From the IMG/VR virus record IMGVR_UViG_2579779105_000001: a stretch of 64,000 bases of DNA; one strand, 5' to 3'. The position numbers and the translations under genes were made by a program. This DNA comes from a virus. Its lineage: Duplodnaviria; Heunggongvirae; Uroviricota; Caudoviricetes. The notes beneath the pieces are model-generated. The model made no database searches and was not told the origin of the DNA. It saw nothing but the letters and a program-made list of their open reading frames with translations. Below, piece by piece: positions 1 through 64,000 of this stretch (within the stretch, counting starts at the first letter, position 1; every line of letters begins with the position of its first letter).

Positions 1-1
1 G

Positions 2-763
2 AATAAAGCAGGTAATCAGAGCACTACCGGTAATGCCGCAACCGCAACGAAACTACAGACTGCACGCACTATCAACGGTGTTAAGTTTGATGGTTCTGCA
101 AATATTACTTTAACTGCTGCTAACCTTGGCCTGAGCGATTCAAGCGGATATGTTGGGCGTTTGGTGAATACCCAGGTTTTCACTTCATCAGGTACGTATA
201 CCCCAACCCCAGGAACAAAACGGATCAGGGTCACAATAACGGGCGGCGGTGGCGGAGGGGGCGGCTGCAAGGCATACTCGAACAGCGAGACGTTTTTCGG
301 TGCTGGCGGTGGGGCCGGTGGGACAATAATTTCAATAATGACCCCGACACAGAATAGTTATCCAGTCACTATCGGCGCAGGTGGGGCCGGTGGTGTTAGT
401 GCGACGAACGGCACCAGTGGCGGGAATAGCGTATTCGCATCGTTAATTGCTCCTGGTGGCTCAGGCGGCGGAAAGTCAGGAGTCACAAACACAAACGGTG
501 GTAACGGAGGTGTGCCGAGTACTGGCGATATCCGCATCACTGGTGGATATGGAGGCGACGGTCAGTCCGGAAATATCGGCGTCAGCGGTGAAGGCGGAAC
601 ATCGTACTGGGGCGGCGGTGGACGTGCAGGCGCTGGCGGTGGTGTTATCGGTAAAGCATATGGTTCAGGCGGAGGTGGCGCATACGATGCCGGTTATAGC
701 GGAACCAGTATGACGGGCGGGAAAGGCGCTTCAGGGATTTGTATTATCGAGGAGTTTGCATAA
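2..763 (+). CDS. tail fibre protein, C-terminal part (5' end lies outside window)
   Basis: Frame is open from the window edge; conserved tail-fibre motif KLQTARTINGVKFDGSANITL followed by Gly-rich repeats; stop overlaps the next start (TAATG). Confidence 0.75.
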   Translation, partial: NKAGNQSTTGNAATATKLQTARTINGVKFDGSANITLTAANLGLSDSSGYVGRLVNTQVFTSSGTYTPTPGTKRIRVTITGGGGGGGGCKAYSNSETFFGAGGGAGGTIISIMTPTQNSYPVTIGAGGAGGVSATNGTSGGNSVFASLIAPGGSGGGKSGVTNTNGGNGGVPSTGDIRITGGYGGDGQSGNIGVSGEGGTSYWGGGGRAGAGGGVIGKAYGSGGGGAYDAGYSGTSMTGGKGASGICIIEEFA

Positions 764-1173
764 TGAATACGTCATATGCAGTTATTGAAAATGGGATGGT
801 TGTGAATGTCATTGTCTGGGATGGCGAGGCTGAATTCACAGTGCCGGATAATCAGCAGCTCATTAATATTTCTGATATCAGTGAGCAGCCCGGAATCGGC
901 TGGGTGTATTCAGACGGGGGATTTACTGCGCCACCCACTCCGGAACGTTCTCATGATGAACTGGTAGCTGACGCTGAACAGAAAAAACAGTCGCTGATTG
1001 ATACCGCAATGGCTTCCATTAGTCTTATTCAACTGAAATTACAGGCCGGACGGAATCTTACGCATGCTGAAACCACCCGTCTTAACGCTGTGTTGGATTA
1101 TATCGATGCGGTGACCGCAACGGATACCAGCACTGCACCAGATGTCAATTGGCCAGCGTTCCCGGAGGCGTAG
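763..1173 (+). CDS. tail fibre assembly chaperone (Tfa/U-like)
   Basis: ATG at 763 with GAGGAG 8 nt upstream; size and typical Tfa C-terminus; position directly after the fibre gene. Confidence 0.7.
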   Translation: MNTSYAVIENGMVVNVIVWDGEAEFTVPDNQQLINISDISEQPGIGWVYSDGGFTAPPTPERSHDELVADAEQKKQSLIDTAMASISLIQLKLQAGRNLTHAETTRLNAVLDYIDAVTATDTSTAPDVNWPAFPEA

Positions 1174-1568
1174 TCCATTTAATGAAATATCTGGATCGCT
1201 GGAAGCATCGACTGGTTCCAGTGCATCCAGATAAGATGATTACTGTTCATGCTTCAAGAGCGAGCGCATACTGCATCCAGGCCAATCTAACTTTCATTCG
1301 ACCAGAGTGTCACCTCTCAAAAGCATTTTTTGACTCTGGTCGTTCAGCCTTTTTGCCGCTCGCCTTATCCTCAAAAATTAGCTCACATCCTGCGCTTTCA
1401 AGGGCATTTCGTTGCAAAGCGGTGTTTTGGTCATTTGTTGATATGCGAATGTATCCAATAAGCATATGTCTCCCTTGTATGCTAAGGATACGATTCTAGA
1501 AGATGTCCTGTAAGGAAATAACAAACTGACTAAGTTAGTGGCGCATTAGATGTTATTTCTGGAGGGGT

Positions 1569-1895
1569 ATGTTTGCAGATTATGAAAATCTGGCTGTAGT
1601 AGTCATAACATCCCTACTAAGTGGAACCGGCGTATTCCTTCTCGGAGTCAGAGACGGGCGCATTTCTGCGTCCCTGCTCAATCTTGCGAGTGAATTGTTT
1701 ACTGCGGTAACAGCCGGGCTTGCGGGGTATGGGGTGGCGGTTAGCCAAGAATGGCCTGAAGGTATCATTTTCTGCGTTGTTCTGATTGCCAGTAACAACG
1801 GAAGAGAAATTTTACAGGGCTTGAAGTCCAGAGCTAGTAACGTCTTGAATCTCTTAAGCGTAATAGCGAATGGGGGAAAAGGTGGAGAGAAATAA
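1569..1895 (+). CDS. small membrane protein, holin-like (P1 LydA-like by size and position)
   Basis: 108 aa with hydrophobic helices; GGAGGGG SD; sits after the fibre genes as lydA does in P1 (recalled). Confidence 0.4.
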   Translation: MFADYENLAVVVITSLLSGTGVFLLGVRDGRISASLLNLASELFTAVTAGLAGYGVAVSQEWPEGIIFCVVLIASNNGREILQGLKSRASNVLNLLSVIANGGKGGEK

Positions 1896-2341
1896 TGGGT
1901 AACTTTGGGAATTATTTCATTTTTATCATGGCATTTGTTGCCATCATTGACCGTTTCATTTTTCGTCGCAAGAGTGTTGAGATTTTGAGTATTGGTGACG
2001 CTGTAGTGAAAGAATCCGCTATAGCATTTCCTGTTTCGCTACGTGTTAAGCGAAGCTGGGTCAGCAATGCTCAAATCGAATATTGGTTGCAAGACCTGAA
2101 AAATCCATCTGTGGTTATTTCAGGGAAAACGCGACCAGTTGACGCCTCAAAACGCGGTGAGAGAGAAGAGTATTTGCTCATCGATACGAAATATCTTGAG
2201 CCAACGAAGTGGGATCTGAAAGTCACATTGACTAACGGTAACTGCCGACTGAATCCGCTTTATCGCATTTTCCCTATCAATGACTGCATAGAGCGCCAGT
2301 TTACGATCGAAAAGCGTGAAGGAGACTGGGATGTCAAATAA
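1895..2341 (+). CDS. LydB-like protein (antiholin position)
   Basis: 148 aa; start overlaps upstream stop (TAATG); positional analogy to P1 lydB. Confidence 0.35.
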   Translation: MGNFGNYFIFIMAFVAIIDRFIFRRKSVEILSIGDAVVKESAIAFPVSLRVKRSWVSNAQIEYWLQDLKNPSVVISGKTRPVDASKRGEREEYLLIDTKYLEPTKWDLKVTLTNGNCRLNPLYRIFPINDCIERQFTIEKREGDWDVK

Positions 2342-2951
2342 GAATAATTATGTTCTTCTTAATTATGATGAGTTAAACGAAAAGGGGCTGGCAAAACTCG
2401 TCAAAGAAATCAGCAAAGGTGGTTACAAGATAGCGAGGGTGATCCCTGCAAGTAATGGCAGGAAGAAAGATGGGATCATGACGCGCACGTTTACCCTTAT
2501 TGGTCTTGATGAACAGACAATGGAAGTTCAGGTTAACGATACCGGTGATATATCTGGGATCAAACTGAATGGTAAAACAGTACCGTTCAAGCCAGTAAAA
2601 ACAATGTCGGCTTTGGGGCAATCTCTTGCGGCTTTATTTAATCGCGGAGCAACTTCTTTCCAGAAGTCATTAGCTCGAAAACTTGCTCGTGCAGCAAAAA
2701 ATATTGATGACGAAAATAAGAAGCGGCAGGGAGTTAAATCCAACGCTCAGAAATTAGCTGAAGCGAAAGAATCACGTGATGCACTCCGTGAAGATATCGC
2801 TAATGCTAACGACAAACTGTCTAAACTCCAGAGCAAGTCAGACAAAGTAATGCAAGATACGGGTAACGTTAAAGCTGCCTTGTCTCAGGAAGTAGCTAAG
2901 ACACGTGCTCTTAAAGAAGAAATCGCGCGCCTGGAGGATGAGCATGATTAA
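2331..2951 (+). CDS. coiled-coil protein, Hdf-like (Dar operon position)
   Basis: ATG at 2331 with GGAGA SD; Lys/Glu-rich coiled-coil C-terminus; directly precedes DarA-like gene. Confidence 0.3.
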   Translation: MSNKNNYVLLNYDELNEKGLAKLVKEISKGGYKIARVIPASNGRKKDGIMTRTFTLIGLDEQTMEVQVNDTGDISGIKLNGKTVPFKPVKTMSALGQSLAALFNRGATSFQKSLARKLARAAKNIDDENKKRQGVKSNAQKLAEAKESRDALREDIANANDKLSKLQSKSDKVMQDTGNVKAALSQEVAKTRALKEEIARLEDEHD

Positions 2952-4869
2952 CAATCCTTTACGAATTAATATTCAGTCTACTTTTGCTGATACGATCCCC
3001 GGCTATATGCCAGGTCGCTGGTCTTCAGAAGAATTAAGCGAAGATGACCTGATTTTTGAGGCGGCGACCTTAGAAGATATTGAGCTTGCCTATATGGGCA
3101 ATGAAATTCTGGTTGTGTCTGACGAAGCTATGTTTGAGTCCATAACTACAACCAGAATTCGGTTAGCTCAAACAATGCGAGCTTTCGTCCGTGCGCTGAA
3201 TCGTGGCCTGAATGGTACGAATATTATGGCAGGGACTGATGAAGCCGGGACCGATGAAAATGGACGTAATTGTATTGGTGGTGCGATTATCGGTCGTGTA
3301 CGTCGGGTAGCTAATATCCCTGTTTTGACCGCGCAGATACCGCTTACTGACGGGCAGAGTACAAGCATAATTTTCCACTCTCCAACAGCTGACGGGGCAA
3401 AAATAAAGAGTAACGACGAGCTTGTTGCATTTCAGTTTTTACTTAATAAGCGTAACGTAACTCACGTTGTCGCCCCGATTGGCGGGAGAGATGTTTCTTT
3501 AAGCCAGGTATGCCAGGCGCTATCTAATTTGATTGAGCGTAACAGCGAAAAATTTAAGAAAGCAAAAGAGCGCCAGGACAAAATGAAGGCAGATATTGAG
3601 AGTTATCTCAATGAAGCAGATAAACTGGCAGAAGAACGGTCAATAACAATTGATCAGGTGGACGTTGCGCAACGTGGGCTGACTGAAAAGCGTGCTGCTC
3701 TTACGGAGATGCAAAAAAAACTTGATGCCCAGAAAGCCATCAACGAGGAATTACAAGAAAAACGCGATAAATTGTTGTCTGCTAAAGGTGAAAAAACGAA
3801 GGAGCGAGCGTTTAGTGACCAGCTGCGACATGTAAAACATAATCTTGCCATTGACGGAAAAACAGTGCTGGATAATGGCGCTGAAGTTAATTATGTCACG
3901 TCCGGCAGTGACAATTTCGTTACGATAGTAGCACCTGAAGGTAAATTCAGTATTGATGCCAGTGCTGTCAAAGGAGGCAGTTTGGCAGATGCTGCAACCA
4001 AATTACTTAAAGCCTACCGAGAGCATAACGCAGATAAATATAAAGTTGATGTGTTACCAGGCCAGCAGGAAGACTCCGAACCACCACAGACAGCCCCCGA
4101 GACGAACCCAGTATCACAACCAGAGAGCCAAGATGTAGGTAAATACCACTATGCACTTCAATCTCGCCCGGCTGGTGTTGGTGCTGTGCCGGATGGGAAT
4201 AAAGCCGTGCTTGATCGTCCTGACCAGGCTGATCAGTATTACGGATATGCTCGTCACGGTATCATTACGTATGACCGTAAACTGACAGATGAAGAAGTCA
4301 GCCAGTACGAGTTGCTCTATCTTCCTGATGAAGATGAGCTGAAAGATTTTGCAGGCCAATTGGTTGTGTCCAGCATGTCTAAACATATTGATGGCTATGT
4401 GGACCTGTTTGGCAGTGACCTGAAAACATTCAAGGCGCAAGTGAAAATTCTTTTCCGCAAAGCGTTTCCAAACGTGGCGTATCCACTTGGTGATGGGGAG
4501 AACCTTTTCATTATGGACGTGTATAACGCCCTTCAAAATTATTCAAGCGAAGTAAAAACAGAGCATGTGGTTGAGCCAGAATCACAACCACAACCAGCAC
4601 CAGAACAGGAGCCGGAGCCAGAAGAAGCGGGTGAATCAGCAAGTGAAGCTGATCAGGAGGCAGATAAAGCGCTGGAGTACCTGAAATCCGTGCCGGAGCA
4701 GTTTACATCCCGCGATCTGACGGTCATCAGTACTGAACTTGATCATGTACAGGAAGCAGCAAATGCTCTAATCAGTGCAGGTCGATACGACGAGAACGAA
4801 GCCACTGTGGGTGCAGCAGTTGACTACCTGATCAACATTCTGGCTGAAATTCAGCAGGGAGGTGCTTAA
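2944..4869 (+). CDS. DarA-like virion antirestriction/head-morphogenesis protein
   Basis: 641 aa from ATG 2944 (P1 DarA is about 639 aa, recalled); overlaps upstream stop; acidic C-terminal segments; call is positional, no sequence-level confirmation. Confidence 0.4.
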   Translation: MINNPLRINIQSTFADTIPGYMPGRWSSEELSEDDLIFEAATLEDIELAYMGNEILVVSDEAMFESITTTRIRLAQTMRAFVRALNRGLNGTNIMAGTDEAGTDENGRNCIGGAIIGRVRRVANIPVLTAQIPLTDGQSTSIIFHSPTADGAKIKSNDELVAFQFLLNKRNVTHVVAPIGGRDVSLSQVCQALSNLIERNSEKFKKAKERQDKMKADIESYLNEADKLAEERSITIDQVDVAQRGLTEKRAALTEMQKKLDAQKAINEELQEKRDKLLSAKGEKTKERAFSDQLRHVKHNLAIDGKTVLDNGAEVNYVTSGSDNFVTIVAPEGKFSIDASAVKGGSLADAATKLLKAYREHNADKYKVDVLPGQQEDSEPPQTAPETNPVSQPESQDVGKYHYALQSRPAGVGAVPDGNKAVLDRPDQADQYYGYARHGIITYDRKLTDEEVSQYELLYLPDEDELKDFAGQLVVSSMSKHIDGYVDLFGSDLKTFKAQVKILFRKAFPNVAYPLGDGENLFIMDVYNALQNYSSEVKTEHVVEPESQPQPAPEQEPEPEEAGESASEADQEADKALEYLKSVPEQFTSRDLTVISTELDHVQEAANALISAGRYDENEATVGAAVDYLINILAEIQQGGA

Positions 4870-5237
4870 TGACCATCTCTGTTTTAGACCGCCTGAAATT
4901 AGGTAAAGAGCTATCAGATCTAATGCAGGCGCAGAAAACTGCGCCAGTATTGCAACGCGTCACCATTGGTAAGCAGATTGTTGATGTGATGCTGAAATTG
5001 GGCCTGGGGACTGCCGCGCAACCGGCAGCGGAACCGCAACAACAGACTGATCCTGTTGTAGATGAAGTCCCTAAGATAGTGACTGACTTCCTGGGCGGTG
5101 TGTTCACAAAGTCCACACAAATGGAATTTATTGATGCGCTGCGTGGGATCTCAAACTATGTTGGCGAGTTCCTTACGTTGGAGCAGGCTAAAGTACAGAC
5201 CATAAGCTGGGTGAAAGCCAACGGTTATGCCGGGTAA
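4869..5237 (+). CDS. small protein in DdrA position
   Basis: 122 aa; ATG overlaps DarA-like stop (TAATG). Confidence 0.3.
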   Translation: MTISVLDRLKLGKELSDLMQAQKTAPVLQRVTIGKQIVDVMLKLGLGTAAQPAAEPQQQTDPVVDEVPKIVTDFLGGVFTKSTQMEFIDALRGISNYVGEFLTLEQAKVQTISWVKANGYAG

Positions 5238-5240
5238 TCA

Positions 5241-5270
5241 AAAGGGGGTGAAATCCCCCTTTCACTTCTC
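5241..5270 (+). terminator. hairpin AAAGGGGGTGAAATCCCCCTTT, candidate terminator
   Basis: Perfect 8-bp stem immediately after the 4869..5237 stop; downstream tract only moderately T-rich. Confidence 0.35.
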
Positions 5271-5424
5271 TGTTCTCACATAAATCACACTCTTTTTACA
5301 CTCACAGCTTTCTCTATAGTTGGAGTGTATTTTGAACAAATCAGTTACTTCTGCGCTTTCCGAGGCCGCAGATATTAACAGCGTCATTGCTCTGGTTTCT
5401 TCATTAGAGAGGAAAGAAACACGC

Positions 5425-6717
5425 ATGGGGCGAAGTAGCTACGTAGTCACCAGCAAAGGCGCAGAGGTAAAGACGGCTTTTAAGGTCGTTGATGCCAGCA
5501 GTCTAATCATTTCGAACAACCTTGACGGTACGATTAACCCGGCCTTCCCGGAAGAACTCCAACCACGAGATCGTACCCGGCTATCCAGCAAACTCCAGGT
5601 TAACCGTATTGCCTCCGATTTACGCCCGGCACAATTAACGGATTCCGGTATGAGCAGCCACGGAGCGCCGATAGTTGGTGCGGACAACGTTGTTGAATCC
5701 GGCAACGGAAGGAGTATGGGTATCTGGCGTGCCTATGAGCAAGGACAGGCGGATGAGTATCGCCAGTACCTGATCGACCATGCGAAAGAGTTTGGTCTGA
5801 ATCCTGACGAAATTTCGCAAATGTCTATGCCCGTACTGGTGCGAGAAAGACTCACAGATGTAGACCGCGCTCAATTTGCCCGCGATTCAAACATTAGCGA
5901 TCTGCAAGAGATGGCAGCAAGTGAAAAAGCGTATGCGGATGCGCAATTTCTCACTGAGAGCGTCATGGCGCTATTTAATCCTTCAGATGATGGAAATCTG
6001 CTGGCGCGGTCCAATGATGCGTTTATTCGTGCGTTTTTGCGCGAAATTGGCGATACAGCGACGGCAGGCTTGCTTACTGCCGATGGGCGTCCCACGAAAC
6101 AGCTTATCGATCGCATCCAGAATGCAATTTTTGCCAAAGCGTACAAGGATGAAAGGCTTGTTCGGCTGGTGTCGGAAGAGCCAGATCCGGAAATGCGTAA
6201 TATCCTGACCGCATTAAATACGGCAGCCAGCGATTTTGCGCAAATGCAGTCGCTGTCTGGCGACGCTCACCATGACGCAGTAACAGGCTTAGTGGACGGT
6301 ATAGAGCAGGTTAATGGCCTGGATACACAGGCGATAGCAGCACTCCAGGAAGCAATCAATCTTGTACGTGAAGCCAAAGACAACGGTCAGGCCGTTGAAG
6401 AAGTGATCGCCCAAAGGGGGTTATTCGGTGACAGTACACCGGAAGCTGAGGCATTGGCGCTATTCATCGTAGCAAATAATCGCAGTGCGAAGCGTATGGG
6501 GGCAGCATTCAAAAAAATGGCGCAAAAAATCAACGACGAGCTGACTCATAAACAACAGGCATTGGGCGATATGTTCGGCGGTGGCGATGTTGATCTGCGT
6601 CGTATTTTGTCTGCTGTATCTGATGAAATTGAGGGTGAATTTGGCGAAGGGAAAGGTCTGAACTTTGCTATGTTTGAAAATTCTACAGTTCTAAATAATT
6701 GCCGTATGGGAAACTAA
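5425..6717 (+). CDS. hypothetical protein in Dar/head gene block
   Basis: Track ORF 5320..6717 begins at TTG; the in-frame ATG at 5425 has a GAGAGGAAAG SD; no domain recognised. Confidence 0.5.
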   Translation: MGRSSYVVTSKGAEVKTAFKVVDASSLIISNNLDGTINPAFPEELQPRDRTRLSSKLQVNRIASDLRPAQLTDSGMSSHGAPIVGADNVVESGNGRSMGIWRAYEQGQADEYRQYLIDHAKEFGLNPDEISQMSMPVLVRERLTDVDRAQFARDSNISDLQEMAASEKAYADAQFLTESVMALFNPSDDGNLLARSNDAFIRAFLREIGDTATAGLLTADGRPTKQLIDRIQNAIFAKAYKDERLVRLVSEEPDPEMRNILTALNTAASDFAQMQSLSGDAHHDAVTGLVDGIEQVNGLDTQAIAALQEAINLVREAKDNGQAVEEVIAQRGLFGDSTPEAEALALFIVANNRSAKRMGAAFKKMAQKINDELTHKQQALGDMFGGGDVDLRRILSAVSDEIEGEFGEGKGLNFAMFENSTVLNNCRMGN

Positions 6718-6781
6718 ACCAACCGCTGAAATCACATACTGATTATGCTGCCGCAAAACTGGAAACAATTTGCGGTGATTC

Positions 6782-8464
6782 ATGGCAACGAAAGACAAAA
6801 ATAAAGGCTTTCTGTCAGCATTGAAGAAAGCCTTCAACGGTGGTGATGTTACGCCCGCCGATCCGGTCGTTTTTACGAGCGGACATAGTGTCGTTGCTCG
6901 TTCCGGCCTGTCTGCTTTACGTCCAGGCATCCTGGGGAGCAATAGCGATGGCATGACGAGTGAGGCAGATTCAATTTCTTTATCCGCTGAACTGCCCGGC
7001 GAGCGCCTGCAAAAGTACAACATCCTGGAAACGATGGCTAAAAGCCCGACTATCTCGACGGCTTTAAACATTCACATTGCACATGCGCTTGCGCCTTCAA
7101 AAAAAACCGGACAGGCATTCATCCTTTCGCCAAAGGATGGTTCCGATGCCGAGGCAGTAAGTAGATGTGAAGAGTTAACCGCTGATTTGGGGGCGATGAT
7201 TAATGACGGACTTCCTTCATGGGCCATGATCATGGCGATCTTTGGGGTGTCTTATGTCCGACCTTATGCTGAACAGGGCAGGGGGATAACAGGCATTGAG
7301 TCCAGTTATTACACTCTGCCACATTTCGTCCAGGAATTTTATCGCGGTAGCCAGCTGGTTGGATTCAGTGGTGATTACATCCTGGATACGCATAGTTTGC
7401 GCAGAGTAATAACCGAACCGTGGAATCTGGTTTCCATGAAAAATCCCTATTGGACGCCACAGCATAAAGTTATTCCGGTTAGCTACGGCACAAAAGGGTA
7501 CTCACTGTTAAGTGATCAGGCTGATAAGCCGTTAATGGAGACGCAGAATTACGGAACTTCATTCCTGGAATACAGCTATGAACCTTACCTTAATTTATGT
7601 GCTTCGCTCGCCGCGCTGAAATCAACGCGAAATAATGCAGCCAAAATTGACCGCCTGATTGCTCTTACGACGAACACACTGGACCCGGTTAATGCGGCGA
7701 ACTATACGCGTGGCGTCAGCCAGGCATTGAAGCGTCATAGTGACCTGGTGGCGCAAAGGTCGATTAATGCTAACGCTATTCCGACTGTGCTTAACCATCT
7801 GATACCTGTTATGGGGGACGGGAAGAACGGCATCACCATTGATACGCAATCTATACCCGCAGATATCAGTGGTATCGAAGACGTTATGTTTCACCTCCGG
7901 CAGCTTGCTGCAAGCCTCGGCATTGACGCAACAATGCTTGGCTGGGCGGATCAGATGAGCGGAGGGCTTGGAGAAGGCGGCTGGCAGCAAACTGCTATCC
8001 AGGCTGCATTGCGTGCGAACTGGATCAGACAGGCCGCCCAGCGAACTATTTATCGGCTTCTGGACATTCACCTCGCTTATAAATACGGCAAGGTTTACAC
8101 CGAAACAAACCGCCCTTATGACGTGCAATTCAACTCAATGAACACTGCTATTCAGGAAGAGGAAAACCGGGAACTGGATGCACGCGCTAACTTTGTTGCT
8201 GTCATCTCGCAAATAATGGACCAGATCCAGAACAACCCGAAACTGGCTGGTAGTGACGCGTTTATGCGTTATCTGTTCACCGAGCAGTTGCACATCGACG
8301 ATGACACTCTCAACACCATGATCAAAGAGTTTAAGGCGAATGAATCAGAGCAAAACAACGAGCATGGTATGTACGAATCCGCGCCGTTGTCGTCCGGTGA
8401 CGATCCGGAAAACTGGACGCCAGAACAGTTAATAAACTTTGCAAAATTTGTGATGAGCAATTAA
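6782..8464 (+). CDS. hypothetical structural protein, possibly portal
   Basis: 560 aa, portal-sized, next to a possible protease gene; no motif-level confirmation. Confidence 0.3.
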   Translation: MATKDKNKGFLSALKKAFNGGDVTPADPVVFTSGHSVVARSGLSALRPGILGSNSDGMTSEADSISLSAELPGERLQKYNILETMAKSPTISTALNIHIAHALAPSKKTGQAFILSPKDGSDAEAVSRCEELTADLGAMINDGLPSWAMIMAIFGVSYVRPYAEQGRGITGIESSYYTLPHFVQEFYRGSQLVGFSGDYILDTHSLRRVITEPWNLVSMKNPYWTPQHKVIPVSYGTKGYSLLSDQADKPLMETQNYGTSFLEYSYEPYLNLCASLAALKSTRNNAAKIDRLIALTTNTLDPVNAANYTRGVSQALKRHSDLVAQRSINANAIPTVLNHLIPVMGDGKNGITIDTQSIPADISGIEDVMFHLRQLAASLGIDATMLGWADQMSGGLGEGGWQQTAIQAALRANWIRQAAQRTIYRLLDIHLAYKYGKVYTETNRPYDVQFNSMNTAIQEEENRELDARANFVAVISQIMDQIQNNPKLAGSDAFMRYLFTEQLHIDDDTLNTMIKEFKANESEQNNEHGMYESAPLSSGDDPENWTPEQLINFAKFVMSN

Positions 8465-8477
8465 CCGGAGGGAAATA

Positions 8478-9476
8478 ATGCAATCACTGAATACTGTTAC
8501 GGATCGCTTCTCCCTGGTAGAGAAAATCCGCAAACACACACCGCAGAACAACCGAAATTACGTCATTCAGTCGGTACGAGACACATTCAACTCGCCAGAA
8601 ACAAAAGAGCGTATCGCGCTGGGTGAGATGTATGGTTATTACGGTCATGGTCGCCGGGCGATGCACTATAACAAAACGAAAAGCCTGAACTTGCCGGAAG
8701 TCTCTGTTGTGATGGTAGATGGGAAGGCTGTTGTATTGGAGAACGTGCCGTCAAACAGGACTATCGACATTTCGATTGACGACAACGGCATTGTTACTCA
8801 TACGCAGGAAATACTGGATACAGACACCGGGCGTATTGTTCAGGGCATGATTAATTCTGGTGCTGGTGGTTGGTCGTGGGCTACATCTGGTCCAGATTCA
8901 TCGGTATCCCTGGTAAAGTCTTTCCACGGCTTTGATTACGTAACTGTGCCTAACTATATCAGCCTCGACAAGAAAAGCCTGATGCTTGAAGCAGCAGAAG
9001 AGCGCGATGCGGCTATTCATGCAGCACTTATCGAACAAGGTTTTACCGATAACGCTGCTACGGATCTGGTTCACCACTTTTCAGCAATGAAAAACCAGCA
9101 AGCCATGCTCGAATCTGCACATCGTGAAGCCCTGGAATCAGAATTGATGCTCCTTGAAGTGGAAAACATACAGCTTCGAGATAAGCTGCGCGCTCAAACA
9201 GCGATGATGGAAAGCCAGGGGGAAAATGCAAAGCAATGCCGCCGGATTTTGCGTGACGCTATCCAGGAAATGCCTGTTTTTATCAGCGCAGAACAGCGCC
9301 GGGCGCTCTGCCGTATGCAGTCTGAAGATGATGCCCGCATAGTGGCTGCGATGCTTGAATCTCTTGGGGCAAATGCTACTTATGGCTTACCGGTATCAGG
9401 CAAGAAAGAACCAGAGTTATCACCGAAGGAGAACAAAAACACCACCCCGTTACTCTTCGTTTCGCGACGGGCATAA
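8478..9476 (+). CDS. hypothetical protein, possibly prohead protease/scaffold
   Basis: 332 aa with GGAGGG SD; C-terminal coiled coil; position after the possible portal. Confidence 0.3.
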   Translation: MQSLNTVTDRFSLVEKIRKHTPQNNRNYVIQSVRDTFNSPETKERIALGEMYGYYGHGRRAMHYNKTKSLNLPEVSVVMVDGKAVVLENVPSNRTIDISIDDNGIVTHTQEILDTDTGRIVQGMINSGAGGWSWATSGPDSSVSLVKSFHGFDYVTVPNYISLDKKSLMLEAAEERDAAIHAALIEQGFTDNAATDLVHHFSAMKNQQAMLESAHREALESELMLLEVENIQLRDKLRAQTAMMESQGENAKQCRRILRDAIQEMPVFISAEQRRALCRMQSEDDARIVAAMLESLGANATYGLPVSGKKEPELSPKENKNTTPLLFVSRRA

Positions 9477-9490
9477 CCGTCGAATGAAAT

Positions 9491-9506
9491 CAAATTTCTA
9501 ACATAG
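9491..9506 (+). promoter_or_regulatory. operator-like motif AAATTTCTAACATAG
   Basis: Member of the recurrent TTTCTAACA(T) motif family, upstream of the RepL-like gene. Confidence 0.45.
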
Positions 9507-9593
9507 TGTATTTATATACACTGTTGATTCTGTCCGATGTGATCGAGTAGGATCGCGGTCACTGCTCCGGTAGCGACTGCCAAAAAAAGCAAA

Positions 9594-9616
9594 AGCCGCT
9601 GAGAAGCGGCTTTTTG
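9594..9616 (+). terminator. rho-independent terminator
   Basis: AGCCGCT-GAGA-AGCGGCT hairpin followed by TTTTT. Confidence 0.6.
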
Positions 9617-9676
9617 GTGTATAAATCCACTGGCATAGATTTATACGGTAGATAGATTTTTTCACGGAACTATCTG

Positions 9677-10639
9677 GTGAATATTTTAAATTCAGTTTCA
9701 GTAACTTTCAACACTTCTGAGTATAAAAACAACACTGAATACCACAAAAAAATCAAAGGTCATCAGTTGAGTTTTTTTGCTCGTCATATCGGTCTTCTTT
9801 CCCCTTCACATAGCGCCATTATTGCCGAGTTCGCCAACCTGGCAGGGGCTACCGATGAATACATGATCCGTCGCTCATATGCTGATATGTCCGAGATTAC
9901 AGGACGCAGTATTTCTACTGTACGCCGGGCATTTGCTGAAGCGACGAAGTGCGGAATGCTTGTTAGGCAACATCAGGTAGCGAATAACAATGCCCAGGTG
10001 TGTAACGTATATCGGTTTACGACACAATTTCTCCACTTCATTCATGTAGCAATGGAGATAGGGGGTAAGCAGGGCATCAAATTTGCCAACGCCACAAAAC
10101 TGGTTAAGCAGTTGATTTCAAAGGTTCGTTATTTTTTTGAAACTGGGAACCCCCTGTTCAAATTGAACAAGTCCCCCCATGTTCAAAATGAACAGCCAAT
10201 AGAAAATAAGAGTCACTCTATAGCAAAAAGAAGAGAAAGATCATGCGCGGTTCAGCCAAAGGCTTCACCAGCAGATAGTTCTCAAGCGGATAATGGGGTG
10301 CTGGATAAAAAACCAGTGATCAGGGAAGAACATACCAACCGCTGCCTGGCGGCGGCAAAAGCGAGAGCTGCAAAGCGTCGTTCAGACGAGGGGCACGCAA
10401 AACGGCAGGCTCTGTATCGTACCGCTGAAAAGTTGGCAAAAAAATTTGCATGGATACGTAGTGCCGCTACCGCAGTGAATAAGCCTAAACAATCCAGCGC
10501 CCTGGATTTCTCAATGGATTATTCTGGCTCCCAGGGGTGTGCAACCATTGGTGAAGCCTTTGACCTGATGAAACAGCGTGGCTATCGGTCTGAATTTGAC
10601 CGGGAGGATTGGTCAATCCCTGCGGGATTCAGGGGATGA
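9677..10639 (+). CDS. HTH DNA-binding protein, possible lytic replication initiator (RepL-like)
   Basis: GTG start; HTH-like segment GRSISTVRRAFAEATKCGML; tandem palindromes inside the gene; operator upstream. Confidence 0.3.
   Translation: MNILNSVSVTFNTSEYKNNTEYHKKIKGHQLSFFARHIGLLSPSHSAIIAEFANLAGATDEYMIRRSYADMSEITGRSISTVRRAFAEATKCGMLVRQHQVANNNAQVCNVYRFTTQFLHFIHVAMEIGGKQGIKFANATKLVKQLISKVRYFFETGNPLFKLNKSPHVQNEQPIENKSHSIAKRRERSCAVQPKASPADSSQADNGVLDKKPVIREEHTNRCLAAAKARAAKRRSDEGHAKRQALYRTAEKLAKKFAWIRSAATAVNKPKQSSALDFSMDYSGSQGCATIGEAFDLMKQRGYRSEFDREDWSIPAGFRG
10150..10194. repeat. two tandem copies of C-run + TGTTCA-N3-TGAACA palindrome (origin-like)
   Basis: CCCCTGTTCAAATTGAACA and CCCCATGTTCAAAATGAACA are adjacent inside the RepL-like ORF. 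Confidence 0.45.
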
Positions 10640-10693
10640 CCTGTGTGCCTACAAAACATCCCAATGATCGGCAAATGCTCGCTCGATGATTTG

Positions 10694-10724
10694 TATTAGA
10701 AAATTAATTTGCTGTTTCTAAATC
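10694..10724. promoter_or_regulatory. pair of operator-like motifs (TATTAGAAAAT / TGTTTCTAAATC)
   Basis: Variants of the recurrent motif at the head of the immI-like region. Confidence 0.35.
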
Positions 10725-10929
10725 GGAATGTATGATCTGCATCATCGACTGAAGTCATCCATTGCTGAAATTTTTAGTTGATCTTCCATGTTTTCAGGCT
10801 TATATTCATGCCGTCGTAGCAAATTCTGCGACCAGGTTTGACAGCCTGAATGTTAGTGCGGACAACCGCAGATTTCCGATATTGCGGTATTTTTGTGTCC
10901 GTAAACCGCGTTACGCCCGAATTATGGTG

Positions 10930-10995
10930 GGGCGTGATGGGGAGGCTTCGGCCTGCTGGTTTCACTAACGCCAGTCTGTCAACCCTGTCACGTCC
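10930..10995 (+). ncRNA. candidate c4-like antisense RNA
   Basis: GGCTTCGGCC tetraloop hairpin, then CACTAAC and CTGTCAA, complementary to GTTAGTG and TTGACAG found at 10838-10858 and again at 11006-11041 over the downstream SD; boundaries approximate. Confidence 0.3.
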
Positions 10996-11052
10996 TGCCA
11001 CCTGTTTGACAGCGGGTAGCAGGTTGTTAAACCTGTTAGTGAGGCCGTAACT

Positions 11053-11277
11053 ATGGTTAATGCCAATCCTTGCTCACGTCCAGAATTCATCTGGCGTTTC
11101 CACTCCCTGCAAAAACACTGCGATCACTTCGCAATTGCCGCAACCGAAAAAGAAGCCCGTTCTCTGATCCCTGATCAGCATGGTGTTCTTACTGGTCGTT
11201 TCTCTACTTCCCCACAACCAAACACTAATCCCTGGTATCGCAATATTACCAATCCCAGCATTGCGGAGGCACACTGA
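11053..11277 (+). CDS. small Icd-like protein
   Basis: 74 aa; GAGG SD overlaps the putative antisense target; a paralogous sequence lies near 46470-46640. Confidence 0.4.
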   Translation: MVNANPCSRPEFIWRFHSLQKHCDHFAIAATEKEARSLIPDQHGVLTGRFSTSPQPNTNPWYRNITNPSIAEAH

Positions 11278-11393
11278 TGGATATCTGCCTTCATGAATGC
11301 TTTTAACCGGATGATGTCGGAGGCTGAGCACCGAGGAAAACGCTGGTATCACCCCAAAATGGGGCAATTCCAGGTGATCGGTTGGGGAGGTGA

Positions 11394-11594
11394 GTGATGG
11401 ACATCATGCAGGCGGTAAAAAAAATCAGGGAAGAACAGGCTGAAGTGTGCCGCCGTAAAGCATGGAGTGTTGGTGTATGGGCCTGGCCTGATAATTACTC
11501 TACTACCGGATGGTTTTGTATTAATGGACTCCAGATCCGGGAAGTTGATTTATCGACGGCTGATATAGTCGGTAATGATTGGTTCGTGACTTGA
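11394..11594 (+). CDS. small hypothetical protein
   Basis: 66 aa; GGAGG SD; followed by a terminator. Confidence 0.35.
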   Translation: MMDIMQAVKKIREEQAEVCRRKAWSVGVWAWPDNYSTTGWFCINGLQIREVDLSTADIVGNDWFVT

Positions 11595-11602
11595 AGCGTG
11601 AT

Positions 11603-11628
11603 GCCCCGGCCTGGTCGGGGCTTTTTTC
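11603..11628. terminator. rho-independent terminator (GCCCCG...CGGGGC + TTTTTT)
   Basis: Hairpin with T-run on + strand and A-run on the other side; lies between convergent genes. Confidence 0.6.
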
Positions 11629-12112
11629 ATGCCTCATTAGTTGAGGTTGCTGCGTCTCCGACTGGTAACAGAGCGGTATTGCGTGGTTCGCCAGCAGGCC
11701 AGCGATAGCCAGACACTCTTGATGTTGGGAATGCGCGAATATTAACCGCATCCCCCTGGTTCCCACCCAGGACAAGCAGATCGCCATTGGCGCGGCGTCC
11801 GACAACGAAGCCTACGTGCCCACCGCCTACGCGGGTAAATACAACGATACATCCGTATGCCGGTGTATCTAATTTCTCGCCCCAATCCAGATAGGATTTT
11901 GCCGACTCAAATCTTGTTGAGCGGATGCCTACACGTTCCAGCATTGCACCGACAAATGCTGCGCACCACGGCGTTTCATCGTCTTTAATTCCGCCGCGCT
12001 TGATGTCGCGCCAAAACTGAACGATTTCAGGGTTGTGTTTAGCGCCTTTTATTTCAGTCAGGCCAATGTGCTTACGTGCTTCAATTAGCCAGCGAGGTTC
12101 AATGTTTGCCAT
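11627..12112 (-). CDS. TIGR02594-family putative peptidoglycan hydrolase (NlpC/P60-CHAP-like)
   Basis: 161 aa; conserved core WCAAFVGAML...GGHVGFVVG typical of the phage-associated TIGR02594 family (recalled). Confidence 0.55.
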   Translation of the reverse strand: MANIEPRWLIEARKHIGLTEIKGAKHNPEIVQFWRDIKRGGIKDDETPWCAAFVGAMLERVGIRSTRFESAKSYLDWGEKLDTPAYGCIVVFTRVGGGHVGFVVGRRANGDLLVLGGNQGDAVNIRAFPTSRVSGYRWPAGEPRNTALLPVGDAATSTNEA

Positions 12113-12186
12113 ATTTTTTTCCGGTCATGGGTTAATAAGTAGGCAAACTATGGGGGGTATGTGATTTTGACGGTAGTATCGTCCCC

Positions 12187-15100
12187 GTGAAAATAACATT
12201 CTCCATACCCTCTCAACCGTACCGCATAGCGGATTTTTTACGGTTTAGAGGGGGTAATCCTTTGGATAAACTACTTCATTCAATCAGTGAAGCTTCCAGC
12301 TTAGGCGAACTGATTGAAATTGTTAGTCGGTTGCATAAATTACGTGCTGTTGCGACCTTTGGCGTTAAGAAAGTCGATGGTGTCAGCATTCAAAAAACAC
12401 GGCGGGCAGCAAACAACGCCGCAGTAGAGCTTCTTAATTCCCTTCCGCCCGGCTTCGATGGGGCGAAATTAACTGACGAACAGCGTCAGATTCTTGCCGG
12501 GTATACCGGTGAAGGCGGCCTGACAGATGGTGAGGGCAGCCAATACGAATACTACACGCCACAGTTTATGGCTGAAGGTATATGGGATCTGTTTGCTGAC
12601 TACGGTATTGATGGCGGGCACGTACTGGAACCATCAGCGGGCACAGGTATTTTCCAGGAGACAAAACGACAGGGCATGATAATGACCAGCGCCGAACTGT
12701 CTCCGATTTCCGGTCGAATAAACCAGCTTTTGCACCCGGAAGACGATGTGAATATCGGGGCGTTTGAGGCGCTGGCGGCGAAAGACGCAATGTATGATCA
12801 CGCTGTTGGTAACGTACCGTTTGGTGAAGGGCGTTCCGGTGTCGCCGGGCTTGATCCGGCATATGCAAACGAGAAGAACGTTGGCAATTACTTTGTGCTG
12901 CGCACGATCGACAAGGTTAAGCCTGGTGGGCTTATCGTATTGGTGGTGCCGAATGGCATGACCGATGGTACGAAATATAAAAAATTGCGCGATAAAGTCA
13001 GCCGTAAAGCGGAATTTTTGGGCGCACATCGTATGCCTTCCGGTACGTTCAGCGAATCCGGTACAGATACCGTGGTGGACGTATGGGTATTGCGTAAACA
13101 CCCGGAAACCTTCCTGGAGATGATCCCCGACACGGATGATTCAACACTCAAATCGGCAAACGTCCTTTGGGATACCTTCCTCAAAGGAAAATGGTTTACA
13201 ACCGAAGGGAAGCGATTTGTTTACGGCGACATGGAACGTACCAGCTTCCGCAATACCCTGGTGGTGAAAAAGGACGGTCGTGTATCCAATGAGTCGATGA
13301 AAACCGCGCTATCTCGTCGCTTTGATAGTCGCATCAATTGGGATTTGCTCGGCGTAACTACTCAGGCATGGCAGGGCGCGAAAGTGGGCGATAAACGCCT
13401 AGTAGGCGGCATCTGGCATGAGTTTGATGGCCTGAAATGGGTCAAGGACACGACAACCAAATCCTCCGCGCTTGATGTAAGTCGATATGGTGTTTCGACA
13501 TTCGGTGATCTGCAAACAACGTTCCAATCAACAAACGGCATTCTGGCTCTGTCATGGGGGCAGATATCCGCGATCGCTTCCGACTATCCATCGGTTATCA
13601 GTGATGAAGTAGCGGCAATGATTCGCTTTGCTGGGAAACAACGCGAAAAAGACCGTGAGCGCATTATGCGCGGTGCGCTGATCGGGCAACTTATCAATAA
13701 AGCGCTGGATAAGCGTAACCTTGGTGAAAACGTCGATGATGAACTGGCTGATGCCGCACGTCTGACGGCTGCCGAAGTTGCTAAATATGGCCCACCACAC
13801 GCCATTAAGCTAAACGACATTACCGAAGCGGGCGCGAAGAACTGGCTGACATTCACCGGGAACGTCAATCAGGACGGTGAAGCATCCGATCTGCTGTCCG
13901 GACGGCTTGATGTTAGCAAAGGGGCTGCTGGTATTGATTTCACTCGTCCGGAACAGGTTGTGACACACCTTTTCAGCGATGTTGCCCTTAATCCTATCAA
14001 TCTTGATGACTTCCGCGAGGCGTTTAAAGGCGAACTGCCAGAAGACGACGATCAAGCACTGGAATACCTGGCGAAATTCGACGATATCGCTATTGATGGA
14101 TATGGTTGCCTGCTACCGATGGGCCGTGCCACTAGCGGTGATATTAAATCAAAAGTGGCACTGCTGGTGGGCTGGCGAGACGCGTCCACAGGAGAGCGGA
14201 AGGCCAACTTTGAGCGCCAGCTTTCAAAAATCGAAGAGAAACGCACGTTTACACCGCTGAACAAAGTCACGGTAAACCTTAACGCACGGTGGTTGGATCG
14301 CCGCCTGATAAAAGAGTTCCTGGCAGAGCAGGGCTATGACGAGTTTAAGTATACAGAACCCGACCTTAAGGTTGAGAACGGCATTCTGGTATCCCCGGAC
14401 GATTACGAAGGTAAGGACGGGGTATTTACTGGCTACCAGCTACGAACCGTAAACGGCAAAAACGGGAACGAGTTCAAGAAAGCGAATAACAAAGATGGCT
14501 TCCTGAATCAGCTTGAGAACTACCTGAACGGTGTTAAACCGCGCGGACAGAACGCTAACGAGTACCTGGACAAAATCGCCCAGCTTGAGACGAGTTTTAA
14601 CGACTGGTTAAGAACTCACCCGCAGGCAGACCAGATCGCCCGCGATTATAACGACGCCTTTAACGGTTATATTCCATTTACCCATTCAGACGCACCCCTG
14701 GGGCTTGAAGGCATCAGCGGGAAACGTATACCGCTTTCTTACCAGAACGAAGAAGTTCGTCGTCTGTCGGAAGATGGGCGCGGGATTATGGGATTCGGAA
14801 CTGGTTTGGGTAAAACGACGACCGCGCTGGCACTGGAAGCCTATAACTTTGAAACCGGGCGAACCAAACGTACCTGTATCGTTGTTCCAAAGGCCGTATA
14901 CCAGAACTGGTATCACGAGGCACAGAGCTTCTACAGTGCAGATGCCTTCGCCAATATGATGTTTATCGGTCTGGACGAAGTGCGCGATGGTGACGGAAAT
15001 ATTCAGACTGCCCCAGTGCTCGACCAGGACGGCACCCCGCGACTTGATAACGACGGCAATCCGATCACCCGTAATGTTGTTAAAGAATCCGCCAGTGCCG

Positions 15101-17778
15101 TTATCGCTCAACGCATGAACATGATCCCATCGTCGAACTGGCGAACGGTCATCATGACAAAAGAGCAGTTCGCATCTATCCCGTTGCGCGATGAAACCAT
15201 CGGAGAAAACTCACAGCAGGCTGTCTTTAATGCCGCCGAAATGGGGCGTCTTGACCTGGCGTCAGGCAAGCACCGTGATGCGCAGAAGAAGAACAAGATT
15301 AAGGACCAGGCCGCGAATACCGGTACAGCGAAGAAGCAGAATATCCCGTACTTTGAGGATATGAACTTCGATAGCGTAATTGCCGACGAAGGGCACAACT
15401 ACCGCAACTCCTTTGGTGCCGGGCGTGAAGCGGGGCAACTGGCATATTTACCTAATCCGGCGGTATCCAAAATGGCCCGTGACATGGCTGTAAAAGCTGC
15501 GTACATGATGAAACGTCACAATGGGCGCGGCGTCGTAATGCTGACAGCAACTCCGCTGGTTAATAGCCCTATTGACGCCTTCAACATGCTGTCAACGGTG
15601 ATCCCTCAGCACGAGTGGATGCACATGGGGATTATTACCCCTGACGACTTTGTCCGAGTGTTCGGTAAAACAGCCACTGTTCAGGTCCAGAAAATTTCTG
15701 GCGAAGTGGAAGAGAAACAGGGGCTGGTGGGCTTCCAGAACCTTGATGGTCTGCGTGGCATTTTCCACCGCTGGACAACGCTTAAAACGGCTTCCGATGT
15801 TGGTGCAACGGTAAAAATCCCGGATATCGTCGAAAACACCTTGCAGATCCCAATGACTCCAGAGCAGCAAGCAGCTTATGAAGAGCTTCGTAAACGCGCG
15901 CAGGAGTTAAGTCGTGGTGATGACGTCACTGTCGATGATGAAGGCAATATCACTCGCGGGAAACCGGATGATTTCATTTTCTCTATCATTCGCGACATGG
16001 ATAAGGTCGCTATCGACCCGGATCTTTACGCCAGCGCTATCACATTCCAGTTCCCTGTAGAACTTACTGAACAGGTGAAGTCTATAGCTAATAACCTACC
16101 AAAAGTGGCTGGTGGGAAAGCGGCAGACGATGCAGAAGAAGCAGAGGAGGATGCGACCGGAGGCCTGGTCAGTACCCGTACCAGCAAGGTTGTAGCTACA
16201 ACATTTAGTGAGCATCCAAATCACGTCGAATTGCGTGCCAGCATTGACCTGGAGGCTGAAATACTCAAGGCAATTGCTGATGCAGGCATCGACATGAAAC
16301 AGGTGTCACACCCGATCCCGCCTAAGTATGCCGCACTTATCGAGAACCTTCGTGAAGGGCTTAAGAACGGTAAGCAAATTATCTTTATCGACGAGAAAGC
16401 CCAGCACCAGAAACTACGTCGCATCATTGCCAGTGCGTTGCAAATGCCAGAGCAGGAGATAGGCATTATCAATGCTACGACTGTTAGCCAGGCTGGTGGT
16501 GTTAAGCTGAAAAAGGTCAAAAAACCGACCGAACCGACGCCAAACAAAGACGGTGAATACAAAGAAGGCGCATGGGAAACCTACTACAGTAAACTGGCCC
16601 AATATGAGGATTATCTCTCTGCTAAAAATGATGCTGGCCTTGAGGGGATGGAAGGTATTGCTGCCGACTATAACGAAGGGCGCACGCAAATCATTATCTG
16701 TAACAAGAAAGCCGAAGTAGGTATCAACCTGCATATTGGAACGACCGATATTCACCACCTGACACTACCCTGGACTCCTGCCAGTATCGACCAACGAAAT
16801 GGGCGCGGTGCGCGCGTAGGTTCTCCGCAAGAGAAGGTTAATGTTCACTATTATTGTGGCAAAGGCACATTCGATGACTTCCGTCTGGATACGCTTAAAC
16901 GTAAGAAAGACTGGATCAAGATGGTGATGACCTCCGATATGTCAGAGATCGCCAATGGTGATGCGGATGACGCTGATGAACGCGCCATTATGCTGGCGGC
17001 AAATCCGGAAGAACGACGCGCAATTATGGCTCGTCAGTCGAAAGAACGTGAGGAACGCCTGCGACTTAAAGCGCAACGCGAAGCCAATAATGCTCTCGAT
17101 AACTACCTGAAAGCGGCGAATGCTGCCGGGAAGGATATCGGCATGATGGAGGCAGAACTGAAAAGCGCGATGGAGCAGGCGCAACGATACCAGAGTGATC
17201 TGGATGGACTGATTAAGAGCGGCATCAACAAAAACGGACAGAAATATACGCTTTCAGCACTAAGCAAAGCTAAAAAAAGAGTGCGTGAATTGCGATTTGC
17301 AATCACCAGGGCGAAGGACGCGGATACTGTTATGAAACGCTCTCGTGGTGATGTGGAGCGTGCTATTAAGTCTGGTGTGCTGGATATCAGTATCGATGTT
17401 ATTCAGAACCCGCAGGAGTATATGCGCACTGGCAAGAACATCCTGTTGCATAAAGGTAGTTACTACCGTGCAGTCATTGATGCTGAATACGAGACAACGG
17501 CGATTGTACGCGTGACACAAATTGAGGGCGAAAAAGCGCAATACACCTGCCGCGTCGCCTGGCTGGATAGAGCAAGTCGCAACTCTCGTTCTCCTGGCTC
17601 AACCATGACATTACCGTTTGACTCAGTGGTTGAAGCGGTAACATTTGAAGAGGGGGTGGCTGAATCACGAGAAATAGCGGCACGTGGTGTTCAAAGCCAC
17701 CAGCTTTCAACCTCTCTTTCTCGCGATCAATTCTATGACGCTATTCGTAGCGGTGTTATGCGGGTAACCGCACGCTGA
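12187..17778 (+). CDS. darB: DarB-like large polyvalent protein: N6-adenine methyltransferase + SF2 helicase
   Basis: 1863 aa; MTase motifs EPSAGTG and NVPFG; helicase Walker A GFGTGLGKTT and DEGH box; start (GTG 12187) uncertain. Confidence 0.7.
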   Translation: MKITFSIPSQPYRIADFLRFRGGNPLDKLLHSISEASSLGELIEIVSRLHKLRAVATFGVKKVDGVSIQKTRRAANNAAVELLNSLPPGFDGAKLTDEQRQILAGYTGEGGLTDGEGSQYEYYTPQFMAEGIWDLFADYGIDGGHVLEPSAGTGIFQETKRQGMIMTSAELSPISGRINQLLHPEDDVNIGAFEALAAKDAMYDHAVGNVPFGEGRSGVAGLDPAYANEKNVGNYFVLRTIDKVKPGGLIVLVVPNGMTDGTKYKKLRDKVSRKAEFLGAHRMPSGTFSESGTDTVVDVWVLRKHPETFLEMIPDTDDSTLKSANVLWDTFLKGKWFTTEGKRFVYGDMERTSFRNTLVVKKDGRVSNESMKTALSRRFDSRINWDLLGVTTQAWQGAKVGDKRLVGGIWHEFDGLKWVKDTTTKSSALDVSRYGVSTFGDLQTTFQSTNGILALSWGQISAIASDYPSVISDEVAAMIRFAGKQREKDRERIMRGALIGQLINKALDKRNLGENVDDELADAARLTAAEVAKYGPPHAIKLNDITEAGAKNWLTFTGNVNQDGEASDLLSGRLDVSKGAAGIDFTRPEQVVTHLFSDVALNPINLDDFREAFKGELPEDDDQALEYLAKFDDIAIDGYGCLLPMGRATSGDIKSKVALLVGWRDASTGERKANFERQLSKIEEKRTFTPLNKVTVNLNARWLDRRLIKEFLAEQGYDEFKYTEPDLKVENGILVSPDDYEGKDGVFTGYQLRTVNGKNGNEFKKANNKDGFLNQLENYLNGVKPRGQNANEYLDKIAQLETSFNDWLRTHPQADQIARDYNDAFNGYIPFTHSDAPLGLEGISGKRIPLSYQNEEVRRLSEDGRGIMGFGTGLGKTTTALALEAYNFETGRTKRTCIVVPKAVYQNWYHEAQSFYSADAFANMMFIGLDEVRDGDGNIQTAPVLDQDGTPRLDNDGNPITRNVVKESASAVIAQRMNMIPSSNWRTVIMTKEQFASIPLRDETIGENSQQAVFNAAEMGRLDLASGKHRDAQKKNKIKDQAANTGTAKKQNIPYFEDMNFDSVIADEGHNYRNSFGAGREAGQLAYLPNPAVSKMARDMAVKAAYMMKRHNGRGVVMLTATPLVNSPIDAFNMLSTVIPQHEWMHMGIITPDDFVRVFGKTATVQVQKISGEVEEKQGLVGFQNLDGLRGIFHRWTTLKTASDVGATVKIPDIVENTLQIPMTPEQQAAYEELRKRAQELSRGDDVTVDDEGNITRGKPDDFIFSIIRDMDKVAIDPDLYASAITFQFPVELTEQVKSIANNLPKVAGGKAADDAEEAEEDATGGLVSTRTSKVVATTFSEHPNHVELRASIDLEAEILKAIADAGIDMKQVSHPIPPKYAALIENLREGLKNGKQIIFIDEKAQHQKLRRIIASALQMPEQEIGIINATTVSQAGGVKLKKVKKPTEPTPNKDGEYKEGAWETYYSKLAQYEDYLSAKNDAGLEGMEGIAADYNEGRTQIIICNKKAEVGINLHIGTTDIHHLTLPWTPASIDQRNGRGARVGSPQEKVNVHYYCGKGTFDDFRLDTLKRKKDWIKMVMTSDMSEIANGDADDADERAIMLAANPEERRAIMARQSKEREERLRLKAQREANNALDNYLKAANAAGKDIGMMEAELKSAMEQAQRYQSDLDGLIKSGINKNGQKYTLSALSKAKKRVRELRFAITRAKDADTVMKRSRGDVERAIKSGVLDISIDVIQNPQEYMRTGKNILLHKGSYYRAVIDAEYETTAIVRVTQIEGEKAQYTCRVAWLDRASRNSRSPGSTMTLPFDSVVEAVTFEEGVAESREIAARGVQSHQLSTSLSRDQFYDAIRSGVMRVTAR

Positions 17779-17870
17779 AAAGAGAGCGCCGGGAACTAAA
17801 AGAGCGTTTAACCAGGCTCAATCAGCAATGCATTGATTATCAAGGCGAAGGCGTCACACTGCGTAAAAAG

Positions 17871-18503
17871 TTGGCTACAGCGCAGAGCATTATCGAAACA
17901 TTAAAGCGAGAGTGCTCACAGCTTGGTCACGATCTGAACCGTGCTTGTGGCATGGGACAAAGACCAGAGACATTTCCACTTATGTATGATGGGCGGGATG
18001 CCATTGCCTACATCCATGAGTATCCGCACGGCCTGGTTGCGGAAACTGGGCAGCGTGGCGAAGCACTGCTGACGGCTAATTACCATCAACAAATCAGAAC
18101 CAATCGCCTGTTAACGATGGATGTGATCCCATCGGTGTGGGGAACGCCGCTTTACTATCGCCTGCCGGGCTTCGAAAAGGACTGGAATACCGACATAGAC
18201 GAATGTCTCGCAGATAAAATTATGGCGTACCTGGAGACGGATTTTCCGCGCTTATATCGCCGGATTATGGACTCTAAGGATGCGCCAATCGATGAATTAA
18301 AAATGCGTCCGGAGACGCTGGAGGCAATCAAGCAGACGGAGTTTGATACTGTATTCAGTGTGGCCTGCATTCCAAGCTGTTTCCATGAAAGCATTCCGTT
18401 CATGCAAGGAGATCGTCGTCAGGAAATCATTGACGCTTGCCGGGTATGGGCGAACGAATGGGATAAGAAGAATGGGGGTGTAGAAGATCTTTACGGGAAA
18501 TAA
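17871..18503 (+). CDS. hypothetical protein
   Basis: 210 aa; track start is TTG; frame stays open upstream to 17751 across the darB stop; an in-frame ATG exists at 17952. Confidence 0.4.
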   Translation: MATAQSIIETLKRECSQLGHDLNRACGMGQRPETFPLMYDGRDAIAYIHEYPHGLVAETGQRGEALLTANYHQQIRTNRLLTMDVIPSVWGTPLYYRLPGFEKDWNTDIDECLADKIMAYLETDFPRLYRRIMDSKDAPIDELKMRPETLEAIKQTEFDTVFSVACIPSCFHESIPFMQGDRRQEIIDACRVWANEWDKKNGGVEDLYGK

Positions 18504-18505
18504 TG

Positions 18506-18516
18506 TGTTAGAAATC
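18506..18516 (-). promoter_or_regulatory. operator-like motif (reverse complement AGATTTCTAACAC)
   Basis: Variant of the recurrent motif, directly downstream of the 17871..18503 ORF. Confidence 0.35.
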
Positions 18517-19156
18517 TAAAATTACGATTCGAATGTATTGATTGTGAAGGTAACTTAACATAGAATTTTCCTTGCTGGTGGGCGGCACCCACGTTTCGCT
18601 TGCTGGGCTTGATAGTCACTTATTGGTTATTGTTCGCCCACCAGCATTTAACAAATTAAAGCGTTAGAAAAGTATAGTAACGCAAGAGCACGCTTTGGCA
18701 CCGTGCAGGCCAAAGTTCAGCAGGTTTAGTGCGGAAAGTGGTTTCAGAGAGAGCACTTTGCGGAGTAAACGACAGTACATGTTGAGCCACGGAAGGTCTT
18801 TTTAAGGTGTTCATTGATGATGGTCCGGCAGAGAGTAACGGTACATGCTGCATCTAATCATCAATGCACATCTTCAACATTAAGGAGGCATAGGGATTTT
18901 TGTGGCGGTTACCTTTTGCCCTGAGTCTCCTTAATGTTGCGGTAATGCACCTATGCGGATGTGGCCTTGCATTGTGTCTTGAAAGAATGGGGTAAGGCCG
19001 GGGACATCCCCAGGGGGAGGCACCCCCGCTGCAACGAACAGCCACAGACGGCAGTCGAGTGATGGGAACGTGCAAAGACTTTAAACCTCGTTATGGCTGG
19101 CGTGGCAAACGCGACAACCGAGACAGAGCGGTGACGGGCGGAGAGAGTGCCGCATC

Positions 19157-19278
19157 AAGAAAGAAGCCGACTTGTGATCCCTTTCAGCGGGCATTTGAAA
19201 GTGAATCCAGTTCAGGCAGTCGGCTTCTTTCTTGTGTGAGATGTAGCGTATTTGCCCATCTTCGGGTGGGCTTTTTTA
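19157..19278 (+). ncRNA. candidate small RNA: 16-bp inverted repeat stem-loop plus intrinsic terminator
   Basis: AAGAAAGAAGCCGACT (19157-19172) pairs with AGTCGGCTTCTTTCTT (19218-19233); then GCCCA-TCTTCGGG-TGGGC + TTTTTT at 19254-19278; no convincing ORF. Confidence 0.35.
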
Positions 19279-28053: not shown

Positions 28054-28085
28054 TAACTTTAAATAATGGGGATTATTTAAAGTTA
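28054..28085. other. rox/lox-like recombination site, 14-4-14 (TAACTTTAAATAAT-GGGG-ATTATTTAAAGTTA)
   Basis: Perfect 14-bp inverted arms around a 4-bp asymmetric spacer, 152 bp upstream of the recombinase gene; can also be read as a loxP-like 13-8-13 site at 28053-28086. Confidence 0.65.
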
Positions 28086-28237
28086 GGCTATAATCATGTG
28101 TAGATGAACAGTATTGACATCACTGAAAATACGTGCCTCGAATCAAAGGCTTGTATTTTGAAAATTAACTTATAGCTACCCTGTCATTTTTATATTTTTC
28201 GCGTAGCGTCATATGTATATAGAGGCGAAATAGTTTC

Positions 28238-29266
28238 ATGGGAGAATTAATTATCTCTGGCAGTTCCGGTGGTTTTCTGCGCAACATTGGCAAAGAGTAC
28301 CAGGAAGCCGCAGAAAACTTTATGCGGTTCATGAATGACCAGGGGGCTTATGCGCCGAATACTCTGCGCGACCTCCGGTTGGTGTTTCATTCCTGGGCGC
28401 GCTGGTGTCACGCTCGCCAGCTCGCCTGGTTCCCGATCTCACCAGAAATGGCCCGCGAGTATTTTCTTCAGCTGCATGATGCCGATCTGGCTTCGACCAC
28501 CATTGATAAGCACTACGCCATGCTGAACATGCTGCTTTCGCATTGTGGCCTTCCGCCACTTTCGGATGATAAAAGTGTTTCTCTGGCTATGCGGCGCATC
28601 CGGCGCGAAGCGGCAACTGAAAAAGGCGAACGAACAGGCCAGGCTATACCGCTGCGGTGGGACGATCTGAAACTGCTCGACGTCCTGTTGTCCAGGTCAG
28701 AACGGCTGGTGGACCTGCGCAACCGGGCTTTTCTCTTTGTTGCATACAATACGCTGATGCGTATGTCGGAAATCTCGCGTATTCGTGTAGGAGATCTGGA
28801 CCAAACAGGTGACACTGTCACGCTACATATTTCACACACGAAGACAATAACGACCGCCGCCGGGCTTGATAAGGTGCTTTCCCGTCGCACTACCGCTGTG
28901 CTGAATGACTGGCTGGATGTTTCCGGGCTTCGCGAACATCGTGACGCAGTGCTGTTCCCGCCGATACACCGTAGCAATAAGGCCAGGATCACGACAACGC
29001 CCCTTACTGCACCTGCAATGGAGAAAATATTCAGCGACGCCTGGGTGTTGCTGAATAAAAGAGATGCTACGCCAAACAAAGGGAGATACCGGACGTGGAC
29101 CGGGCATAGTGCACGCGTCGGGGCCGCTATTGATATGGCTGAAAAGCAGGTGTCTATGGTGGAGATCATGCAGGAAGGAACCTGGAAGAAACCGGAAACA
29201 CTTATGCGGTATCTGCGCCGTGGCGGTGTGTCTGTGGGGGCTAATAGCCGCCTGATGGATTCGTAA
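28238..29266 (+). CDS. Cre/Dre-family tyrosine recombinase
   Basis: 342 aa; aligns along its length with P1 Cre as recalled (WFP, LLRIAEIARIRV-like RMSEISRIRVGD, GHSARVGAA); lox-like site upstream. Confidence 0.85.
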   Translation: MGELIISGSSGGFLRNIGKEYQEAAENFMRFMNDQGAYAPNTLRDLRLVFHSWARWCHARQLAWFPISPEMAREYFLQLHDADLASTTIDKHYAMLNMLLSHCGLPPLSDDKSVSLAMRRIRREAATEKGERTGQAIPLRWDDLKLLDVLLSRSERLVDLRNRAFLFVAYNTLMRMSEISRIRVGDLDQTGDTVTLHISHTKTITTAAGLDKVLSRRTTAVLNDWLDVSGLREHRDAVLFPPIHRSNKARITTTPLTAPAMEKIFSDAWVLLNKRDATPNKGRYRTWTGHSARVGAAIDMAEKQVSMVEIMQEGTWKKPETLMRYLRRGGVSVGANSRLMDS

Positions 29267-29270
29267 ATTA

Positions 29271-29284
29271 AATTTCTAACACAT
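29271..29284 (+). promoter_or_regulatory. operator-like motif AATTTCTAACACAT
   Basis: Recurrent motif at the head of the rightward early operon. Confidence 0.45.
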
Positions 29285-29339
29285 CTTTTTAGATTAACGC
29301 CTTTGATGTAAAGTACCCTCGCCTATTTAGGAGGGTGCT

Positions 29340-29684
29340 TTGCAGAGTCAAATCACGGAATCAAGACGCTTCAAGGTGGATGGTTACACCGTAACCTTCG
29401 CTGCTGGTGTTAAGAACAGTCATGCTGTCGTTGTGTTCGGCATCATGACCGGGCTTGAGGCCGTCCCTGTGTTTACCCTCGAAAAAAACTGGCGAAATCT
29501 GGAGGAAGCAGAAAGCTACGTCCGGAAAGTAACCATCATTGCCGCCGAAAAACTCCTGGCCCACTATCAGGAAAATTATCGCACTATGGTCGAGAAGATT
29601 AATCTCGCTTTCACTCGCCCCACTACCGGCTTTATTGCACCGGATACTAATGCAGGTCGCTATCCTGCAAGGGGGCGTCGGTGA
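29340..29684 (+). CDS. hypothetical protein
   Basis: 114 aa; TTG start 5 nt after a GGAGG SD. Confidence 0.4.
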   Translation: MQSQITESRRFKVDGYTVTFAAGVKNSHAVVVFGIMTGLEAVPVFTLEKNWRNLEEAESYVRKVTIIAAEKLLAHYQENYRTMVEKINLAFTRPTTGFIAPDTNAGRYPARGRR

Positions 29685-30157
29685 AAACTTATTACACATC
29701 TCTGAATTGTTACCCGTCTTCCTATCCAGAATTATCCGGGAAGCTGTTAGCTCTATTAGCTAAAGCACCTACGGAATGGTTTAAGCCAGTCGTTATCAAT
29801 CCACACTTCCTGGATTACGGATCTGTTCGCACTCGTAACGAACTCAAAAACCTACTGGCGCATGGATTCATTCGACACCGTGCCGCGAAAGGCTATCAGT
29901 TAGCGATTGCGCCAGAAGAGGCTGTGCGGCTATTCGCATATCGTGACAGCCAGACAAAAGCTCGGGTAATAGCTCAAATACTTCATAACGGCAGCACCTA
30001 TGCCCGCCAGTTTGGCGGCGACACGTCGCAGTTCTTGCGGGCGGTGCGATCGCTGGAGGAGCAAGGAGTTATTGAAAGTTCCTGTCTTCCTGTTCCTACC
30101 GTTCCACATATCAAACGTCGGGTTTACACCTTCACGCAGAGAGCTAAAAAACAATGA
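29681..30157 (+). CDS. hypothetical protein
   Basis: 158 aa; GTG start overlapping upstream stop. Confidence 0.4.
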   Translation: MKTYYTSLNCYPSSYPELSGKLLALLAKAPTEWFKPVVINPHFLDYGSVRTRNELKNLLAHGFIRHRAAKGYQLAIAPEEAVRLFAYRDSQTKARVIAQILHNGSTYARQFGGDTSQFLRAVRSLEEQGVIESSCLPVPTVPHIKRRVYTFTQRAKKQ

Positions 30158-30648
30158 TTTACGTAAAAGTGAAACGCCTACATCCGGCAGCAAAACTTCC
30201 AGCTTATGCCACCTCCGGATCGGCGGCGATGGATTTTGAGGCTGTTGAAATAAAACCATGCGTCGATAGCAATGGTGCAATTTCCTCAAGCTGGTGGGTG
30301 TATACCGGACTGGCTATGGAGATCCCGCCCGGCTGGTGTCTGAAACTCTATCCGCGATCCGGATTGGGCTGCAAAAAACATACTCGCCTGGCTAACTGCG
30401 TAGGAATTATCGACTCCGATTATCGCGGCGAAATCATGGCAAAACTGATTACTGATCCCGGCGGGGAAGGCGTTTGTCTCAAGCCTGGAATGGCTGTCAT
30501 GCAAGGAATTTTTGAACGTGTTGAACAAGTCTCACTAGTCGAGGTTGAGGAACTCAACGAAACGGAACGTGGTGCTGGTGGCTTTGGTAGCACATCGGAA
30601 GGCCACTTTGAAATTAAGCGTTCACCGCTTCAGTACGAAAAGTTATAA
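30154..30648 (+). CDS. dut: dUTPase
   Basis: 164 aa; dUTPase motif III GIIDSDYRGE and flanking conserved blocks. Confidence 0.85.
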   Translation: MIYVKVKRLHPAAKLPAYATSGSAAMDFEAVEIKPCVDSNGAISSSWWVYTGLAMEIPPGWCLKLYPRSGLGCKKHTRLANCVGIIDSDYRGEIMAKLITDPGGEGVCLKPGMAVMQGIFERVEQVSLVEVEELNETERGAGGFGSTSEGHFEIKRSPLQYEKL

Positions 30649-30662
30649 GCAGAGAAAAGACT

Positions 30663-31364
30663 ATGAATAACATGGCAACGAAAGAGCTTTTTAAGTTCCT
30701 TCCCAAATACAAAGCTCACAAAAACGTTAGTGCATCGAAAATCAAAAATGTTGTTATTTTCGGAGTAACTGATGCCCCACTTTGGGGCAGCATCGAACTC
30801 GTTGAACCAAAAGGGGCAACAGTTTGTGTTGACGCAATGTTTTTACAAAAACACCGACCAAAAACTGGCGGGTATCTGATCGTTTATGAAAACGGTTATC
30901 TGTTCTATGCCCCGGAGAAACCATTTGAGGAACGCTATGGCCTGGTTAACGACGTCTCCAAAAATGGAACCACGGTCATCATTACGGATGACAACGGCGA
31001 GATGATTAATCTTACCGGGAGCGTAACTATTTCTGCTGGTGGCATCACCACCCAGCAAGAAGAAATCGACCTTGAAGCAGCCGACTTTTCTGACGCGCTG
31101 ATGTGGCTGAAGGATGGCAAGAAAGTTGCCCGGCGCGGGTGGAACGGCGAAAACCAATTCTGCTGGCTGGTTCCAGACAAACACGGCGCTTCAAGACTAA
31201 CCCCTATAAAACATGCCATCAATGGAGAGCTTGAAATCAATTTCGACTCTCCTCTTGCTCCTTATGGTACGCATTTCGCTTTGAAAAATGCACAAGGTGT
31301 AGTTGTTCCGTGGGTGCCTTCTGTAGGCGACTTACTGGCATGTGACTGGTTTGTAGTGGAGTGA
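30663..31364 (+). CDS. two-domain protein with C-terminal DUF2829 (Tad2-like) domain
   Basis: C-terminal 95 aa ALMWLKDGKKVARRGWNGENQFCWLV ... DLLACDWFVVE matches DUF2829; N-terminal 130 aa unassigned. Confidence 0.55.
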   Translation: MNNMATKELFKFLPKYKAHKNVSASKIKNVVIFGVTDAPLWGSIELVEPKGATVCVDAMFLQKHRPKTGGYLIVYENGYLFYAPEKPFEERYGLVNDVSKNGTTVIITDDNGEMINLTGSVTISAGGITTQQEEIDLEAADFSDALMWLKDGKKVARRGWNGENQFCWLVPDKHGASRLTPIKHAINGELEINFDSPLAPYGTHFALKNAQGVVVPWVPSVGDLLACDWFVVE

Positions 31365-31370
31365 TTTAAC

Positions 31371-32171
31371 GTGGAAAATACTAAAGCAATTCAATACCGC
31401 TTGCGTAATGGCCTGCTGGTGGCTGTTAACGCCGACATGTCACTGCCGTTTGACACGATTGAACGTACTATCATGACGTATCTCGGCTTTAATGAAGAGC
31501 TGAATGAAGAGCATGGCGTAGCTATATGGAGTGATGCAGGAAGCGGCGTTCATCGTTACATCACCGCCAGGGGCAAAGACTACTCTCTGGAAGAACTGTT
31601 TACCCTTGCACAGTCTTTCGAATGTGTAGCATTAGACATGTTTAATGATCCTGCTATAGCGCAACGACTTATACGCGAGCTTGGGCTATCCGTTACACCA
31701 ATTATCTTTAAGAATGGCAGCCTGACTGGCACATGGCGCGTAGAACGCATCTCAAACTACCTTCCATATAACCGACAGTTAAATGGAGTAATCTCCGGCG
31801 TTAATCAGCCCGTAGCGTGTGAAAATGTAAACCTGGTTGCCGCTGTTTTGGCAACCGCATGTCGTGTTATCGGTTTGGCTAAACAGGCTTTTATTCATTT
31901 CCCAAATGGTGCAGAAGGTAGCGCAGAGATTATCGCGTGTGATTTCGAATTTACCTGGATGCTACGCGAATATCTGGACCAAACAGTGTTCCGCGCCGAA
32001 GAACTGGATATGTATATCACGTCAACGATTCCTGATGATGTACGTGCTGAAGCAATCGCCACAGCAAGGGCCAAATGCCGTGCGGCGATTGCAGAGCAGG
32101 CCAAAGAAGAACCGTCCGATGAAGCCGTGGCTGATGTTGAAGCAGAGGTAGCGGAGGATGCTGACGCCTAA
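31371..32171 (+). CDS. hypothetical protein (acidic C-terminus)
   Basis: 266 aa; GTG start; last gene of the rightward operon. Confidence 0.4.
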   Translation: MENTKAIQYRLRNGLLVAVNADMSLPFDTIERTIMTYLGFNEELNEEHGVAIWSDAGSGVHRYITARGKDYSLEELFTLAQSFECVALDMFNDPAIAQRLIRELGLSVTPIIFKNGSLTGTWRVERISNYLPYNRQLNGVISGVNQPVACENVNLVAAVLATACRVIGLAKQAFIHFPNGAEGSAEIIACDFEFTWMLREYLDQTVFRAEELDMYITSTIPDDVRAEAIATARAKCRAAIAEQAKEEPSDEAVADVEAEVAEDADA

Positions 32172-32254
32172 AAACATCACCGAATTAGCTGGCTGACAGC
32201 AGAAAAAATCATTGAGTGATAGTAGGAAGCCCGCCTGGTTGAGCGGGCTTCTTT

Positions 32255-32635
32255 TCAAATATTGGGACCAAATAATTCACGTAGTTTTTCCGCTACTGAA
32301 GATACGGGGATTTCACCAGTTGCGGCCCCCACCGCTAGTTCCACCAGCACGGGAGAATCATATACCTGTATGCCGTTACGGCGTAGAAATAGCAGCGCAC
32401 TGTTTAGCGCGGTACGCTTATTGGCATCATTGAATATATGCCCTCTCGCCGTAGCTACCAGGTAGGTGGCGGAGACTTCGAAAAGGTCGGTGATCTCTTC
32501 GTAGGCAACTCTGGCCTGAACTCTACCGATAATGGCCTCTGCCCTACCCGGATCTGACATTCCCGGCAGGCCGCCGTAGCGGCTTATATTCGCATCATGA
32601 AGCGCAATAAGTTCTTCCGGTGATATATGCCTCAT
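32255..32635 (-). CDS. doc: Doc toxin (Fic-fold kinase)
   Basis: 126 aa; near-identical over most of its length to P1 Doc as recalled. Confidence 0.9.
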
Positions 32636-32856
32636 TATCGGTTAACCAGTTCCTTGTTGGTGGAGTCCAGGGTGTCAAACAGGGATGCAAATTCAGCATC
32701 CAGCGCCGCTTTTTTGTAGGCTTCAAAAGTAGCCTTGCTGACAATTACTGCTGGCTCTCGGCCTCTGCGGGTGATTTCAACCTCTTCCCCGGCTTCAACA
32801 TTGTTGAGCACTTCAGAAAGGTTGCCGCGCGCGGTACGGAAGTTAATGGATTGCAT
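32635..32856 (-). CDS. phd: Phd antitoxin
   Basis: 73 aa from ATG 32856 ([40 protein letters not shown]...), matches P1 Phd as recalled; overlaps doc. Confidence 0.9.
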
Positions 32857-32928
32857 AAACACCTCATGTACTCGTTATGTGTACACAACTATAAACTTCA
32901 CAGGTATAAAGCACCAGCACTTTGCAGC

Positions 32929-33318
32929 TTAAATCACCGGACAATCGTCAAATTCCCCACTTCGGACATCATTGATGACATGAGTGATCACACCAAAAAC
33001 AGCATTACTCCCCGTGCATCCATCGTCATCCACTGGTAACGCCTCTTTCCTCCCGGTGCTTAAATCCTCCAGGTGCTGGCGCGGATACTTCCTGTATCTC
33101 TTTATGCGATATTCACCCTCCATAGCGCACACAAGCAGAGAACCATCAACCGGAGTAAGCGAGGAATCAACCACCAGCAAAGCACCCTGCAATATTCCCT
33201 CACGGTGATGGCTATCAGCTGCCCGCATGAAGTAGGTTGCTGATGGATGCCTGATTAGTTGCTGATCAAGAGAAATTCGGCTTTCAACATAATCCGCCGC
33301 AGGAGAAGGGAAGCCCAT
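32929..33318 (-). CDS. humD: HumD (UmuD' homologue)
   Basis: 129 aa; UmuD/LexA-type peptidase fold signature; located upstream of phd-doc as in P1. Confidence 0.75.
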   Translation of the reverse strand: MGFPSPAADYVESRISLDQQLIRHPSATYFMRAADSHHREGILQGALLVVDSSLTPVDGSLLVCAMEGEYRIKRYRKYPRQHLEDLSTGRKEALPVDDDGCTGSNAVFGVITHVINDVRSGEFDDCPVI

Positions 33319-33416
33319 AGCGTTTTACCTCAATGATACTGTTTATTCATACAGTATACATTAAAGATGCTTGAAGTGTGCAATAGCGCGATGCTTTGCG
33401 CTCGCCTGGTGGTGCG

Positions 33417-33668
33417 TTATTTTTTGGCTATATCTTCTTTCTGATACACCGGATCGCTCCCTTTTGGCAACTGGAGGCTTAACTGCCGGTAGTGCCGTAG
33501 CCGTTCCATGAAATAGGCGCGCAGGTTTTCCGGTTGCTCACGGGCCACCTGCTCTGCAATCACAGGTATATTCAGCCGTTCTTTGTAAGCAACGCCGCTG
33601 GCGGCAAGGTCTACGTTCACCTTGTCTCGCTCTTCCTGGCTTTTAGCTGCTATATTTCGATCTGACAC
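33417..33668 (-). CDS. hypothetical protein
   Basis: 83 aa ORF upstream of humD. Confidence 0.35.
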
Positions 33669-33700
33669 AAGAAACCTCCAGGAGTTAGTGGATCAGGCAC

Positions 33701-34051
33701 ATGCACAACAACGTTCTCAATGTTAGCCGTTCAATTCAGACAATCAGAGACTGCACCAGTGTGGTGGCATCAATCCCATTGCGAAACAGCATAGACGAAC
33801 TGCAAATTCGTGTATTGAATCTGAATCAGGCTAATAAGCAATTGCGCTTTATTTTGACGCTGAAAAGTGAAACAGAGGGGATAAAGCACAGCGTAAAAGT
33901 ATTTTCTGAGGCCATTCTGCTTAATGAGAAGCTCCGGCATCTGGTAAGGCCAGAACGTCAATATCCTGACGTCCTGGCGCGTGAAAAAGACCTTCTTTCT
34001 GAAGTTCAGGATAGGGTGATCGATTTCGTCAAATGCTATCCCCTGCATTGA
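33701..34051 (+). CDS. hypothetical protein
   Basis: 116 aa; the + strand ORF looks more protein-like than the overlapping minus-strand ORF. Confidence 0.3.
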   Translation: MHNNVLNVSRSIQTIRDCTSVVASIPLRNSIDELQIRVLNLNQANKQLRFILTLKSETEGIKHSVKVFSEAILLNEKLRHLVRPERQYPDVLAREKDLLSEVQDRVIDFVKCYPLH

Positions 34052-34320
34052 GGGCAGGTGTTCCCTTCCGCAAAGTAGGGAAAACTGCTATCAAGTTCAT
34101 CACACCATCTGCGATGGTCGTAGCACCAAAACGCCTCCCACGGTGCACGGAAATACTTCATCCACCAGGACACTCGATCAGGTATATCTGCTGGTGGCAG
34201 TTCTTCTGGCAATAATTTGCCTGATAATTCCCTTTCCGCCCGCGACAGCATTTTTTTGAGGCTCGCGTTCTCTTTTTCAAGCTCATCTACGCGCACCTGT
34301 AATTCAGCTTTCGTTGGCAT
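34036..34320 (-). CDS. coiled-coil protein with Cys-rich C-terminus
   Basis: 94 aa from ATG 34320, which overlaps the upstream stop (ATGCCAACGAAAGCTGA); ends CPQCRG. Confidence 0.4.
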   Translation of the reverse strand: MPTKAELQVRVDELEKENASLKKMLSRAERELSGKLLPEELPPADIPDRVSWWMKYFRAPWEAFWCYDHRRWCDELDSSFPYFAEGNTCPQCRG

Positions 34321-35242
34321 GGCCCGCCTCATGCTTTTCAGCCACCAGCGGCAATAAAGCCCTGGCCATCTTATGAACCAATAGTGCATCAATAATGCCA
34401 AGCGTATGCCCCGGCTTAATGTTTAATGCCGCCTCAAGGTGACACCTTTCCAGGCCACTTTTCTCGGCTTGTTTATGATGATCTGGTGTAATAACGTCGC
34501 CCAAAACACGGCTAATTCTTTCTCGTAATTGCTGGGTGCCAGCACACTTGATCGCTGTATCGTGGAGACGGTTAACCAGTTCGCGATAAACATGCGGCTT
34601 AATTCGGATACGTTCACCGGTGACGCCCTTTCCTGGCGCTGGCACCGAACTATCCGGAATATCCGGATAGTTGCCAGCCTCGTAAGCTACCCGCAGCCAG
34701 TGCATGAATGTTTCAGTGGACACACAACCACAGTCCACATCGATTTTCCCGCGTTGCTGTTCCAGCCATTGCCCAAAATCCAACCTGTAAGTCTTACTTT
34801 CAAGTTCATCACCATTGAACTCGACTTTCTGCGACGCTATGAGAGCTGATTCGTATTGTTCGCGAGTGACAACTGACTGGTATTCATCGCTATCAAGGTC
34901 ACCAATTGGAAGCTCAATCTCACAACAAAAATTGCGCCCAAAGAAAGTGTCTTTTTTGTGGTCTGAGCCAAAAGCAAAAGTCGCGCATGGTGCCATTAAA
35001 TTGACACTGGGTAGGTAACAATAACTCATTCCATCAGGCCACCCGCCGCACTTAGGCAGCTCCTTCACTAACAAGTCGATAAGCTTCATTTTTTTATCAT
35101 CTTTGCAAGCCGCCAAAGCCATTTGGGCAAGTGCCAATACTTCATCTGCCGTATATCCAGCACCGTGACCATACATTTCGATACGGGAAATAATCTCTGA
35201 TATACGCTCTTCAGTGATTCTGGTCATTTCTTTTTGCGCCAT
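34304..35242 (-). CDS. hypothetical protein sharing a C-terminal module with 44383..45021
   Basis: 312 aa; segment HVYRELVNRLHDTAIKCAGTQQLRERISRVLGDVI parallels the same segment in the 212-aa protein. Confidence 0.45.
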   Translation of the reverse strand: MAQKEMTRITEERISEIISRIEMYGHGAGYTADEVLALAQMALAACKDDKKMKLIDLLVKELPKCGGWPDGMSYCYLPSVNLMAPCATFAFGSDHKKDTFFGRNFCCEIELPIGDLDSDEYQSVVTREQYESALIASQKVEFNGDELESKTYRLDFGQWLEQQRGKIDVDCGCVSTETFMHWLRVAYEAGNYPDIPDSSVPAPGKGVTGERIRIKPHVYRELVNRLHDTAIKCAGTQQLRERISRVLGDVITPDHHKQAEKSGLERCHLEAALNIKPGHTLGIIDALLVHKMARALLPLVAEKHEAGHANES

Positions 35243-35598
35243 TTCTTTTCACATTCCTTAGTCCATTTTTCAATGTTCATTTTGGCAATATCAGTCATTC
35301 CATCACCTAAGAAATACTTTCTCCGGTATGTCTTGCACTTAAACCACACTACAACAGCCACCAGCCAGAAAATAAAAGGCCATACAGCAATACCAACGAC
35401 AGCCGCGATAAAGCCCAATATCCATAAATGAAGCTCTCCAACTTCTGTTTCCGGCAATATTCTTAAAGAATTAAACAGCAGGCTGAACGAATGGTCGTAT
35501 GCATTGGCAGTATAAGACATGCAATCCATATAATTAAAGTCATAGCCTGCGGCTGCCGCCCCTAATGGGGGGGCAAGAAAAAGTTTTTGTGTCATCAT
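35224..35598 (-). CDS. membrane protein
   Basis: 124 aa; hydrophobic helix; Lys-rich tail. Confidence 0.4.
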   Translation of the reverse strand: MMTQKLFLAPPLGAAAAGYDFNYMDCMSYTANAYDHSFSLLFNSLRILPETEVGELHLWILGFIAAVVGIAVWPFIFWLVAVVVWFKCKTYRRKYFLGDGMTDIAKMNIEKWTKECEKKWRKKK

Positions 35599-35604
35599 AT
35601 TAAT

Positions 35605-35994
35605 TTAAGGTTCAGACCAGTTATCTTCAATAGCAATGCTTAATCTTTGTAGCCATTCTGCTAATTTCAGCATTGCTTCTCTTTCGCTTAAACCACGAGG
35701 AAAATCATCAAGCGATATTGTTGGCTTGAAGCCCCCGTAATTATCCATTTCAACGGTCAGATTTTGCTCCAGTACGGTATTCCTTACGCGGCTATTGTGG
35801 CGAAGCAAATATACTGAACGTGATTTATTGGTTTTGTGGTCGAGCTGATGTTCGGTAAGTATCATCTGGCTTTTGCCATGACTATTACCTCTCCACATAC
35901 TTACCTCACTTAATAAAACAACTCCATACGTAGTTGATGATTTTTTCCCACGTAATATAAATCTGCACTCCGGCAGTAAAACCAAAGCCAACAA
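35605..35994 (-). CDS. hypothetical protein
   Basis: 129 aa ORF in the leftward cluster. Confidence 0.35.
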   Translation of the reverse strand: MLALVLLPECRFILRGKKSSTTYGVVLLSEVSMWRGNSHGKSQMILTEHQLDHKTNKSRSVYLLRHNSRVRNTVLEQNLTVEMDNYGGFKPTISLDDFPRGLSEREAMLKLAEWLQRLSIAIEDNWSEP

Positions 35995-36076
35995 TTGCTG
36001 AAAAAATCAAAACATTTACTTTTGACATTATAAATTTTCTCTCGGTGTCGTAGGTGATAGCACCATAATTGATAAT

Positions 36077-36328
36077 TTAGTGAGTTAGCAGTTCCATTTT
36101 TTGGATGATTTCCGCATGAGCATCATCGTTATCAACACTTAACTCGTTTAATGCCTCTCGCACCACATCAACTTCTTCTGGTTGGAAGAAATCATCTCGG
36201 TAGTCACCAAATAGAACCGAAACAAGCCTGCCACCAGCAACATCAAGATTGGCGCTAACAGGTGGCTCTTTACCATCCTCAAATTCGACTACAAAAGTTA
36301 TTTTTCCCATCGTTACCACCAGCGACAA
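36077..36328 (-). CDS. hypothetical protein
   Basis: 83 aa, acidic. Confidence 0.35.
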   Translation of the reverse strand: MSLVVTMGKITFVVEFEDGKEPPVSANLDVAGGRLVSVLFGDYRDDFFQPEEVDVVREALNELSVDNDDAHAEIIQKMELLTH

Positions 36329-36392
36329 ATTGAATACAAACCCAGTGCTGCCGCCATCACAATTCCTACCGTGGTGAATGCTTCAGGCCAGC

Positions 36393-37235
36393 TCATTGAT
36401 TCACCTCCTGCGGCGGTTCTGGTAGCGGCATCCAGTGGGTTACCTCTTTGAGATGCAGGTCTTCGCCGTCGCCGTCATCCCACGTTGGATTGCCATCATC
36501 AAACCAGTCGCCATATACGCCAACCTGAGTGTTTGGTATGTTGGGCCAATAGTTATTTTTGAAATCAGCAGCTAATACATAGCGCTGCTTTTCACCCATT
36601 TCCGGCATCCGCTCGCTTACCGGAATCCATTTACCCGGCACGGTAGCGGGTTCACTGCCGGGTAGTTGCGGCGCGGCTGCGAGCATGGCCTCGGTTTCCG
36701 CAATCAGGTTGTGAGGTAGTTGGCATCCTGCATTTTGCATGCCGTGGCCAAATGCCAGCCAGCGCCGAAGCATGTCCGCTGAACCATCCGGAATTACCGG
36801 AGAGTTGCCAGCCAGCGCGTTCAACTTGTAAGCCTGGCTTACAGGTTCGGCACTATGAAGCATGGCAGCTCGGCAGGCGTTCCAGCCAGATGTTCGCCCA
36901 AGCGCGTAAACTTCAGATGGCTCAAGATAATCAATGTCATGCCCGTCCTCATCGTCGTTCTCAGGTAATGCAGCAGGTACTACCGGTACTGGCGGGGCGG
37001 CATAAACAGGAATAACGTCCGATTGCTCTTTATTGCTTTCATCCGTTAAAGCCCAGAATAATTTTCCAGCCGGATGTTTGAAAATATAAGCAACTGGTTC
37101 TGCTTCCAGCGATGCCAGAGCAATTCGTGCCAGTTCTTCCGCTTCTTCTGCTGGCAGTACAACGTTGCTACCAGGTCCGTATGTTTCGCGCCACTGCTTG
37201 ATTGTCAGCAGTCGCTCTTTGGTAATAGTGGTCAT
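36393..37235 (-). CDS. DUF551-domain prophage protein
   Basis: C-terminus KWIPVSERMPE ... VTHWMPLPEPP is typical of DUF551 (recalled). Confidence 0.5.
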   Translation of the reverse strand: MTTITKERLLTIKQWRETYGPGSNVVLPAEEAEELARIALASLEAEPVAYIFKHPAGKLFWALTDESNKEQSDVIPVYAAPPVPVVPAALPENDDEDGHDIDYLEPSEVYALGRTSGWNACRAAMLHSAEPVSQAYKLNALAGNSPVIPDGSADMLRRWLAFGHGMQNAGCQLPHNLIAETEAMLAAAPQLPGSEPATVPGKWIPVSERMPEMGEKQRYVLAADFKNNYWPNIPNTQVGVYGDWFDDGNPTWDDGDGEDLHLKEVTHWMPLPEPPQEVNQ

Positions 37236-37441
37236 TTGTTAATCCTCAAAACTTTATGCCCGGGCGCAAAAGCACGCGTTTTGTCTTTGCTTATTCGCCA
37301 GCCATCCTTGCGCGCCTCTTTTGCACAGCCAGCCCATGACGTACCTATATACTCACCGAAGTCTGGCGACTTATATTTGCCATCTGTACACTGGAGGCAG
37401 TCACAATAGAGATGCATGGTGTAACTTGCGGCAATAGCCAT
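37232..37441 (-). CDS. small Cys-rich protein
   Basis: 69 aa from the internal ATG (37441) preceded by AAGGAGAG; track ORF is longer because of an in-frame upstream start. Confidence 0.35.
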   Translation of the reverse strand: MAIAASYTMHLYCDCLQCTDGKYKSPDFGEYIGTSWAGCAKEARKDGWRISKDKTRAFAPGHKVLRINK

Positions 37442-37804
37442 ATCACTCTCCTTTAGTGCGCAAATGGTTTTTTCCAGCGGTTTTGCGCCGCGCTGGGCTT
37501 TTTGCAAAAACCACAATCCATCATCCCGTAATATTTCATCAACCCCATCCGTCGGTTGCTGAGTCTCACCCACTGCCAGACGCCAGGAGCGTTTCTACGA
37601 ACTAACAGAATCTTTGCTTTACGGTTTTTCATCGCTTTGCTCTCCTGCGTCTCTTTGCTGCTCGTCGTGCCGCTGCAATACCGGTATGGCGGCGCTTTGG
37701 TGCCGGGATGATGTTGTCAGCCATCAGGACATGTGGCTTTGCAATTAGCGCAGAAGCCCAAAAACGAGTCGGGTACGGTAACAAGCCGATACATGCCACA
37801 CGCA

Positions 37805-38062
37805 TTACTCACCTCCTTTAATGCGAATGCCAGCGGCGCGGATGGCGTCAGCGCAATAATCGATAGCGCAGTTGTGTCCTTTGCCGAAATCATCCTCAGC
37901 CATCACTTTGTCATCGAGTTTTATCTCGATAGCTGCGCGAGATGCCTGCCATGCCCTCCATGCCATTTCCGTGGATGAATAAACATACCCGCAATCACCA
38001 TATACAAGGCTTAAATTTTGCTTTTTCGCGAACTCCAAAAACTGCTTTCTTGATTCGTCCAT
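37805..38062 (-). CDS. small protein ending GIRIKGGE
   Basis: Likely starts at ATG 38062 (MDESRKQ...); shares the C-terminal module with two other genes. Confidence 0.4.
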   Translation of the reverse strand: MDESRKQFLEFAKKQNLSLVYGDCGYVYSSTEMAWRAWQASRAAIEIKLDDKVMAEDDFGKGHNCAIDYCADAIRAAGIRIKGGE

Positions 38063-38063
38063 A

Positions 38064-38966
38064 TCACTCTCCTTTGATGCGAATACCAGCAAGCCAGTTT
38101 CTTATGCCGATATATTCAGCATTCCTGAAACCGCTTTTTACATATATAAATGGCAAGCGAAGATTGTGACCATTGGCTGCCAGGTAGTCTTTACAACCCT
38201 GTTCGGTGAAACAGCAGGTAACGAATTCATCAATATCTTTCACAGCAACGCGCCGCCATTTTTCTGGTGGCTCTCGAAAGTTTTCGTGAAGTAGTTCGAG
38301 ACGACGACTTTGGCGTTTATTGGCTTCATTGCCATCTTCATCAACCCAGACAATCCGGTCATAGTCATAATCAGCATCAACAACGATTTCGCGCTTTTGA
38401 TACACACAAAACATAGGGTCTGACGTTATTCGATTATCCTGTGTTCGAATATTTTCACCGATGATGCCAAACGAATCTGGTGCAGATTTTGTCTGCAACT
38501 CTTCGATACGTTCAGCCATCGCAGCACACTCTTCAAAGTTGCTTAATGCTTTTCGCTCCGATTCAGCGCATTGTTTTTCCAGTTCTGCTATGCGCTTACC
38601 TCCATCCGCGATTACTCCCTCGTAATGCTCGCGCTGCTCGTTGAGTTTTGATTTTGCCGACTCCAGTTGTTTTGTTAGTTCCACAATACGGCAAACATCG
38701 TTGATACGCGTTTCCTCTAATGCGTTGATCTCATCCAGTAGTGCCAGTGCAACTTTTGGTGGGATAGCCGCGATATAACGGGCATTGGCACTAGCGTTCC
38801 TCTGTCCATCAATGCCAGGCCAGTCAATAAAGTATCCGCAATGCCTACCCTCAGACGTGCGCGCAGGATAAATGCCGTTATGTCCCGGCAAAATATATGC
38901 TACCCATTCATCTTGCGTTGCCTGCTCCGCTGCCTCGCGCAACTCCTGATAGTTAGTTTCACTCAC
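38064..38966 (-). CDS. prophage accessory protein (Ea22-like family, tentative), ends GIRIKGE
   Basis: 300 aa; N-terminus MSETNYQELREAAEQA parallels 43088..43573; central coiled coil. Confidence 0.4.
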   Translation of the reverse strand: MSETNYQELREAAEQATQDEWVAYILPGHNGIYPARTSEGRHCGYFIDWPGIDGQRNASANARYIAAIPPKVALALLDEINALEETRINDVCRIVELTKQLESAKSKLNEQREHYEGVIADGGKRIAELEKQCAESERKALSNFEECAAMAERIEELQTKSAPDSFGIIGENIRTQDNRITSDPMFCVYQKREIVVDADYDYDRIVWVDEDGNEANKRQSRRLELLHENFREPPEKWRRVAVKDIDEFVTCCFTEQGCKDYLAANGHNLRLPFIYVKSGFRNAEYIGIRNWLAGIRIKGE

Positions 38967-39153
38967 TATCTGCTCCTTCCGCTTTCTCTGCTTTATCCGC
39001 CATGATTTCCAGCTTTTGTGCTGCTGATGCCGCTAACATTTGAAATTCTTCATCTGTTTCAACTGGAATTGGTACAAACCTGACTCCAATTTGAGCAAGG
39101 CTATGCGCCATCTCTAGACTTGCTCTTAACTCTGCTGGTGAGGCTTTATTCAT
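38959..39153 (-). CDS. small hypothetical protein
   Basis: 64 aa, coupled to the downstream gene. Confidence 0.3.
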   Translation of the reverse strand: MNKASPAELRASLEMAHSLAQIGVRFVPIPVETDEEFQMLAASAAQKLEIMADKAEKAEGADSE

Positions 39154-39249
39154 TTGGCTTCCTCCTTCCGATACATCATGATTGCCAGACCTCCCTTTGT
39201 AGTAATGCGGATGGTGCTGCCTGGCTCCATGCTCATGCCTTTATCCCAA

Positions 39250-40245
39250 TCAGTTATTAAACGTGATTACTCCGCGCTCGATGGCGAAGTCAAAAAGCTG
39301 GTTAGCGGCTACGTAAAGGCGTATGCCATGTGCTTTTTCCCATGCCCGGACATCGTTTTCTGCGCTTCTGGCGCAGTCATCGCAAAGAGGAACAGCCCAG
39401 CGGTCGTGTTCGTTTAACGAGCGGGCGCGGTACATGAACGGGTGGTTAACTTTGCCACCGCATCCGATGCACGGACGAGAAACCACAAACCGGAGATAAG
39501 CCGGGCTTTTACCGAGGACCGCTTTTGGTCGGCGCATATAAAGCAGGCCGGAATCCTCATCTACAGACAGGTTGACGATCTGCTCTGCGGTTATGTCCAC
39601 CAGCTCGCGGGTACTGTGCTCCCAGGTGATATCTGATTCTTTCAGCGTACCGGTAGGGATTTCAGTTTTTGGCTGACAAAATGCAATGCGACCGGCTTCA
39701 TCTGGCAGCTCATCTTTCAGATTCCGGCGAATGGCCCAAAAAGTGAGTTCAACCATACTCAGATCGCGTTCTGGCGGTAGTTTTAACTCGCTCGCAGCCC
39801 AGTTCATAACCCAGTTGGCACGATTCAGGGATAACTGGTCGTCCAGCTTGCTGTACCCCTTCATCATGTATTCCGCATCATGCTTCCAGCACAGGCGAAC
39901 GGCAGAGCCGTTATAGAAATGAGTGGTTAGCTGGTGGCTGCAATCGCGCTTATCGTGCGCCTGGCAATCGTGGATATTGGAACTTACCCAATGAACAAGC
40001 GAATCTTCACCGCCCAACGCGTTAAATACGCGCTCGCTTTGAAAAAACGGTTTCAGAGACTGGTTGGCAACCAGCGAATAATTCAGATCCACTACGCCAT
40101 CTGGAGTGTTTTCAGCCTGTTCACGCGGAAGTGGGGAGATAATGAAACGGCGACCTGCGCCAATGTAGTTACTGGTGGGCTTGTCTACCGGAAAGACAGC
40201 CACACCAGCTCCGTTTACGAAATGAGGTGTGATTATTGCACTCAT
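39250..40245 (-). CDS. hypothetical protein with Cys-rich HNH/zinc-ribbon-like C-terminus
   Basis: 331 aa; CIGCGG ... H ... LCDDC cluster near the C-terminus. Confidence 0.35.
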   Translation of the reverse strand: MSAIITPHFVNGAGVAVFPVDKPTSNYIGAGRRFIISPLPREQAENTPDGVVDLNYSLVANQSLKPFFQSERVFNALGGEDSLVHWVSSNIHDCQAHDKRDCSHQLTTHFYNGSAVRLCWKHDAEYMMKGYSKLDDQLSLNRANWVMNWAASELKLPPERDLSMVELTFWAIRRNLKDELPDEAGRIAFCQPKTEIPTGTLKESDITWEHSTRELVDITAEQIVNLSVDEDSGLLYMRRPKAVLGKSPAYLRFVVSRPCIGCGGKVNHPFMYRARSLNEHDRWAVPLCDDCARSAENDVRAWEKAHGIRLYVAANQLFDFAIERGVITFNN

Positions 40246-40286
40246 AATGTATACCGACTCTGTTTTGTTCCGAGCGGTAAAATAAT

Positions 40287-40300
40287 ATGTTAGAAAACTA
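40287..40300 (-). promoter_or_regulatory. operator (reverse complement = TAGTTTTCTAACAT)
   Basis: Exact 14-mer, intergenic between two leftward genes; weaker half-site at 40308-40318. Confidence 0.5.
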
Positions 40301-40343
40301 AAATCAACGTTCTAACGTAATTTTGAGTGCGTAAATGATTTGA

Positions 40344-41036
40344 TCAGACTTTAAGCTGCCCTCCCTTCACCTGCATTAGCGTCAGATTTCCGCAAAAAAC
40401 CGCGCCCGTGTCTATGTAGTGCTGATTCCAGTATGCTTTTGGTCTTCGTACCGGTGTGTGCCCAAAGATAAAGCGATCTGCGCCTGTGATTTCTCCACCA
40501 ATGCCATCTATCGAATCACCGACGCGACTGCGCGACCAGACAACATCAAAAAGCGACACATCCTTACCGAACTGGTACTCTCCACCTGGATAGTCGGCAT
40601 GGGCTATAACGATAGTTTCATGCCCGGTGTTCAGCTCAATGATATAGGGCAGACGCTTTACCAGCTCCACCAGCGCCCAGGCTAATATTTCCTGATCAGT
40701 GTCCAGCATGAAGAACCATTGTCCGCCATTCATTAGCCAGTTATTCACGTTGCCATCAGGACTTAACGCATCAAGCATCAACCGCTCATGGTTCCCCATT
40801 ACTGCCCTGAACCAGGGCATCTGCAATAGTTCCAGACATTCGACATTTTCAGTACCGCGATCGATAAGGTCGCCAACCGATATCAGTAAATCCTGCGCCG
40901 GGTCAAAATCCACACGATGGAGTTCGGACATCAGTCTGGTGTAGCAACCATGCAGATCACCAACAACCCATATGTTTCTATAGCCAGAACCATCAATACG
41001 GCTATATAAATTCACTTCATGCAGAGCCTGGGTCAT
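40344..41036 (-). CDS. serine/threonine protein phosphatase (lambda PPase/PrpA-like metallophosphatase)
   Basis: Motifs GDLHG, GDLIDRG, GNHE. Confidence 0.8.
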
Positions 41037-41344
41037 GCGGCAACCTTCTCACGCAGCCAGATACAAACCGGACCATCTTCAGTGTCATGAATAGAGCCAA
41101 CAAACCAGCCTTCACCCTCTGGTCGCTCCGGTTCCCAGGCGGCAATATCGGGACCAGCTGCGTCCAGATCAAAATCATCTTCATCCATACTGCGAATAGT
41201 CCACTGAAGATTATTTTCCTTCATCCAGGCGTCAAATTCCTCAGTGGAAATATATTCACGGCCTGCGCAAAACTTTTCATACTCCGGATGTGTCCAGCAG
41301 CCATATTCATCACGTTCTACCGGCATTTCTTTAATTGTGCTCAC
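41033..41344 (-). CDS. hypothetical protein
   Basis: 103 aa, acidic, coupled. Confidence 0.35.
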
Positions 41345-41565
41345 TCTTCATCCTCCAAGTCGGCAACGGCCTCCATCACATCAGAACCGCGAATAAACTC
41401 AAAAGCACGGCAAGCCATTTCAAACACCTGTTGTTCTTGCGGATGCGGTGACTCCCAATACTTAAAACCAGGTCGATGCTCGTAACCCATCATGGAATAA
41501 AAATCGCCAGCAAGTTCAATCGCGGCATCAACAAGTTCGCGATTTGTCATCGTTTGTTCTGTCAT
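41341..41565 (-). CDS. hypothetical protein
   Basis: 74 aa. Confidence 0.35.
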   Translation of the reverse strand: MTEQTMTNRELVDAAIELAGDFYSMMGYEHRPGFKYWESPHPQEQQVFEMACRAFEFIRGSDVMEAVADLEDEE

Positions 41566-41870
41566 TTTGTTTTCTCCTGTCTGAACATCACTATCATCAG
41601 GTCGCCTTTTGTCGCTATCCTCGCTGTTGTGCCTGGTTCAATGCTGCCAAGTTCAAATGCGTCATAGAACGCTTCTAATGCCTTCTGGCGTAGTTCCTGT
41701 TTGCGCCGTTTTTTCCACTGTTTCAGGAAAATGGAACCCAGCCATCGCCATGTACGGGACATGATGAAAAACCAACCGAGAAGTGCCAGACCGGTATTCA
41801 GGAGCGTATCGATCGTTATTGTCGTGTCGATATTCACTGGCTGCTTCCGTTGCGAATCTGTTCCGCCCAT
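41562..41870 (-). CDS. small membrane protein
   Basis: 102 aa with hydrophobic helices. Confidence 0.35.
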   Translation of the reverse strand: MGGTDSQRKQPVNIDTTITIDTLLNTGLALLGWFFIMSRTWRWLGSIFLKQWKKRRKQELRQKALEAFYDAFELGSIEPGTTARIATKGDLMIVMFRQEKTK

Positions 41871-42817
41871 TCTTCAAGGGATTTCTCCGCATATTCACCG
41901 GACAGGCCATCAAGCGGATGCGGTTCATTAGCCAACTCTTCTTTCGCTGACAAAATCATGCGTGTAACGTCGAAAACTTCACGCAAAGACTTATTGATAA
42001 ATCCGTGATTGAACGCAGCAGCAAGACGGCTTGCGGTGTAGTTAATCCCCTCGTTGCGTGCCTCCGCACGTACTTCAGCCAGGAAAGCGTCGGTTGCTGG
42101 GGTGTCGATATTAGGCAGAAGCGCATAATCGCAAATCGTATCGATCGCAGGATCACAACAGTCATCCTCGTTGCGTGGTCGTTCGCCAACCTTCGTTGAC
42201 GATTGCATGATGATTCCCCAGCAAATACTATCGACCTCTTCGCTCCATCCATCGCAAGCATCACCGCGATAGTCGTCGATTGCAGCCTCAGCCGATTCGA
42301 TAGCTTCCTCAGCAGTTTTGTGCCATTCGAAATTATGCTCAGAGCCATATGAGAAATATGAATGTCCCGCCTTCAGCCCCGCATTCTCCGCCGCCAGCGC
42401 CGCGCAATTACCCTCCAGCTCTGCAATGCGCTGTTTTGCGGCATCAAGTTCAATCGATAATTTTTCCAACTGCTCTTTATGCTTCTTGTATTCCTGATAT
42501 GCGTGCCAGGACTGACCTTTGCGCACACTATCAGTAATATCAGTAATCTGTTCTGGTGTTAGCGTGGTCAGTGGCTGTGCTGGGAAAATCAGCACTTTCC
42601 CGGAATCCCAATCAAAACCAGCGTGAATTGACTGAACCTCAACTGAAGGTGTTGAACCAATGCTGCCAGGCGAATGAACAACGATCGTTACATCCATATC
42701 GCGACGATGGCTGTGGTTGTTGGACAAAATACGATTCACCAACTCAGAAAATTTGGAAAATTTCATGCTGATTCCCTTTGATCTTCCTGGATAATGTTGT
42801 TGCAATCTTTCACGCAC
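41834..42817 (-). CDS. prophage accessory protein, paralogue of 43570..44079
   Basis: C-terminal region [20 protein letters not shown] ... matches the paralogue; coiled coil [12 protein letters not shown]. Confidence 0.4.
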
Positions 42818-43086
42818 TCGTTGCAGATGAAAGCGTTGTCCCCAGCAATTAACTTTTTAACGGTGTGCTGGGATTTGTTGCAGAAGCTGCAATAAAGCGT
42901 TGGACTGGCTGATACGGATGGTGCGCCAGATGTCAGCCGCGCGATGTCGTTCTTGCGACGCAATATCACACGGCTGCACTCAACCAGCATCTCCGGGGAT
43001 ATACCCTCCTCCGTGGCGAGCGCCTCCAGACGTTCGAGCAAGCGAAATACTTTTTCCTGGGTGATTGCATAATGCGATGTGGTCAT
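42763..43086 (-). CDS. stand-alone ClpX-type C4 zinc-finger domain protein
   Basis: 107 aa from ATG 43086; C-terminus [38 protein letters not shown] parallels the ClpX N-terminal zinc-binding domain (recalled). Confidence 0.6.
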
Positions 43087-43087
43087 C

Positions 43088-43573
43088 TCACTCTCCTTTG
43101 ATGCGAATGCCTGTTGCAATGCTGTTTATGATGCTGTCAGTGCATGGGGTAGAAAGCTGGGCATCTCCAGCAATTTTCATGACATCAACATCTGCATATC
43201 GAATACCGAGGTGTATCAGACCGGCTATACCTGACTTAAGCCGAGCATTTTCCATAAACAGATCCTTTGCCCGCTGTTTTTCTGCCTCAAGCTCAACGCG
43301 CAACTTCCCTACCGTTAGCGCAATATCCTCGTTCTCCTGGTCGCGGCGTTTGATGTACTGCTGGTTTCTTTCCCGTTCATCCAGTAGTGCCAGCACGGTT
43401 TCTGGTCCGGCCAGAAATTTGAAGGCGTTGAGCGCATCAATATCCACACCGTAATCTTTAAGTTCCTGTTCACTTAACAAATCATCATCAGCTGGCAACA
43501 TTAACAGGCGTTCCATTGCTGGAATTGCACGTTCCGCCGCCTCACGCAGTGCCTGATAATCAATCTTGCTCAT
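43088..43573 (-). CDS. prophage accessory protein (Ea22-like family, tentative), ends GIRIKGE
   Basis: 161 aa; N-terminus [16 protein letters not shown]; stop TGA sits 1 nt before the next ATG. Confidence 0.4.
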
Positions 43574-44079
43574 TGGATGACTCCTTTACGAAGCTGTTCG
43601 GCGATATCTTCGAGAACGCCATCAGAGAATGAGCGGTCAAAATCGCCTTCCGGCGCATTAGCCATAAACTCAGTAGAGGTAAGAATCATCCGGGCAATAT
43701 CCGCGGCGTTCTTCGCAGTATCATCAATAAAACCAGCTACCCAGGCAGCCAGCATTCTGTTCGCCACAAAGTAAGCGCCCTCCTTGCGTGCTTCAGTCTT
43801 CACTTCATCCAGGAAAGTGTCGGTCGCAGGAGTAGTTTTTTGTGGTGATAGGGCGATACGAATTGTTTCAAGAGCTGGATCTATTTCCACTGTTGGCACC
43901 TTGATAAAACCAAGCTGCACGCCATTCATAATGAACGTGCGGCGATCCTCACATATCGCCTTCAGTCTCGCATTCTCCGCAGCCAGCGCCGCGCGCTCTT
44001 TCTCAAGTCGGGAAATTTCCGTTACATACTCAGCGTTACGCTCTGCCAGTTGTGCGGGCGTTAAACCTTCAGACTTCAT
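43570..44079 (-). CDS. prophage accessory protein, paralogue of 41834..42817
   Basis: Shared C-terminal domain and coiled coil [14 protein letters not shown]. Confidence 0.4.
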   Translation of the reverse strand: MKSEGLTPAQLAERNAEYVTEISRLEKERAALAAENARLKAICEDRRTFIMNGVQLGFIKVPTVEIDPALETIRIALSPQKTTPATDTFLDEVKTEARKEGAYFVANRMLAAWVAGFIDDTAKNAADIARMILTSTEFMANAPEGDFDRSFSDGVLEDIAEQLRKGVIQ

Positions 44080-44386
44080 ACACTCTCCTTTCGAAATAAA
44101 CGTACTGATTAATCATGCCCAGGGGCATTTCGAGTTTTTCTGCGATCTCACGGCGGGGAACACCACACCGATGAAGCTGCCGTGCCAGTTCTATATCGCC
44201 CTGCCGGTATTTGGCTGACGGGTGAAAGTCTCCTTTCAGAATCATGCAGATCCGCAGTTGCCGCGCTTTGGTTCTGACAGCACTACCGGTACGCCCGATC
44301 AGCCTCCCAATACTCTCGACTGTCATAGTCCCGGCGCACTGGCGGAGTATCATGATTTCTGCCCTTCCCCATCCCCGCCAGCTCAC
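44069..44386 (-). CDS. small HTH-like regulator
   Basis: 105 aa, basic, helix-turn-helix-like segment. Confidence 0.3.
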   Translation of the reverse strand: MSWRGWGRAEIMILRQCAGTMTVESIGRLIGRTGSAVRTKARQLRICMILKGDFHPSAKYRQGDIELARQLHRCGVPRREIAEKLEMPLGMINQYVYFERRVYEV

Positions 44387-45021
44387 ACAGAACTCCTTCT
44401 AACCAAAAGAACGCCATCTTCAGAAACAACGTTGCAGGACTTCAGGTAATTCATTGCCTCTTTCGGTAATGGATTCTTTGGATCGGCGTTTGCCAGGGAT
44501 TTCGATAACCTCATGATAAATTTGATCATTACCTTCTGGCGGAGCTTGTGCTCATGAGATAAAGACAGGTAATAGGAAATGGTATGGGCTAAACGCTCAC
44601 GAAGCTGTTCTGTGCCGTGATATACAGCAGCGATATCACGCAGTGCATTGACCAGTTCCCGGTAAATATGCGGAGCAACCTGGCATTCAATGTTGGTTGG
44701 TGACTCATAAATTACATTCAGCCCCAGCTTTTTAGCCAGCTCGTGCTCTGCACGAGCGCCAACTGATTCCTCCCACCCCTTGAGCAAATAGACCGCATTA
44801 GCCGAACGCACCATTGCAAGGCAAATATCCATGTATTCGCTCTGGCAGAGGCCAGCAGGTAACAGCGCCGGATTCATAACAATATGCCCTACCTCCATCA
44901 GCTCTTTTGCTTTCGAAAAAAACGCTGTGCGGTTGTAGTCGGGATAACCAGTCATCGGACCCGCGATGTAAATTTTCATAATGCGTTTTGACATCAAAGT
45001 TTCCCCAGGAACGTTACGCAA
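44383..45021 (-). CDS. nucleoside 2-deoxyribosyltransferase-like (DUF4406-like) protein with shared C-terminal module
   Basis: N-terminus MKIYIAGPMTGYPDYN...; C-terminal HIYRELVNALRDIAAVYHGTEQLRERLAHTI shared with 34304..35242. Confidence 0.4.
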   Translation of the reverse strand: MRNVPGETLMSKRIMKIYIAGPMTGYPDYNRTAFFSKAKELMEVGHIVMNPALLPAGLCQSEYMDICLAMVRSANAVYLLKGWEESVGARAEHELAKKLGLNVIYESPTNIECQVAPHIYRELVNALRDIAAVYHGTEQLRERLAHTISYYLSLSHEHKLRQKVMIKFIMRLSKSLANADPKNPLPKEAMNYLKSCNVVSEDGVLLVRRSSV

Positions 45022-45189
45022 AAGTTGATGAGAGCAAAGAGTTCAATGCCCAGCTCAAACAACGCCAGGACAGTGAAAAACAGGACATATAGCAACCCAA
45101 TTTCTGTATCGGATTGCTGGTGGATTGCACTAATTGCGACAAGCATCATGACCTCCTGATATAGCGTCTGAAAAAAGTATCTTCATTTT

Positions 45190-45222
45190 GTGTTAGAAAA
45201 TCAATTTTGATTTTCTAACATG
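45190..45222. promoter_or_regulatory. palindromic double operator TGTTAGAAAATCAA-TT-TTGATTTTCTAACA
   Basis: Perfect 14-bp inverted repeat made of the recurrent motif, between the divergent ref-like gene and the leftward accessory cluster. Confidence 0.6.
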
Positions 45223-45265
45223 TTTGATCAACCATAGCGGCTATGTAGACAAACCGGGTATTTCT

Positions 45266-45841
45266 ATGAAGCAAAGCTATTGGGAGAAACAGACACAAAA
45301 AGCCCTGCAAAAACTGGCTGATCCGAAATGGCGGGAGGAACAAAGGGCAAAGCGTCTTCAGCAAGCTCAACGCCAGCAGCAGCGTGCGCGAGAAAAAGCC
45401 GCATCGCCTGAATATCGGCAAAAGAAAATTGAAAAAGCGAAGCAATATGAACAGCGAAGAAAAGAGAAGGCCGCTTCTGCTCCTGTCAAAAAAACTCGCG
45501 CGTCACGCGGCCTGAAAGGCAGAACACTCACAGCAGATGAGCGCCGGATACAAACTGCCATCGGTGCTCTCCCCTGCATTGCCTGCCATATGCACGGACA
45601 GCATAGCCCTGTGGTATCCCTGCACCACATCTTCGGAAGAACAGCAGAGAACGCGCATAAATACGTCCTCCCTTTGTGTAAATGGCACCATCAACACGCA
45701 GCGCCAGCAGAGATCCGCGAGCAATACCCCTGGTTGGTTCCTGTTCATGCTGATGGAAAAATAGGCGGTAAAGCAGATTTCAGGCGGCACAATGCTGATG
45801 AAATGACGTTGTATCAGATGGCGATTGAATTGACGAATTAG
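45266..45841 (+). CDS. ref: Ref-like RecA-dependent HNH nuclease
   Basis: Basic low-complexity N-terminus then a Cys/His HNH-like core (CIACHMHGQH ... LCKWHH); operator upstream as for P1 ref (recalled); track start at 45224 is TTG. Confidence 0.55.
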   Translation: MKQSYWEKQTQKALQKLADPKWREEQRAKRLQQAQRQQQRAREKAASPEYRQKKIEKAKQYEQRRKEKAASAPVKKTRASRGLKGRTLTADERRIQTAIGALPCIACHMHGQHSPVVSLHHIFGRTAENAHKYVLPLCKWHHQHAAPAEIREQYPWLVPVHADGKIGGKADFRRHNADEMTLYQMAIELTN

Positions 45842-45852
45842 TTTTCTAACAT
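45839..45852 (+). promoter_or_regulatory. operator TAGTTTTCTAACAT
   Basis: Exact 14-mer overlapping the ref-like stop. Confidence 0.5.
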
Positions 45853-46173
45853 TTTAAGTTGAATTATAAATTTCTCCGATGTACATTCACTACCGATTGG
45901 CACACCGGTCAACTTTTTGAGACAAACTGTATAGTTTTTCGTATTATTGCCGCCGCCATACCTATGGCGGTGCAATATAGGTGGCTGAAAAGCCCCCGTT
46001 GACTCACGGTGTTCCAGCCTTTATTGCGCCGCCACCAGACCGTGGAACAGTCGATGGCGGCTCCGAAAGCAAGGAGTCACTACACTATGAACAGCTACTG
46101 TCTTTTCCCGTCACTCGTTGTCCGCCACTCACGCGATAATCTGCATTCTTTACTCGCGCTGGGGGTGTCAAAA

Positions 46174-46340
46174 TGACCGTTCGCTACCTCAACTTTCAAA
46201 TCCAGAACATCACTGGCGGTTGCTATGACTGGTTTGTCACTCTCGGAAAAGAAGTGATCACCGGGAAGCTGGATGAAGTGAAAGCTAAAGCAATGGCCTA
46301 CGCCTGCAAGCAAGCCCGGAAGAAATCCGCCAAAGCATAA
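46174..46340 (+). CDS. small hypothetical protein (55 aa)
   Basis: ATG with GGGGG upstream; below the ORF-track cutoff; read manually. Confidence 0.3.
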
Positions 46341-46727
46341 AATACTGACTTTTGCGCCCTGGCATTATCGTGGGGTATATTTCTACGGCACCTTAGAAAA
46401 ACGGGTGCCGGGATTGGAACCTCACGCGGTAGCTCCTTAACTTAGTCAAAGGAGGCTGCCAATATCGCTACTATCCCCACCCCAACTCATTCTGAATTTA
46501 TCTGGCGTTTCTATTCCTGCCAAAAACACCTGTATATCTGCGTCATGGCTGCAACCGAAGCAGAAGCTCGTTCATACCTTCCCCTGGCGGAACGGGGCGT
46601 AATTGGTGATAAACAGATACTGGGAAACAGTGGAACTACATGAGGCGGGAGTAATTCGTGACCTGATGGAGAATTCCGTTCCCCGCCGCTATCGTGCAGG
46701 GAACGGCATCTCCGTGGTTAAAGGTGT

Positions 46728-47120
46728 TTAAAGCTCACCTGCGCGCTGTTTTTCAAGCACAGATTTAACATTTGGCGCTTTCCCTTTAAAAGAATGGAAA
46801 GTGCCACATTTTTCTGTTTTAACCTCGCGCAGAGCTTCGCCGTCGGCGTTCTGCCATTGATGGGATAATGTCATATCACCGCGAGAAGGAACATCCAGCG
46901 AGTACAGCGTGTAAGTTCCCCCCATCTCCGCATACTCCTGGAACACATAGCTCATTACGTCAGATTCAGTTTTTCGGTGTGCGTTATCAACCTTATTCCC
47001 ATTCAGAAATATGGCATCTGGATAGATTTTTATATCAAACCGACCGCACTTAACTTGTAAATCTCCGGCGCTCGCGATCAAAGGGAAAGACGCCAGTAAA
47101 GCAATAGCCAATCTTTTCAA
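46728..47120 (-). CDS. secreted/periplasmic protein
   Basis: 130 aa with Sec-type signal peptide MKRLAIALLASFPLIASA. Confidence 0.5.
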   Translation of the reverse strand: MKRLAIALLASFPLIASAGDLQVKCGRFDIKIYPDAIFLNGNKVDNAHRKTESDVMSYVFQEYAEMGGTYTLYSLDVPSRGDMTLSHQWQNADGEALREVKTEKCGTFHSFKGKAPNVKSVLEKQRAGEL

Positions 47121-47140
47121 TTCTGCCTCCGCTGCGTAAC

Positions 47141-47764
47141 TTATTGCCCGTATTTTTTACACCATTGCTCTGCCATTTGTTTGGCTAAAGGCCCGGCTAC
47201 TGCACTGTATTCTGCTGTTTTACTTTGCACACATGAAGCAGATGGTTTTTTATTTCGCTGCTCGGTTAGTTTGCGCTCATAAGCCATCATGCTATCGAAC
47301 CCGGCAATATCACTTTGGCGAAGCATTCCCTTTTTAACCAAAAATTGCTGCCCCTCTGGCACCAACGCAAGCATAAAAAGAGGTTGCAATAACTCACCTA
47401 ATCCTTGCTGGCGATACACTTCGAATTGCTGCCATCCCTGACTTAATCTGGAAAGAGTATCTTTGGTTGAATAACCTGTTTTTGTTATAGCTTTGTCCGT
47501 CAGATATGCTGTATATGCAAAAACGCAAAAGTCAGTTTTACCAATAAACTGAGTTCCAACAGGCCGTAATGGAATGCCCTCCCTCTTGCAAAAGTCCATA
47601 ATGGCCGCTTGTGAATGAACTCCACCAGCGTTATTCATAACCTGCTGCCCTGCCCTGAATTGTGCAGGTAACGCAGTTGCATTGGCAGTATTAGCAGATA
47701 CGCATCCCAACATAGCCGCGAGCGCGGCCCCTAAAGCCCTTAACTTCACTACACCATCCTTCAT
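47141..47764 (-). CDS. putative lipoprotein
   Basis: 207 aa; signal peptide with lipobox-like LGC. Confidence 0.5.
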   Translation of the reverse strand: MKDGVVKLRALGAALAAMLGCVSANTANATALPAQFRAGQQVMNNAGGVHSQAAIMDFCKREGIPLRPVGTQFIGKTDFCVFAYTAYLTDKAITKTGYSTKDTLSRLSQGWQQFEVYRQQGLGELLQPLFMLALVPEGQQFLVKKGMLRQSDIAGFDSMMAYERKLTEQRNKKPSASCVQSKTAEYSAVAGPLAKQMAEQWCKKYGQ

Positions 47765-47981
47765 GCAAACAAAATGAAGTTTTATGTTATAAAAACAATT
47801 AACTACATAAACATGATTTAGGCCAAATTTCGGTTAAAAAATAAAATCCACCAAAAGTGGTTGACACTATTTTGGAAATCACAAACTGCACATAATCCAT
47901 CGCGCTAACGGCTCCCGTTGAAGGTTCTTTTGACGATTAACTTTCAGCCGAAGCGCGGTAGGGAGTCATAACGCCAAAGCA

Positions 47982-48005
47982 GGCCGCCATGTGCGGCCTT
48001 TTTTT
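47982..48005 (+). terminator. hairpin GGCCGC-CATGT-GCGGCC + TTTTTTT (leader terminator/attenuator)
   Basis: Lies 28 nt upstream of the likely start (48033) of the next gene. Confidence 0.45.
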
Positions 48006-48032
48006 GTATCCGTCATCCGTGGAGGAAGGACA

Positions 48033-48686
48033 ATGGAAAAGATCGCAATATTCAGCCTGACCACCAGCAAGCCTCAAATGCTCACTGCAATACTGAAAGA
48101 CGGTGCTCTCATTATTAACGAAGTAAAACCCCTTCCCGCGTCAGCATTGGAGCAAAAGCAAAAAATTCCTCCAGCTATAGCAGCCCTGCGGAAAAGCAAA
48201 TTTAAGGTACTGGTAGACGAAATTACGCCAACGATCTCCGCTGGCACCGGAGCAAGCCAGGTGACTCTCAAGACCCGTCATGCCGATGGCAGAGCAGCAA
48301 TCATCGTCGGGATGGAAAGATACAGAGAGTTAAAACTCCAGAAGCTATTATCCCTGCCGCAAAATAACAAAGGTGCTTTCGAAATCCCTGACTCCATCGT
48401 TGACACCGAATACAACGGTAACGGAGAAGAAGTCTACCGGGTGAACTGGCAGGATATCAGGCCGGAGCATATTTTGATGATCCTGTGTTGCTACGCGACC
48501 GTATACCACAATGTAGCCAGTGCGGATTACGTAGAGCAGATGACCGGTACAGTCGAGAAAGAGCAAAAAACAGGCATACTCGCTTCGTTCCTGTCCATTA
48601 TTGGGCATGAAAAAGTTAAAGCAGGCACCTCCCAGCCAAAGGCACTGACTGGGAAAGAAGTTGATGAAGATACCGTGATACTTTGA
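48033..48686 (+). CDS. hypothetical protein
   Basis: Start placed at ATG 48033 (GGAGGAAGGACA SD); the track start at 47991 lies inside the hairpin. Confidence 0.45.
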   Translation: MEKIAIFSLTTSKPQMLTAILKDGALIINEVKPLPASALEQKQKIPPAIAALRKSKFKVLVDEITPTISAGTGASQVTLKTRHADGRAAIIVGMERYRELKLQKLLSLPQNNKGAFEIPDSIVDTEYNGNGEEVYRVNWQDIRPEHILMILCCYATVYHNVASADYVEQMTGTVEKEQKTGILASFLSIIGHEKVKAGTSQPKALTGKEVDEDTVIL

Positions 48687-49014
48687 TCACATTAGTAGCT
48701 TTGTTAACTCCCTCAATACCAGGTAGAAGAGTAACAAAAATATTGACGCCAGTATTTGCGTGGTCAATGAAGCGTTCATAAACAGATCAATTAGCATTAA
48801 TAATTCGAAGATAACATCCATGTCATTCACTCCGTTTAATTTTTAATCTAATGCCAGCAAATGAAGCTGGCCCCCGCATAAAGATTAATGAAAGTCACTT
48901 GTCACCAGTGAGGGGATTTATGAACCACATCCCCCTGAACTGGTGTCCTGTCTGTTTCTCGCATTTCACACCCTGCATACAGTTTCCCCCAGGTTATGAC
49001 TGAGAGGCTTTGTT

Positions 49015-49344
49015 ATGGGCTATAGCAGACTCGACGATAGGTACATTGAAGACGATATTTTTCGTGCGCTGTTTCACCAGGAAATGATTAAGCGGGTATC
49101 GGAGTATCACTCTGATAATTTCCAGTACACGATAAAGATTGATGAAGTATATCGTTCAGACCTTGCAGCCTACAGGGCGTATGGCAATGCAGATTTGCGC
49201 TGGGTATTCCGGGTGCTGGTGGGCCATGAGTCAGAAATGGAAGAAATGCCCGCCGGGACCACGTTAACTCTTCCTGATGTGGCATGGCTGAGGAACAAGA
49301 TCCGTGATTACGCGAGCGCGGAACCGGAGATAGAAAATGCCTGA
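49015..49344 (+). CDS. hypothetical protein
   Basis: 109 aa; overlaps the next gene by 8 nt. Confidence 0.4.
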   Translation: MGYSRLDDRYIEDDIFRALFHQEMIKRVSEYHSDNFQYTIKIDEVYRSDLAAYRAYGNADLRWVFRVLVGHESEMEEMPAGTTLTLPDVAWLRNKIRDYASAEPEIENA

Positions 49345-50530
49345 TTTCCTGAAAAAACAGGACGGGCGCTATATCACTGACGGCCTGTCCTCTAAGGACT
49401 TCACGCGTTTATTCGAGATTATCAGGAAAGAACAAACCCGTAAGCGCCGACAAGCTCACCGGACGCTGACGCCAGGTAGACTGAGGAACAAATCCGCCGA
49501 AGATATTCTCAAGTTAGGGAAGAAAAAAGGCGGCACGTTCTTCACGCGAGACGACCTGAAAGGTTTCGAAAAGCTACGGAGTAAAACGCGCGAAAAATAT
49601 GACAGCAAGACGGCTGGCATCACATACGCCCAGCTGGTGGCATCCAGCCAGGCAATCGATATTAAGCGTGCAAATAACGCCGTGGATGACGGATCTGGTA
49701 TCAAAAGAGCTACCCCCGTATCTCTTCGCCACAATGTGATTAATATCCGCGTAGAAGCATCGGATATATCCGTCCACCAGCACCATATCGTCCGGATACG
49801 CTTTGAAGAATGGGATCAGATGGTTGATGACATCGCAGAAGACGATAAATCAGCTCTCAAAATCACTAAATCACTGTGCGCCGGGCGAGTGTCTTTCGAT
49901 TGTGACTGTGGTCGTCATCAATACTGGTATCGTTACATCGCCACTGCGGGTAACTTTGCCCTGGCACCGCCAAAAGAATACGCCTATCCAAAAGTTCGCA
50001 ACCCGAACCTGCAAGGCGTCGCCTGTAAACACGTGATCCACTCAATGACGCGGTTACAGTCCGCCAGTTGGCAAATGAGTATTGCTCGTGCGCTACAAAA
50101 GGCTGCAACGCAAATTGCATTTGGTGACGATCGCCGCCGTACAACCAAACACTTCTCAAAAGAAGACGAGAAGGAGTTTAATCGCAATCGTAGCAGTAAA
50201 ACGAACGTTGAAGCCGCCAAACGCGAATGGAGACTCTATCAGAAGCGCCAGGCAGCTTTAAGTTCAAAACTGGCAAAGGACAACGGCAAGATCGACAAGC
50301 TACGTGACCAATTGACCAGGGCCAGAAAGTTGTCAGACGCACAGAAAAAACGGGCGGCTGCAAAAGAAGCGGCCTTGCAACGAGAGAAGCAGAAAAACAA
50401 GGAGCTTCAGCAACGCCTTGCCGATCAGTTCGCACTGAAGAAGCAGGCGTTCATTGATGCGCTTGTCATGGCAGGAACGTCACCTGAGCAAGCTGAAAAA
50501 ATGTTTATAGAGTACGTGAAAAAAGCATAA
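49337..50530 (+). CDS. SWIM zinc-finger protein with basic coiled-coil C-terminus
   Basis: CDCGRHQYWY ... CKH fits the SWIM CxCxnCxH pattern; Lys/Arg/Gln-rich C-terminal 130 aa. Confidence 0.45.
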   Translation: MPDFLKKQDGRYITDGLSSKDFTRLFEIIRKEQTRKRRQAHRTLTPGRLRNKSAEDILKLGKKKGGTFFTRDDLKGFEKLRSKTREKYDSKTAGITYAQLVASSQAIDIKRANNAVDDGSGIKRATPVSLRHNVINIRVEASDISVHQHHIVRIRFEEWDQMVDDIAEDDKSALKITKSLCAGRVSFDCDCGRHQYWYRYIATAGNFALAPPKEYAYPKVRNPNLQGVACKHVIHSMTRLQSASWQMSIARALQKAATQIAFGDDRRRTTKHFSKEDEKEFNRNRSSKTNVEAAKREWRLYQKRQAALSSKLAKDNGKIDKLRDQLTRARKLSDAQKKRAAAKEAALQREKQKNKELQQRLADQFALKKQAFIDALVMAGTSPEQAEKMFIEYVKKA

Positions 50531-50563
50531 ACCACACATAGCCTAGTAGTTTATGCTGGGCTT

Positions 50564-51292
50564 TCATTTTTTTGAAAGATCAATTCCAGTATTATCAAAT
50601 AAACTGGAAATATCAGACACCAATTTATTAAAATGCTTGTCATCATTATAGAATGATGTGCTTTTTATAGCGACTATAAAATCACATAAATCTTGCGGAG
50701 ATTCAATGCTAACACCCTTATTTTTATATAGTTCAATAATACTGCCAACATCAGTATGCAATAGTTTTATCGCACCACAAATTTCTCGCTGTTTCGTAGC
50801 TAGGTCATTAAGTTTATTTTCATTTTCATCTAATATTTGTTTTGAATATTTAGCGTCATTGGTTGCTTGATTTAACTTTGTTTTCTTTCTTTGCAATTCT
50901 ATTCTTTTATCATAATCAGCAACTTCATCTAAATATCTTATTTCAGTGTATAATTTACTTGTTAGCTTAGATATCGTCAGTGTGAGAATAGGAGCTAATA
51001 CAGATGCAAATACTCCATAAATAAATGGGATTACAACGTGACAAACCCACGGGGGTACAATCCAATTATCAAAGAACGGTACATTACCACCAACAAAAAC
51101 AATAGATAATGTATATAGGATGTCGTCCTTTGACTTTAATATAATTAAAATATCCTTCCAGTTAAGGATTAGAAAAGAAATGACAACATATGCAAAAACC
51201 TTGTTAAATATTTTATCTTTTATTATTTCAGAAAATGATTTTAGTTCTGTTTCATTTATAGACGGATTATCTTTAACTTTTTCTGACATCAT
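50564..51292 (-). CDS. membrane protein with cytoplasmic coiled coil, in an AT-rich island
   Basis: 242 aa; AGGA SD; several hydrophobic helices; visibly lower GC than its flanks. Confidence 0.5.
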   Translation of the reverse strand: MMSEKVKDNPSINETELKSFSEIIKDKIFNKVFAYVVISFLILNWKDILIILKSKDDILYTLSIVFVGGNVPFFDNWIVPPWVCHVVIPFIYGVFASVLAPILTLTISKLTSKLYTEIRYLDEVADYDKRIELQRKKTKLNQATNDAKYSKQILDENENKLNDLATKQREICGAIKLLHTDVGSIIELYKNKGVSIESPQDLCDFIVAIKSTSFYNDDKHFNKLVSDISSLFDNTGIDLSKK

Positions 51293-51313
51293 AGCTTATC
51301 CTGATTACTTTTA

Positions 51314-51514
51314 TTATGGATAGTTAAAAGATTCAACAGGTGATGGTGGCTGAATTGGGTAATGTTTCTTCTCGTACTCCTCAATGAGAAGACTCATAAC
51401 CTCAAAGAAATCACCTTCCGGAGTATTCATTTCCGGTTCGTTATCGAACATCGGTTCGACCGCACGCAGTGCGGCCTCATAATCTTGTTCTGTACGGATA
51501 GGTTTAATGTTCAT
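51314..51514 (-). CDS. small antitoxin-like helical protein
   Basis: 66 aa; PIRTEQDYEAAL ... TPEGDFFEVMSLLIEEYEKKHYPI resembles the N-terminal helical module of some antitoxin/XRE proteins; weak SD. Confidence 0.3.
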   Translation of the reverse strand: MNIKPIRTEQDYEAALRAVEPMFDNEPEMNTPEGDFFEVMSLLIEEYEKKHYPIQPPSPVESFNYP

Positions 51515-51527
51515 TAATTACAAAGGA

Positions 51528-51553
51528 AAGCCCACTTGCTAAGTGGGCTTTTT
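51528..51553. terminator. hairpin AAAGCCCACTT-GCTA-AGTGGGCTTT
   Basis: Immediately downstream of higA; strong T-run on the + strand, weaker T-rich tract on the minus strand. Confidence 0.4.
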
Positions 51554-51570
51554 GTATGTGTTTTACTATA

Positions 51571-51909
51571 TCAGGCTGCTTTTTTATTCATGTTCCGCTG
51601 AGAAATAAATTTTTCAGCAGTATTGATACGACTTAACTCTTCCTGAACGCGCATATCATTTTCGACTTCCCACAGATCTACTGCGGTCTGAAGATTAATC
51701 CAAAAATCTACAGAAGTATCGAATGCTTTTGCCAGGCGATATGCCATATCCATCGTTAGCTTACGATTATTATTAACAAGAGCACTTACGGTGTTACGAT
51801 GAACATGAAGTATTTCTGCTAACTCGTTGATCTTCAGCTCTAACGGCTCCAGGTATTCGTACAGCAGGATATCACCTACGGTCGTCGGTTTTCTGGTTGC
51901 CTGTTTCAT
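51571..51909 (-). CDS. higA: HigA antitoxin (XRE-family HTH)
   Basis: HTH segment ELAEILHVHRNTVSALVNNNRKLTMDMAYRLAKAF; located downstream of higB. Confidence 0.8.
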   Translation of the reverse strand: MKQATRKPTTVGDILLYEYLEPLELKINELAEILHVHRNTVSALVNNNRKLTMDMAYRLAKAFDTSVDFWINLQTAVDLWEVENDMRVQEELSRINTAEKFISQRNMNKKAA

Positions 51910-51980
51910 TTTTTTGCCCTTACTAGCGTGCGTATTAAGTGGACTCTGGTCAGAACCCGGTCCGTAACCGGGTATCTGTT

Positions 51981-52283
51981 TTAGTATTTGTGAGGGTCGA
52001 GATACAAGTCCTCGGCCTTTCCGTTAACCCACTTAAAAATTAACCTATATTGCTTATTCACCCTTACTGATGAATAGCCATTTAGCTTCCCTGACAGTTC
52101 CTCATACCGATTACCTGGTGGTGATCTTAAATCCTTACAGGTAGTTGCGGCATTGATAATGTCCAACTTCCGTGACAATGTCATATGAATATCAGGAGGT
52201 ATCTTTCTATGTGGTGTTGAAAATTCAAAAAAATCATCAAGCCACGCATCCCTGAAATCCTTTATGTTAATTTTTTTGGTCAT
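51981..52283 (-). CDS. higB: HigB toxin (RelE/ParE superfamily)
   Basis: 100 aa; C-terminal YRLIFKWVNGKAEDLYLDPHKY signature of HigB killer proteins. Confidence 0.8.
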   Translation of the reverse strand: MTKKINIKDFRDAWLDDFFEFSTPHRKIPPDIHMTLSRKLDIINAATTCKDLRSPPGNRYEELSGKLNGYSSVRVNKQYRLIFKWVNGKAEDLYLDPHKY

Positions 52284-52433
52284 TAGTCATTTGATCCTCC
52301 GTGATGATTACCGAATGCCATAACTATAGCGCACCGTTGCACTGTGCGCAAGTGCATTTTATGAATTCCCCCTCCTTCATCCAAAATCACAATCTCCCGA
52401 AAATCTTCCTTTCGATACCTGACAGATCGACCT

Positions 52434-53237
52434 TTGAGGATGCTTATGGGCCGTTTTGACGAATGGTTTGCTGACGATGCAAACCTGGCAAGTAAGGAGT
52501 CAGAACATGACAGCACGCAGAGAGAAACGCCAGCGCCGATTGAAGCGAATGCAGGAGGCGCGCCGGAACATGGCAATACCGGTTCGGATTCATTCAGCAT
52601 TCTGGAAGAGCAACCCGCCGCCAAAGCTGATAGCCATGATAATTTTGCTGATAGCAACGGTGGCCTTACTCCGGATGCTGGCGAATCAGATATAGCCATA
52701 CTTCCACCTTCCCTGGCTGGCAGAGAACCAACTCCACAGCTAAAAGCACGCTATAACGGGCATAAAGCCTTTAACGACCAAATCCGCGCAGACTGGATGC
52801 TGATTATTGAATCCAGCCCAGACGCGTTTCAGGCTCTCTTATATCGACCAGATGTTGGCACATATGGGGTAGTCAGCGACGAAACAGGAGAAGAGTCATT
52901 CACTGAACTGGATAACAACCAACGCGAACTGACTTACCAGGAACCTGAAATCGTTTATGTGCTGGATAACCCTGACGGACGTGACTCTTTCCATGCGATT
53001 GACGCAGACGGTGAGCAGGATGGCTTAACCGATGATGTTCTGATTCTGCGTATTGCAGCAAATAACGTCCCCGTCGGCTCAATTCTTGAATGGAATGAAG
53101 AGATGGTAAACGGCGTAGCCCGCCGCTGGTGGTACGTGCACCGTATTTTTAGCTACGGCACACAGCATGTTGGTTCGCTTTACTACTGCATACCTGCCAG
53201 GAATTTTGATACGACTCAAAACGGAGTGATCGAATGA
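52434..53237 (+). CDS. hypothetical acidic protein
   Basis: 267 aa; first gene of the operon ending with hrdC-dmt. Confidence 0.4.
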   Translation: MRMLMGRFDEWFADDANLASKESEHDSTQRETPAPIEANAGGAPEHGNTGSDSFSILEEQPAAKADSHDNFADSNGGLTPDAGESDIAILPPSLAGREPTPQLKARYNGHKAFNDQIRADWMLIIESSPDAFQALLYRPDVGTYGVVSDETGEESFTELDNNQRELTYQEPEIVYVLDNPDGRDSFHAIDADGEQDGLTDDVLILRIAANNVPVGSILEWNEEMVNGVARRWWYVHRIFSYGTQHVGSLYYCIPARNFDTTQNGVIE

Positions 53238-54001
53238 CTTCAAATAAAACCCTCCTGGCGCGAACAGGTGAATGGCAAACCTCACGCACAGGAAAATTCC
53301 AGACCACGGGCTTTGAAAACGTGGATAACGCGTTTGCGACGCTAATCAGCAACATTTTTTCTGATATCTTACTGGTGGCCCCCGCGCCGGAAGAAAAACG
53401 CTTTGCGTCATTCCTGAATCGTCCACCAGCAGAGCGTGTCTATGTGGCCCGTTTCGACAATGCGATCGAGTTTCTTAAAGCAGTTCGTCGCGCAAATGCC
53501 GGGCAAGGGAGAAAACCTGAAAACCAGAACATTAACCGGGATGCTCTCCCCCTGGTCAATATCTCACGCACTATGGATATCAATTATATCAACGATGATC
53601 AGCAGATTGACCGCAAAAAAGTAGCCAGTTTTTGCGAACCAGATACCGGAATGCCTTTAGCAGAACTGGAATACACCCAGGCCATTCTGACGTATGACGT
53701 TACGTTAATGGCAACTGATAAAGCGACCATGAGTCTGATGTGTAATTCGCTGGGCGCACGGCTTCGCCTGATGACAGGTACACAATTTGAAGCAACCACT
53801 CACCTTGTTCGTGTCCCGGTCCCGCTGATTTGCTCGATACAGGATGCCAAAGAAGTCGGCTTTACGGATGTTTCAGCACCAATTGGAGAAGAGCGTATTT
53901 ATGCCACACAAGCGCCGATAAGTGTGATTGCAGACGTGATCACAGCATGGGAGTTGGACGCAAAACGTATTATTACCGAAACCTCGATATCTATGGGGTG
54001 A
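53234..54001 (+). CDS. hypothetical protein
   Basis: 255 aa, coupled. Confidence 0.4.
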   Translation: MTSNKTLLARTGEWQTSRTGKFQTTGFENVDNAFATLISNIFSDILLVAPAPEEKRFASFLNRPPAERVYVARFDNAIEFLKAVRRANAGQGRKPENQNINRDALPLVNISRTMDINYINDDQQIDRKKVASFCEPDTGMPLAELEYTQAILTYDVTLMATDKATMSLMCNSLGARLRLMTGTQFEATTHLVRVPVPLICSIQDAKEVGFTDVSAPIGEERIYATQAPISVIADVITAWELDAKRIITETSISMG

Positions 54002-54004
54002 TAA

Positions 54005-54985
54005 GTGGCCCAGGAGTTACAACAATATTTTCTACAGTCAGTGCTCATTAACGATAACAAAGTGCCACGAGACTGGATTTTTACCGCAGTATATGTAGAA
54101 AAAACCAGCCTCAAAGCCCCTTTGCTAAAACTGGAAATTCATGACGCTACCGGCACCGTAATTGATGACTGGAAAGCCAAATACGGTGCATCGCTGGTGG
54201 CTGAAATGGGCGATCCAAACGGTAATGCAGGCACTTTTAAAACAGATTTCTTTGTTACGTCTGCAATGCTGGCTGGTGATGTTGTTACCGTTATTGCTGT
54301 CAGTGAAGACGTGCGCAGGTTTAAGATCCCCTCCCCGCGCACAAATTTACATACCAACAAAACACCAGACGCTATATTCAAGGCATATTCCGGCAAACTT
54401 AAAATTACCAGCAGCGTGCTAAAACGCGCAGTTACATATCATCTGAATGCTGGTGACAAACCGTCAAAAATGCTTTCGGAGATAGCGCGAGACAAAGGTG
54501 CATTGTGTTGGGTATGTCGGGGGGAATTTAACTTTTACACCCTGGCTGATCTGATGAAGCAAACGCCATCATTTACCTACGAGGGGAATAACCCTAAAGC
54601 AGAATACACTTTGTCCAAAATGCGCCTACTCCAACAGGAACATGCGACAACAGCAAAGAATCAATATCGTTTTGTTGGGTATTCCATGACCGATGGCTAC
54701 GTCGAATATGGCGATAGCTCACTCCCAGTGCGTTATATATCCGACTCTGATATGGAAACTCTTCGCAATATGCAGCTGTCTCTCGTCCCCAAAATGGATA
54801 TAGAAGTCGCAGGCAATCCTGATATAAAACCGGGGATGGTAATAGAGATTATCGTATACCGCTATGACCAGGAAAACCGCATTGATGAATCAATGCCCCG
54901 TAAGCTGATAGTAAAAAATGTTGCGCACTTTGAGGACCGCGTAGGCTACACAACACGAATGATATTGGGAGTGCCTAACAAATGA
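54005..54985 (+). CDS. hypothetical protein
   Basis: 326 aa. Confidence 0.4.
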   Translation: MAQELQQYFLQSVLINDNKVPRDWIFTAVYVEKTSLKAPLLKLEIHDATGTVIDDWKAKYGASLVAEMGDPNGNAGTFKTDFFVTSAMLAGDVVTVIAVSEDVRRFKIPSPRTNLHTNKTPDAIFKAYSGKLKITSSVLKRAVTYHLNAGDKPSKMLSEIARDKGALCWVCRGEFNFYTLADLMKQTPSFTYEGNNPKAEYTLSKMRLLQQEHATTAKNQYRFVGYSMTDGYVEYGDSSLPVRYISDSDMETLRNMQLSLVPKMDIEVAGNPDIKPGMVIEIIVYRYDQENRIDESMPRKLIVKNVAHFEDRVGYTTRMILGVPNK

Positions 54986-55635
54986 AGCGTAGAGCGCAAA
55001 TTGTTGGAACTGTGCACCCGGCAGGGCTTATGCGTGCTCAAGTCCGTGTTTTACCTGACTGGAATGGCGTTCCTGATGACGATCTACCCTGGGCGGAATA
55101 CCAGTTACCCATCGGGAACGCTTTTGTACCTACAGTCAAAGGTGACCTGGTCTGGGTAGAGTTTCCTTATTTAGATGTTAACGGTCGAATAGACACCAGA
55201 CGCCCAATGATAGTTGGTGCCGCTCAGGATGCGCCAGGCGGAGTTCCAAACGTCGCGCCGGAGGCGTCAGGCAATGGTAGCGGCTGGACGCCGCCTGAAG
55301 TAGACGGAGCGCCTCCCCGCCCGCAATTTTCGGCGACAAAAGATTTCGTTATTCACCGCAATAATGTGCTAGAAGTGCGAACGGCTGGCGGTGGATATGA
55401 AATAGCCAATACGGCAGCAGGTTCAAGGATTGGCATGAATGAGTCCGGGCAGATATATATCATTGGTCCGGCTGATGTAATCGTGAATGCAGGAGGGAGT
55501 GTTAACGTCAAATCAGCCAACAACATCAATGTTAATGGGGAAAATATTGCTGTCACCGCTAACGGGGACATAGCTTTCAAGGCAGGGGGAACCTTTCAGG
55601 CCACTGCTGGCAACTTCGATTTCAAGAAAGGATAG
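54982..55635 (+). CDS. hypothetical protein, possible baseplate spike (gpV-like N-terminus)
   Basis: 217 aa; the N-terminal OB-fold-like pattern is only suggestive. Confidence 0.25.
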   Translation: MKRRAQIVGTVHPAGLMRAQVRVLPDWNGVPDDDLPWAEYQLPIGNAFVPTVKGDLVWVEFPYLDVNGRIDTRRPMIVGAAQDAPGGVPNVAPEASGNGSGWTPPEVDGAPPRPQFSATKDFVIHRNNVLEVRTAGGGYEIANTAAGSRIGMNESGQIYIIGPADVIVNAGGSVNVKSANNINVNGENIAVTANGDIAFKAGGTFQATAGNFDFKKG

Positions 55636-55650
55636 AAAATGCACCCATTT

Positions 55651-55682
55651 GTGTTAGATAATTAACGCGTATTTTCTAACAT
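55651..55682. promoter_or_regulatory. pair of operator-like motifs (GTGTTAGATAA ... GTATTTTCTAACATAAA)
   Basis: Inverted pair of the recurrent motif directly upstream of hrdC. Confidence 0.5.
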
Positions 55683-55694
55683 AAATGGTGAGAA

Positions 55695-56600
55695 ATGAGA
55701 TCAGTCGCTTTCAAAAATATCTTCATCTATCGTCTTTCACGCGAAGTTAACTGGGATACCGCAGAAGTAAATGCAGCCCTTAGCAAGTTTGTGTTTACCC
55801 CATGCGGTTCTCAGGATATGGCTAAAGCTGGTTGGACCCCAATTCTTGGCGACAACCTCACCCATGAATACCAGGGTTTTCTTCTGATGCAGCATAAACG
55901 AGAGGAAAAAATCCTGCCTTCTCAAGTACTCAAAGAAGAGTTACAGAAAAAAATCCTGAAACTTGAAGAAGAGCAAGACAGAAAGCTGAAGAAGACCGAA
56001 AAAGATTCGCTGAAGGATGAAGTGCTTCACTCTCTTCTTCCTCGCGCTTTCACGAGAAAATCAGTCGCTAAAATCCTGATAGACCGAAGCAATCATCTGG
56101 TTTTTGTCGAGGCCAGCAGTGCTAAAAAAGCAGAGGATCAGCTGGCTTTGTTACGGAAATCGCTTGGCAGCTTGCCCGTTGTCCCCTTCTCTCCGAAAGA
56201 CCCATTAGAACTGACCATCACTGGCTGGATTAAAGATGGCTTCCCGAACGGTTTCCGTGCTGGTGAGGAAGCGACTTTAAAAGCATTGCTTGATGATGGC
56301 GGCGCGGTCCGCTGCAAAAAAGTGGACCTGCTATCCGACGAGATCATGAGTCATATAGAAGCTGGTAAGGTTGCAACCACAGTTGCGGTTAACTGGCAAG
56401 ACCGTGCATTTTTCAGACTGAATGACGATATGAGTATCAAGGCTTTGTCGTTCAGCGACGAATTGTACGACCAAAACGACGATATTGATCGAGAGGATGT
56501 AGCGCAACGATTTGACGCTGACTTTATCCTGTTTACTGCTGAATTATCAGCCATGTTCACTTCGCTAGTGGAGGCCGTTGGTGGTGAAGCAGAACGTTAA
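55695..56600 (+). CDS. hrdC: RdgC-like recombination-associated protein (P1 HrdC-like)
   Basis: N-terminus [10 protein letters not shown] ... [14 protein letters not shown] matches RdgC as recalled. Confidence 0.75.
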
Positions 56601-58872
56601 CCTTAGATATGGTTCTGTTTGCAGTGGAATTGAAGCAGCGAGCATTGCCTGGGAACCGTTGGGTATGCGTCCGGCGTGGTTTGCTGAAATCGAGCCTTTT
56701 CCATCTGCCGTTCTTGCGCACCGCTGGCCCCATGTCGCCAACCTTGGCGATATGACAAAACTTGCCAAAAAAGTCCTGGCTGGGGAAATCGAATCCCCTG
56801 ATGTGCTCGTCGGGGGAACACCTTGTCAGGCATTCAGTATCGCGGGATTACGTGGTGGGCTTGATGATGAGCGTGGCGCGCTAACTTTAAAGTATGTGGA
56901 GCTTGCAAATGCAATTGACGACAAACGGGCTGAGTCATTTCTCAAACCAGCCGTTATCGTCTGGGAAAATGTCCCAGGAGTCTTGTCATCGGCAGATAAC
57001 GCCTTCGGATGTTTCCTTGCCGGATTGGCTGGAGAAGATGCGCCATTCGAACCAGGTGCTCGACCTGAATCACGAAAAAGTAACGCGTTCTGGCGGTGGG
57101 ATGTCAAAACCAGTTGCCATGCTCCAAAGTGGCCGCAGTGTGGTTGTATTTATGGACCGCAGCGAAAAGTGGCCTGGAGAATCCTTGATGCCCAATACTT
57201 CGGAGTGGCACAACGACGCCGACGCGTGTTTGTTGTCGCAAGTGCTCGAACAGACCTCGATCCCGCAACGATACTTTTTGAGTTCGAAGGCGTGCGCCGG
57301 AATATTGCGCCGAGCCGAAAAAAGAAGGAAATCGCTTCCGCCATTATTGCAAATGGCGCTGCAATCAGTGGCGAAAGTCTAAATCCATGCCTACACGCTG
57401 ACATGCCCCCCGGTATGAAATCGACGAAAGCCGTAAACGCTTTCAGGATGGCGGCATTTGGGGAATATATTGACGATGAAACCGCATCGACAGTAAAGGC
57501 AAGAGACTTTAAAGATGCCACTGACCTTGCCGTTTTTAGCAGCACAGGAGCAGGTTTTTGGTCAGAGGGGCATGGTACATTGCGGGCGCGTGAGCAAGAA
57601 AGCCATGAGCATCTTGTTACATTAGCTTTTCCTGAGCATATGAGCGGTACACAACATGCTGCAACTAAGAATACTTCACCATCTCTAATGGCTCAAAATC
57701 CAACAGCCGTTTGCTATGAAGCAAGAAACGCAAAAGTAGCTGTTCGCCGTCTTACCCCTGTCGAATGTGAAAGGCTGCAAGGTTTTCCTGATGGGCATAC
57801 GTTGATCCCTACGGAAAAGCGTAAAACAATTTCCTCAGATGAACTGGCATACCTTCGCAATCACTATCCAGATTTAAGCGAAGAAGAGGCCGCGATGCTC
57901 GCTGCTGACGGGCCGCGTTACAAAGCGATTGGCAACAGCATGGCAGTTCCTGTTATGCAATGGATTGGGTGTTGCATTCTTGCGACTGTGGAAGCTAAAC
58001 AGCCAAAAACAATAAATACCATTACCTACACAAGAATACTCCGGACTCCGGATGAATATGAGCGTCCGATCTTCAAATGGGTAGGAGGTAAATTCTCAGA
58101 GTTACCTACAGTGCTTGAGCATCTACCACACGGCAAGCGGTTAATAGAACCATTCGTTGGTGGCGGTTCCGTATTTACGAATGCAGGATTTCGCCACAAC
58201 CTGCTTAATGATATTAACGGTGACCTGATTAACTTCTATCAGACATTGCAGCGAGAAGGACATTCGCTCGTCACGCTGTCATATAGTTTTTTCCAAAATT
58301 ACAACAACGCTGACGCTTACCTCGAAGTGCGTGAGGCATTTAACAGAGGAAAGTATGACCAGCTACATCATGCTGCCGCCTTTTTGTACCTTAATCGGCA
58401 CTGTTTTAATGGCGTAACGCGGTACAACCAAAATGGCGAGTTCAACGTGGGGTATGGCAAATACAAAGCGCCCTACTTCCCACATGCAGAGATGGAGGCA
58501 TTTTTGGCTGATGACGTACTCAAAAACACGTCCTTTGTATCAGGTGACTTTGCTGGCGTCATCGAGGCGGCTGGTGAAGGCGATGTGATTTTTTGCGATC
58601 CGCCGTATGAACCGCTGCCGGATACAGAAGGGTTTACCAGTTATTCAGGAAATAGCTTCCGTTTCGACGAACAGAAACGGCTGGTATCTCTATTGGTGGA
58701 AGCCCACCAGCGCGGCGCTAAGGTAGTGATTACAAATAGTGGTGCGCCAAACATCCGTGAACTATATGAAGGAAACGGGTTTAAAGTACATCATATGGCA
58801 GCCAGACGGTCGGTTTCCTGCAAGGCGTCAACACGTGTAGTTGCTAACGATATAATTGCAATAATGAAGTAA
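56578..58872 (+). CDS. dmt: bifunctional DNA methyltransferase: N-terminal C5-cytosine MTase + C-terminal Dam-like N6-adenine MTase
   Basis: C5 motifs [26 protein letters not shown]; Dam-like motifs KWVGGK and DPPY; start codon (TTG/GTG at 56578-56584) uncertain. Confidence 0.8.
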
Positions 58873-58874
58873 AA

Positions 58875-58904
58875 AACGCCGCAGTAGCGGCGTTTACTTT
58901 TTTA
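58875..58904. terminator. bidirectional rho-independent terminator
   Basis: AACGCCGC-AGTA-GCGGCGTT hairpin with A-run upstream and T-run downstream, between convergent dmt and glnS. Confidence 0.65.
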
Positions 58905-58920
58905 TGTGGCGAAATACCTA

Positions 58921-60582
58921 TTAACCTAACTTCGCCCAGGTATCACGCAGCCCAACGGTGCGGTTAAATACCGGTTTTTCCGCCGTAGAATGGCGGCTGT
59001 CGAGGCAGAAATAACCTTCACGCTCAAACTGGAATGCTTTACCAGCTACCGCTTCTTTCAGCGACGGTTCAGCAAAGCCCTGTTTGATCACCAGCGATTC
59101 CGGGTTAATCACCGACAGAAAATCATCCGCAGCACCTGGGTTCGGTACACTGAACAGACGGTCGTACAGGCGAATTTCAACCGGCAGCGCATGGGCCGCG
59201 CTTACCCAGTGGATAACGCCTTTCACTTTACGACCATCTGCCGGATCTTTGCTTAAAGTATCGGCATCGTAGGTACAGAAGATGGTGGTGATATTGCCTT
59301 CGGCATCTTTCTCCACGCGTTCAGCCTTAATGACGTAAGCATTACGCAGACGCACTTCTTTACCCAGCACCAGACGTTTGTACTGCTTGTTAGCTTCTTC
59401 GCGGAAATCGGCGCGGTCGATCCAAATCTCACCGCTAAACGGCACCTGACGGCTACCCATTTCCGGTTTGTTCGGATGGTTCGGCATGGTGACCATTTCG
59501 CCTTCGCCCTGGTAGTTTTCGATAACCAGTTTCACCGGATCGATAACCGCCATTGCGCGCGGCGCATTTTCGTTGAGATCTTCACGGATGCAGGATTCCA
59601 GCGACGCCATCTCAATGGTGTTGTCCTGCTTGGTCACGCCGATGCGTTTGCAGAACTCACGAATAGAAGCCGCAGTGTAACCACGACGACGCAGACCGGA
59701 AATGGTCGGCATACGCGGGTCATCCCAGCCTTCAACGTGCTTGTCGGTCACCAGCAGGTTCAGCTTACGCTTGGACATCACAGTGTATTCCAGATTCAGG
59801 CGCGAGAATTCGTACTGGCGCGGGTGAACAGGAATGGTGATGTTGTCCAGCACCCAGTCGTACAGGCGACGGTTGTCCTGGAACTCAAGCGTACACAGAG
59901 AGTGCGTAATACCTTCCAGCGCATCGCTGATGCAGTGGGTGAAGTCGTACATCGGGTAGATGCACCACTTGTTGCCAGTCTGGTGGTGTTCAGCAAACTT
60001 AATGCGGTACAGCACCGGATCGCGCATCACGATAAACGGCGACGCCATGTCGATTTTCGCACGCAGGCAGGCTTTACCTTCTTCAAAACCACCGGCACGC
60101 ATTTTTTCGAACAGCGCCAGGTTCTCTTCAACGCTGCGATCGCGGTACGGGCTGTTTTTACCCGGCTGCGTCAGGGTGCCGCGGTATTCGCGGATCTGTT
60201 CCGGCGTCAGTTCGTCAACATACGCCAGGCCTTTGTTGATCAGTTCAACAGCATAGGCGTGGAGCTGATCAAAATAATCGGAGGAGTAACGGACGTTACC
60301 AGACCAGTGAAAACCTAACCATTCAACGTCGTTTTTAATCGACTCGACGTACTCGATATCTTCTTTTACCGGGTTAGTGTCGTCGAAACGCAGGTTGCAC
60401 TGGCCTTTATAGTCCTGGGCGATCCCGAAGTTCAGGCAGATAGATTTCGCATGACCAATATGCAGATAGCCATTCGGTTCCGGCGGGAAACGGGTATGTA
60501 CTGTGGTGTGCTTACCACTTGCCAGATCTTCATCGATGATCTGACGAATAAAGTTAGTCGGGCGGGCTTCTGCCTCACTCAT
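58921..60582 (-). CDS. glnS: glutaminyl-tRNA synthetase
   Basis: 553 aa, essentially collinear and near-identical to E. coli GlnS as recalled, including HIGH (HIGH at residues 40-43) and VMSKR. Confidence 0.9.
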
Positions 60583-60850
60583 TGTGGATTCCTCAAAGCG
60601 TAAAAAACGTATAACAGCGTATGATCTTATAAGCCGAATAGGCTGACAACCACTAGTTGATTAGAAATTGCTTTCTATCGTTATTTCAATAATGAGCTTT
60701 TTCATGAAGCCCACTTTTGCGCATAAGTAAATTAATGACAAATGGTACACAATTGGAACCAAAAAGGATGTAAAGGTGCACCAAATTAGTGGTGTATTGG
60801 TGCATCTTTGGTTCAAGATTTTTTAAGTTCTAAAACCACCCTGAAAGACT

Positions 60851-61138
60851 TTATTTTGCTTCCTCAGACTCCGCTAACATGAGGATAGCATGGCGGATCA
60901 TATTCAATTTGCTGCGATTATGCTTTTTACTTAACGCATCAAGTACCTGGTACTCGTATTCATTGAAACCAACACGAATAGATTTAAAATCACGTGGAGC
61001 GTCCTTATCGAGCACTTTGTTGTCTTCTGGTTGCTCACCCGGCACCAAATCAGCCTTACTTGCAAAATCCTCAATTCGGCGTTCAAGATCGGGGTCTTTT
61101 ACTTCGGGGGCTTTTACCGATTTACGAGGTTTAATCAC
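60851..61138 (-). CDS. ParG-like ribbon-helix-helix partition protein
   Basis: 95 aa; C-terminal RHH-like KSIRVGFNEYEYQVLDALSKKH; overlaps the ParA-like gene. Confidence 0.5.
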   Translation of the reverse strand: MIKPRKSVKAPEVKDPDLERRIEDFASKADLVPGEQPEDNKVLDKDAPRDFKSIRVGFNEYEYQVLDALSKKHNRSKLNMIRHAILMLAESEEAK

Positions 61139-61772
61139 TTAATAACTCCTTAACCAACATCTGGATTTCACCTTTAGCTTTCCCGTTGTCCATCTCAACA
61201 ACGCCCTTCCCTTCAGCCATGCAATCGCGGTAAACCTTACGATCACGAATGATGGTTTTCAGCAACTTCAGTTGCGGATATTCAGCCAGGTACTCTTTGG
61301 CCTCATTGGTTTCATTCACAACCGGATTGGATGGGGCCATTGTTAAGACTGCGAACGCCTTAATGCTAGGATTAGGCATCAGGTCCAAAGCCTCTTCAAA
61401 CACTTCAACAAAGTGTGCCAGCGTGTCTAAATCTGGTTGAGATGGTCTGAATGGGACCAACACAATATCTGCAGCGGTTATGCCTGTACGCATCTCTTTG
61501 CTATCGCGCCCGGCTGTATCAACAACTACAAATTCATAACGCTTATCCAGATCGAGAAGTGTTTCTCGAATATTACCAAACTTCTGGACACAATGAATTA
61601 CAGGAGAAACCTCTGCCGTGTTACGGTCAGCGGCCCAGCGGGCAGCTGTTCCTTGCTTGTCTGCATCTAGTAACACTACATCCTTATTTTCGCGGGCAAG
61701 CTCCGCACAGATGTTTACGCTTGTGGTTGATTTTCCACAGCCACCTTTTTGGCTGACTACCAATATAATCAT
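61131..61772 (-). CDS. parA: ParA/ParF-family partition ATPase (type Ib)
   Basis: 213 aa; deviant Walker A KGGCGKST. Confidence 0.8.
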   Translation of the reverse strand: MIILVVSQKGGCGKSTTSVNICAELARENKDVVLLDADKQGTAARWAADRNTAEVSPVIHCVQKFGNIRETLLDLDKRYEFVVVDTAGRDSKEMRTGITAADIVLVPFRPSQPDLDTLAHFVEVFEEALDLMPNPSIKAFAVLTMAPSNPVVNETNEAKEYLAEYPQLKLLKTIIRDRKVYRDCMAEGKGVVEMDNGKAKGEIQMLVKELLSD

Positions 61773-61794
61773 ATCCGTTCCTCGGTGTTATTTT

Positions 61795-62050
61795 GGTATC
61801 AAACTGGTTCCAAACAGAAGCCTTATTGATGCAGTTTTGGCTCTATAGTGGAGTCATTATGCTTTGCAAAAGTATAACACTAATCATTCTAAATTTGCCC
61901 TCTGTTGCATCCTGTTTAACACGAAATCAGCCCTAAATTGGAACCAGATACAAAACTGCACCATAACAGCACCTAACCGGTGCCAGATTAACACCAATTA
62001 GGCACCATTAAGGCATAAAAAAGGCTGCAATTTGCAGCCTTAAACCAGCA
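61795..62050. repeat. centromere-like repeat region (GCACCA / TGGAACCA / TGGTTCCA motifs)
   Basis: Several short direct and inverted repeats upstream of the parA-like gene; similar motifs at 60760-60820. Confidence 0.35.
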
Positions 62051-62059
62051 CATCTTCTG

Positions 62060-62404
62060 TCAATCAGGTAGAGAGTCAGCCAGATTGCGCGCCGACGCGC
62101 TTTTGGCAACAACTTGCTCCTTCACTGGCTCAATGGAGGCAGGGCGCTCCTCAACCGCAGCTGGTAGTTCCAGGAAGGATGCCAGCATTTTTCGGATCAG
62201 CTCCGGATTATTATCTTCGGTCAGCAGGGAAGCCAGTAATCCTGGAAGCCTGCTATCGACTTCTCCCAGCGCAAGCCCTGCCAACAATGCGGTTCTTGCC
62301 ATATCGCTATGTTTTTTTATCTTCTCGCTCGCCGCCTTTTCATTGGCATAAGCCTCTGGGCGAAGATAAATCATCACTTTCTTACGTTCCTGAGACATGG
62401 ACAT
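62060..62404 (-). CDS. parR: ParR/StbB-like partition adaptor
   Basis: 114 aa directly downstream of the actin-like ATPase gene. Confidence 0.5.
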   Translation of the reverse strand: MSMSQERKKVMIYLRPEAYANEKAASEKIKKHSDMARTALLAGLALGEVDSRLPGLLASLLTEDNNPELIRKMLASFLELPAAVEERPASIEPVKEQVVAKSASARNLADSLPD

Positions 62405-62411
62405 TACCTCG

Positions 62412-63368
62412 TTAACCGATTGCTTTCAGGCCATGAACAAGAGCAAGTTGCGGGTCATCCGCCACGAAGAAACGGTCATCACGAATATTAACTTGCTCGC
62501 GAATTGCATCTGCCACCAGCGGTGCGCCACCACCGATCACCATGACATGCGTATATCCTTTAAAGTCGCCAATCACATCAAGAACGCGGGTACGCAGACG
62601 GTCAATGCTTGCGGCAATGGCCTTTTTCACATCACCAATCGCTGATGGGTCATTGATATTGTCGTTCAGATAATCTTCATCGTGGCGGTTAATAATGAGC
62701 TGATCGACATTGTAATTTGACGTTTCGGTATTGGCCCTTGCAAGTGCTTGCCTTACTTCCCTGGTGACCAGTGATACACCAAGATTCGAATCGCCAAAAA
62801 CACGGGAAACTGCCGTCATTTGCCCGGCGACCATTGAAACATCAAGGGTAGTTCCACCCAAATCGACGATAAGAACAGAATGGGCAGGGTTCAGATTGTC
62901 GCACAGGCCAATTCCTGCCGGAATAGACTCCGGTCGTACCGTAACTTTCTTAATCGTGAACACATTGCCTTTATTCAGCGTGACGGGGCGCATAAGACTG
63001 GCTTTCTTGCGCTCGATGTTATCGAGATTGTATTGCGCGTCGTCGTCGTAAAACTCCGCCAGAGGCAGCGTGACCACAATTTCTACTTCCTGCGGCTCAA
63101 TGCCACTTGTCAGCAGGGCATGGTGAACAGCCAGGACGTTAAGCGGGCTGTATTGCCATTCCACGTTATTCGTCGGCAGAACATCTGGCGAGATCAAATC
63201 ATACGAATACTTTTCGTCGTCAATGACATAGTTAAACGGCTTGCCCGCACCAAATGTTGCTGACCATCCGCGCTTAAAGCTGTTAGGGCTGATGTGAGTG
63301 CGAGTTTCCCCGTCGTGCTCCCACAGCATTTTGATATTGGTTGAACCATCATCGATAAAAATGCGCAT
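62412..63368 (-). CDS. parM: ParM/StbA actin-like segregation ATPase (type II)
   Basis: N-terminus MRIFIDDGSTNIK matches ParM/StbA as recalled; start placed at ATG 63368 (GGAG SD), not the track start. Confidence 0.8.
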   Translation of the reverse strand: MRIFIDDGSTNIKMLWEHDGETRTHISPNSFKRGWSATFGAGKPFNYVIDDEKYSYDLISPDVLPTNNVEWQYSPLNVLAVHHALLTSGIEPQEVEIVVTLPLAEFYDDDAQYNLDNIERKKASLMRPVTLNKGNVFTIKKVTVRPESIPAGIGLCDNLNPAHSVLIVDLGGTTLDVSMVAGQMTAVSRVFGDSNLGVSLVTREVRQALARANTETSNYNVDQLIINRHDEDYLNDNINDPSAIGDVKKAIAASIDRLRTRVLDVIGDFKGYTHVMVIGGGAPLVADAIREQVNIRDDRFFVADDPQLALVHGLKAIG

Positions 63369-63393
63369 CTTCTTGCTCCACTTCTGAGACACA

Positions 63394-63550
63394 TTTGAGA
63401 ATCATAATGCAATTTTAAAAGAGAAGCCCCCAAAAATCCACACCAAAAGAGATAAAAAAAGAGTGATTATTGAGTTCATTTTGAGAATACCTTAATCACC
63501 CAATGAATTATGGTCTGACAGTGAGATTTATTTGAGAATGAAGTGAGAAT
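63394..63550. repeat. parC-like iterons (TTGAGAAT x3-4)
   Basis: TTTGAGAAT at 63394, 63479 and 63531, plus GTGAGAAT at 63543, upstream of parM. Confidence 0.4.
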
Positions 63551-63635
63551 ACAGAAATATTCCGAAATTTAACTCTCAGTTTGAATGATGAAATAACAAA
63601 GTGATGACAATAGGAGGATAACCCGGAGGTGAAGA

Positions 63636-63920
63636 ATGAGCGCAATAGCCACCAGCGACACCCTTTGTTCTGGTCACGGAGGATTTCCGCCGCGACTGGT
63701 AGCTGAAACTGTTCCCTGGTTCACCGTTAACGGTAAGCCAATTGTTGTAGATGGTGCCATGTTTCCCAGTCACACTGACGGTAACAGTGCACATCCAGGG
63801 GCAGCTGTATCGACGCGAGTATGGTTTTCGATAGGTGGAAAGGGAGTTGTCTGTGTAGGCGATCCGCTTTCTTGTGGTTCTGTTATCGCCAACGGCGAGG
63901 ATATTTTTCAGGTTGCATAA
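63636..63920 (+). CDS. PAAR-like spike-tip protein
   Basis: 94 aa, Gly/Pro-rich with conserved Cys/His pattern reminiscent of PAAR-like domains; GGAGG SD. Confidence 0.4.
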   Translation: MSAIATSDTLCSGHGGFPPRLVAETVPWFTVNGKPIVVDGAMFPSHTDGNSAHPGAAVSTRVWFSIGGKGVVCVGDPLSCGSVIANGEDIFQVA

Positions 63921-64000
63921 TGCTTGATTCAATAGGTGAAGTTAAAGCCTTCAAAATTCTGTCAGATGCCGGTATCTCTACACCAGAATCTATAACCATA
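63919..64000 (+). CDS. hypothetical protein, 5' fragment (continues beyond window)
   Basis: ATG overlaps the PAAR-like stop (TAATG); frame is open to the window end. Confidence 0.3.

Follow-up and report, generated by a model that had tools for sequence, protein, structure and literature searches.

An operon of a D6-type phage-plasmid encoding a Tad2-family domain joined to a Dec-type OB-fold

Tad2 proteins (DUF2829; PF11195) are phage sponges for signalling molecules of bacterial immunity. They are tetramers in solved structures, and their ligand specificity is plastic, with phylogeny no predictor of it. In SPO1 Tad2, W25 and W73 stack on gcADPR, while in HgmTad2 mutation of W21/N22 and S90/D93 lowers binding. 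ModTad2/MoTad2 from a Myroides odoratus prophage (PDB 9EIB, 8V3E), a stand-alone protein of 89 aa, has His-ADPR and cUMP/cCMP as ligands. Fusion sponges have also been described and tested, in 2025: Tad2-Acb4 of Pasteurella phage Pm86 and Tad2-Sequestin. Acb4-Tad2 with an N-terminal fusion proved functional, and Sequestin itself was uncovered by 'guilt by fusion' logic (10.1101/2025.07.12.664507). Among phage-plasmids, 93% of the D6-like and 56% of the P1-like ones have been reported to carry Tad2/AcrIIA7 matches (10.1101/2025.09.12.675607). Pathogenic E. coli, Shigella and Salmonella commonly harbour phage-plasmids of the P1/D6 group, and knowledge of the host defences that these disarm helps to account for their spread.

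We analysed a 64,000-nt stretch of viral DNA, here called the window, centring on a five-gene operon whose fourth gene encodes a Tad2 domain (Table 1). The element is a D6-type phage-plasmid, 97.7% identical to phage D6 and with the same gene order. The orthologous operon of D6 is orf117-orf113 (NC_050154), with the gene order orf117-orf116-dut-orf114-isaA; a pdcA-like gene of D6 is missing from the window. Of 5,426 complete E. coli genomes, 84 contained the operon at a coverage of at least 80%.

Table 1. Positions in the window of the operon, its presumed control elements and related features
Feature	Coordinates	Strand	Remarks
C1-type prophage repressor gene, presumed regulator of motif	26803..27840	-	345 aa
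Weak sigma-70 promoter candidate TTAAAT-16 nt-TAGATT, operator in spacer	29268..29295	+	7/12 matches, relaxed scan
Operator-like motif AAATTTCTAACACA, D6-type C1 operator candidate	29270..29283	+	
AGGAGG preceding ORF1	29329-29334	+	
ORF1 (D6 orf117)	29340..29684	+	114 aa
ORF2 (D6 orf116)	29681..30157	+	158 aa
dut	30154..30648	+	164 aa
Gene 4, OB-Tad2 fusion gene	30663..31364	+	233 aa
N-terminal OB-fold module, Dec-type	30690..30947	+	aa ~10-95
Beta-rich linker, low model confidence	30948..31073	+	aa 96-137, pLDDT 55-68
Tad2 (DUF2829) sponge domain	31074..31361	+	aa 138-233
isaA homologue	31371..32171	+	266 aa, acidic tail variable
Intrinsic terminator hairpin GGAAGCCCGC-loop-GCGGGCUUC + U-run	32225..32256	+	terminator scan
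Divergent DUF2829 protein (D6 orf6), upstream of lpa	22437..23012	+	191 aa

The operon and its putative operator

The rightward operon converging on doc, reported in an earlier note on this DNA, is present in the sequence, with small corrections only. Its five ORFs are spaced by 4-nt overlaps or by gaps of 6-14 nt. The terminator, a hairpin followed by a T-run (RNA fold of -28.9 kcal/mol, z -3.4), marks the operon end and adjoins the stop codon of the minus-strand gene doc (32255..32635).

The earlier note proposed the operon as a candidate anti-defence island, and evidence of that kind was found for one of the five genes only, gene 4. ORF1 matched PHROG 1968 (4.1e-48), with nothing in NCBIfam and nothing of significance in Pfam; ORF2 matched PHROG 6669 (2.2e-97) and nothing in Pfam, NCBIfam or PDB sequences. 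The supposed acidic unknown at the 3' end is a homologue of P1 IsaA, acidic only in its non-conserved C-terminal tail. Neither the two ORFs nor IsaA yielded anything informative in Pfam, NCBIfam, PDB or by fold. As had been claimed, dut is canonical: it matched PF00692 (1.7e-14) and the NCBIfam equivalog NF001862 (121.5 bits, cutoff 103), its translation shows all five motifs (AAMDF, PRSG, GIIDSDYRGE, AVMQ and RGAGGFGST), and its product is an ordinary trimeric-type dUTPase.

The operator motif exists as had been noticed, one position to the left of where it was first placed (29271-29284), and is identical in D6. At two or fewer mismatches the window holds seven copies, compared with 0.79 expected, a number matched in none of 100 shuffles. 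Copies lie 57-172 nt upstream of three plus-strand genes, including an Lpa-like gene, in the same orientation, and paired copies lie upstream of a Ref-like gene. In P1, lpa and ref are C1-controlled genes. A repressor homologue is encoded 1.4 kb away; it matches PHROG 1678 and is syntenic with D6 orf1, which is annotated 'prophage repressor, similar to P1 C1' and sits between pacB and the rox/dre region. A repeated operator-like motif and, by synteny, an encoded C1 homologue are thus both found here, as in P1-type C1-repressed operons. The likeness to P1 extends to the single asymmetric putative operator near the start of an early operon, for which the annotated C1 operator Ossb/Op21 before the P1 ssb operon is the counterpart, and to paired operators at other sites. 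The operator sequences differ, however. We rejected the P1 operator as the identity of the motif: its best register with P1 Ossb (ATTGCTCTAATTAATTT) agrees at only 9 of 17 positions, and it does not conform to the P1 operator consensus ATTGCTCTAATAAATTT. The motif would therefore be a D6-specific operator.

No plus-strand promoter was found by the standard consensus scan, and 7-8 of 12 matches were the most that a relaxed scan returned. Given this lack of a strong sigma-70 promoter, together with the limited match to Ossb, repressor control is argued by analogy.

The Tad2 domain and its predicted role

The C-terminal DUF2829 match noticed earlier was significant in a Pfam search (PF11195 Tad2-like at aa 141-232, 1.3e-21, 77.4 bits, cutoff 25), and the predicted fold and pocket residues agree with it. 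Five solved Tad2 proteins were matched by phmmer in the PDB (8e-14 to 5e-7). W25 and W73 of SPO1 Tad2 correspond to W160 and W217 of the gene 4 product, and W21/N22 and S90/D93 of HgmTad2 to W160/N161 and S220/D223; the columns of W160, N161, W217, S220 and D223 are invariant among 50 relatives. HgmTad2 T92 corresponds to G222. The AF2 model, a monomer, has a mean pLDDT of 74.7, falling below 50 in the beta2-beta5 insertion (aa 174-198). Homology, modelled fold and pocket residues together identify this as a Tad2-family domain. It shares the PF11195 family with ModTad2, from which the protein differs by an N-terminal extension of 137 residues and by a beta2-beta5 insertion 9 aa longer. The sequence does not reveal the ligand; for the closest solved relative the ligands are His-ADPR and cUMP/cCMP, not gcADPR.

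Gene 4 is common and already annotated. A near-identical protein is encoded on a 91-kb E. coli contig (reported as 100%, with one visible difference, V for E at residue 113), there are 139 homologue clusters, and many isolates retain an intact copy of gene 4. We regard it as an ordinary Tad2 member and a new architectural variant.

We consider it probable that the locus serves this D6-type element as an early, accessory operon under C1-type repression, in which gene 4 is a Tad2-type signal sponge with an OB module. In the plasmid prophage state the C1-type repressor, acting on the motif, probably silences the operon; after infection or induction a single transcript would extend up to the terminator. 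The Tad2 domain, the C-terminal 96 aa, would most likely form a homotetramer that captures second messengers of host immunity in pockets between its subunits. These may be TIR-derived ADPR derivatives, for example His-ADPR or 3'cADPR, and the variable beta2-beta5 insertion offers a possible route for cyclic mono- or dinucleotides. Sequestration of the signal would leave Thoeris-type effectors, and perhaps Pycsar or CBASS effectors too, without activation. The dUTPase keeps the replicating phage DNA free of uracil.

The N-terminal OB-fold and its family

The N-terminal 130 aa, previously described as having no recognisable fold, turned out to be a Dec-type OB-fold followed by a beta-rich linker. 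The module forms a five-stranded OB barrel in the predicted structure. Its profile matched Dec of phage L (PDB 6E3C; PMC6449081) with an E-value of 9.8e-6 (profile positions 13-94, Dec residues 13-91), and a family-wide profile matched the Dec OB domain (residues 12-89) at 8e-4. The two have P.YK...A..IK...KPE.GGYL...G.L.Y....AFE..Y in common, and Dec was the sole return of a Foldseek search of the PDB. Beyond the barrel, the linker INLTGSVTISAG can be aligned with ITLTGAVTGSAS, where the Dec stalk begins, about 12 residues being alike in a segment of pLDDT 55-68. The front of the gene 4 product is thus an OB-fold that shares its ancestry with the domain by which Dec binds capsids.

Dec, 134 aa long, cements capsids as a trimer and bears a beta-helix spike, whereas the gene 4 product ends in a Tad2 domain. 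The homology might nonetheless mean that the OB-fold and its stalk-like linker dock on capsids, as decoration or cargo, and so display or deliver Tad2. Dec being the sole solved homologue fits such a role, as do the similarity reaching into the stalk start and a tail-fibre repeat at the N-terminus of one gene 4 relative (P0010). Yet, unlike a capsid cement gene, gene 4 belongs to an early or accessory operon, shared with dut, preceded by an operator and away from morphogenetic genes. In SJ46 and other P1-type relatives, where the arrangement is ssb-[DUF2829]-isaA-hxr, the OB-Tad2 gene is part of the ssb operon, which C1 controls. The OB-Tad2 gene is always directly upstream of isaA. The 142 neighbours of OB genes were mainly early or accessory, with a small terminase subunit occurring once. 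Moreover, D6 virions form without the OB module, and Tad2 is a tetramer where Dec is a trimer. We therefore hold a virion-associated role to be very unlikely.

The module belongs to a family of 1,845 representative clusters (about 1,800 at 50% identity), with members in SJ46 and other INPHARED phages; a 36-aa core alignment retrieved related loci. The module has no Pfam match, and no Pfam model covers the family; it is not PF13876, PF21825 or PF24729. The family pattern is P.YKCHK..A.KI ... KH.P..GGY.V.Y.DGY.S.SPA.AFE.GY, and the residues conserved family-wide, His, Lys, Asp, Ser and five Tyr, are typical of nucleotide pockets. The allele in the window departs from nearly invariant residues in three places (YEDGY to YENGY, S.S to F.A, E.GY to ERY).

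Among 143 representatives the module was fused to Sequestin (PF21825) in five, to Tad2 in four, and to Acb4 (PF13876) and the Acb2/Tad1 hairpin (PF24729) in three each, the partners occurring in different lineages. OB, Tad2 and Sequestin are combined in a single chain in three distant relatives of gene 4 (P0088, P0100 and P0245); the genomic context of P0088, which has four modules, was uninformative. One IMG/VR protein joins OB, Acb4 and Lockin (Table S4 of 10.1101/2025.07.12.664507). At a distance of up to two genes from 47 non-redundant OB genes we found Acb4 twice and Tad2, the Acb2/Tad1 hairpin and Sequestin, in raw counts with no background control. Lockin, which is described as missing from INPHARED genomes and as forming cog-like hexamers, was ruled out as the identity of the module by the occurrence of OB in INPHARED phages and by Foldseek returning Dec only.

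Gene 4 resembles Tad2-Acb4 and Tad2-Sequestin in joining a Tad2 domain to another small phage module in one polypeptide. In the published fusions the partner is a proven sponge; in gene 4 it is an OB-fold without a Pfam family. The earlier note called fusion architectures of this domain uncharacterised, which the Tad2 fusions published in 2025 contradict for the domain at large; the OB-Tad2 architecture specifically was not found described in the literature. A peptide search of the supplements of two 2025 sponge papers gave no Tad2 or OB match for the gene 4 lineage except the protein combining OB, Acb4 and Lockin.

The OB module may itself bind a ligand or counter signalling, so that gene 4, like Acb4-Tad2, would be a fusion of two sponges neutralising two signals. 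The size of the family, its conserved residues and its recurrence, fused or adjacent, with several unrelated sponge families favour this, and Sequestin was found by the same logic. Set against it, the module does not come from a proven sponge family, polyvalent phage proteins also join functionally unrelated modules, the allele in the window deviates from the family, the module is lost in frame in D6, and Dec, its only solved homologue, binds capsids and not nucleotides. We offer the two-sponge reading of gene 4 tentatively, as a possibility that we rather doubt. A wider proposal is likewise speculative: the family would be a new anti-signalling one (sponge or sponge-assisting), and P1/D6 phage-plasmids would carry two sponges in one protein, its modules reshuffled from allele to allele. 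Under this proposal, the family would have been overlooked by fusion-based discovery because that search was limited to Pfam families. The OB module is a new sponge candidate.

With its Tad2 part, gene 4 is one more, predicted, member of a family already well studied. Of greater use is what the front half proved to be, since it ties a capsid-decoration fold to small phage proteins that form a very large family, one that recurs fused or adjacent to five sponge families (Tad2, Acb4, Sequestin, the Acb2/Tad1 hairpin and Lockin). Should the module prove to bind a signal, the known sponges would gain a family, with some of its members in cultivable coliphage relatives, and 'guilt by fusion' screens restricted to Pfam would be missing candidates. 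If it binds none, its frequent carriage by sponges still calls for explanation.

Because P1 is without the OB-Tad2 gene and D6 orf114 (which has insertion variant b) has suffered an in-frame deletion of the OB module, gene 4 is dispensable. It could then be argued that the cassette is a hitch-hiking moron, currently functionless in this element: besides its absence from P1, there are deletion derivatives (D6 orf114, a dUTPase::Tad2 fusion and truncated clusters) and the divergent OB allele in the window. We find this decay unlikely. The full-length frame is maintained in dozens of clusters with hundreds of member sequences, and the pocket residues are invariant. The two linker variants and the insertion variants are exchanged in mosaic fashion among relatives, as expected from diversifying selection on an active counter-defence gene.

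A second DUF2829 protein

The first deposition of HgmTad2, one of the significant matches to gene 4, named it AcrIIA7, 'Inhibitor of Type II CRISPR-Cas system', and one homologue of a second DUF2829 protein in the window carries the NCBI name 'MW1434 family type I TA system toxin'. These names would make the domain an anti-CRISPR or a toxin instead of an agent of signal sequestration, which we judge extremely improbable. Cas9 binding by DUF2829 proteins has never been shown, and several of these proteins are sponges. E. coli and Salmonella have CRISPR-Cas of type I and are not known to have type II, which also counts against an anti-CRISPR. As for the toxin, the NCBIfam toxin models match neither gene 4 nor the second protein.

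The presence of a second DUF2829-like C-terminus, proposed in the earlier note, was upheld by Pfam (PF11195 at aa 103-190, 1.7e-9, 38.5 bits, cutoff 25). The protein was detected by this profile only: phmmer against the solved Tad2 structures in the PDB and BLASTP against gene 4 gave no matches. Its homologues occur in D6-like elements only. The Trp residues are kept, with GWNG changed to SWPKG.

Tad2 domain and OB module of gene 4

Gene 4, the fourth of the five operon genes (ORF1, ORF2, dut, gene 4 and the isaA homologue gene 5), belongs to the Tad2 family by every criterion that can be checked in silico; the key binding residues are kept. Its W160 and W217 align with SPO1 Tad2 W25 and W73, which sandwich gcADPR, and W160/N161 and S220/D223 align with HgmTad2 W21/N22 and S90/D93, whose mutation markedly lowers binding; the HgmTad2 T92 position is Gly. 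These pocket columns are invariant in 50 relatives. Known family ligands include 3'cADPR, His-ADPR, N7-cADPR, cyclic dinucleotides and cCMP/cUMP, with specificity that does not correspond to the tree, and the nearest solved relative uses one pocket for His-ADPR and a second for cUMP/cCMP; a ligand for gene 4 cannot be named from its sequence. The second pocket type is built largely by the beta2-beta5 insertion; gene 4 has the longest of the three variants of this insertion, and its model is poor there (aa 174-198, pLDDT <50). Taking all steps together, we consider it reasonably probable that gene 4 encodes a signal sponge of the Tad2 type and is expressed from an early operon under repressor control.

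The earlier note saw no recognisable fold at the gene 4 N-terminus. Instead, residues ~10-95 are predicted to form a small beta-barrel (pLDDT 86-93), and profiles relate it to the phage L decoration protein Dec. When the PDB was searched by phmmer alone, Dec was the single match (E 0.0088); a profile built from 19 related N-terminal sequences reached it at E 9.8e-6, spanning the whole Dec OB domain (residues 13-91), and a family-wide profile of 143 sequences matched Dec alone (8e-4). The similarity reaches ~12 residues into the beta-rich linker (INLTGSVTISAG against ITLTGAVTGSAS), the stretch at which the trimeric stalk of Dec begins (PMC6449081).

When the first 100 residues of gene 4 were run by HMMER against all of 1.84 billion cluster representatives, 1,845 proteins with the OB module were recovered at E <= 1e-3. 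The majority stand alone, are 85-180 aa long and share a remarkably conserved pattern, P.YKCHK..A.KI ... KH.P..GGY.V.Y.DGY.S.SPA.AFE.GY; no Pfam model covers the module. Among the best 143 of the 1,845 representatives, the fused Pfam domains were those of the sponge families Sequestin (PF21825, 5), Tad2 (4) and Acb4 (PF13876, 3), the Acb2/Tad1 hairpin (PF24729, 3) and a few singletons. One protein combining the OB module, Acb4 and Lockin is listed in Table S4 of Lockin homologues (10.1101/2025.07.12.664507). Small ORFs lying up to two genes away from an OB-module gene were collected from 47 non-redundant IMG/VR loci (n=142; raw counts, uncorrected for background). They included Sequestin, Tad2, the Acb2/Tad1 hairpin and two instances of Acb4; the other neighbours belonged mainly to early or accessory functions (SSB, NinX, Ead/Ea22, HNH, resolvase), and only one was a small terminase subunit.

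Sequestin itself came to light in a screen confined to Pfam families, through its frequent fusion with Tad2 and Acb4 (10.1101/2025.07.12.664507). By this published logic, association with five unrelated sponge families, the most interesting result here, puts the OB module forward as a candidate sponge or as a domain associated with sponges. Caution is advisable: the sole solved homologue, Dec, binds capsids rather than nucleotides, several residues conserved throughout the family have been lost from the allele in the window (YEDGY to YENGY, S.S to F.A, E.GY to ERY), and exactly this module is deleted in frame in phage D6. That the module itself is a new anti-signalling family is a more doubtful proposal, which we think rather unlikely.

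Tad2 on D6/P1-type phage-plasmids and Tad2 fusion sponges were already published in 2025, so the suggestion that such fusions are uncharacterised has been overtaken; gene 4 would be a new architectural variant of this known kind. The identity of its N-terminal module and the repeated association of that module with sponges were not found in the searchable literature. Four gene 4 relatives (P0088, P0091, P0100, P0061) carry between OB and Tad2 another module lacking a Pfam model, with the pattern KKPVVIEAxQ...TLEGxMxAxxGDWIIxGxxGExYPCKPDIFxxTYE; in some of them a Sequestin domain follows at the C-terminus. On the reasoning from fusions used above, this module would be a further anti-defence candidate.

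Placement and variants of the OB-Tad2 cassette

In P1-type relatives such as SJ46 the OB-Tad2 gene lies between ssb and isaA, whereas in phage P1 isaA follows ssb directly and the OB-Tad2 gene is missing. OB-Tad2 thus behaves as a cassette that is invariably found directly upstream of isaA, within an operon under C1 control in P1. DefenseFinder-type screens agree with this: Tad2/AcrIIA7 is reported for 93% of the D6-like phage-plasmids and 56% of the P1-like ones (10.1101/2025.09.12.675607). P1 isaA (2824-3786 of the P1 locus) and the SJ46 DUF2829 gene (3854-4699 of the SJ46 locus) start with the same ~56-aa sequence (V/MVQTPTKARTRKQTPKLAMARAFHEKNTPRYC...), which is the region downstream of ssb; because of this shared leader both annotated starts are probably wrong, the real ones being internal Met residues.

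Gene 4 also varies internally. Across 66 close clusters every combination of two linker variants with three insertion variants is seen, one of the insertion variants carrying RGWNGEN to REWKGEK as well, and more distant relatives gain modules (OB-unknown module-Tad2-Sequestin in P0088 and P0100). In phage D6 orf114 (2594-3034 of the D6 locus), the orthologue of gene 4, the OB module has been cleanly deleted in frame (MNNMATKELFKFLPKYKAHK|KNGTTVIITDD...), and the Tad2 insertion variant differs from that of gene 4. An E. coli protein, P0059 (contigs up to 88.6 kb), is an in-frame dUTPase::Tad2 fusion made by deletion, joining ...ERGAGG of dUTPase motif V to ...SAGGITTQQ of the linker; since the FGST part of motif V is removed, its dUTPase is probably inactive. 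Such modular shuffling would be the pattern expected of an arms-race gene, but it equally shows the gene to be dispensable.

Operon layout and putative control

Over 84% of its length, the region 29200-32300 shares 97.7% identity with Escherichia phage D6, a phage-plasmid of the P1 family, and the annotated D6 order (Dre recombinase, orf117, orf116, dUTPase, orf114 (DUF2829), orf113, then doc/phd on the opposite strand) matches the window; orf113 is annotated 'similar to P1 isaA'. Of 5,426 complete E. coli genomes, 84 carry the full operon at 80% coverage or more, nearly always on ~90-kb plasmids, where RefSeq names one product a DUF2829 protein and one dut and leaves the other three as hypothetical proteins; it is therefore common, already catalogued DNA. 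Two small D6 genes are missing from the window, pdcA-like orf112, which in D6 separates isaA from doc, and orf109, which separates phd from humD, as judged from 32172-32254 and 32863-32928 against 3850-4047 and 4762-5184 of the D6 locus. A cluster of four tRNA genes was also noted, and its Met tRNA region is common to many P1-like and Stx phages.

Features of the window
Feature	Coordinates	Remarks
tRNA genes Asn-GTT, Thr-TGT, Ser-TGA, Met-CAT	19738-21982	+ strand
Second DUF2829 gene	22437..23012	D6 orf6
130-aa ORF	23012-23404	D6 orf5, PHROG 7004
Operator-like copy	23423	same orientation
Lpa-like activator gene	23513	
C1-type repressor	26803..27840	minus strand; D6 orf1, 'prophage repressor, similar to P1 C1'
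Dre/Cre-type recombinase	28238..29266	PF00589
Operator-like motif AAATTTCTAACACA	29270-29283	
Operon, five ORFs	29340 to 32171	+ strand
Gene 4	30663..31364	233 aa
Gene 5	31371..32171	isaA homologue
Hairpin and U-run	32225-32256	-28.9 kcal/mol, z -3.4
Inverted operator-like pair	10692-10730	
Inverted operator-like pair	45189-45221	
Ref-like gene	45224..45841	
Inverted operator-like pair	55650-55688	
Exonuclease-like gene	55695..56600	

The five-ORF operon, operator motif and DUF2829 proteins of the earlier note were all found, the motif one base to the left of where it had been placed. The ORFs are spaced by 4-nt overlaps or 6-14 nt gaps, ORF1 starts with TTG 5 nt downstream of AGGAGG, and the operon does converge on doc, its 3' hairpin and U-run touching the doc stop codon. 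The motif was seen seven times in the window at up to two mismatches (0.79 expected), and no shuffle gave as many as seven. Three same-orientation copies sit 57-172 nt 5' of plus-strand genes, and one precedes the Lpa-like gene. Inverted pairs, ~10 bp apart, lie directly 5' of the Ref-like gene, 5' of the exonuclease-like gene and at a third place; they resemble the bipartite C1 operators of P1. Reportedly, the P1 genome paper of Lobocka et al. 2004 has lpa and ref as classical C1-controlled genes and the ref operator as bipartite. The P1 record annotates a C1 operator, Ossb/Op21, ahead of ssb. The motif is identical in D6 and matches the P1 operator at 9 of 17 positions; if an operator at all, it would be D6-specific. 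Promoter scans gave just a weak sigma-70 candidate, TTAAAT-16-TAGATT, flanking it. We infer repressor control and co-transcription of the operon, on good grounds.

Other operon genes and the second DUF2829 protein

While the Tad2-type reading of gene 4 stands, by sequence and pocket residues, there are no grounds for applying the label 'anti-defence island' to the other four genes, because gene 3 is a standard dUTPase and ORF1, ORF2 and gene 5 have no informative match. The dUTPase matches PF00692 (1.7e-14) and the NCBIfam equivalog (121.5 bits, cutoff 103) and displays all five motifs. ORF1 and ORF2 matched only PHROGs without assigned function in searches that included Pfam, NCBIfam and PDB sequences. 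Gene 5, the IsaA homologue, has a core strongly conserved across 14 clusters, all from P1/D6-like elements, and a variable acidic tail; its model is confident (pLDDT 82, pTM 0.76), and a structural search gave no convincing neighbour. The core spans ~240 aa with invariant Cys, His, Glu and Arg (e.g. HFPNGAEG), and IsaA adjoins the OB-Tad2 cassette wherever the cassette occurs.

The second DUF2829-like protein was rightly proposed: it scores 38.5 bits against a Pfam threshold of 25. It has SWPKG in place of GWNG, its homologues are limited to D6-like elements, and pairwise searches against solved Tad2 proteins and gene 4 detected no similarity; it is, judging from these comparisons, a divergent family member. 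No NCBIfam model matched it; NCBI names its homologue P0291 'MW1434 family type I TA system toxin', which is odd beside the Tad2-like Pfam assignment. Its stop codon is overlapped by the start of the 130-aa ORF, and the two form a gene pair just upstream of the operator preceding lpa.

Follow-up and report, generated by a model that had tools for sequence, protein, structure and literature searches.

The cargo slot between tail genes 25 and 7 of this phage-plasmid is a mosaic (a moron) that holds three unrelated things: an intact higBA toxin-antitoxin pair, the dead stump of another antitoxin gene, and an autonomous gene for a predicted 242-aa membrane protein. This anatomy is directly shown by comparison of related elements, and we hold it with high confidence. 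For the membrane protein we tentatively propose a candidate role, at somewhat less than even odds, as a single-gene, lysogen-expressed determinant against incoming phages, which would act either by superinfection exclusion or by membrane-acting abortive infection. Taken jointly, the anatomy and this function have a probability of roughly 0.5.

The window, by which we mean the whole 64,000-nucleotide stretch of DNA that was analyzed, is by nucleotide comparison a D6-like (P1-family) phage-plasmid, and phage D6 is 89.5% identical to it. The region is present in 102 of 5,426 complete E. coli genomes, every time on plasmids of ~90 kb. The left border of the slot is a plus-strand tail gene (positions 49337 to 50530) homologous to P1 gene 25 (phrog_1722, E 5e-195; 56% identity to P1 gp25), and the right border is a plus-strand tail gene (52434 to 53237) homologous to P1 gene 7 (phrog_1906, E 2e-116; annotated in D6 as "similar to P1 gene 7"). 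In P1, genes 25 and 7 are adjacent, 3 bp apart. Between the two borders lie four minus-strand genes, and their coordinates confirm the order given by an earlier, sequence-only reading of this DNA, namely higB, higA, a hairpin, a 66-aa open reading frame (ORF), and the 242-aa ORF. That reading had also seen in this clustering the mark of a defense island, which we cannot uphold, since these genes occupy a cargo slot within the tail operon of a phage-plasmid rather than a chromosomal defense island.

The content of the slot is variable. In element L005, it consists of a PF09907-type HigB toxin gene and orf72 (named after the D6 gene), with nothing else, while in L004, L011, L013, and L033 the same two genes are accompanied by the membrane gene. 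A RelE-type higBA pair with orf72 but without the membrane gene is found in L006, and the RelE-type pair, orf72, and the membrane gene are all found in D6 and in L007 to L010. The window type has RelE-type higBA, a truncated orf72, and the membrane gene. The slot can be taken instead by a gene unrelated to these, a single one in L034; a "stationary phase growth adaptation protein" gene is of this kind. Among plasmids in PLSDB, 148 records carry a member of the membrane-protein family, 71 of which have the window-type allele at ≥95% amino acid identity.

The first of the three components is well understood. The higB gene (51981 to 52283, minus strand) is intact and encodes a 100-aa RelE-like mRNA-interferase toxin, which covers the whole of the Pfam HigB-like_toxin profile PF05015 (E 4.4e-35; 120.5 bits, with a cut-off of 27) and matches phrog_3066, "toxin of TA system" (E 3.7e-37). 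The protein, WP_000162415.1, is identical across many D6-like plasmids. The higA gene (51571 to 51909, minus strand) encodes a 112-aa helix-turn-helix (HTH) antitoxin cognate to RelE-type higB, with matches to NCBIfam TIGR02607 antidote_HigA (102.5 bits, with a cut-off of 47.7; E 8e-30) and to Pfam HTH_3 (E 8e-11). The order is toxin first (inverted), with the start of higA 71 nt past the stop of higB. By these matches, which bear out the earlier higBA call, the two genes are an intact RelE-type pair, and they agree with the Rts1/Proteus-type HigBA system (PF05015 toxin and TIGR02607 antitoxin) in gene order and in both family models. The pair would be an addiction module, most likely one that stabilizes the plasmid prophage, and RelE-type higBA of D6-like prophages has been treated as a postsegregational killing system (PMC6799933). 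This module of D6-like prophages is already known, and there is nothing unusual about it. A palindrome, TGCACT-N7-AGTGCA (52338 to 52356), which was found by direct reading and also in the hairpin scan, lies in the 150-bp gap between gene 7 and higB; it is possibly the HigA operator, overlapping a weak predicted promoter (TTGCGC-17 nt-TATAGT). Directly 3' of higA is a GC-rich terminator-like hairpin with an 11- to 13-bp stem (51527 to 51553), which ends 12 nt before the ATG of the 66-aa ORF. The hairpin is conserved in D6 and L006 and missing from the PF09907-toxin variant L005, and by this comparison it is part of the RelE-type higBA insert.

The 66-aa ORF (51314 to 51514, minus strand) is, on alignment to D6 orf72, a truncated K-12-type HigA antitoxin gene. 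Residues 1 to 59 are identical to those of the 119-aa orf72 product, after which there are 7 divergent codons and a stop at codon 67. The full-length orf72 product aligns with the HigA structures PDB 5IFG and 5YCL over residues 6 to 112 (E 8e-8) and has an HTH_3 domain at residues 63 to 115, which is absent from the 66-aa ORF, as the latter diverges at codon 60. The ORF matches profile positions 1 to 65 of 402 in PADLOC PD-Lambda-2_B (E 2.5e-16) and positions 1 to 63 of 166 in phrog_1373, and a Pfam search with it gave no match. The antitoxin-like N-terminal module noticed earlier is therefore real, but it belongs to a truncated gene and not to a small complete protein. In a plasmid 99.4% identical to the window, PGAP calls this ORF a pseudogene, "incomplete, missing C-terminus." In sister plasmids, full-length orf72 sits 3 nt after an upstream PF09907 HigB toxin gene, whereas a tblastn search of the whole window found no PF09907 HigB toxin. 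Comparison with L005 places the toxin-swap junction at the orf72 ATG, with loss of the Shine-Dalgarno sequence: the GGAG that precedes this ATG in L005 is replaced by CCTTTG in the window. Full-length orf72 thus resembles the E. coli K-12/Shigella HigB-HigA system (PDB 5IFG and 5YCL; PF09907) in its HigA alignment and its toxin-first pairing, whereas the window copy differs in having residues 1 to 59 only and no HTH, toxin, or Shine-Dalgarno sequence. The 66-aa ORF is therefore what remains of the 5' end of a HigA-type antitoxin gene; it is not a regulator and is probably a pseudogene. In the history that we propose, RelE-type higBA would have replaced the cognate PF09907 HigB gene, with the junction exactly at the antitoxin start codon, and the HTH half of the antitoxin would have been lost later, upon exchange of the downstream gene.

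That downstream gene (50564 to 51292, minus strand) has its own AGGA Shine-Dalgarno sequence 6 nt before the ATG, and its 3' end abuts a plus-strand terminator-like hairpin with a T-run that follows gene 25 (50540 to 50562). A promoter scan found sites no more commonly than in shuffled sequence, and before the 242-aa gene it gave none that was convincing; thus, for the gene to be expressed in the lysogen, transcription would have to read through the higA hairpin. The gene is as AT-rich as had been noticed, with a GC content of 0.288 and a GC3 of 0.206 compared with a GC content of 0.48 to 0.50 for the flanking tail genes and 0.479 for the window. The proposal that this composition points to recent acquisition fares less well: an exchange of cassettes, whose junction falls within the antitoxin gene, did bring in the window allele, but all alleles of the membrane gene have a GC content of 29 to 35%, and low GC is therefore not a mark of the window copy.

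Two hydrophobic segments, at residues ~31 to 52 (TM1) and ~82 to 108 (TM2), are conserved across the family, in place of the "several" transmembrane helices first reported. The modeled architecture is a polar N terminus, TM1, a variable loop, TM2, a cytoplasmic coiled coil at residues ~110 to 190, and a small helical C-terminal domain, and the topology is inferred to be N-in/C-in. AlphaFold with a 20-sequence alignment gave a pLDDT of 60 overall, in which only the long helix at residues 81 to 190 is credible (pLDDT of 70 to 88); a structure predicted from 3 sequences (pLDDT of 50) was unusable. This helix, together with a best heptad register of 0.61 versus a background of 0.36, lends moderate support to the long coiled coil of the sequence-only reading. 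The protein matches phrog_8191, a family of unknown function (E 3e-122), and a literature search found no paper citing its protein accessions or phrog_8191. Pfam and NCBIfam searches with the window protein and 20 relatives found no family. The low GC and the lack of a known domain might suggest a chance ORF in AT-rich DNA. However, intact full-length ORFs of this family come from several genera and fall into at least 8 divergent allele classes, 12 columns are invariant across 20 family sequences with a conserved architecture, and the window gene has a good Shine-Dalgarno sequence and its own PHROG family. Conservation rules this explanation out, and we consider its probability negligible.

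For the 242-aa family, exhaustive scanning with HMMER yielded 44 cluster representatives. A scan of genome contigs, in which confirmation relied on the divergent window protein, confirmed one locus only and for that reason carries no weight. Within the slot, there are at least 8 allele classes that share 34 to 67% amino acid identity with each other, while gp25, gp26, and orf72 are 96 to 100% identical between elements carrying different membrane-protein alleles. The Klebsiella lineage has the same pattern (HigA, 97% identical; membrane protein, about 33%), and many Klebsiella plasmid copies of the membrane gene are cut by IS903B. Conservation is highest at residues 21 to 60 and 81 to 100, which form the TM hairpin, and lowest in the coiled coil. 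A rough dN/dS value within the window-type allele is about 0.3, which gives no direct sign of positive selection. Outside the slot, homologues are found, in every case without a HigB/HigA neighbor, in a P2-like prophage between ogr and D; beside an AAA_21 ATPase and a C5 methylase; directly downstream of umuC-type polymerase genes (two cases); in an integrase island, flanked by a Ser/Thr kinase and a 1,589-aa SACS/AAA_11-12 helicase; next to a HEPN-like protein in a lambdoid prophage; and on a chromosome next to an M32 peptidase, a setting not obviously related to defense.

These distributions bear on whether the 66-aa and 242-aa proteins form a two-gene module of the Abi or exclusion type, with a small regulator or antitoxin and a membrane effector, as first proposed. 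Both ORFs are on one strand, 21 nt apart, and the small ORF does have an antitoxin-type N-terminal module. However, the small ORF is a truncated HigA that lacks both HTH and Shine-Dalgarno sequence and is annotated as a pseudogene, and the partner of full-length orf72 is the upstream PF09907 toxin at its 3-nt spacing. Moreover, L005 and L006 have orf72 but no membrane gene, and the membrane gene occurs without an orf72-like neighbor in at least 6 other contexts (such a neighbor is missing in L018 to L025 and L028 to L030). By these comparisons the 242-aa gene is autonomous, being present or absent independently of orf72, and we regard the two-gene module as very improbable.

By analogy with PD-lambda-2, the membrane protein might instead be the third component of a tripartite HigB(PF09907)-HigA-membrane system that has decayed in the window. 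D6-like elements of the E. coli type and of the Klebsiella type share the HigB-HigA-membrane order, although all three proteins have diverged between them (HigB, 25%; HigA, 32%; membrane protein, 36%), and all three genes have been captured jointly on Klebsiella IncFIB plasmids. The IncFIB copy, however, is bounded by IS elements and carries 52 bp of gene 7, which marks it as a piece derived from this slot rather than a second, independent case of association. In addition, L005 has the toxin-antitoxin pair alone, the PF09907 toxin is missing from L006 and from the window, and the window-type arrangement accounts for about half of the family-bearing plasmids (the 71 of 148 PLSDB records). Homologues outside the slot are never found with HigBA neighbors, and the membrane-gene alleles are exchanged while the neighboring HigA stays 96 to 100% identical. 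PD-lambda-2 itself consists of a HigB-like A component, a ~400-aa Xre-peptidase fusion as B, and a P4-antitoxin-like C component (Vassallo et al. 2022; PMC9519451), and it is a precedent for HigBA-like pairs whose defense requires a third gene (PMC9519451). The B component of PD-lambda-2 begins with a HigA-type N-terminal module, the one kept by the 66-aa ORF, whereas the Xre-peptidase fusion and the C component are both absent from the window. Membership in PD-lambda-2, which the PADLOC match had prompted, was rejected because only profile positions 1 to 65 of 402 matched and the peptidase and the C component are missing. Altogether, we judge a tripartite system to be improbable.

The autonomous membrane gene invites comparison with other exclusion and defense proteins. 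P22 SieA and SieB, T4 Imm, HK97 gp15, and P1 Sim are prophage superinfection-exclusion membrane proteins; proteins of this kind are small inner-membrane products of single cargo genes that are transcribed independently of late operons, are often AT-rich, and vary between related phages. The 242-aa protein resembles them in these general traits (a small product predicted to lie in the inner membrane, a single cargo gene, AT-richness, and variability), but no sequence or fold similarity to them was detected, and the long cytoplasmic coiled coil and C-terminal domain set it apart. Like the two-TM Abi effectors (PADLOC PDLC00702), it has a conserved two-TM hairpin and a variable cytoplasmic region that is a candidate sensor. 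However, the window protein does not match PDLC00702, and no partner cyclase or sensor gene is present at the locus; 1 of 20 family members (Klebsiella allele P0011) matches this profile, "Effector 2TM," weakly over the hairpin (E 4e-4, 17.7 bits). Among defense models from no later than 2023 (PADLOC-DB v2.0.0), the window protein had 0 matches at E ≤1, and matches to LmuB, JetC, and PbeC, confined to the coiled coil of single family members, were rejected as compositional. A Foldseek search with the weak model (pLDDT of 60) gave 0 PDB matches and nothing below E 4 in BFVD, and a profile search of PDB sequences gave coiled-coil noise only. Searches of Pfam, NCBIfam, PADLOC, PDB, and BFVD thus found no homology link from the 242-aa protein to known exclusion or defense proteins.

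The absence of resemblance to any defense family is also the starting point for the view that the protein is a nondefense moron, with a function in lysogenic conversion or host physiology, as a lysis or assembly accessory, in plasmid or prophage maintenance, or as an SOS/mutagenesis factor. The two homologues immediately 3' of umuC-type polymerase genes, the one amid chromosomal housekeeping-type genes, and the ability of the slot to hold the "stationary phase growth adaptation protein" gene are consistent with such a role. Against it, a housekeeping-like accessory function would not be expected to show extreme allelic replacement in near-identical backbones, the membrane gene and the late tail operon lie on opposite strands, and several homologue contexts are rich in defense-type genes. 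We consider a nondefense role unlikely, while giving it real weight.

We favor, in the tentative terms stated at the outset, an exclusion or abortive-infection determinant because the slot context and the extreme allelic diversity fit such a role. The conserved TM hairpin would be the working part of the protein; the hypervariable loop, the coiled coil, and the C-terminal domain would set its specificity; and the protein, whose gene is swapped between elements as alleles, would act without need of the 66-aa ORF. In P4 hotspots, 6 of 8 randomly chosen loci of unknown function gave phage protection (PMC13586616). Set against this role are the failure of the searches to link the protein to known exclusion or defense proteins, the poor structure model, the dN/dS value without a sign of positive selection, the want of a convincing promoter, homologue settings such as the one beside the M32 peptidase, and the IS903B-cut Klebsiella copies. 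More doubtfully, the 242-aa protein may be the first of a hitherto undescribed family of membrane-anchored determinants, each a single gene, that are directed against phages or phage-plasmids and whose alleles would act as "exclusion types," in which the two-TM hairpin would execute the block or the membrane damage and the variable parts would recognize different invaders. Such exclusion types would explain both the presence of at least 8 alleles in otherwise identical D6-like phage-plasmids and the occurrence of relatives in integrase islands and in the cargo slots of other prophages, both P2-like and lambdoid.

Clinical and livestock strains of E. coli, Salmonella, and Klebsiella commonly carry D6-like and P1-like phage-plasmids, and the function of the cargo slots bears on which phages and plasmids such strains accept. 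Three layers that annotation had lumped together are now separated, namely a working addiction module, the fossil of another that was replaced, and a membrane gene that is hypervariable and independent. The natural allele series in isogenic backbones makes the hypothesis for the membrane gene sharply testable. If the membrane protein is not an exclusion or defense determinant, it would simply be an unannotated moron; if it is, it would add a family that is both compact and new, and would serve as a model of how phage-plasmids exclude one another in an allele-specific way.

The cassette lies between tail genes 25 (49337-50530, plus strand) and 7 (52434-53237, plus strand), and tail and baseplate genes flank it on the plus strand (PHROGs 1722, 1906, 1767, and 1269). 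The region is 89.5% identical to that of phage D6 and is carried by 102 of 5426 complete E. coli genomes, on plasmids of ~90 kb in every case. Based on the identity with D6 and the plasmid location in E. coli, we assign the window to a D6-like, P1-family phage-plasmid. Genes 25 and 7 of P1 are contiguous in one operon and separated by 3 bp; the four-gene cassette was thus inserted into the tail operon of the D6 lineage, where it occupies a moron slot and is transcribed in the opposite direction. A terminator-like hairpin and T-run follow gene 25 (50540-50562, plus strand). Given this hairpin and the contiguity in P1, the late operon may have been split by the insertion, in which case gene 7 would have to be transcribed from a separate promoter. 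Plasmids carrying the window's version of the 242-aa gene differ by 2 to 3% in gene 25 at the nucleotide level but by only 0 to 0.9% in the overlapping upstream gene 26 (49015-49336), which suggests mosaic exchange within gene 25, beside the cargo slot. In some D6-like plasmids, one minus-strand gene replaces the whole cassette (1869-2408 of comparison locus L034, NZ_CP142794.1); its 179-aa product, annotated "stationary phase growth adaptation protein," is unrelated to the cassette genes. A second variable slot (gap 48686-49015) is bordered by the mat homologue and by gene 26. In the window it holds a very hydrophobic 47-aa ORF (48687-48830, minus strand) that matches D6 orf77 (annotated as 44 aa), and in three comparison loci (L007, L032, and L033) it holds a further RelE/ParE-HigA pair (93 and 93 aa) that the window lacks.

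All four minus-strand ORFs described in the sequence-only reading (higB, higA, a 66-aa ORF, and the 242-aa ORF) are present, as is the GC-rich hairpin between higA and the 66-aa ORF (51527-51553). The identity given to the higBA pair also holds: higB (100 aa; 51981-52283, minus strand) matches Pfam PF05015 (E 4e-35), and higA (112 aa; 51571-51909, minus strand) scores above the cutoff of NCBIfam equivalog TIGR02607. With the AT-richness of the last gene (GC 0.288, versus 0.48 to 0.50 in its flanks), that description was therefore largely right. Neither the ORFs nor the higBA pair are new, since existing annotations of D6 and related elements include them; in the literature the pair is regarded as a system for post-segregational killing in D6-like prophages (PMC6799933). 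The 150 bp separating the divergent gene 7 and higB contain the palindrome TGCACT-N7-AGTGCA (52338-52356), a candidate HigA operator that overlaps a putative TTGCGC-17-TATAGT promoter.

The 66-aa ORF (51314-51514, minus strand) corresponds to the N-terminal part of a HigA of the type encoded by D6 orf72, which is 119 aa long. Codons 1 to 59 are identical to D6 orf72, after which the window copy diverges and stops at codon 67. Full-length orf72 has an Xre-type HTH at residues 63 to 115, so the window copy lacks the whole DNA-binding half. Residues 6 to 112 of orf72 align with the E. coli/Shigella HigA antitoxin whose structure has been solved (5IFG and 5YCL), and in a plasmid that is 99.4% identical, PGAP annotates the 66-aa gene as "incomplete, missing C-terminus." The ORF matches positions 1 to 65 of 402 in PD-Lambda-2_B and 1 to 63 of 166 in phrog_1373, both matches being confined to the common N-terminal HigA module. 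PD-lambda-2B is a fusion of its own HigA-like part with a peptidase (PMC9519451), whereas the window ORF resembles only that N-terminal module, and we therefore rejected it as a PD-lambda-2 member.

In comparison locus L005, the slot contains only a 100-aa PF09907 HigB toxin and, after 3 nt, orf72, a canonical toxin-first pair. In L006, a RelE-type higBA is followed by an orf72 protein identical to that of L005. Homology among the variants begins at the orf72 start codon; GGAG precedes this ATG in L005, and the higA terminator hairpin and CCTTTG stand there instead in the window and L006. No PF09907 toxin was found anywhere within the window. The replacement of GGAG, the absence of this toxin, and the missing HTH half indicate that the 66-aa ORF has lost its ribosome-binding site, toxin, and HTH; its true partner was an upstream toxin, now gone. 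Recognition of this ORF as a fossil antitoxin is new here. It had been proposed as the small antitoxin-like partner of the membrane gene, but we find a HigA stump whose toxin partner is missing, and a two-gene regulator/membrane-effector module is very improbable.

The 242-aa ORF (50564-51292, minus strand) belongs to PHROG 8191, which has no assigned function. Two hydrophobic segments (~31-52 and ~82-108) are conserved family-wide, with conservation highest at residues 21 to 60 and 81 to 100. Twelve residues are invariant in a 20-sequence alignment, half of which (S39, N44, L62, P89, G93, and P101) are also invariant in a second, more diverse alignment. Strong variation affects the inter-TM loop, the coiled coil (~120-175), and portions of the C-terminal helical domain. 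AlphaFold predicts a continuous helix at 81 to 190 (pLDDT 70 to 88) within a poor global model. Searches of Pfam, NCBIfam, PADLOC, PDB sequences, PDB folds, and BFVD gave no match apart from noise on coiled-coil sequence and, with a single Klebsiella allele only, one weak hit to a "2TM effector" model.

The low GC of this gene (GC3 0.206; window GC 0.479) had been taken as a sign of recent acquisition. However, every allele is 29 to 35% GC, so this composition characterizes the whole family and does not mark a recent arrival. Among ten D6-like loci there are at least eight allele classes with 34 to 67% mutual identity, while gp25, gp26, and orf72 are 96 to 100% identical in the nine E. coli/Salmonella-type loci (gp26 is 92% in L013); the tenth, Klebsiella-type L015, shows much greater divergence across the locus (gp25 81%). 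The Klebsiella lineage has a like pattern, with a membrane gene ~33% identical beside a HigA 97% identical. This diversity next to near-identical neighbors is the most telling observation, and the hypervariability of the membrane gene in a fixed slot is new here. The window and D6 alleles share only 58 to 60% identity, and orf72 is truncated because one recombination junction falls within it. The substitutions seen within the window-type allele are concentrated at residues 43 to 106, and about half are nonsynonymous; dN/dS, roughly estimated, is ~0.3, which does not indicate positive selection. Codon 84 encodes Cys in the window and Tyr in the three other window-type alleles examined and at the aligned D6 residue.

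Also new is the autonomy of the membrane gene. D6-like elements may carry or lack it whichever toxin-antitoxin genes stand upstream. When 1.84 billion cluster representatives were scanned exhaustively with HMMER, only 44 relatives were recovered, those named being all from Enterobacterales and all annotated "hypothetical." In the contexts examined outside the D6 slot, homologues have no HigB-like or HigA-like neighbor: they are flanked by ogr and tail gene D in a P2-like prophage, follow an AAA_21 ATPase and a C5 methyltransferase, separate a Ser/Thr kinase from a 1589-aa SACS/AAA_11-12 helicase in an integrase island, accompany a weakly HEPN-like protein in a lambdoid prophage, adjoin an M32 peptidase on a chromosome, and directly follow polymerase genes of the umuC type (Pfam IMS; L020 4634-6591 and L030 724-2444). 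The umuC adjacency recurs in two distant homologues on unrelated contigs. Klebsiella IncFIB plasmids do carry a HigB-HigA-homologue arrangement, but it is a piece of the Klebsiella-type D6 slot, bounded by IS elements and including 52 bp of gene 7, and therefore is not an independent association. A tripartite system of HigBA plus the membrane protein is improbable. One such cassette, between IS elements on a large IncFIB plasmid, is at 4959-6683 of L026 (K. pneumoniae NZ_CP069846.1; compared with L015). In PLSDB, a member of the family is present on 46 Klebsiella plasmids, and in most Klebsiella records listed the membrane gene matches at residues 18 to 173 only, next to IS903B.

The analysis shows three components combined in a mosaic locus: a RelE-type higBA that is intact, a K-12-type HigA that has decayed, and an independent membrane gene that is exchanged as alleles. 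Because this gene occupies cargo positions in several temperate elements and has defense-type neighbors in some contexts, because its conserved hairpin joins variable cytoplasmic and loop regions, and because its allele turnover is extreme, we tentatively propose that its product is made in the lysogen and acts as a single-gene determinant of exclusion or abortive infection (probability roughly 0.45). As a prior, such a role is also favored by the rate of success published for unknown genes of prophage and satellite hotspots (PMC13586616). That the protein is instead a moron without a defense function is somewhat unlikely. If it functions in exclusion or defense, it would add a hitherto undescribed family to a known type of prophage cargo; the locus is ordinary in kind and offers a clean natural allele series.

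Follow-up and report, generated by a model that had tools for sequence, protein, structure and literature searches.

The region described here lies in a 64,000-nucleotide stretch of viral DNA (IMGVR_UViG_2579779105_000001; hereafter, the window), in which positions 58873 to 60850 correspond exactly to the intergenic block between dmt and orf61. This block holds an intact glnS gene for glutamine--tRNA ligase (GlnRS), located at positions 58921 to 60582 on the minus strand and recognized as a 553-amino-acid (aa) open reading frame (ORF) with domain and family-model matches. Its left neighbor is dmt (56578 to 58872, plus strand), a 764-aa ORF predicted from PF00145 and PF02086 to encode a fusion of a C5-cytosine and a Dam-type N6-adenine DNA methyltransferase; the homologue in phage D6 is annotated as similar to P1 dmt. 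As the original prediction stated, dmt and glnS are convergent.

Upstream of glnS, an intergenic region of 268 bp comprises, in order, the glnS promoter, a spacer of about 65 bp (60681 to 60744), and a cluster of short direct and inverted repeats (approximately 60745 to 60835), which was located by a repeat search and carries GGTGCACC, GGAACCAAA, and GTGTACC motifs. The repeats sit just downstream of orf61 (60851 to 61138, minus strand), a 95-aa ORF that overlaps the end of parA. The latter (61131 to 61772, minus strand) encodes a protein of 213 aa with a domain match to small ParA-type partition ATPases and is oriented as glnS, with genes for a StbB-like protein and ParM beyond it. The original prediction had glnS running straight into repeat-bearing partition DNA on this side. 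This is roughly right: the repeats, orf61, and parA are present, with the promoter and the spacer coming first. The spacer is conserved in D6-like elements, and alignments did not recognize it in the Escherichia coli chromosome or in related elements with an empty site (see below). The orf61 product, which has no family match in Pfam or NCBIfam, is probably the partner of ParA, and the repeats probably serve the ParA system as a centromere-like site.

The predicted GlnRS is complete. A search of NCBIfam gave 1067.6 bits to the glnS equivalog model TIGR00440 (cutoff, 425.8) over residues 28 to 551, and three GlnRS Pfam domains are arranged end to end: PF00749, the catalytic Rossmann domain, and PF03950 and PF20974, which form the beta-barrel anticodon-binding portion. 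The protein is collinear, over its full length, with the E. coli GlnRS crystal structure chains 1o0b, 1gtr, and 1qtq, which upholds the collinearity with E. coli GlnS that was originally claimed. Both class I signatures are present, HIGH at residues 41 to 44 and VMSKR (the GlnRS form of KMSKS) at residues 268 to 272. Relative to the K-12 enzyme, the only differences are I112V (V112 is also present in Citrobacter), D510E, V552L, and the absence of the last residue, E554; the window ORF is one codon shorter and ends in AKLG-stop, as opposed to AKVGE-stop in chromosomal E. coli glnS. At the nucleotide level, window glnS is 95.6 to 97% identical to E. coli chromosomal glnS, and the protein is ∼99.3% identical to the host enzyme. 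Because the characterized E. coli enzyme is so similar, the window GlnRS would be expected to be active in glutaminylation of tRNA-Gln. In addition, dN/dS between plasmid glnS and chromosomal alleles is 0.008 to 0.03 throughout, which equals the range among chromosomal orthologues. This is a pattern suggestive of purifying selection, and the low values could in part come from gene conversion with selected chromosomal alleles rather than from selection on the plasmid copy. Given the near-identity and the intact chromosomal copies described below, no unique biochemical role for the window GlnRS is evident.

The limits of the captured segment were drawn from an alignment of the window with E. coli chromosomes, E. 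ruysiae, Salmonella, and Citrobacter. Chromosomal homology begins ∼30 bp upstream of the −35 hexamer and covers the promoter, leader, and ORF. The upstream limit of recognizable nagE-glnS intergenic homology (CAATTT.TAA..AACTA...GTTGTCA) falls at positions 60650 to 60680 on the minus strand, and the junction sequence TTTCTAATCAACTAGTGG is common to all D6-like copies, including that on a divergent E. fergusonii plasmid. A promoter scan and the alignment together place the native glnS sigma-70 promoter, TTGTCA-17 nt-GATCAT, at 60621 to 60649 (minus strand); its hexamers are the same as those of E. coli chromosomal glnS, with three changes in the intervening 17 nt. The aligned 5′ untranslated region (60583 to 60620, minus strand) contains the Shine-Dalgarno sequence GAGGA and differs from the chromosomal leader at three positions (T/C, T/G, and A/G). 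A Dam site (GATC) lies inside the −10 hexamer. Repression of chromosomal glnS by Dam methylation was reported by Plumbridge and Soll (1987), a result that is summarized and confirmed by RNA-seq in PMC12369378. One may speculate that the neighboring Dam-type dmt influences the glnS promoter of the element.

At the other end, a short nonconserved spacer follows the glnS stop codon, after which homology to the chromosome returns. In the E. coli chromosome, a REP-type insertion lies between the stop codon and the terminator, and the phage copy is without this REP. The terminator itself is a bidirectional intrinsic hairpin, AAACGCCGC-AGTA-GCGGCGTTT, at positions 58874 to 58895 on both strands, which was detected by a terminator scan and by folding (−17.1 and −17.4 kcal/mol in the two orientations; z = −2.8 and −5.1). 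T-runs flank it on both strands, and it is the single hairpin between dmt and glnS; the shared terminator originally proposed is thus real. The glnS terminators of E. coli 23AR1183, Salmonella, and Citrobacter have exactly this stem and T-run (AAACGCCGC...CTGCGGCGTTTTTT). This homology to the chromosomal glnS terminator shows that the hairpin came in with glnS; it now also ends dmt. The terminator scan of the window predicted no terminator between orf61 and glnS, so read-through from the parA operon may occur. As judged from these alignments, the captured piece is a whole transcription unit, consisting of the Dam-sensitive glnS promoter, the ORF, and the glnS-type terminator; this is a new detail of the locus.

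By its sequence, the window is part of a D6-like phage-plasmid of the P1 family. A stretch of 2.6 kb spanning both junctions (58600 to 61200) is 97.8% identical to Escherichia phage D6, and the order of tail/baseplate genes, hrdC, dmt, glnS, orf61, parA, stbB, parM, and upfC matches the D6 annotation. In the GenBank record of D6, orf62 is annotated as a glutaminyl-tRNA synthetase similar to E. coli GlnS and lies between the dmt homologue and orf61-parA. In PLSDB, the same junction stretch is present at full length in 98 independent plasmids, whose hosts are E. coli, Salmonella, Shigella, and E. fergusonii. The best match is a circular record of 94,223 bp (NZ_CP095127.1; 99.9%), and the best relatives are circular records of 87 to 97 kb. 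Among 5,426 complete E. coli genomes, 70 (about 1.3%) carry the same junctions on plasmids; the best 60 full-length E. coli matches are all on plasmid records of 74 to 216 kb and none is chromosomal. Approximately 20 viral contigs in IMG/VR also encode a GlnRS that is 99 to 100% identical. The chromosomal neighbors nagE and chiP, which the original prediction had listed as missing, are absent from the window, and the annotated 18.6 kb surrounding glnS in phage D6 lacks them too.

Phage D6 and most of the 98 PLSDB plasmids have glnS annotated as an intact gene. An intact copy with an identical upstream junction also occurs in an E. fergusonii plasmid that matches at only 88% overall. A few full-length PLSDB matches are without a glnS annotation; the PLSDB gene table omits pseudogenes. 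Those unannotated or partial matches that were inspected (pSa1423 and the partial match CP043024) are error-ridden assemblies, and NZ_CP031917.1 carries a glnS annotation in RefSeq. pSa1423 (89.6%) and CP043024 (93.1%) were considered as divergent alleles and excluded because of their many indels, a common feature of uncorrected long-read assemblies. Two IMG/VR loci, L105 (85% aa identity) and L109 (75% aa identity), were considered as independent captures and rejected; their contexts are chromosomal fimbrial or integrase adjacent and not D6-like.

Three related phage-plasmids lack glnS: E. marmotae pRHBSTW-00605_3, E. coli NZ_CP085065.1, and CP042620.1. In these empty sites, the hairpin after dmt has another sequence (GCCCC/GGGGC), and ∼110 bp of short repeats separates it from orf61-parA. 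The orf61-parA segment is 95.7% (pRHBSTW-00605_3) and 96.8% (NZ_CP085065.1) identical to that of the window, and motifs related to the window repeats (TTTTGGTTCCA.TGTGT and GTGTACC) occupy the corresponding position. The GC3 comparison with flanking genes that had been proposed at the outset sets glnS apart: its value, 0.612, exceeds that of every other large ORF in the window (43 ORFs; mean, 0.473; standard deviation, 0.060), and the gene is compositionally foreign in the element. Comparison of occupied and empty sites demonstrates that a complete chromosomal glnS transcription unit of ∼1.8 kb was inserted, in the D6 lineage, between the end of dmt and the repeats downstream of parA-orf61; the donor was a bacterium of the Escherichia type. 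The proposal that the element had captured an aminoacyl-tRNA synthetase is thereby borne out, with the same junctions in D6 and plasmids on one side and relatives with an empty site on the other.

The history of the captured gene after its insertion can be followed from its alleles. Over ∼1,660 sites, 44 to 71 positions distinguish plasmid from E. coli chromosomal alleles, and 2 to 46 distinguish plasmid alleles from each other. E. coli chromosomes differ among themselves at 20 to 42; the E. ruysiae allele differs from E. coli chromosomal and D6-like plasmid alleles at 74 to 90. Thirteen of the 16 fixed differences between plasmid and chromosomal glnS fall in nucleotides 87 to 585. This 5′ plasmid haplotype does not exceed 96.3% identity in the sampled E. 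coli chromosomes, and only 27 records reach at least 99%. In the 3′ part, the plasmid alleles split into blocks that match different chromosomal alleles: the D6 and pYU39_89 alleles are K-12/O157-like, and the window allele is divergent. Within the last 420 nt (the 3′ third), D6 and K-12 differ at 4 sites, D6 and the window at 26, and the window and K-12 at 28 (Fisher P = 1.5e-6). Of 5,500 matching E. coli records, 5,256 are only 90 to 95% identical to window glnS over its last 370 nt.

Recombination was assessed with our own clustering test of four-gamete incompatibilities, using 16 alleles and 2,000 site permutations; incompatibility between neighboring sites was 0.196, compared to 0.364 ± 0.012 under permutation. 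In addition, an exact-pattern scan retrieved a metagenome contig (OLIF01000036.1) with a 203-nt tract identical to the 3′ end of window glnS. On this contig, the chiP-glnS context is chromosomal and glnS is 4 to 5% diverged from all other alleles. Among the matches listed in the contig scan for glnS relatives, E. ruysiae was the only Escherichia species other than E. coli. The window 3′ third was considered as an ancestral D6 allele and this assignment was rejected, as the identical chromosomal tract means that it could equally be a later import. At the sequence level, the plasmid alleles are demonstrably mosaics, the product of recombination with the chromosomal glnS of several Escherichia lineages. 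Near-identity to the host gene over 1.7 kb lets plasmid and chromosomal copies exchange by homologous recombination. The most parsimonious history is a single capture and then repeated homologous exchange with the chromosomal glnS of the various Escherichia hosts in which the element resided; shared junctions, including those of the E. fergusonii plasmid, support a single capture.

A second glnS on the host chromosome, a possibility raised in the original prediction, was present in all three carriers checked. E. coli 23AR1183, EP91B, and O111:H11 88-19539 each have an intact, 554-aa chromosomal glnS between chiP and nagE in addition to the 553-aa plasmid copy, and carriers are therefore merodiploid for glnS. 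More broadly, matches occur in 5,425 E. coli genomes, with 5,427 to 5,428 chromosomal glnS places in all, or about one per genome. These counts, over 5,426 genomes, fit retention of the chromosomal gene in every carrier. The window encodes tRNA-Asn, -Thr, -Ser, and -Met and no tRNA-Gln, so the suggested fit between glnS and the tRNAs of the element is a weak one, and the window GlnRS must use host tRNA.

We consider it probable that glnS is a functional second GlnRS carried by the D6-like phage-plasmid as a self-contained cargo gene (moron). The presence of glnS in D6-like phage-plasmids is already described in the literature. Silva et al. (2019; PMC6799933), who cite Gilcrease and Casjens (2018) for the D6 genome, report glnS in all D6-like genomes and regard it as a moron; our literature search found no later functional study of D6-like glnS. 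The sequence features expected of a moron are seen at the locus, namely, its own promoter and terminator, absence from the corresponding site of related phages, and atypical composition. In the proposed mechanism, glnS would be transcribed in the plasmid prophage from its own housekeeping promoter, possibly supplemented by read-through from parA, and the product would be an active GlnRS that charges host tRNA-Gln. A lysogen expressing such an enzyme would therefore hold a second, plasmid-linked source of an essential activity. As to the benefit, we can only speculate; the most likely options are an extra or backup supply of GlnRS or a contribution to plasmid retention. A point against the explanation as a whole is that close relatives lack glnS and do well.

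We regard as unlikely, though deserving of some weight, a reading in which, in lysogens, plasmid glnS is both the dominant GlnRS source and retention system, of the type described for cysS on pBT1, and a preferred point of crossover between plasmid and chromosome. If this were true, glnS alleles would be exchanged in both directions, possibly through transient cointegrates that mobilize the nagE-glnS-chiP region. The mosaic alleles and the 203-nt tract in a divergent chromosomal contig lend support to the crossover part of this reading.

Essential-gene take-over as a means of plasmid maintenance strikes us as improbable. In this case, plasmid glnS would be the main or only effective source of GlnRS, and loss of the phage-plasmid would be costly to the host. 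There is a precedent in cysS on pBT1 (PMC6333337), the idea has been put forward for D6-like glnS by Silva et al. (PMC6799933), and glnS is placed in the plasmid maintenance region beside two partition systems. However, the chromosomal gene is intact in each of the three carriers examined, the sequence reveals no mechanism that would silence it, and D6-like elements already have toxin-antitoxin systems. The intact chromosomal gene does not by itself settle the matter, because the chromosomal cysS sequence was also unchanged in the pBT1 case.

It also seems improbable that glnS is a neutral hitchhiker, acquired in a single illegitimate recombination event and preserved solely through gene conversion from the host copy. 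While the essentially identical protein, the relatives without glnS, and the demonstrated recombination with chromosomal alleles would all fit such a history, the gene and its junction have been kept in lineages as divergent as that of the E. fergusonii plasmid. Furthermore, the E. coli-type allele is intact in Salmonella hosts, whose own glnS would be a poor conversion donor, since it differs at ∼255 of 1,662 nt. The 5′ third retains its plasmid-specific haplotype and has therefore not simply been overwritten.

Plasmid-borne second synthetases such as mupA (IleRS) and agnB2 (LeuRS) are classically resistance determinants, and a GlnRS resistant to an inhibitor or toxin could similarly protect the lysogen or phage. 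We consider this very improbable because of the ∼99% identity to the host enzyme: resistance alleles are divergent, whereas the window GlnRS has only three conservative substitutions and the loss of the C-terminal residue relative to K-12, and to our knowledge there is no natural GlnRS inhibitor or GlnRS-directed toxin. Finally, comparative data refute the notion that the locus is an assembly chimera or a prophage beside chromosomal glnS, with the gene belonging to the host chromosome (the other alternative in the original prediction): the ∼96% nucleotide identity to E. coli chromosomal glnS and the chromosome-like GC3 speak for it, but the same two junctions recur in phage D6, 98 PLSDB plasmids, and 70 complete E. 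coli genomes, chromosomal homology ends shortly before the −35 hexamer and at the terminator with nagE and chiP missing, and carriers hold a separate chromosomal chiP-glnS-nagE locus.

Essential housekeeping genes in near-unchanged form are rarely carried by temperate phages. The odd glnS of the window is an authentic cargo gene that defines the D6-like phage-plasmid lineage, rather than a misassembly. D6-like elements are also fairly common, occurring in ∼1.3% of complete E. coli genomes as well as in Salmonella and Shigella. Our analysis indicates that phage-plasmid and host chromosomes trade segments of an essential gene, which could confuse multilocus sequence typing or core-gene typing; it also provides a natural setting in which plasmid-chromosome exchange can be studied. 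The elements that are new here are the capture of a whole unit, the empty sites, the GC3 and dN/dS values, the intact chromosomal loci of carriers, and the mosaic alleles.

Among known systems, the closest are D6 orf62 (MF356679/NC_050154) and D6-like prophages such as pYU39_89, in which the gene, the locus, and the neighbors (dmt on one side and orf61-parA-stbB-parM on the other) are the same. The D6 and window proteins are 99.3% identical and the differences are allelic only, with the window keeping its divergent 3′ third; the 764-aa dmt is a single ORF in the window, but D6 and many RefSeq plasmids have it in split or truncated form. The E. coli nagE-glnS-chiP locus is homologous to window glnS in its promoter hexamers, leader, ORF, and terminator stem, whereas the window copy has neither the nagE and chiP flanks nor the REP. 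The uncultured huge phages LR745206 and LR756502 (∼640 kb) also encode GlnRS, with 50 to 54% aa identity. Such huge or jumbo phages have old, divergent copies amid large sets of translation genes; in contrast, the D6 copy is a recent, near-unchanged host gene on a 90-kb temperate phage-plasmid. A further parallel is cysS on pBT1 of Salmonella Typhimurium D23580 (Canals et al., 2019; PMC6333337), for which it is reported that the plasmid copy is needed for normal growth and that the chromosomal gene is downregulated although its sequence is unchanged, as established by expression analysis and Tn-seq. In both cases, a large, low-copy-number enterobacterial plasmid of ∼85 to 94 kb carries a second, full-length gene for an essential class I aminoacyl-tRNA synthetase. 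Identity of cysS on pBT1 to its chromosomal counterpart is 79% (nucleotide) and 89% (aa), and its take-over is experimentally established; for D6 glnS, the corresponding identities are ∼96% (nucleotide) and 99% (aa).

Exchange of glnS between D6-like plasmids and chromosomes is illustrated by a chromosomal metagenome contig, OLIF01000036.1, on which glnS (positions 6041-7705) lies in a chiP-glnS context. This allele diverges by 4-5% from E. coli glnS, from E. ruysiae glnS, and from the plasmid alleles alike; over nucleotides 1261-1463 of the coding sequence, it is identical throughout to the glnS of the window. The chromosome represented by this contig was either the donor of the tract or its recipient from a D6-like plasmid. 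A second locus is on the E. fergusonii plasmid NZ_CP099330.1, a divergent D6-like plasmid in which glnS (positions 3306-4970) is a 554-amino-acid open reading frame (ORF) ending in AKVEG. Its upstream glnS junction is the same as that of the window, and its glnS is ∼5% diverged, compared to roughly 12-15% for the adjoining 3′ end of dmt.

Among the 5,425 E. coli genomes with a match, of 5,426 complete genomes searched, chromosomal glnS places exceeded the number of genomes by 2-3, with up to three glnS places in a single genome. Given this surplus, a few E. coli chromosomes may carry a second glnS, for instance within a D6-like element that has integrated or as the product of a duplication. 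No chromosome with a second copy was present among the 60 best full-length matches from this search.

Elsewhere in the window, a tRNA cluster (19738-21982) encodes Asn-GTT, Thr-TGT, Ser-TGA, and Met-CAT and contains no tRNA-Gln. The GC content falls to 0.38-0.40 between positions 50001 and 52000, compared to about 0.48 elsewhere, and this stretch is possibly a further acquired module; GC3 is just 0.21 in one large ORF of the window. Two unlike partition systems adjoin each other within positions 60851-63392: one comprises a small ParA ATPase and orf61 (95 amino acids, no assigned family), and the other comprises an actin-type ParM and a StbB/ParR-like protein (PF10784).

Several features of the window can be compared with known members of the family. 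The tRNA set of the window (Asn, Thr, Ser, and Met) is that reported for the D6-like plasmid prophage pYU39_89 (Silva et al. 2019, PMC6799933). Directly past parM, a small ORF (63636-63920) is the counterpart of phage D6 orf57; the D6 annotation describes the orf57 product as a protein with a PAAR motif that resembles P1 upfC. In the window, dmt (56578-58872) is a single 764-amino-acid ORF with a C5-methylase domain and a Dam-type D12 domain, whereas in phage D6 this region is annotated as two genes (orf64 and orf63), and the 3′ part of dmt is marked as an incomplete pseudogene in the RefSeq records of many D6-like plasmids. From this split annotation and these pseudogene flags, we conclude that the intactness of the methyltransferase differs among members of the D6-like family.

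Follow-up and report, generated by a model that had tools for sequence, protein, structure and literature searches.

We identified two complete plasmid-segregation cassettes side by side, in tandem order, on the minus strand between positions 60583 and 63635 of the 64,000-nt stretch of DNA analysed here (the window). It is highly probable that these cassettes, independently transcribed and the sole par loci of the element, keep a low-copy prophage plasmid stably inherited, an explanation that draws on homology, fold, repeat statistics and conservation, purifying selection and the autonomy of the cassettes on other plasmids. The interval is the exact gap between the start of glnS (60582) and the start of a PAAR gene (63636), and its four open reading frames all lie on the minus strand. 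They comprise parM and parR (type II), followed by a terminator and then by the genes for a small ParA and a 95-aa ribbon-helix-helix (RHH) protein (type Ib). The original prediction of a type II and a type Ib cassette, in tandem and each with repeat arrays, agrees with these data: the typing is borne out by homology, fold and gene order, the tandem order by the four minus-strand reading frames, and the arrays by repeats that are enriched over shuffled sequences, 11-bp phased and conserved in diverged relatives. The arrangement is real, but ordinary and previously annotated. In the direction of transcription, the features are as follows:

63369..63635, minus strand: parC-like region 5′ of parM, three clusters of (A)TTCTCA(A) iterons in 11-bp phase
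63544-48, 63533-37 and 63522-26, minus strand: TCTCA-type cores of cluster one in the parC-like region
63482-86, 63471-75 and 63448-52, minus strand: TCTCA-type cores of cluster two in the parC-like region
about 63412-63440, minus strand: putative parM promoter, TGGATT-N17-TAAAAT, between the last two iteron clusters
63396-400 and 63385-89, minus strand: TCTCA-type cores of cluster three in the parC-like region
62412..63368, minus strand: parM (318 aa), actin-like segregation ATPase by Pfam and R1 ParM homology
62060..62404, minus strand: parR/stbB (112-114 aa), ParR-family centromere-binding adaptor by Pfam, PDB, BLASTP and PHROG
62021..62041, minus strand: intrinsic terminator-like hairpin and T run directly 3′ of parR, dividing the two operons
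61941..62007, minus strand: distal array 5′ of parA, six TGGTGC-like hexamers at ~11-bp spacing
61783..61810, minus strand: possible proximal array beside the ribosome-binding site of parA, three units 11 bp apart (GAACCA, ATACCA, ACACCG)
61131..61772, minus strand: parA (213 aa), small deviant-Walker-A ATPase (KGGCGKST) with no N-terminal HTH domain
60851..61138, minus strand: gene for the 95-aa candidate centromere-binding protein (ParG/ParB-Ib analogue), GTG start, 8-nt overlap with parA
60743..60814, minus strand: array 3′ of the 95-aa gene, six units, putative second centromere site

The replicon had been taken as P1. With 100% identity to E. coli plasmid pKFS-D08_2 and 96.9% nucleotide identity to phage D6, it is a D6-like (P1-g2) phage-plasmid. 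No P1-type ParAB is present on it, and no further par locus is found among the annotations of the 92-kb replicon. The replication genes annotated are a single plasmid initiator, RepB, ~10.5 kb distant from the par locus, and the lytic RepL. Phage tail and head genes surround the two cassettes, and the element also carries two toxin-antitoxin systems and a Cre-like recombinase. The locus corresponds to orf58-orf61 of D6 (GenBank MF356679), with 96.9% nucleotide identity and no difference of substance; the D6 record labels the products StbA-type, StbB-type and ‘possible ParA partitioning function’. D6 has further been listed with ‘ParA-Ib-type ATPase; RHH protein’ (PMC8026635), and pYU39_89 has been described with cop, parA, stbB and parM (PMC6799933). 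The genes are thus annotated in D6 already; the present analysis sets out the centromere-like arrays and the two-system reading explicitly.

The parM-parR cassette is, by homology, a type II (ParM/ParR) partition system. The parM product matches Pfam StbA_N (1.8e-69) and ParM_N (3.5e-55) and aligns over its full length with R1 ParM in the PDB (E 1e-111, 54% identity), and the catalytic Asp of R1 ParM (D170) is kept as D169. ParR matches Pfam PF10784 Plasmid_stab_B (3.5e-11), the pB171 ParR structure 2jd3 (E 1e-6) and PHROG 8671 ‘partition protein’, and its gene starts 8-14 nt past the parM stop. The parC-like region is common to parM and the divergent PAAR gene. It contains exact copies of TTGAGAAT (minus strand ATTCTCAA) at 63395-63402, 63481-63488 and 63532-63539 and the variant repeat GTGAGAAT at 63543-63550. 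TTCTCA occurs four times in these 267 bp, compared to 0.84 times in dinucleotide shuffles (7 of 1000 shuffles reach 4), and the TCTCA cores form four 11-bp-phased pairs where 0.29 are expected. Within the 64-kb window, exact TCTCA pairs at 11-bp spacing occur three times, in each case upstream of parM. The CTCA cores and the putative −35/−10 elements are invariant in four variants with diverging flanks; the putative parM promoter itself was called by hand from these conserved blocks, and a consensus scan did not call TGGATT-N17-TAAAAT. The other variants do not conserve the single TGGTGT of the parM promoter region.

Directly downstream of parR, the hairpin at 62021..62041 (terminator scan: stem of 9 bp with 5 GC pairs, then TTTTAT) is invariant across the four variants. 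In a consensus promoter scan, the site count did not exceed that of shuffled sequences and no site was convincing for either operon; the putative promoters of both operons are weak or hand-called. An Rfam search yielded nothing credible.

Homology and predicted fold support the assignment of parA and the 95-aa gene as a type Ib (small ParA plus RHH protein) system. ParA carries the Walker-A motif KGGCGKST at residues 9-16, matches Pfam CbiA/AAA_31/MipZ and reaches 7e-48 against NCBIfam ParA_partition (162.8 bits, under the equivalog cutoff of 180); its alignment to TP228 ParF (PDB 4dzz, E 1.5e-18) begins at residue 3, and that to pB171-type ParA likewise starts within residues 1-3. The 95-aa gene is translationally coupled to parA. 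An AF2 model of its product built from a 61-sequence alignment (pLDDT 83.5; 87-96 at residues 41-95) predicts a single helix (residues 16-29) within a flexible N-terminal part, followed at the C-terminus by a ribbon-helix-helix (~51-94) of beta-alpha-alpha topology; a model from nine near-identical sequences reached a pLDDT of just 57. Of the 50 Foldseek PDB matches listed for the model, nearly all belong to RHH proteins, among them CopG (TMt 0.8) and ParG 1p94, at E-values that are individually not significant. RHH Pfam families match 23, 15 and 12 of the 61 relatives, and the protein itself matches a PHROG Arc-like repressor at 1.8e-4. Searches of the PDB with the protein alone and with the 61-sequence profile gave no significant match, the best relevant one being CopG (E 0.2), nor is there a significant sequence match to ParG. 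A word-indexed protein search retrieved close relatives only, an exhaustive profile search 124 representative proteins; on plasmids, the 95-aa gene always adjoins a ParA gene. Individually insignificant, these matches are together consistent with an RHH centromere-binding candidate.

GCACCA/TGGTGC hexamers flank the parA operon on both sides in 11-bp phase. Counting this degenerate motif with at most one mismatch, we found (i) nine hexamers in the spacer between parR and parA, compared to a shuffle mean of 3.4 (5 of 1000 shuffles reach 9) and (ii) seven downstream of the 95-aa gene, compared to a mean of 2.0 (2 of 1000 reach 7). The units of the distal array are TGGTGC, TGGTGT, TGGCAC, AGGTGC, TGGTGC and TGGTTC; this array is a candidate parC1-like site at which the RHH protein would find its centromere or operator. 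The proximal array consists of weaker matches read by eye, with one of three units passing the one-mismatch rule. The downstream array, with units GAACCA, GCACCA, ACACCA, TGGTGCACC (palindromic), TGGTTCCA and GTACCA, is a putative second centromere site (parC2-like). Two coding stretches of the window with similar hexamer density were rejected as extra sites because they show no 11-bp phasing. The TGGTGC motif recurs, rearranged, in diverged D6-like variants (three D6-like lineages): the S. dysenteriae and W444 variants keep the distal-array motif in 11-bp phase with a different orientation pattern, and same-motif downstream arrays are present in both and in a Serratia cassette. This Serratia plasmid cassette, whose binding protein is about 50% identical, carries the motif on both sides and has an equivalent proximal layout, in which a clear TTGACA-N17-TATATT promoter overlaps the repeats.

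We infer DNA binding, autoregulation and plasmid stabilisation for both cassettes. In the proposed mechanism, ParR dimers would bind cooperatively to the 11-bp-phased TTCTCA iterons around the putative parM promoter, where they would repress the parM operon and assemble the complex by which ParM filaments are capped; sister plasmids would then be pushed apart as ParM polymerises, driven by ATP. The 95-aa RHH protein would bind the TGGTGC/GCACCA arrays flanking the parA operon, with autoregulation at the upstream site, and its flexible N-terminal part would stimulate the ATPase activity of nucleoid-bound ParA, leading to even plasmid spacing over the nucleoid.

pB171 is the textbook case of a dual type II plus type Ib par locus. 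Its double locus comprises par1 (parM/parR, type II) and par2 (parA/parB, type Ib, with parC1 and parC2), and as in the present replicon the two cassettes are adjacent. We compared it via a stand-in, E. coli 55989p, whose ParR locus is identical to that of pB171 (AB024946): ParA (over its full length) and ParM are each 43% identical and ParR 32% (BLASTP, E 2e-11), whereas the 95-aa protein has no significant BLASTP match to the 91-aa ParB (E 0.14) that would mark it as an orthologue. Type Ib repeats lie 5′ of parA and 3′ of the binding-protein gene in both systems, arrays flanking the operon being the parC1/parC2 layout of par2 (PMC4270457), but the repeats differ (TGGTGC-type here, ATCACA/TATGAA-type in the pB171-type locus). 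Divergent operons that share a control and centromere region with cross-talk, a pB171 trait, are not found here: in pB171, parA and parM diverge from a shared parC1 control region, whereas here one operon follows the other on the same strand, with an intervening terminator. The host replicon also differs, being a phage-plasmid here. The expectation that dual partition modules are unusual is not supported, given pB171 itself and the 971 PLSDB accessions in which a 2026 survey found a type I RHH-ParB system together with one of type II; among plasmids whose par system can be recognised, the survey puts those with more than one at about 19% (PMC13245405).

Comparison with the single systems places each cassette further. 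The type II cassette resembles R1/NR1 ParMRC (StbA/StbB) in its ParM (54% identical, catalytic Asp kept), in a ParR of the StbB/ParR Pfam family and in 11-bp iterons 5′ of parM around the putative promoter. In R1, the 11-bp iterons of parC are arranged as two sets of five; the present region differs in iteron sequence and number, with about 8-9 units in three clusters, and ParR is far more diverged than ParM. The type Ib cassette resembles TP228 ParFGH in its small ParA lacking an HTH domain, in short repeated boxes 5′ of the operon and in a small partner which, like ParG, combines a flexible N-terminal region with an RHH domain at the C-terminus. Unlike in ParFGH, ParA is nearer to pB171 ParA than to ParF, ParG is matched at the level of fold but not of sequence, and the hexamers are spaced at 11 bp and present also 3′ of the operon.

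All four genes are under strong purifying selection. Where dS is measurable, dN/dS is 0.016-0.088 in lineages with dS up to about 1.2 (parM 0.016-0.024, parR 0.065-0.088, parA about 0.03; two of the four comparisons of the 95-aa gene have saturated synonymous sites). The full pair of cassettes occurs in about 120 D6-like plasmid records. In one record, CP042632.1, the 95-aa gene is apparently broken; we rejected it as a natural knock-out, since it looks like an error-rich assembly. Single cassettes are found next to replication genes on pACICU1, a Serratia IncI1-like plasmid, Arsenophonus paPb2 and Proteus pSNYG35. A recombination breakpoint lies between the two cassettes: the W444 variant has parMR in common with the window while its parA and CBP genes are diverged, which shows recombination at the level of the cassette.

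Two complete partition systems could also mean that one cassette alone partitions and that the other is redundant, used conditionally (in another host or at another temperature) or decaying. Redundancy, suggested by the original prediction, is plausible in principle, and there are precedents: deletion of stbAB is silent in the native Shigella pINV plasmid, where one of two par systems has no detectable effect, yet the system works on a test vector (PMC6519299), and of the two ParABS systems of SCP1 only one is important in the laboratory (PMC13245405). The two toxin-antitoxin systems and the Cre-like recombinase could, in addition, mask a defect. Because of the pINV precedent, conservation is no proof that both cassettes matter. 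Decay of one cassette is nevertheless unlikely because the four genes are intact and constrained over the range of divergence given above, both repeat sets are conserved and the pair is retained in about 120 records; conditional use of one cassette is conceivable. Overall, we regard a single working cassette as a doubtful reading, though one to be reckoned with. That the pair is simply redundant could also be set against specialisation of the cassettes within the phage-plasmid, which may, for example, assign each to different hosts or growth conditions; this we consider rather improbable.

Two further readings question the origin and the function of the pair. A cointegrate history, also raised by the original prediction, would make the pairing a scar of fusion between two replicons that each brought its own partition system, in line with the different nearest relatives of the cassettes outside the D6 group (Proteus for parMR; Arsenophonus and Serratia for parA) and with a slight difference in G+C content (parM/parR 0.49-0.52, parA/CBP 0.43-0.46). 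However, RepB is the sole plasmid initiator annotated beside the lytic RepL on the 92-kb element, no second replicon adjoins either cassette, both sit among phage tail and head genes, and W444 shows exchange of one cassette without the other; independent capture of small modules accounts for the data without replicon fusion. A cointegrate is thus very unlikely, and modular acquisition is the better reading because of the single plasmid replicon, the occurrence of cassettes alone elsewhere and the breakpoint between them. Lower still do we rate the probability that the ParA/RHH pair is not a partition system, but a regulatory or positioning module (for example, a CopG-like regulator of copy number or transcription accompanied by an orphan ParA-like ATPase) or part of a defence system. 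RHH proteins frequently act simply as repressors, a gene of the cluster is labelled ‘cop’ in one paper (PMC6799933), and ParA has weak PADLOC matches (1e-4). These matches are limited to the Walker A, or P-loop, region, and we rejected the defence reading because they are only P-loop-level. Against a purely regulatory role stand the 43% full-length identity of ParA to the experimentally characterised pB171 par2 ParA type, the translational coupling of the gene pair and its position next to replication genes on many plasmids, and the multiple phased repeats flanking the operon, which are centromere-like rather than those of a simple operator.

With both cassettes partitioning, the locus would explain the stable inheritance, without the P1 ParAB system, of D6-like phage-plasmids, a group common in E. 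coli, Salmonella and Shigella; its importance beyond annotation is small. On the rather improbable reading of specialised cassettes, the pair could let D6-like elements share a cell with P1-type (type Ia) and F/R1-type plasmids by evading partition incompatibility, and escape from incompatibility might then drive the swapping of ParA/RHH alleles seen in W444; the array 3′ of the 95-aa gene may, on this reading, have an effect on neighbouring glnS as well. The candidate centromere sites could serve for incompatibility typing or curing of D6-like elements, and the mosaicism at the cassette level illustrates, on a small scale, how phage-plasmids exchange plasmid functions as modules.

The interval 60583–63635 is the exact gap between the start of glnS and the start of the PAAR-domain gene, and it contains four genes, all on the minus strand:

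58921–60582, minus strand, glnS
60851–61138, minus strand, 95-aa gene, GTG start, 8-nt overlap with parA
61131–61772, minus strand, small parA, 213 aa
62021–62041, strong hairpin and T run, 3′ of parR
62060–62404, minus strand, parR/stbB
62412–63368, minus strand, parM, ATG start at 63368 taken from the R1 ParM alignment
63636–63920, plus strand, PAAR-domain gene

An ORF finder returned a longer, GTG-initiated parM ORF; the R1 ParM alignment begins at ATG 63368 instead. The three non-coding stretches between the genes have a G+C content of 0.34–0.40, compared to 0.48 window-wide. The original prediction of two tandem partition cassettes with repeat arrays is confirmed as an observation, since the four genes are present and the arrays are both enriched over shuffled sequence and phased at 11 bp.

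The replicon had been taken as P1. The segment matches E. coli plasmid pKFS-D08_2 (CP125036.1) at 100% identity and phage D6 at 96.9%, and ~120 non-mobilizable plasmids from E. coli, Salmonella, and Shigella, each roughly 90 kb in size, carry it; because of these matches, we assign the window to a D6-like (P1-g2) phage-plasmid instead. The complete 92-kb replicon carries a single plasmid initiator, RepB, ~10.5 kb distant, plus lytic RepL, two toxin–antitoxin pairs, and a Cre-like recombinase, and its annotation lists no further partition locus. Annotation of the locus already exists for phage D6, and loci of this kind are well known: the D6 GenBank record names one hypothetical protein, StbA-type and StbB-type plasmid stability proteins, and a ‘possible ParA partitioning function’; the D6 entry in PMC8026635 reads ‘ParA-Ib-type ATPase; RHH domain-containing protein’; and for a D6-like Salmonella plasmid, cop, parA, stbB, and parM are named as partition functions (PMC6799933). 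We add a description of the candidate centromeres at the level of single sites, the two-sided array layout resembling pB171 par2, and data on selection and mosaicism.

In the type II cassette, ParM matches Pfam families StbA_N and ParM_N, aligns end to end with R1 ParM structures (E 1e-111, 54% identity), and keeps the equivalent of D170, an aspartate essential in R1 ParM (as cited in PMC6519299). For ParR, the matches are PF10784 and 2jd3, the structure of pB171 ParR. On the gene strand, the motif 5′ of parM is (A)TTCTCA(A); the previously proposed TTGAGAAT is its reverse complement. Four exact TTCTCA copies occur in 267 bp, compared to 0.84 in dinucleotide shuffles (7 of 1000 reach four), and the D6-like variants of S. 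dysenteriae and E. coli W444 have five each (reached by 0–1 of 1000). TCTCA-type cores spaced 11 bp apart form three clusters (four phased pairs, 0.29 expected), and the three exact TCTCA pairs 11 bp apart in the entire 64-kb window all lie 5′ of parM. Across four aligned variants, the CTCA cores are invariant and the intervening sequence is divergent. A TGGATT-N17-TAAAAT block between the second and third iteron clusters is likewise invariant and is a putative parM promoter; a consensus promoter scan did not call it.

The PAAR-domain gene, a homologue of P1 upfC, is divergent from parM. Because a plus-strand promoter-like site (63532–63561) overlaps the first iteron cluster, predicted ParR binding there might also influence this phage gene.

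The ParA of the type Ib cassette has a deviant Walker A motif (KGGCGKST), is devoid of an N-terminal extension, and aligns over its full length with TP228 ParF (E 1.5e-18). Direct sequence searches with the 95-aa protein gave no Pfam and no PDB match. An exhaustive profile search yielded 124 representative relatives. Of 61 aligned relatives, 23 match NikA-like, 15 RHH_1, and 12 DUF6290, each a ribbon-helix-helix (RHH) family. In an AF2 model from this 61-relative alignment (pLDDT 83.5 overall, 87–96 across residues 41–95), a short strand leads into two helices; the N-terminal part before the strand contains one helix and is modelled with less confidence. Of the 50 Foldseek matches listed from the PDB, nearly all are RHH proteins (CopA, CopG, ParG, Arc, ParD, TacA, PutA, NikA, AmrZ), where E-values for single RHH matches are not significant, the domain being so small; PHROGs adds an Arc-like match (1.8e-4). 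Taken together, these four lines are consistent with, rather than proof of, an RHH fold. Arg5 in the N-terminal part is nearly invariant.

Counting TGGTGC/GCACCA-like hexamers with ≤1 mismatch, we find nine in the parR–parA spacer (shuffle mean 3.4; 5 of 1000 reach nine) and seven within 268 bp 3′ of the 95-aa gene (mean 2.0; 2 of 1000 reach seven), phased at 11 bp. Two diverged D6-like lineages keep motif and phase on both sides of the parA operon, with differing orientation patterns. A related cassette on a Serratia conjugative plasmid (S. ureilytica pJBIWA004_1, 3800–4860), whose binding protein is ~50% identical, has NNACCA units at 11-bp spacing both 5′ of parA and 3′ of the small gene, and a near-consensus promoter, TTGACA-N17-TATATT, overlaps with its 5′ array. 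The downstream array contains a hairpin terminator, and a large ParB/RepB/Spo0J-family gene lies nearby.

Directly 3′ of the type Ib cassette and on the same strand, glnS encodes a full-length glutaminyl-tRNA synthetase (553 aa, all three Pfam domains) and may be driven by a promoter-like site at 60621–60649. The gene is present in the window, D6, and E. fergusonii pEF-4; the S. dysenteriae and W444 variants lack it, and in its place a strong terminator follows their downstream repeat array.

The ParMRC, pB171 par2, and TP228 ParFGH families provide established knowledge for a mechanism. Given the homology to ParMRC of R1 and pB171, ParR would coat the TTCTCA iterons and repress the parM operon, and would also link the plasmid to ParM filaments as they grow. 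As in pB171 par2 and TP228 ParFGH, the RHH protein would bind the hexamer arrays and, through its flexible N-terminal part containing Arg5, would stimulate nucleoid-bound ParA, resulting in even plasmid spacing.

Sequence comparison indicates that both cassettes are maintained: all four genes are intact across the D6, S. dysenteriae, W444, and E. fergusonii variants compared, with dN/dS of 0.016–0.088 at dS up to ~1.2. For the 95-aa gene, two of these comparisons reach saturation at synonymous sites. ParA and the small protein occur beside replication genes without parM/parR in Acinetobacter pACICU1, a Serratia plasmid, and Arsenophonus paPb2, and parM and parR alone adjoin replication genes in Proteus pSNYG35. 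Such solitary occurrence is the behaviour of self-contained partition modules. Between the W444 plasmid (NZ_CP122510.1, 2281–4785) and window positions 60851–63368, parM/parR are near-identical (dS 0.075 and 0.135), whereas saturation is reached in parA and the 95-aa gene (dS >1.2; small protein 78% identical in amino acids). This pattern implies a recombination breakpoint between the two cassettes and hence independent recombination of the modules. In E. coli pNCYU-25-82-5 (CP042632.1, 4056–7243), parA, the 95-aa gene, and glnS are unannotated and the tblastn match of the small protein falls into two pieces, probably an assembly error and not a natural knock-out, since no more than 57 features are annotated in that record.

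Among known systems, the double par locus of pB171 comes closest. Both combine the same two system types with two-sided type Ib arrays, the parC1/parC2 layout of par2 (PMC4270457) flanking the operon with arrays as in the window, and the ATPases are 43% identical, the ParA figure being for the pB171-type double par locus on plasmid 55989p. However, the window operons are in tandem and separated by a terminator, whereas those of pB171 are divergent and share parC1; the binding protein has no detectable similarity to pB171-type ParB, and the repeat sequence of the pB171-type locus differs from the window's hexamers. The earlier interpretation is partly supported. Dual modules, regarded there as unusual, are not so: 4144 PLSDB plasmids are reported to have multiple partition systems, 971 of them pairing type I RHH with type II (PMC13245405), and on Shigella pINV two systems are present, both functional (PMC6519299). 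The suggested cointegrate history finds no support, given the single plasmid replicon, and the evidence favours cassette-level exchange.

Beyond glnS, a single 764-aa ORF with a TTG start (56578–58872, plus strand) combines two methylase-like parts, cytosine-C5 at the N-terminus and Dam-like adenine at the C-terminus, and resembles P1 Dmt; this region is annotated as two separate CDS in the D6 record and only as a short hypothetical protein in the PLSDB table for the identical plasmid.
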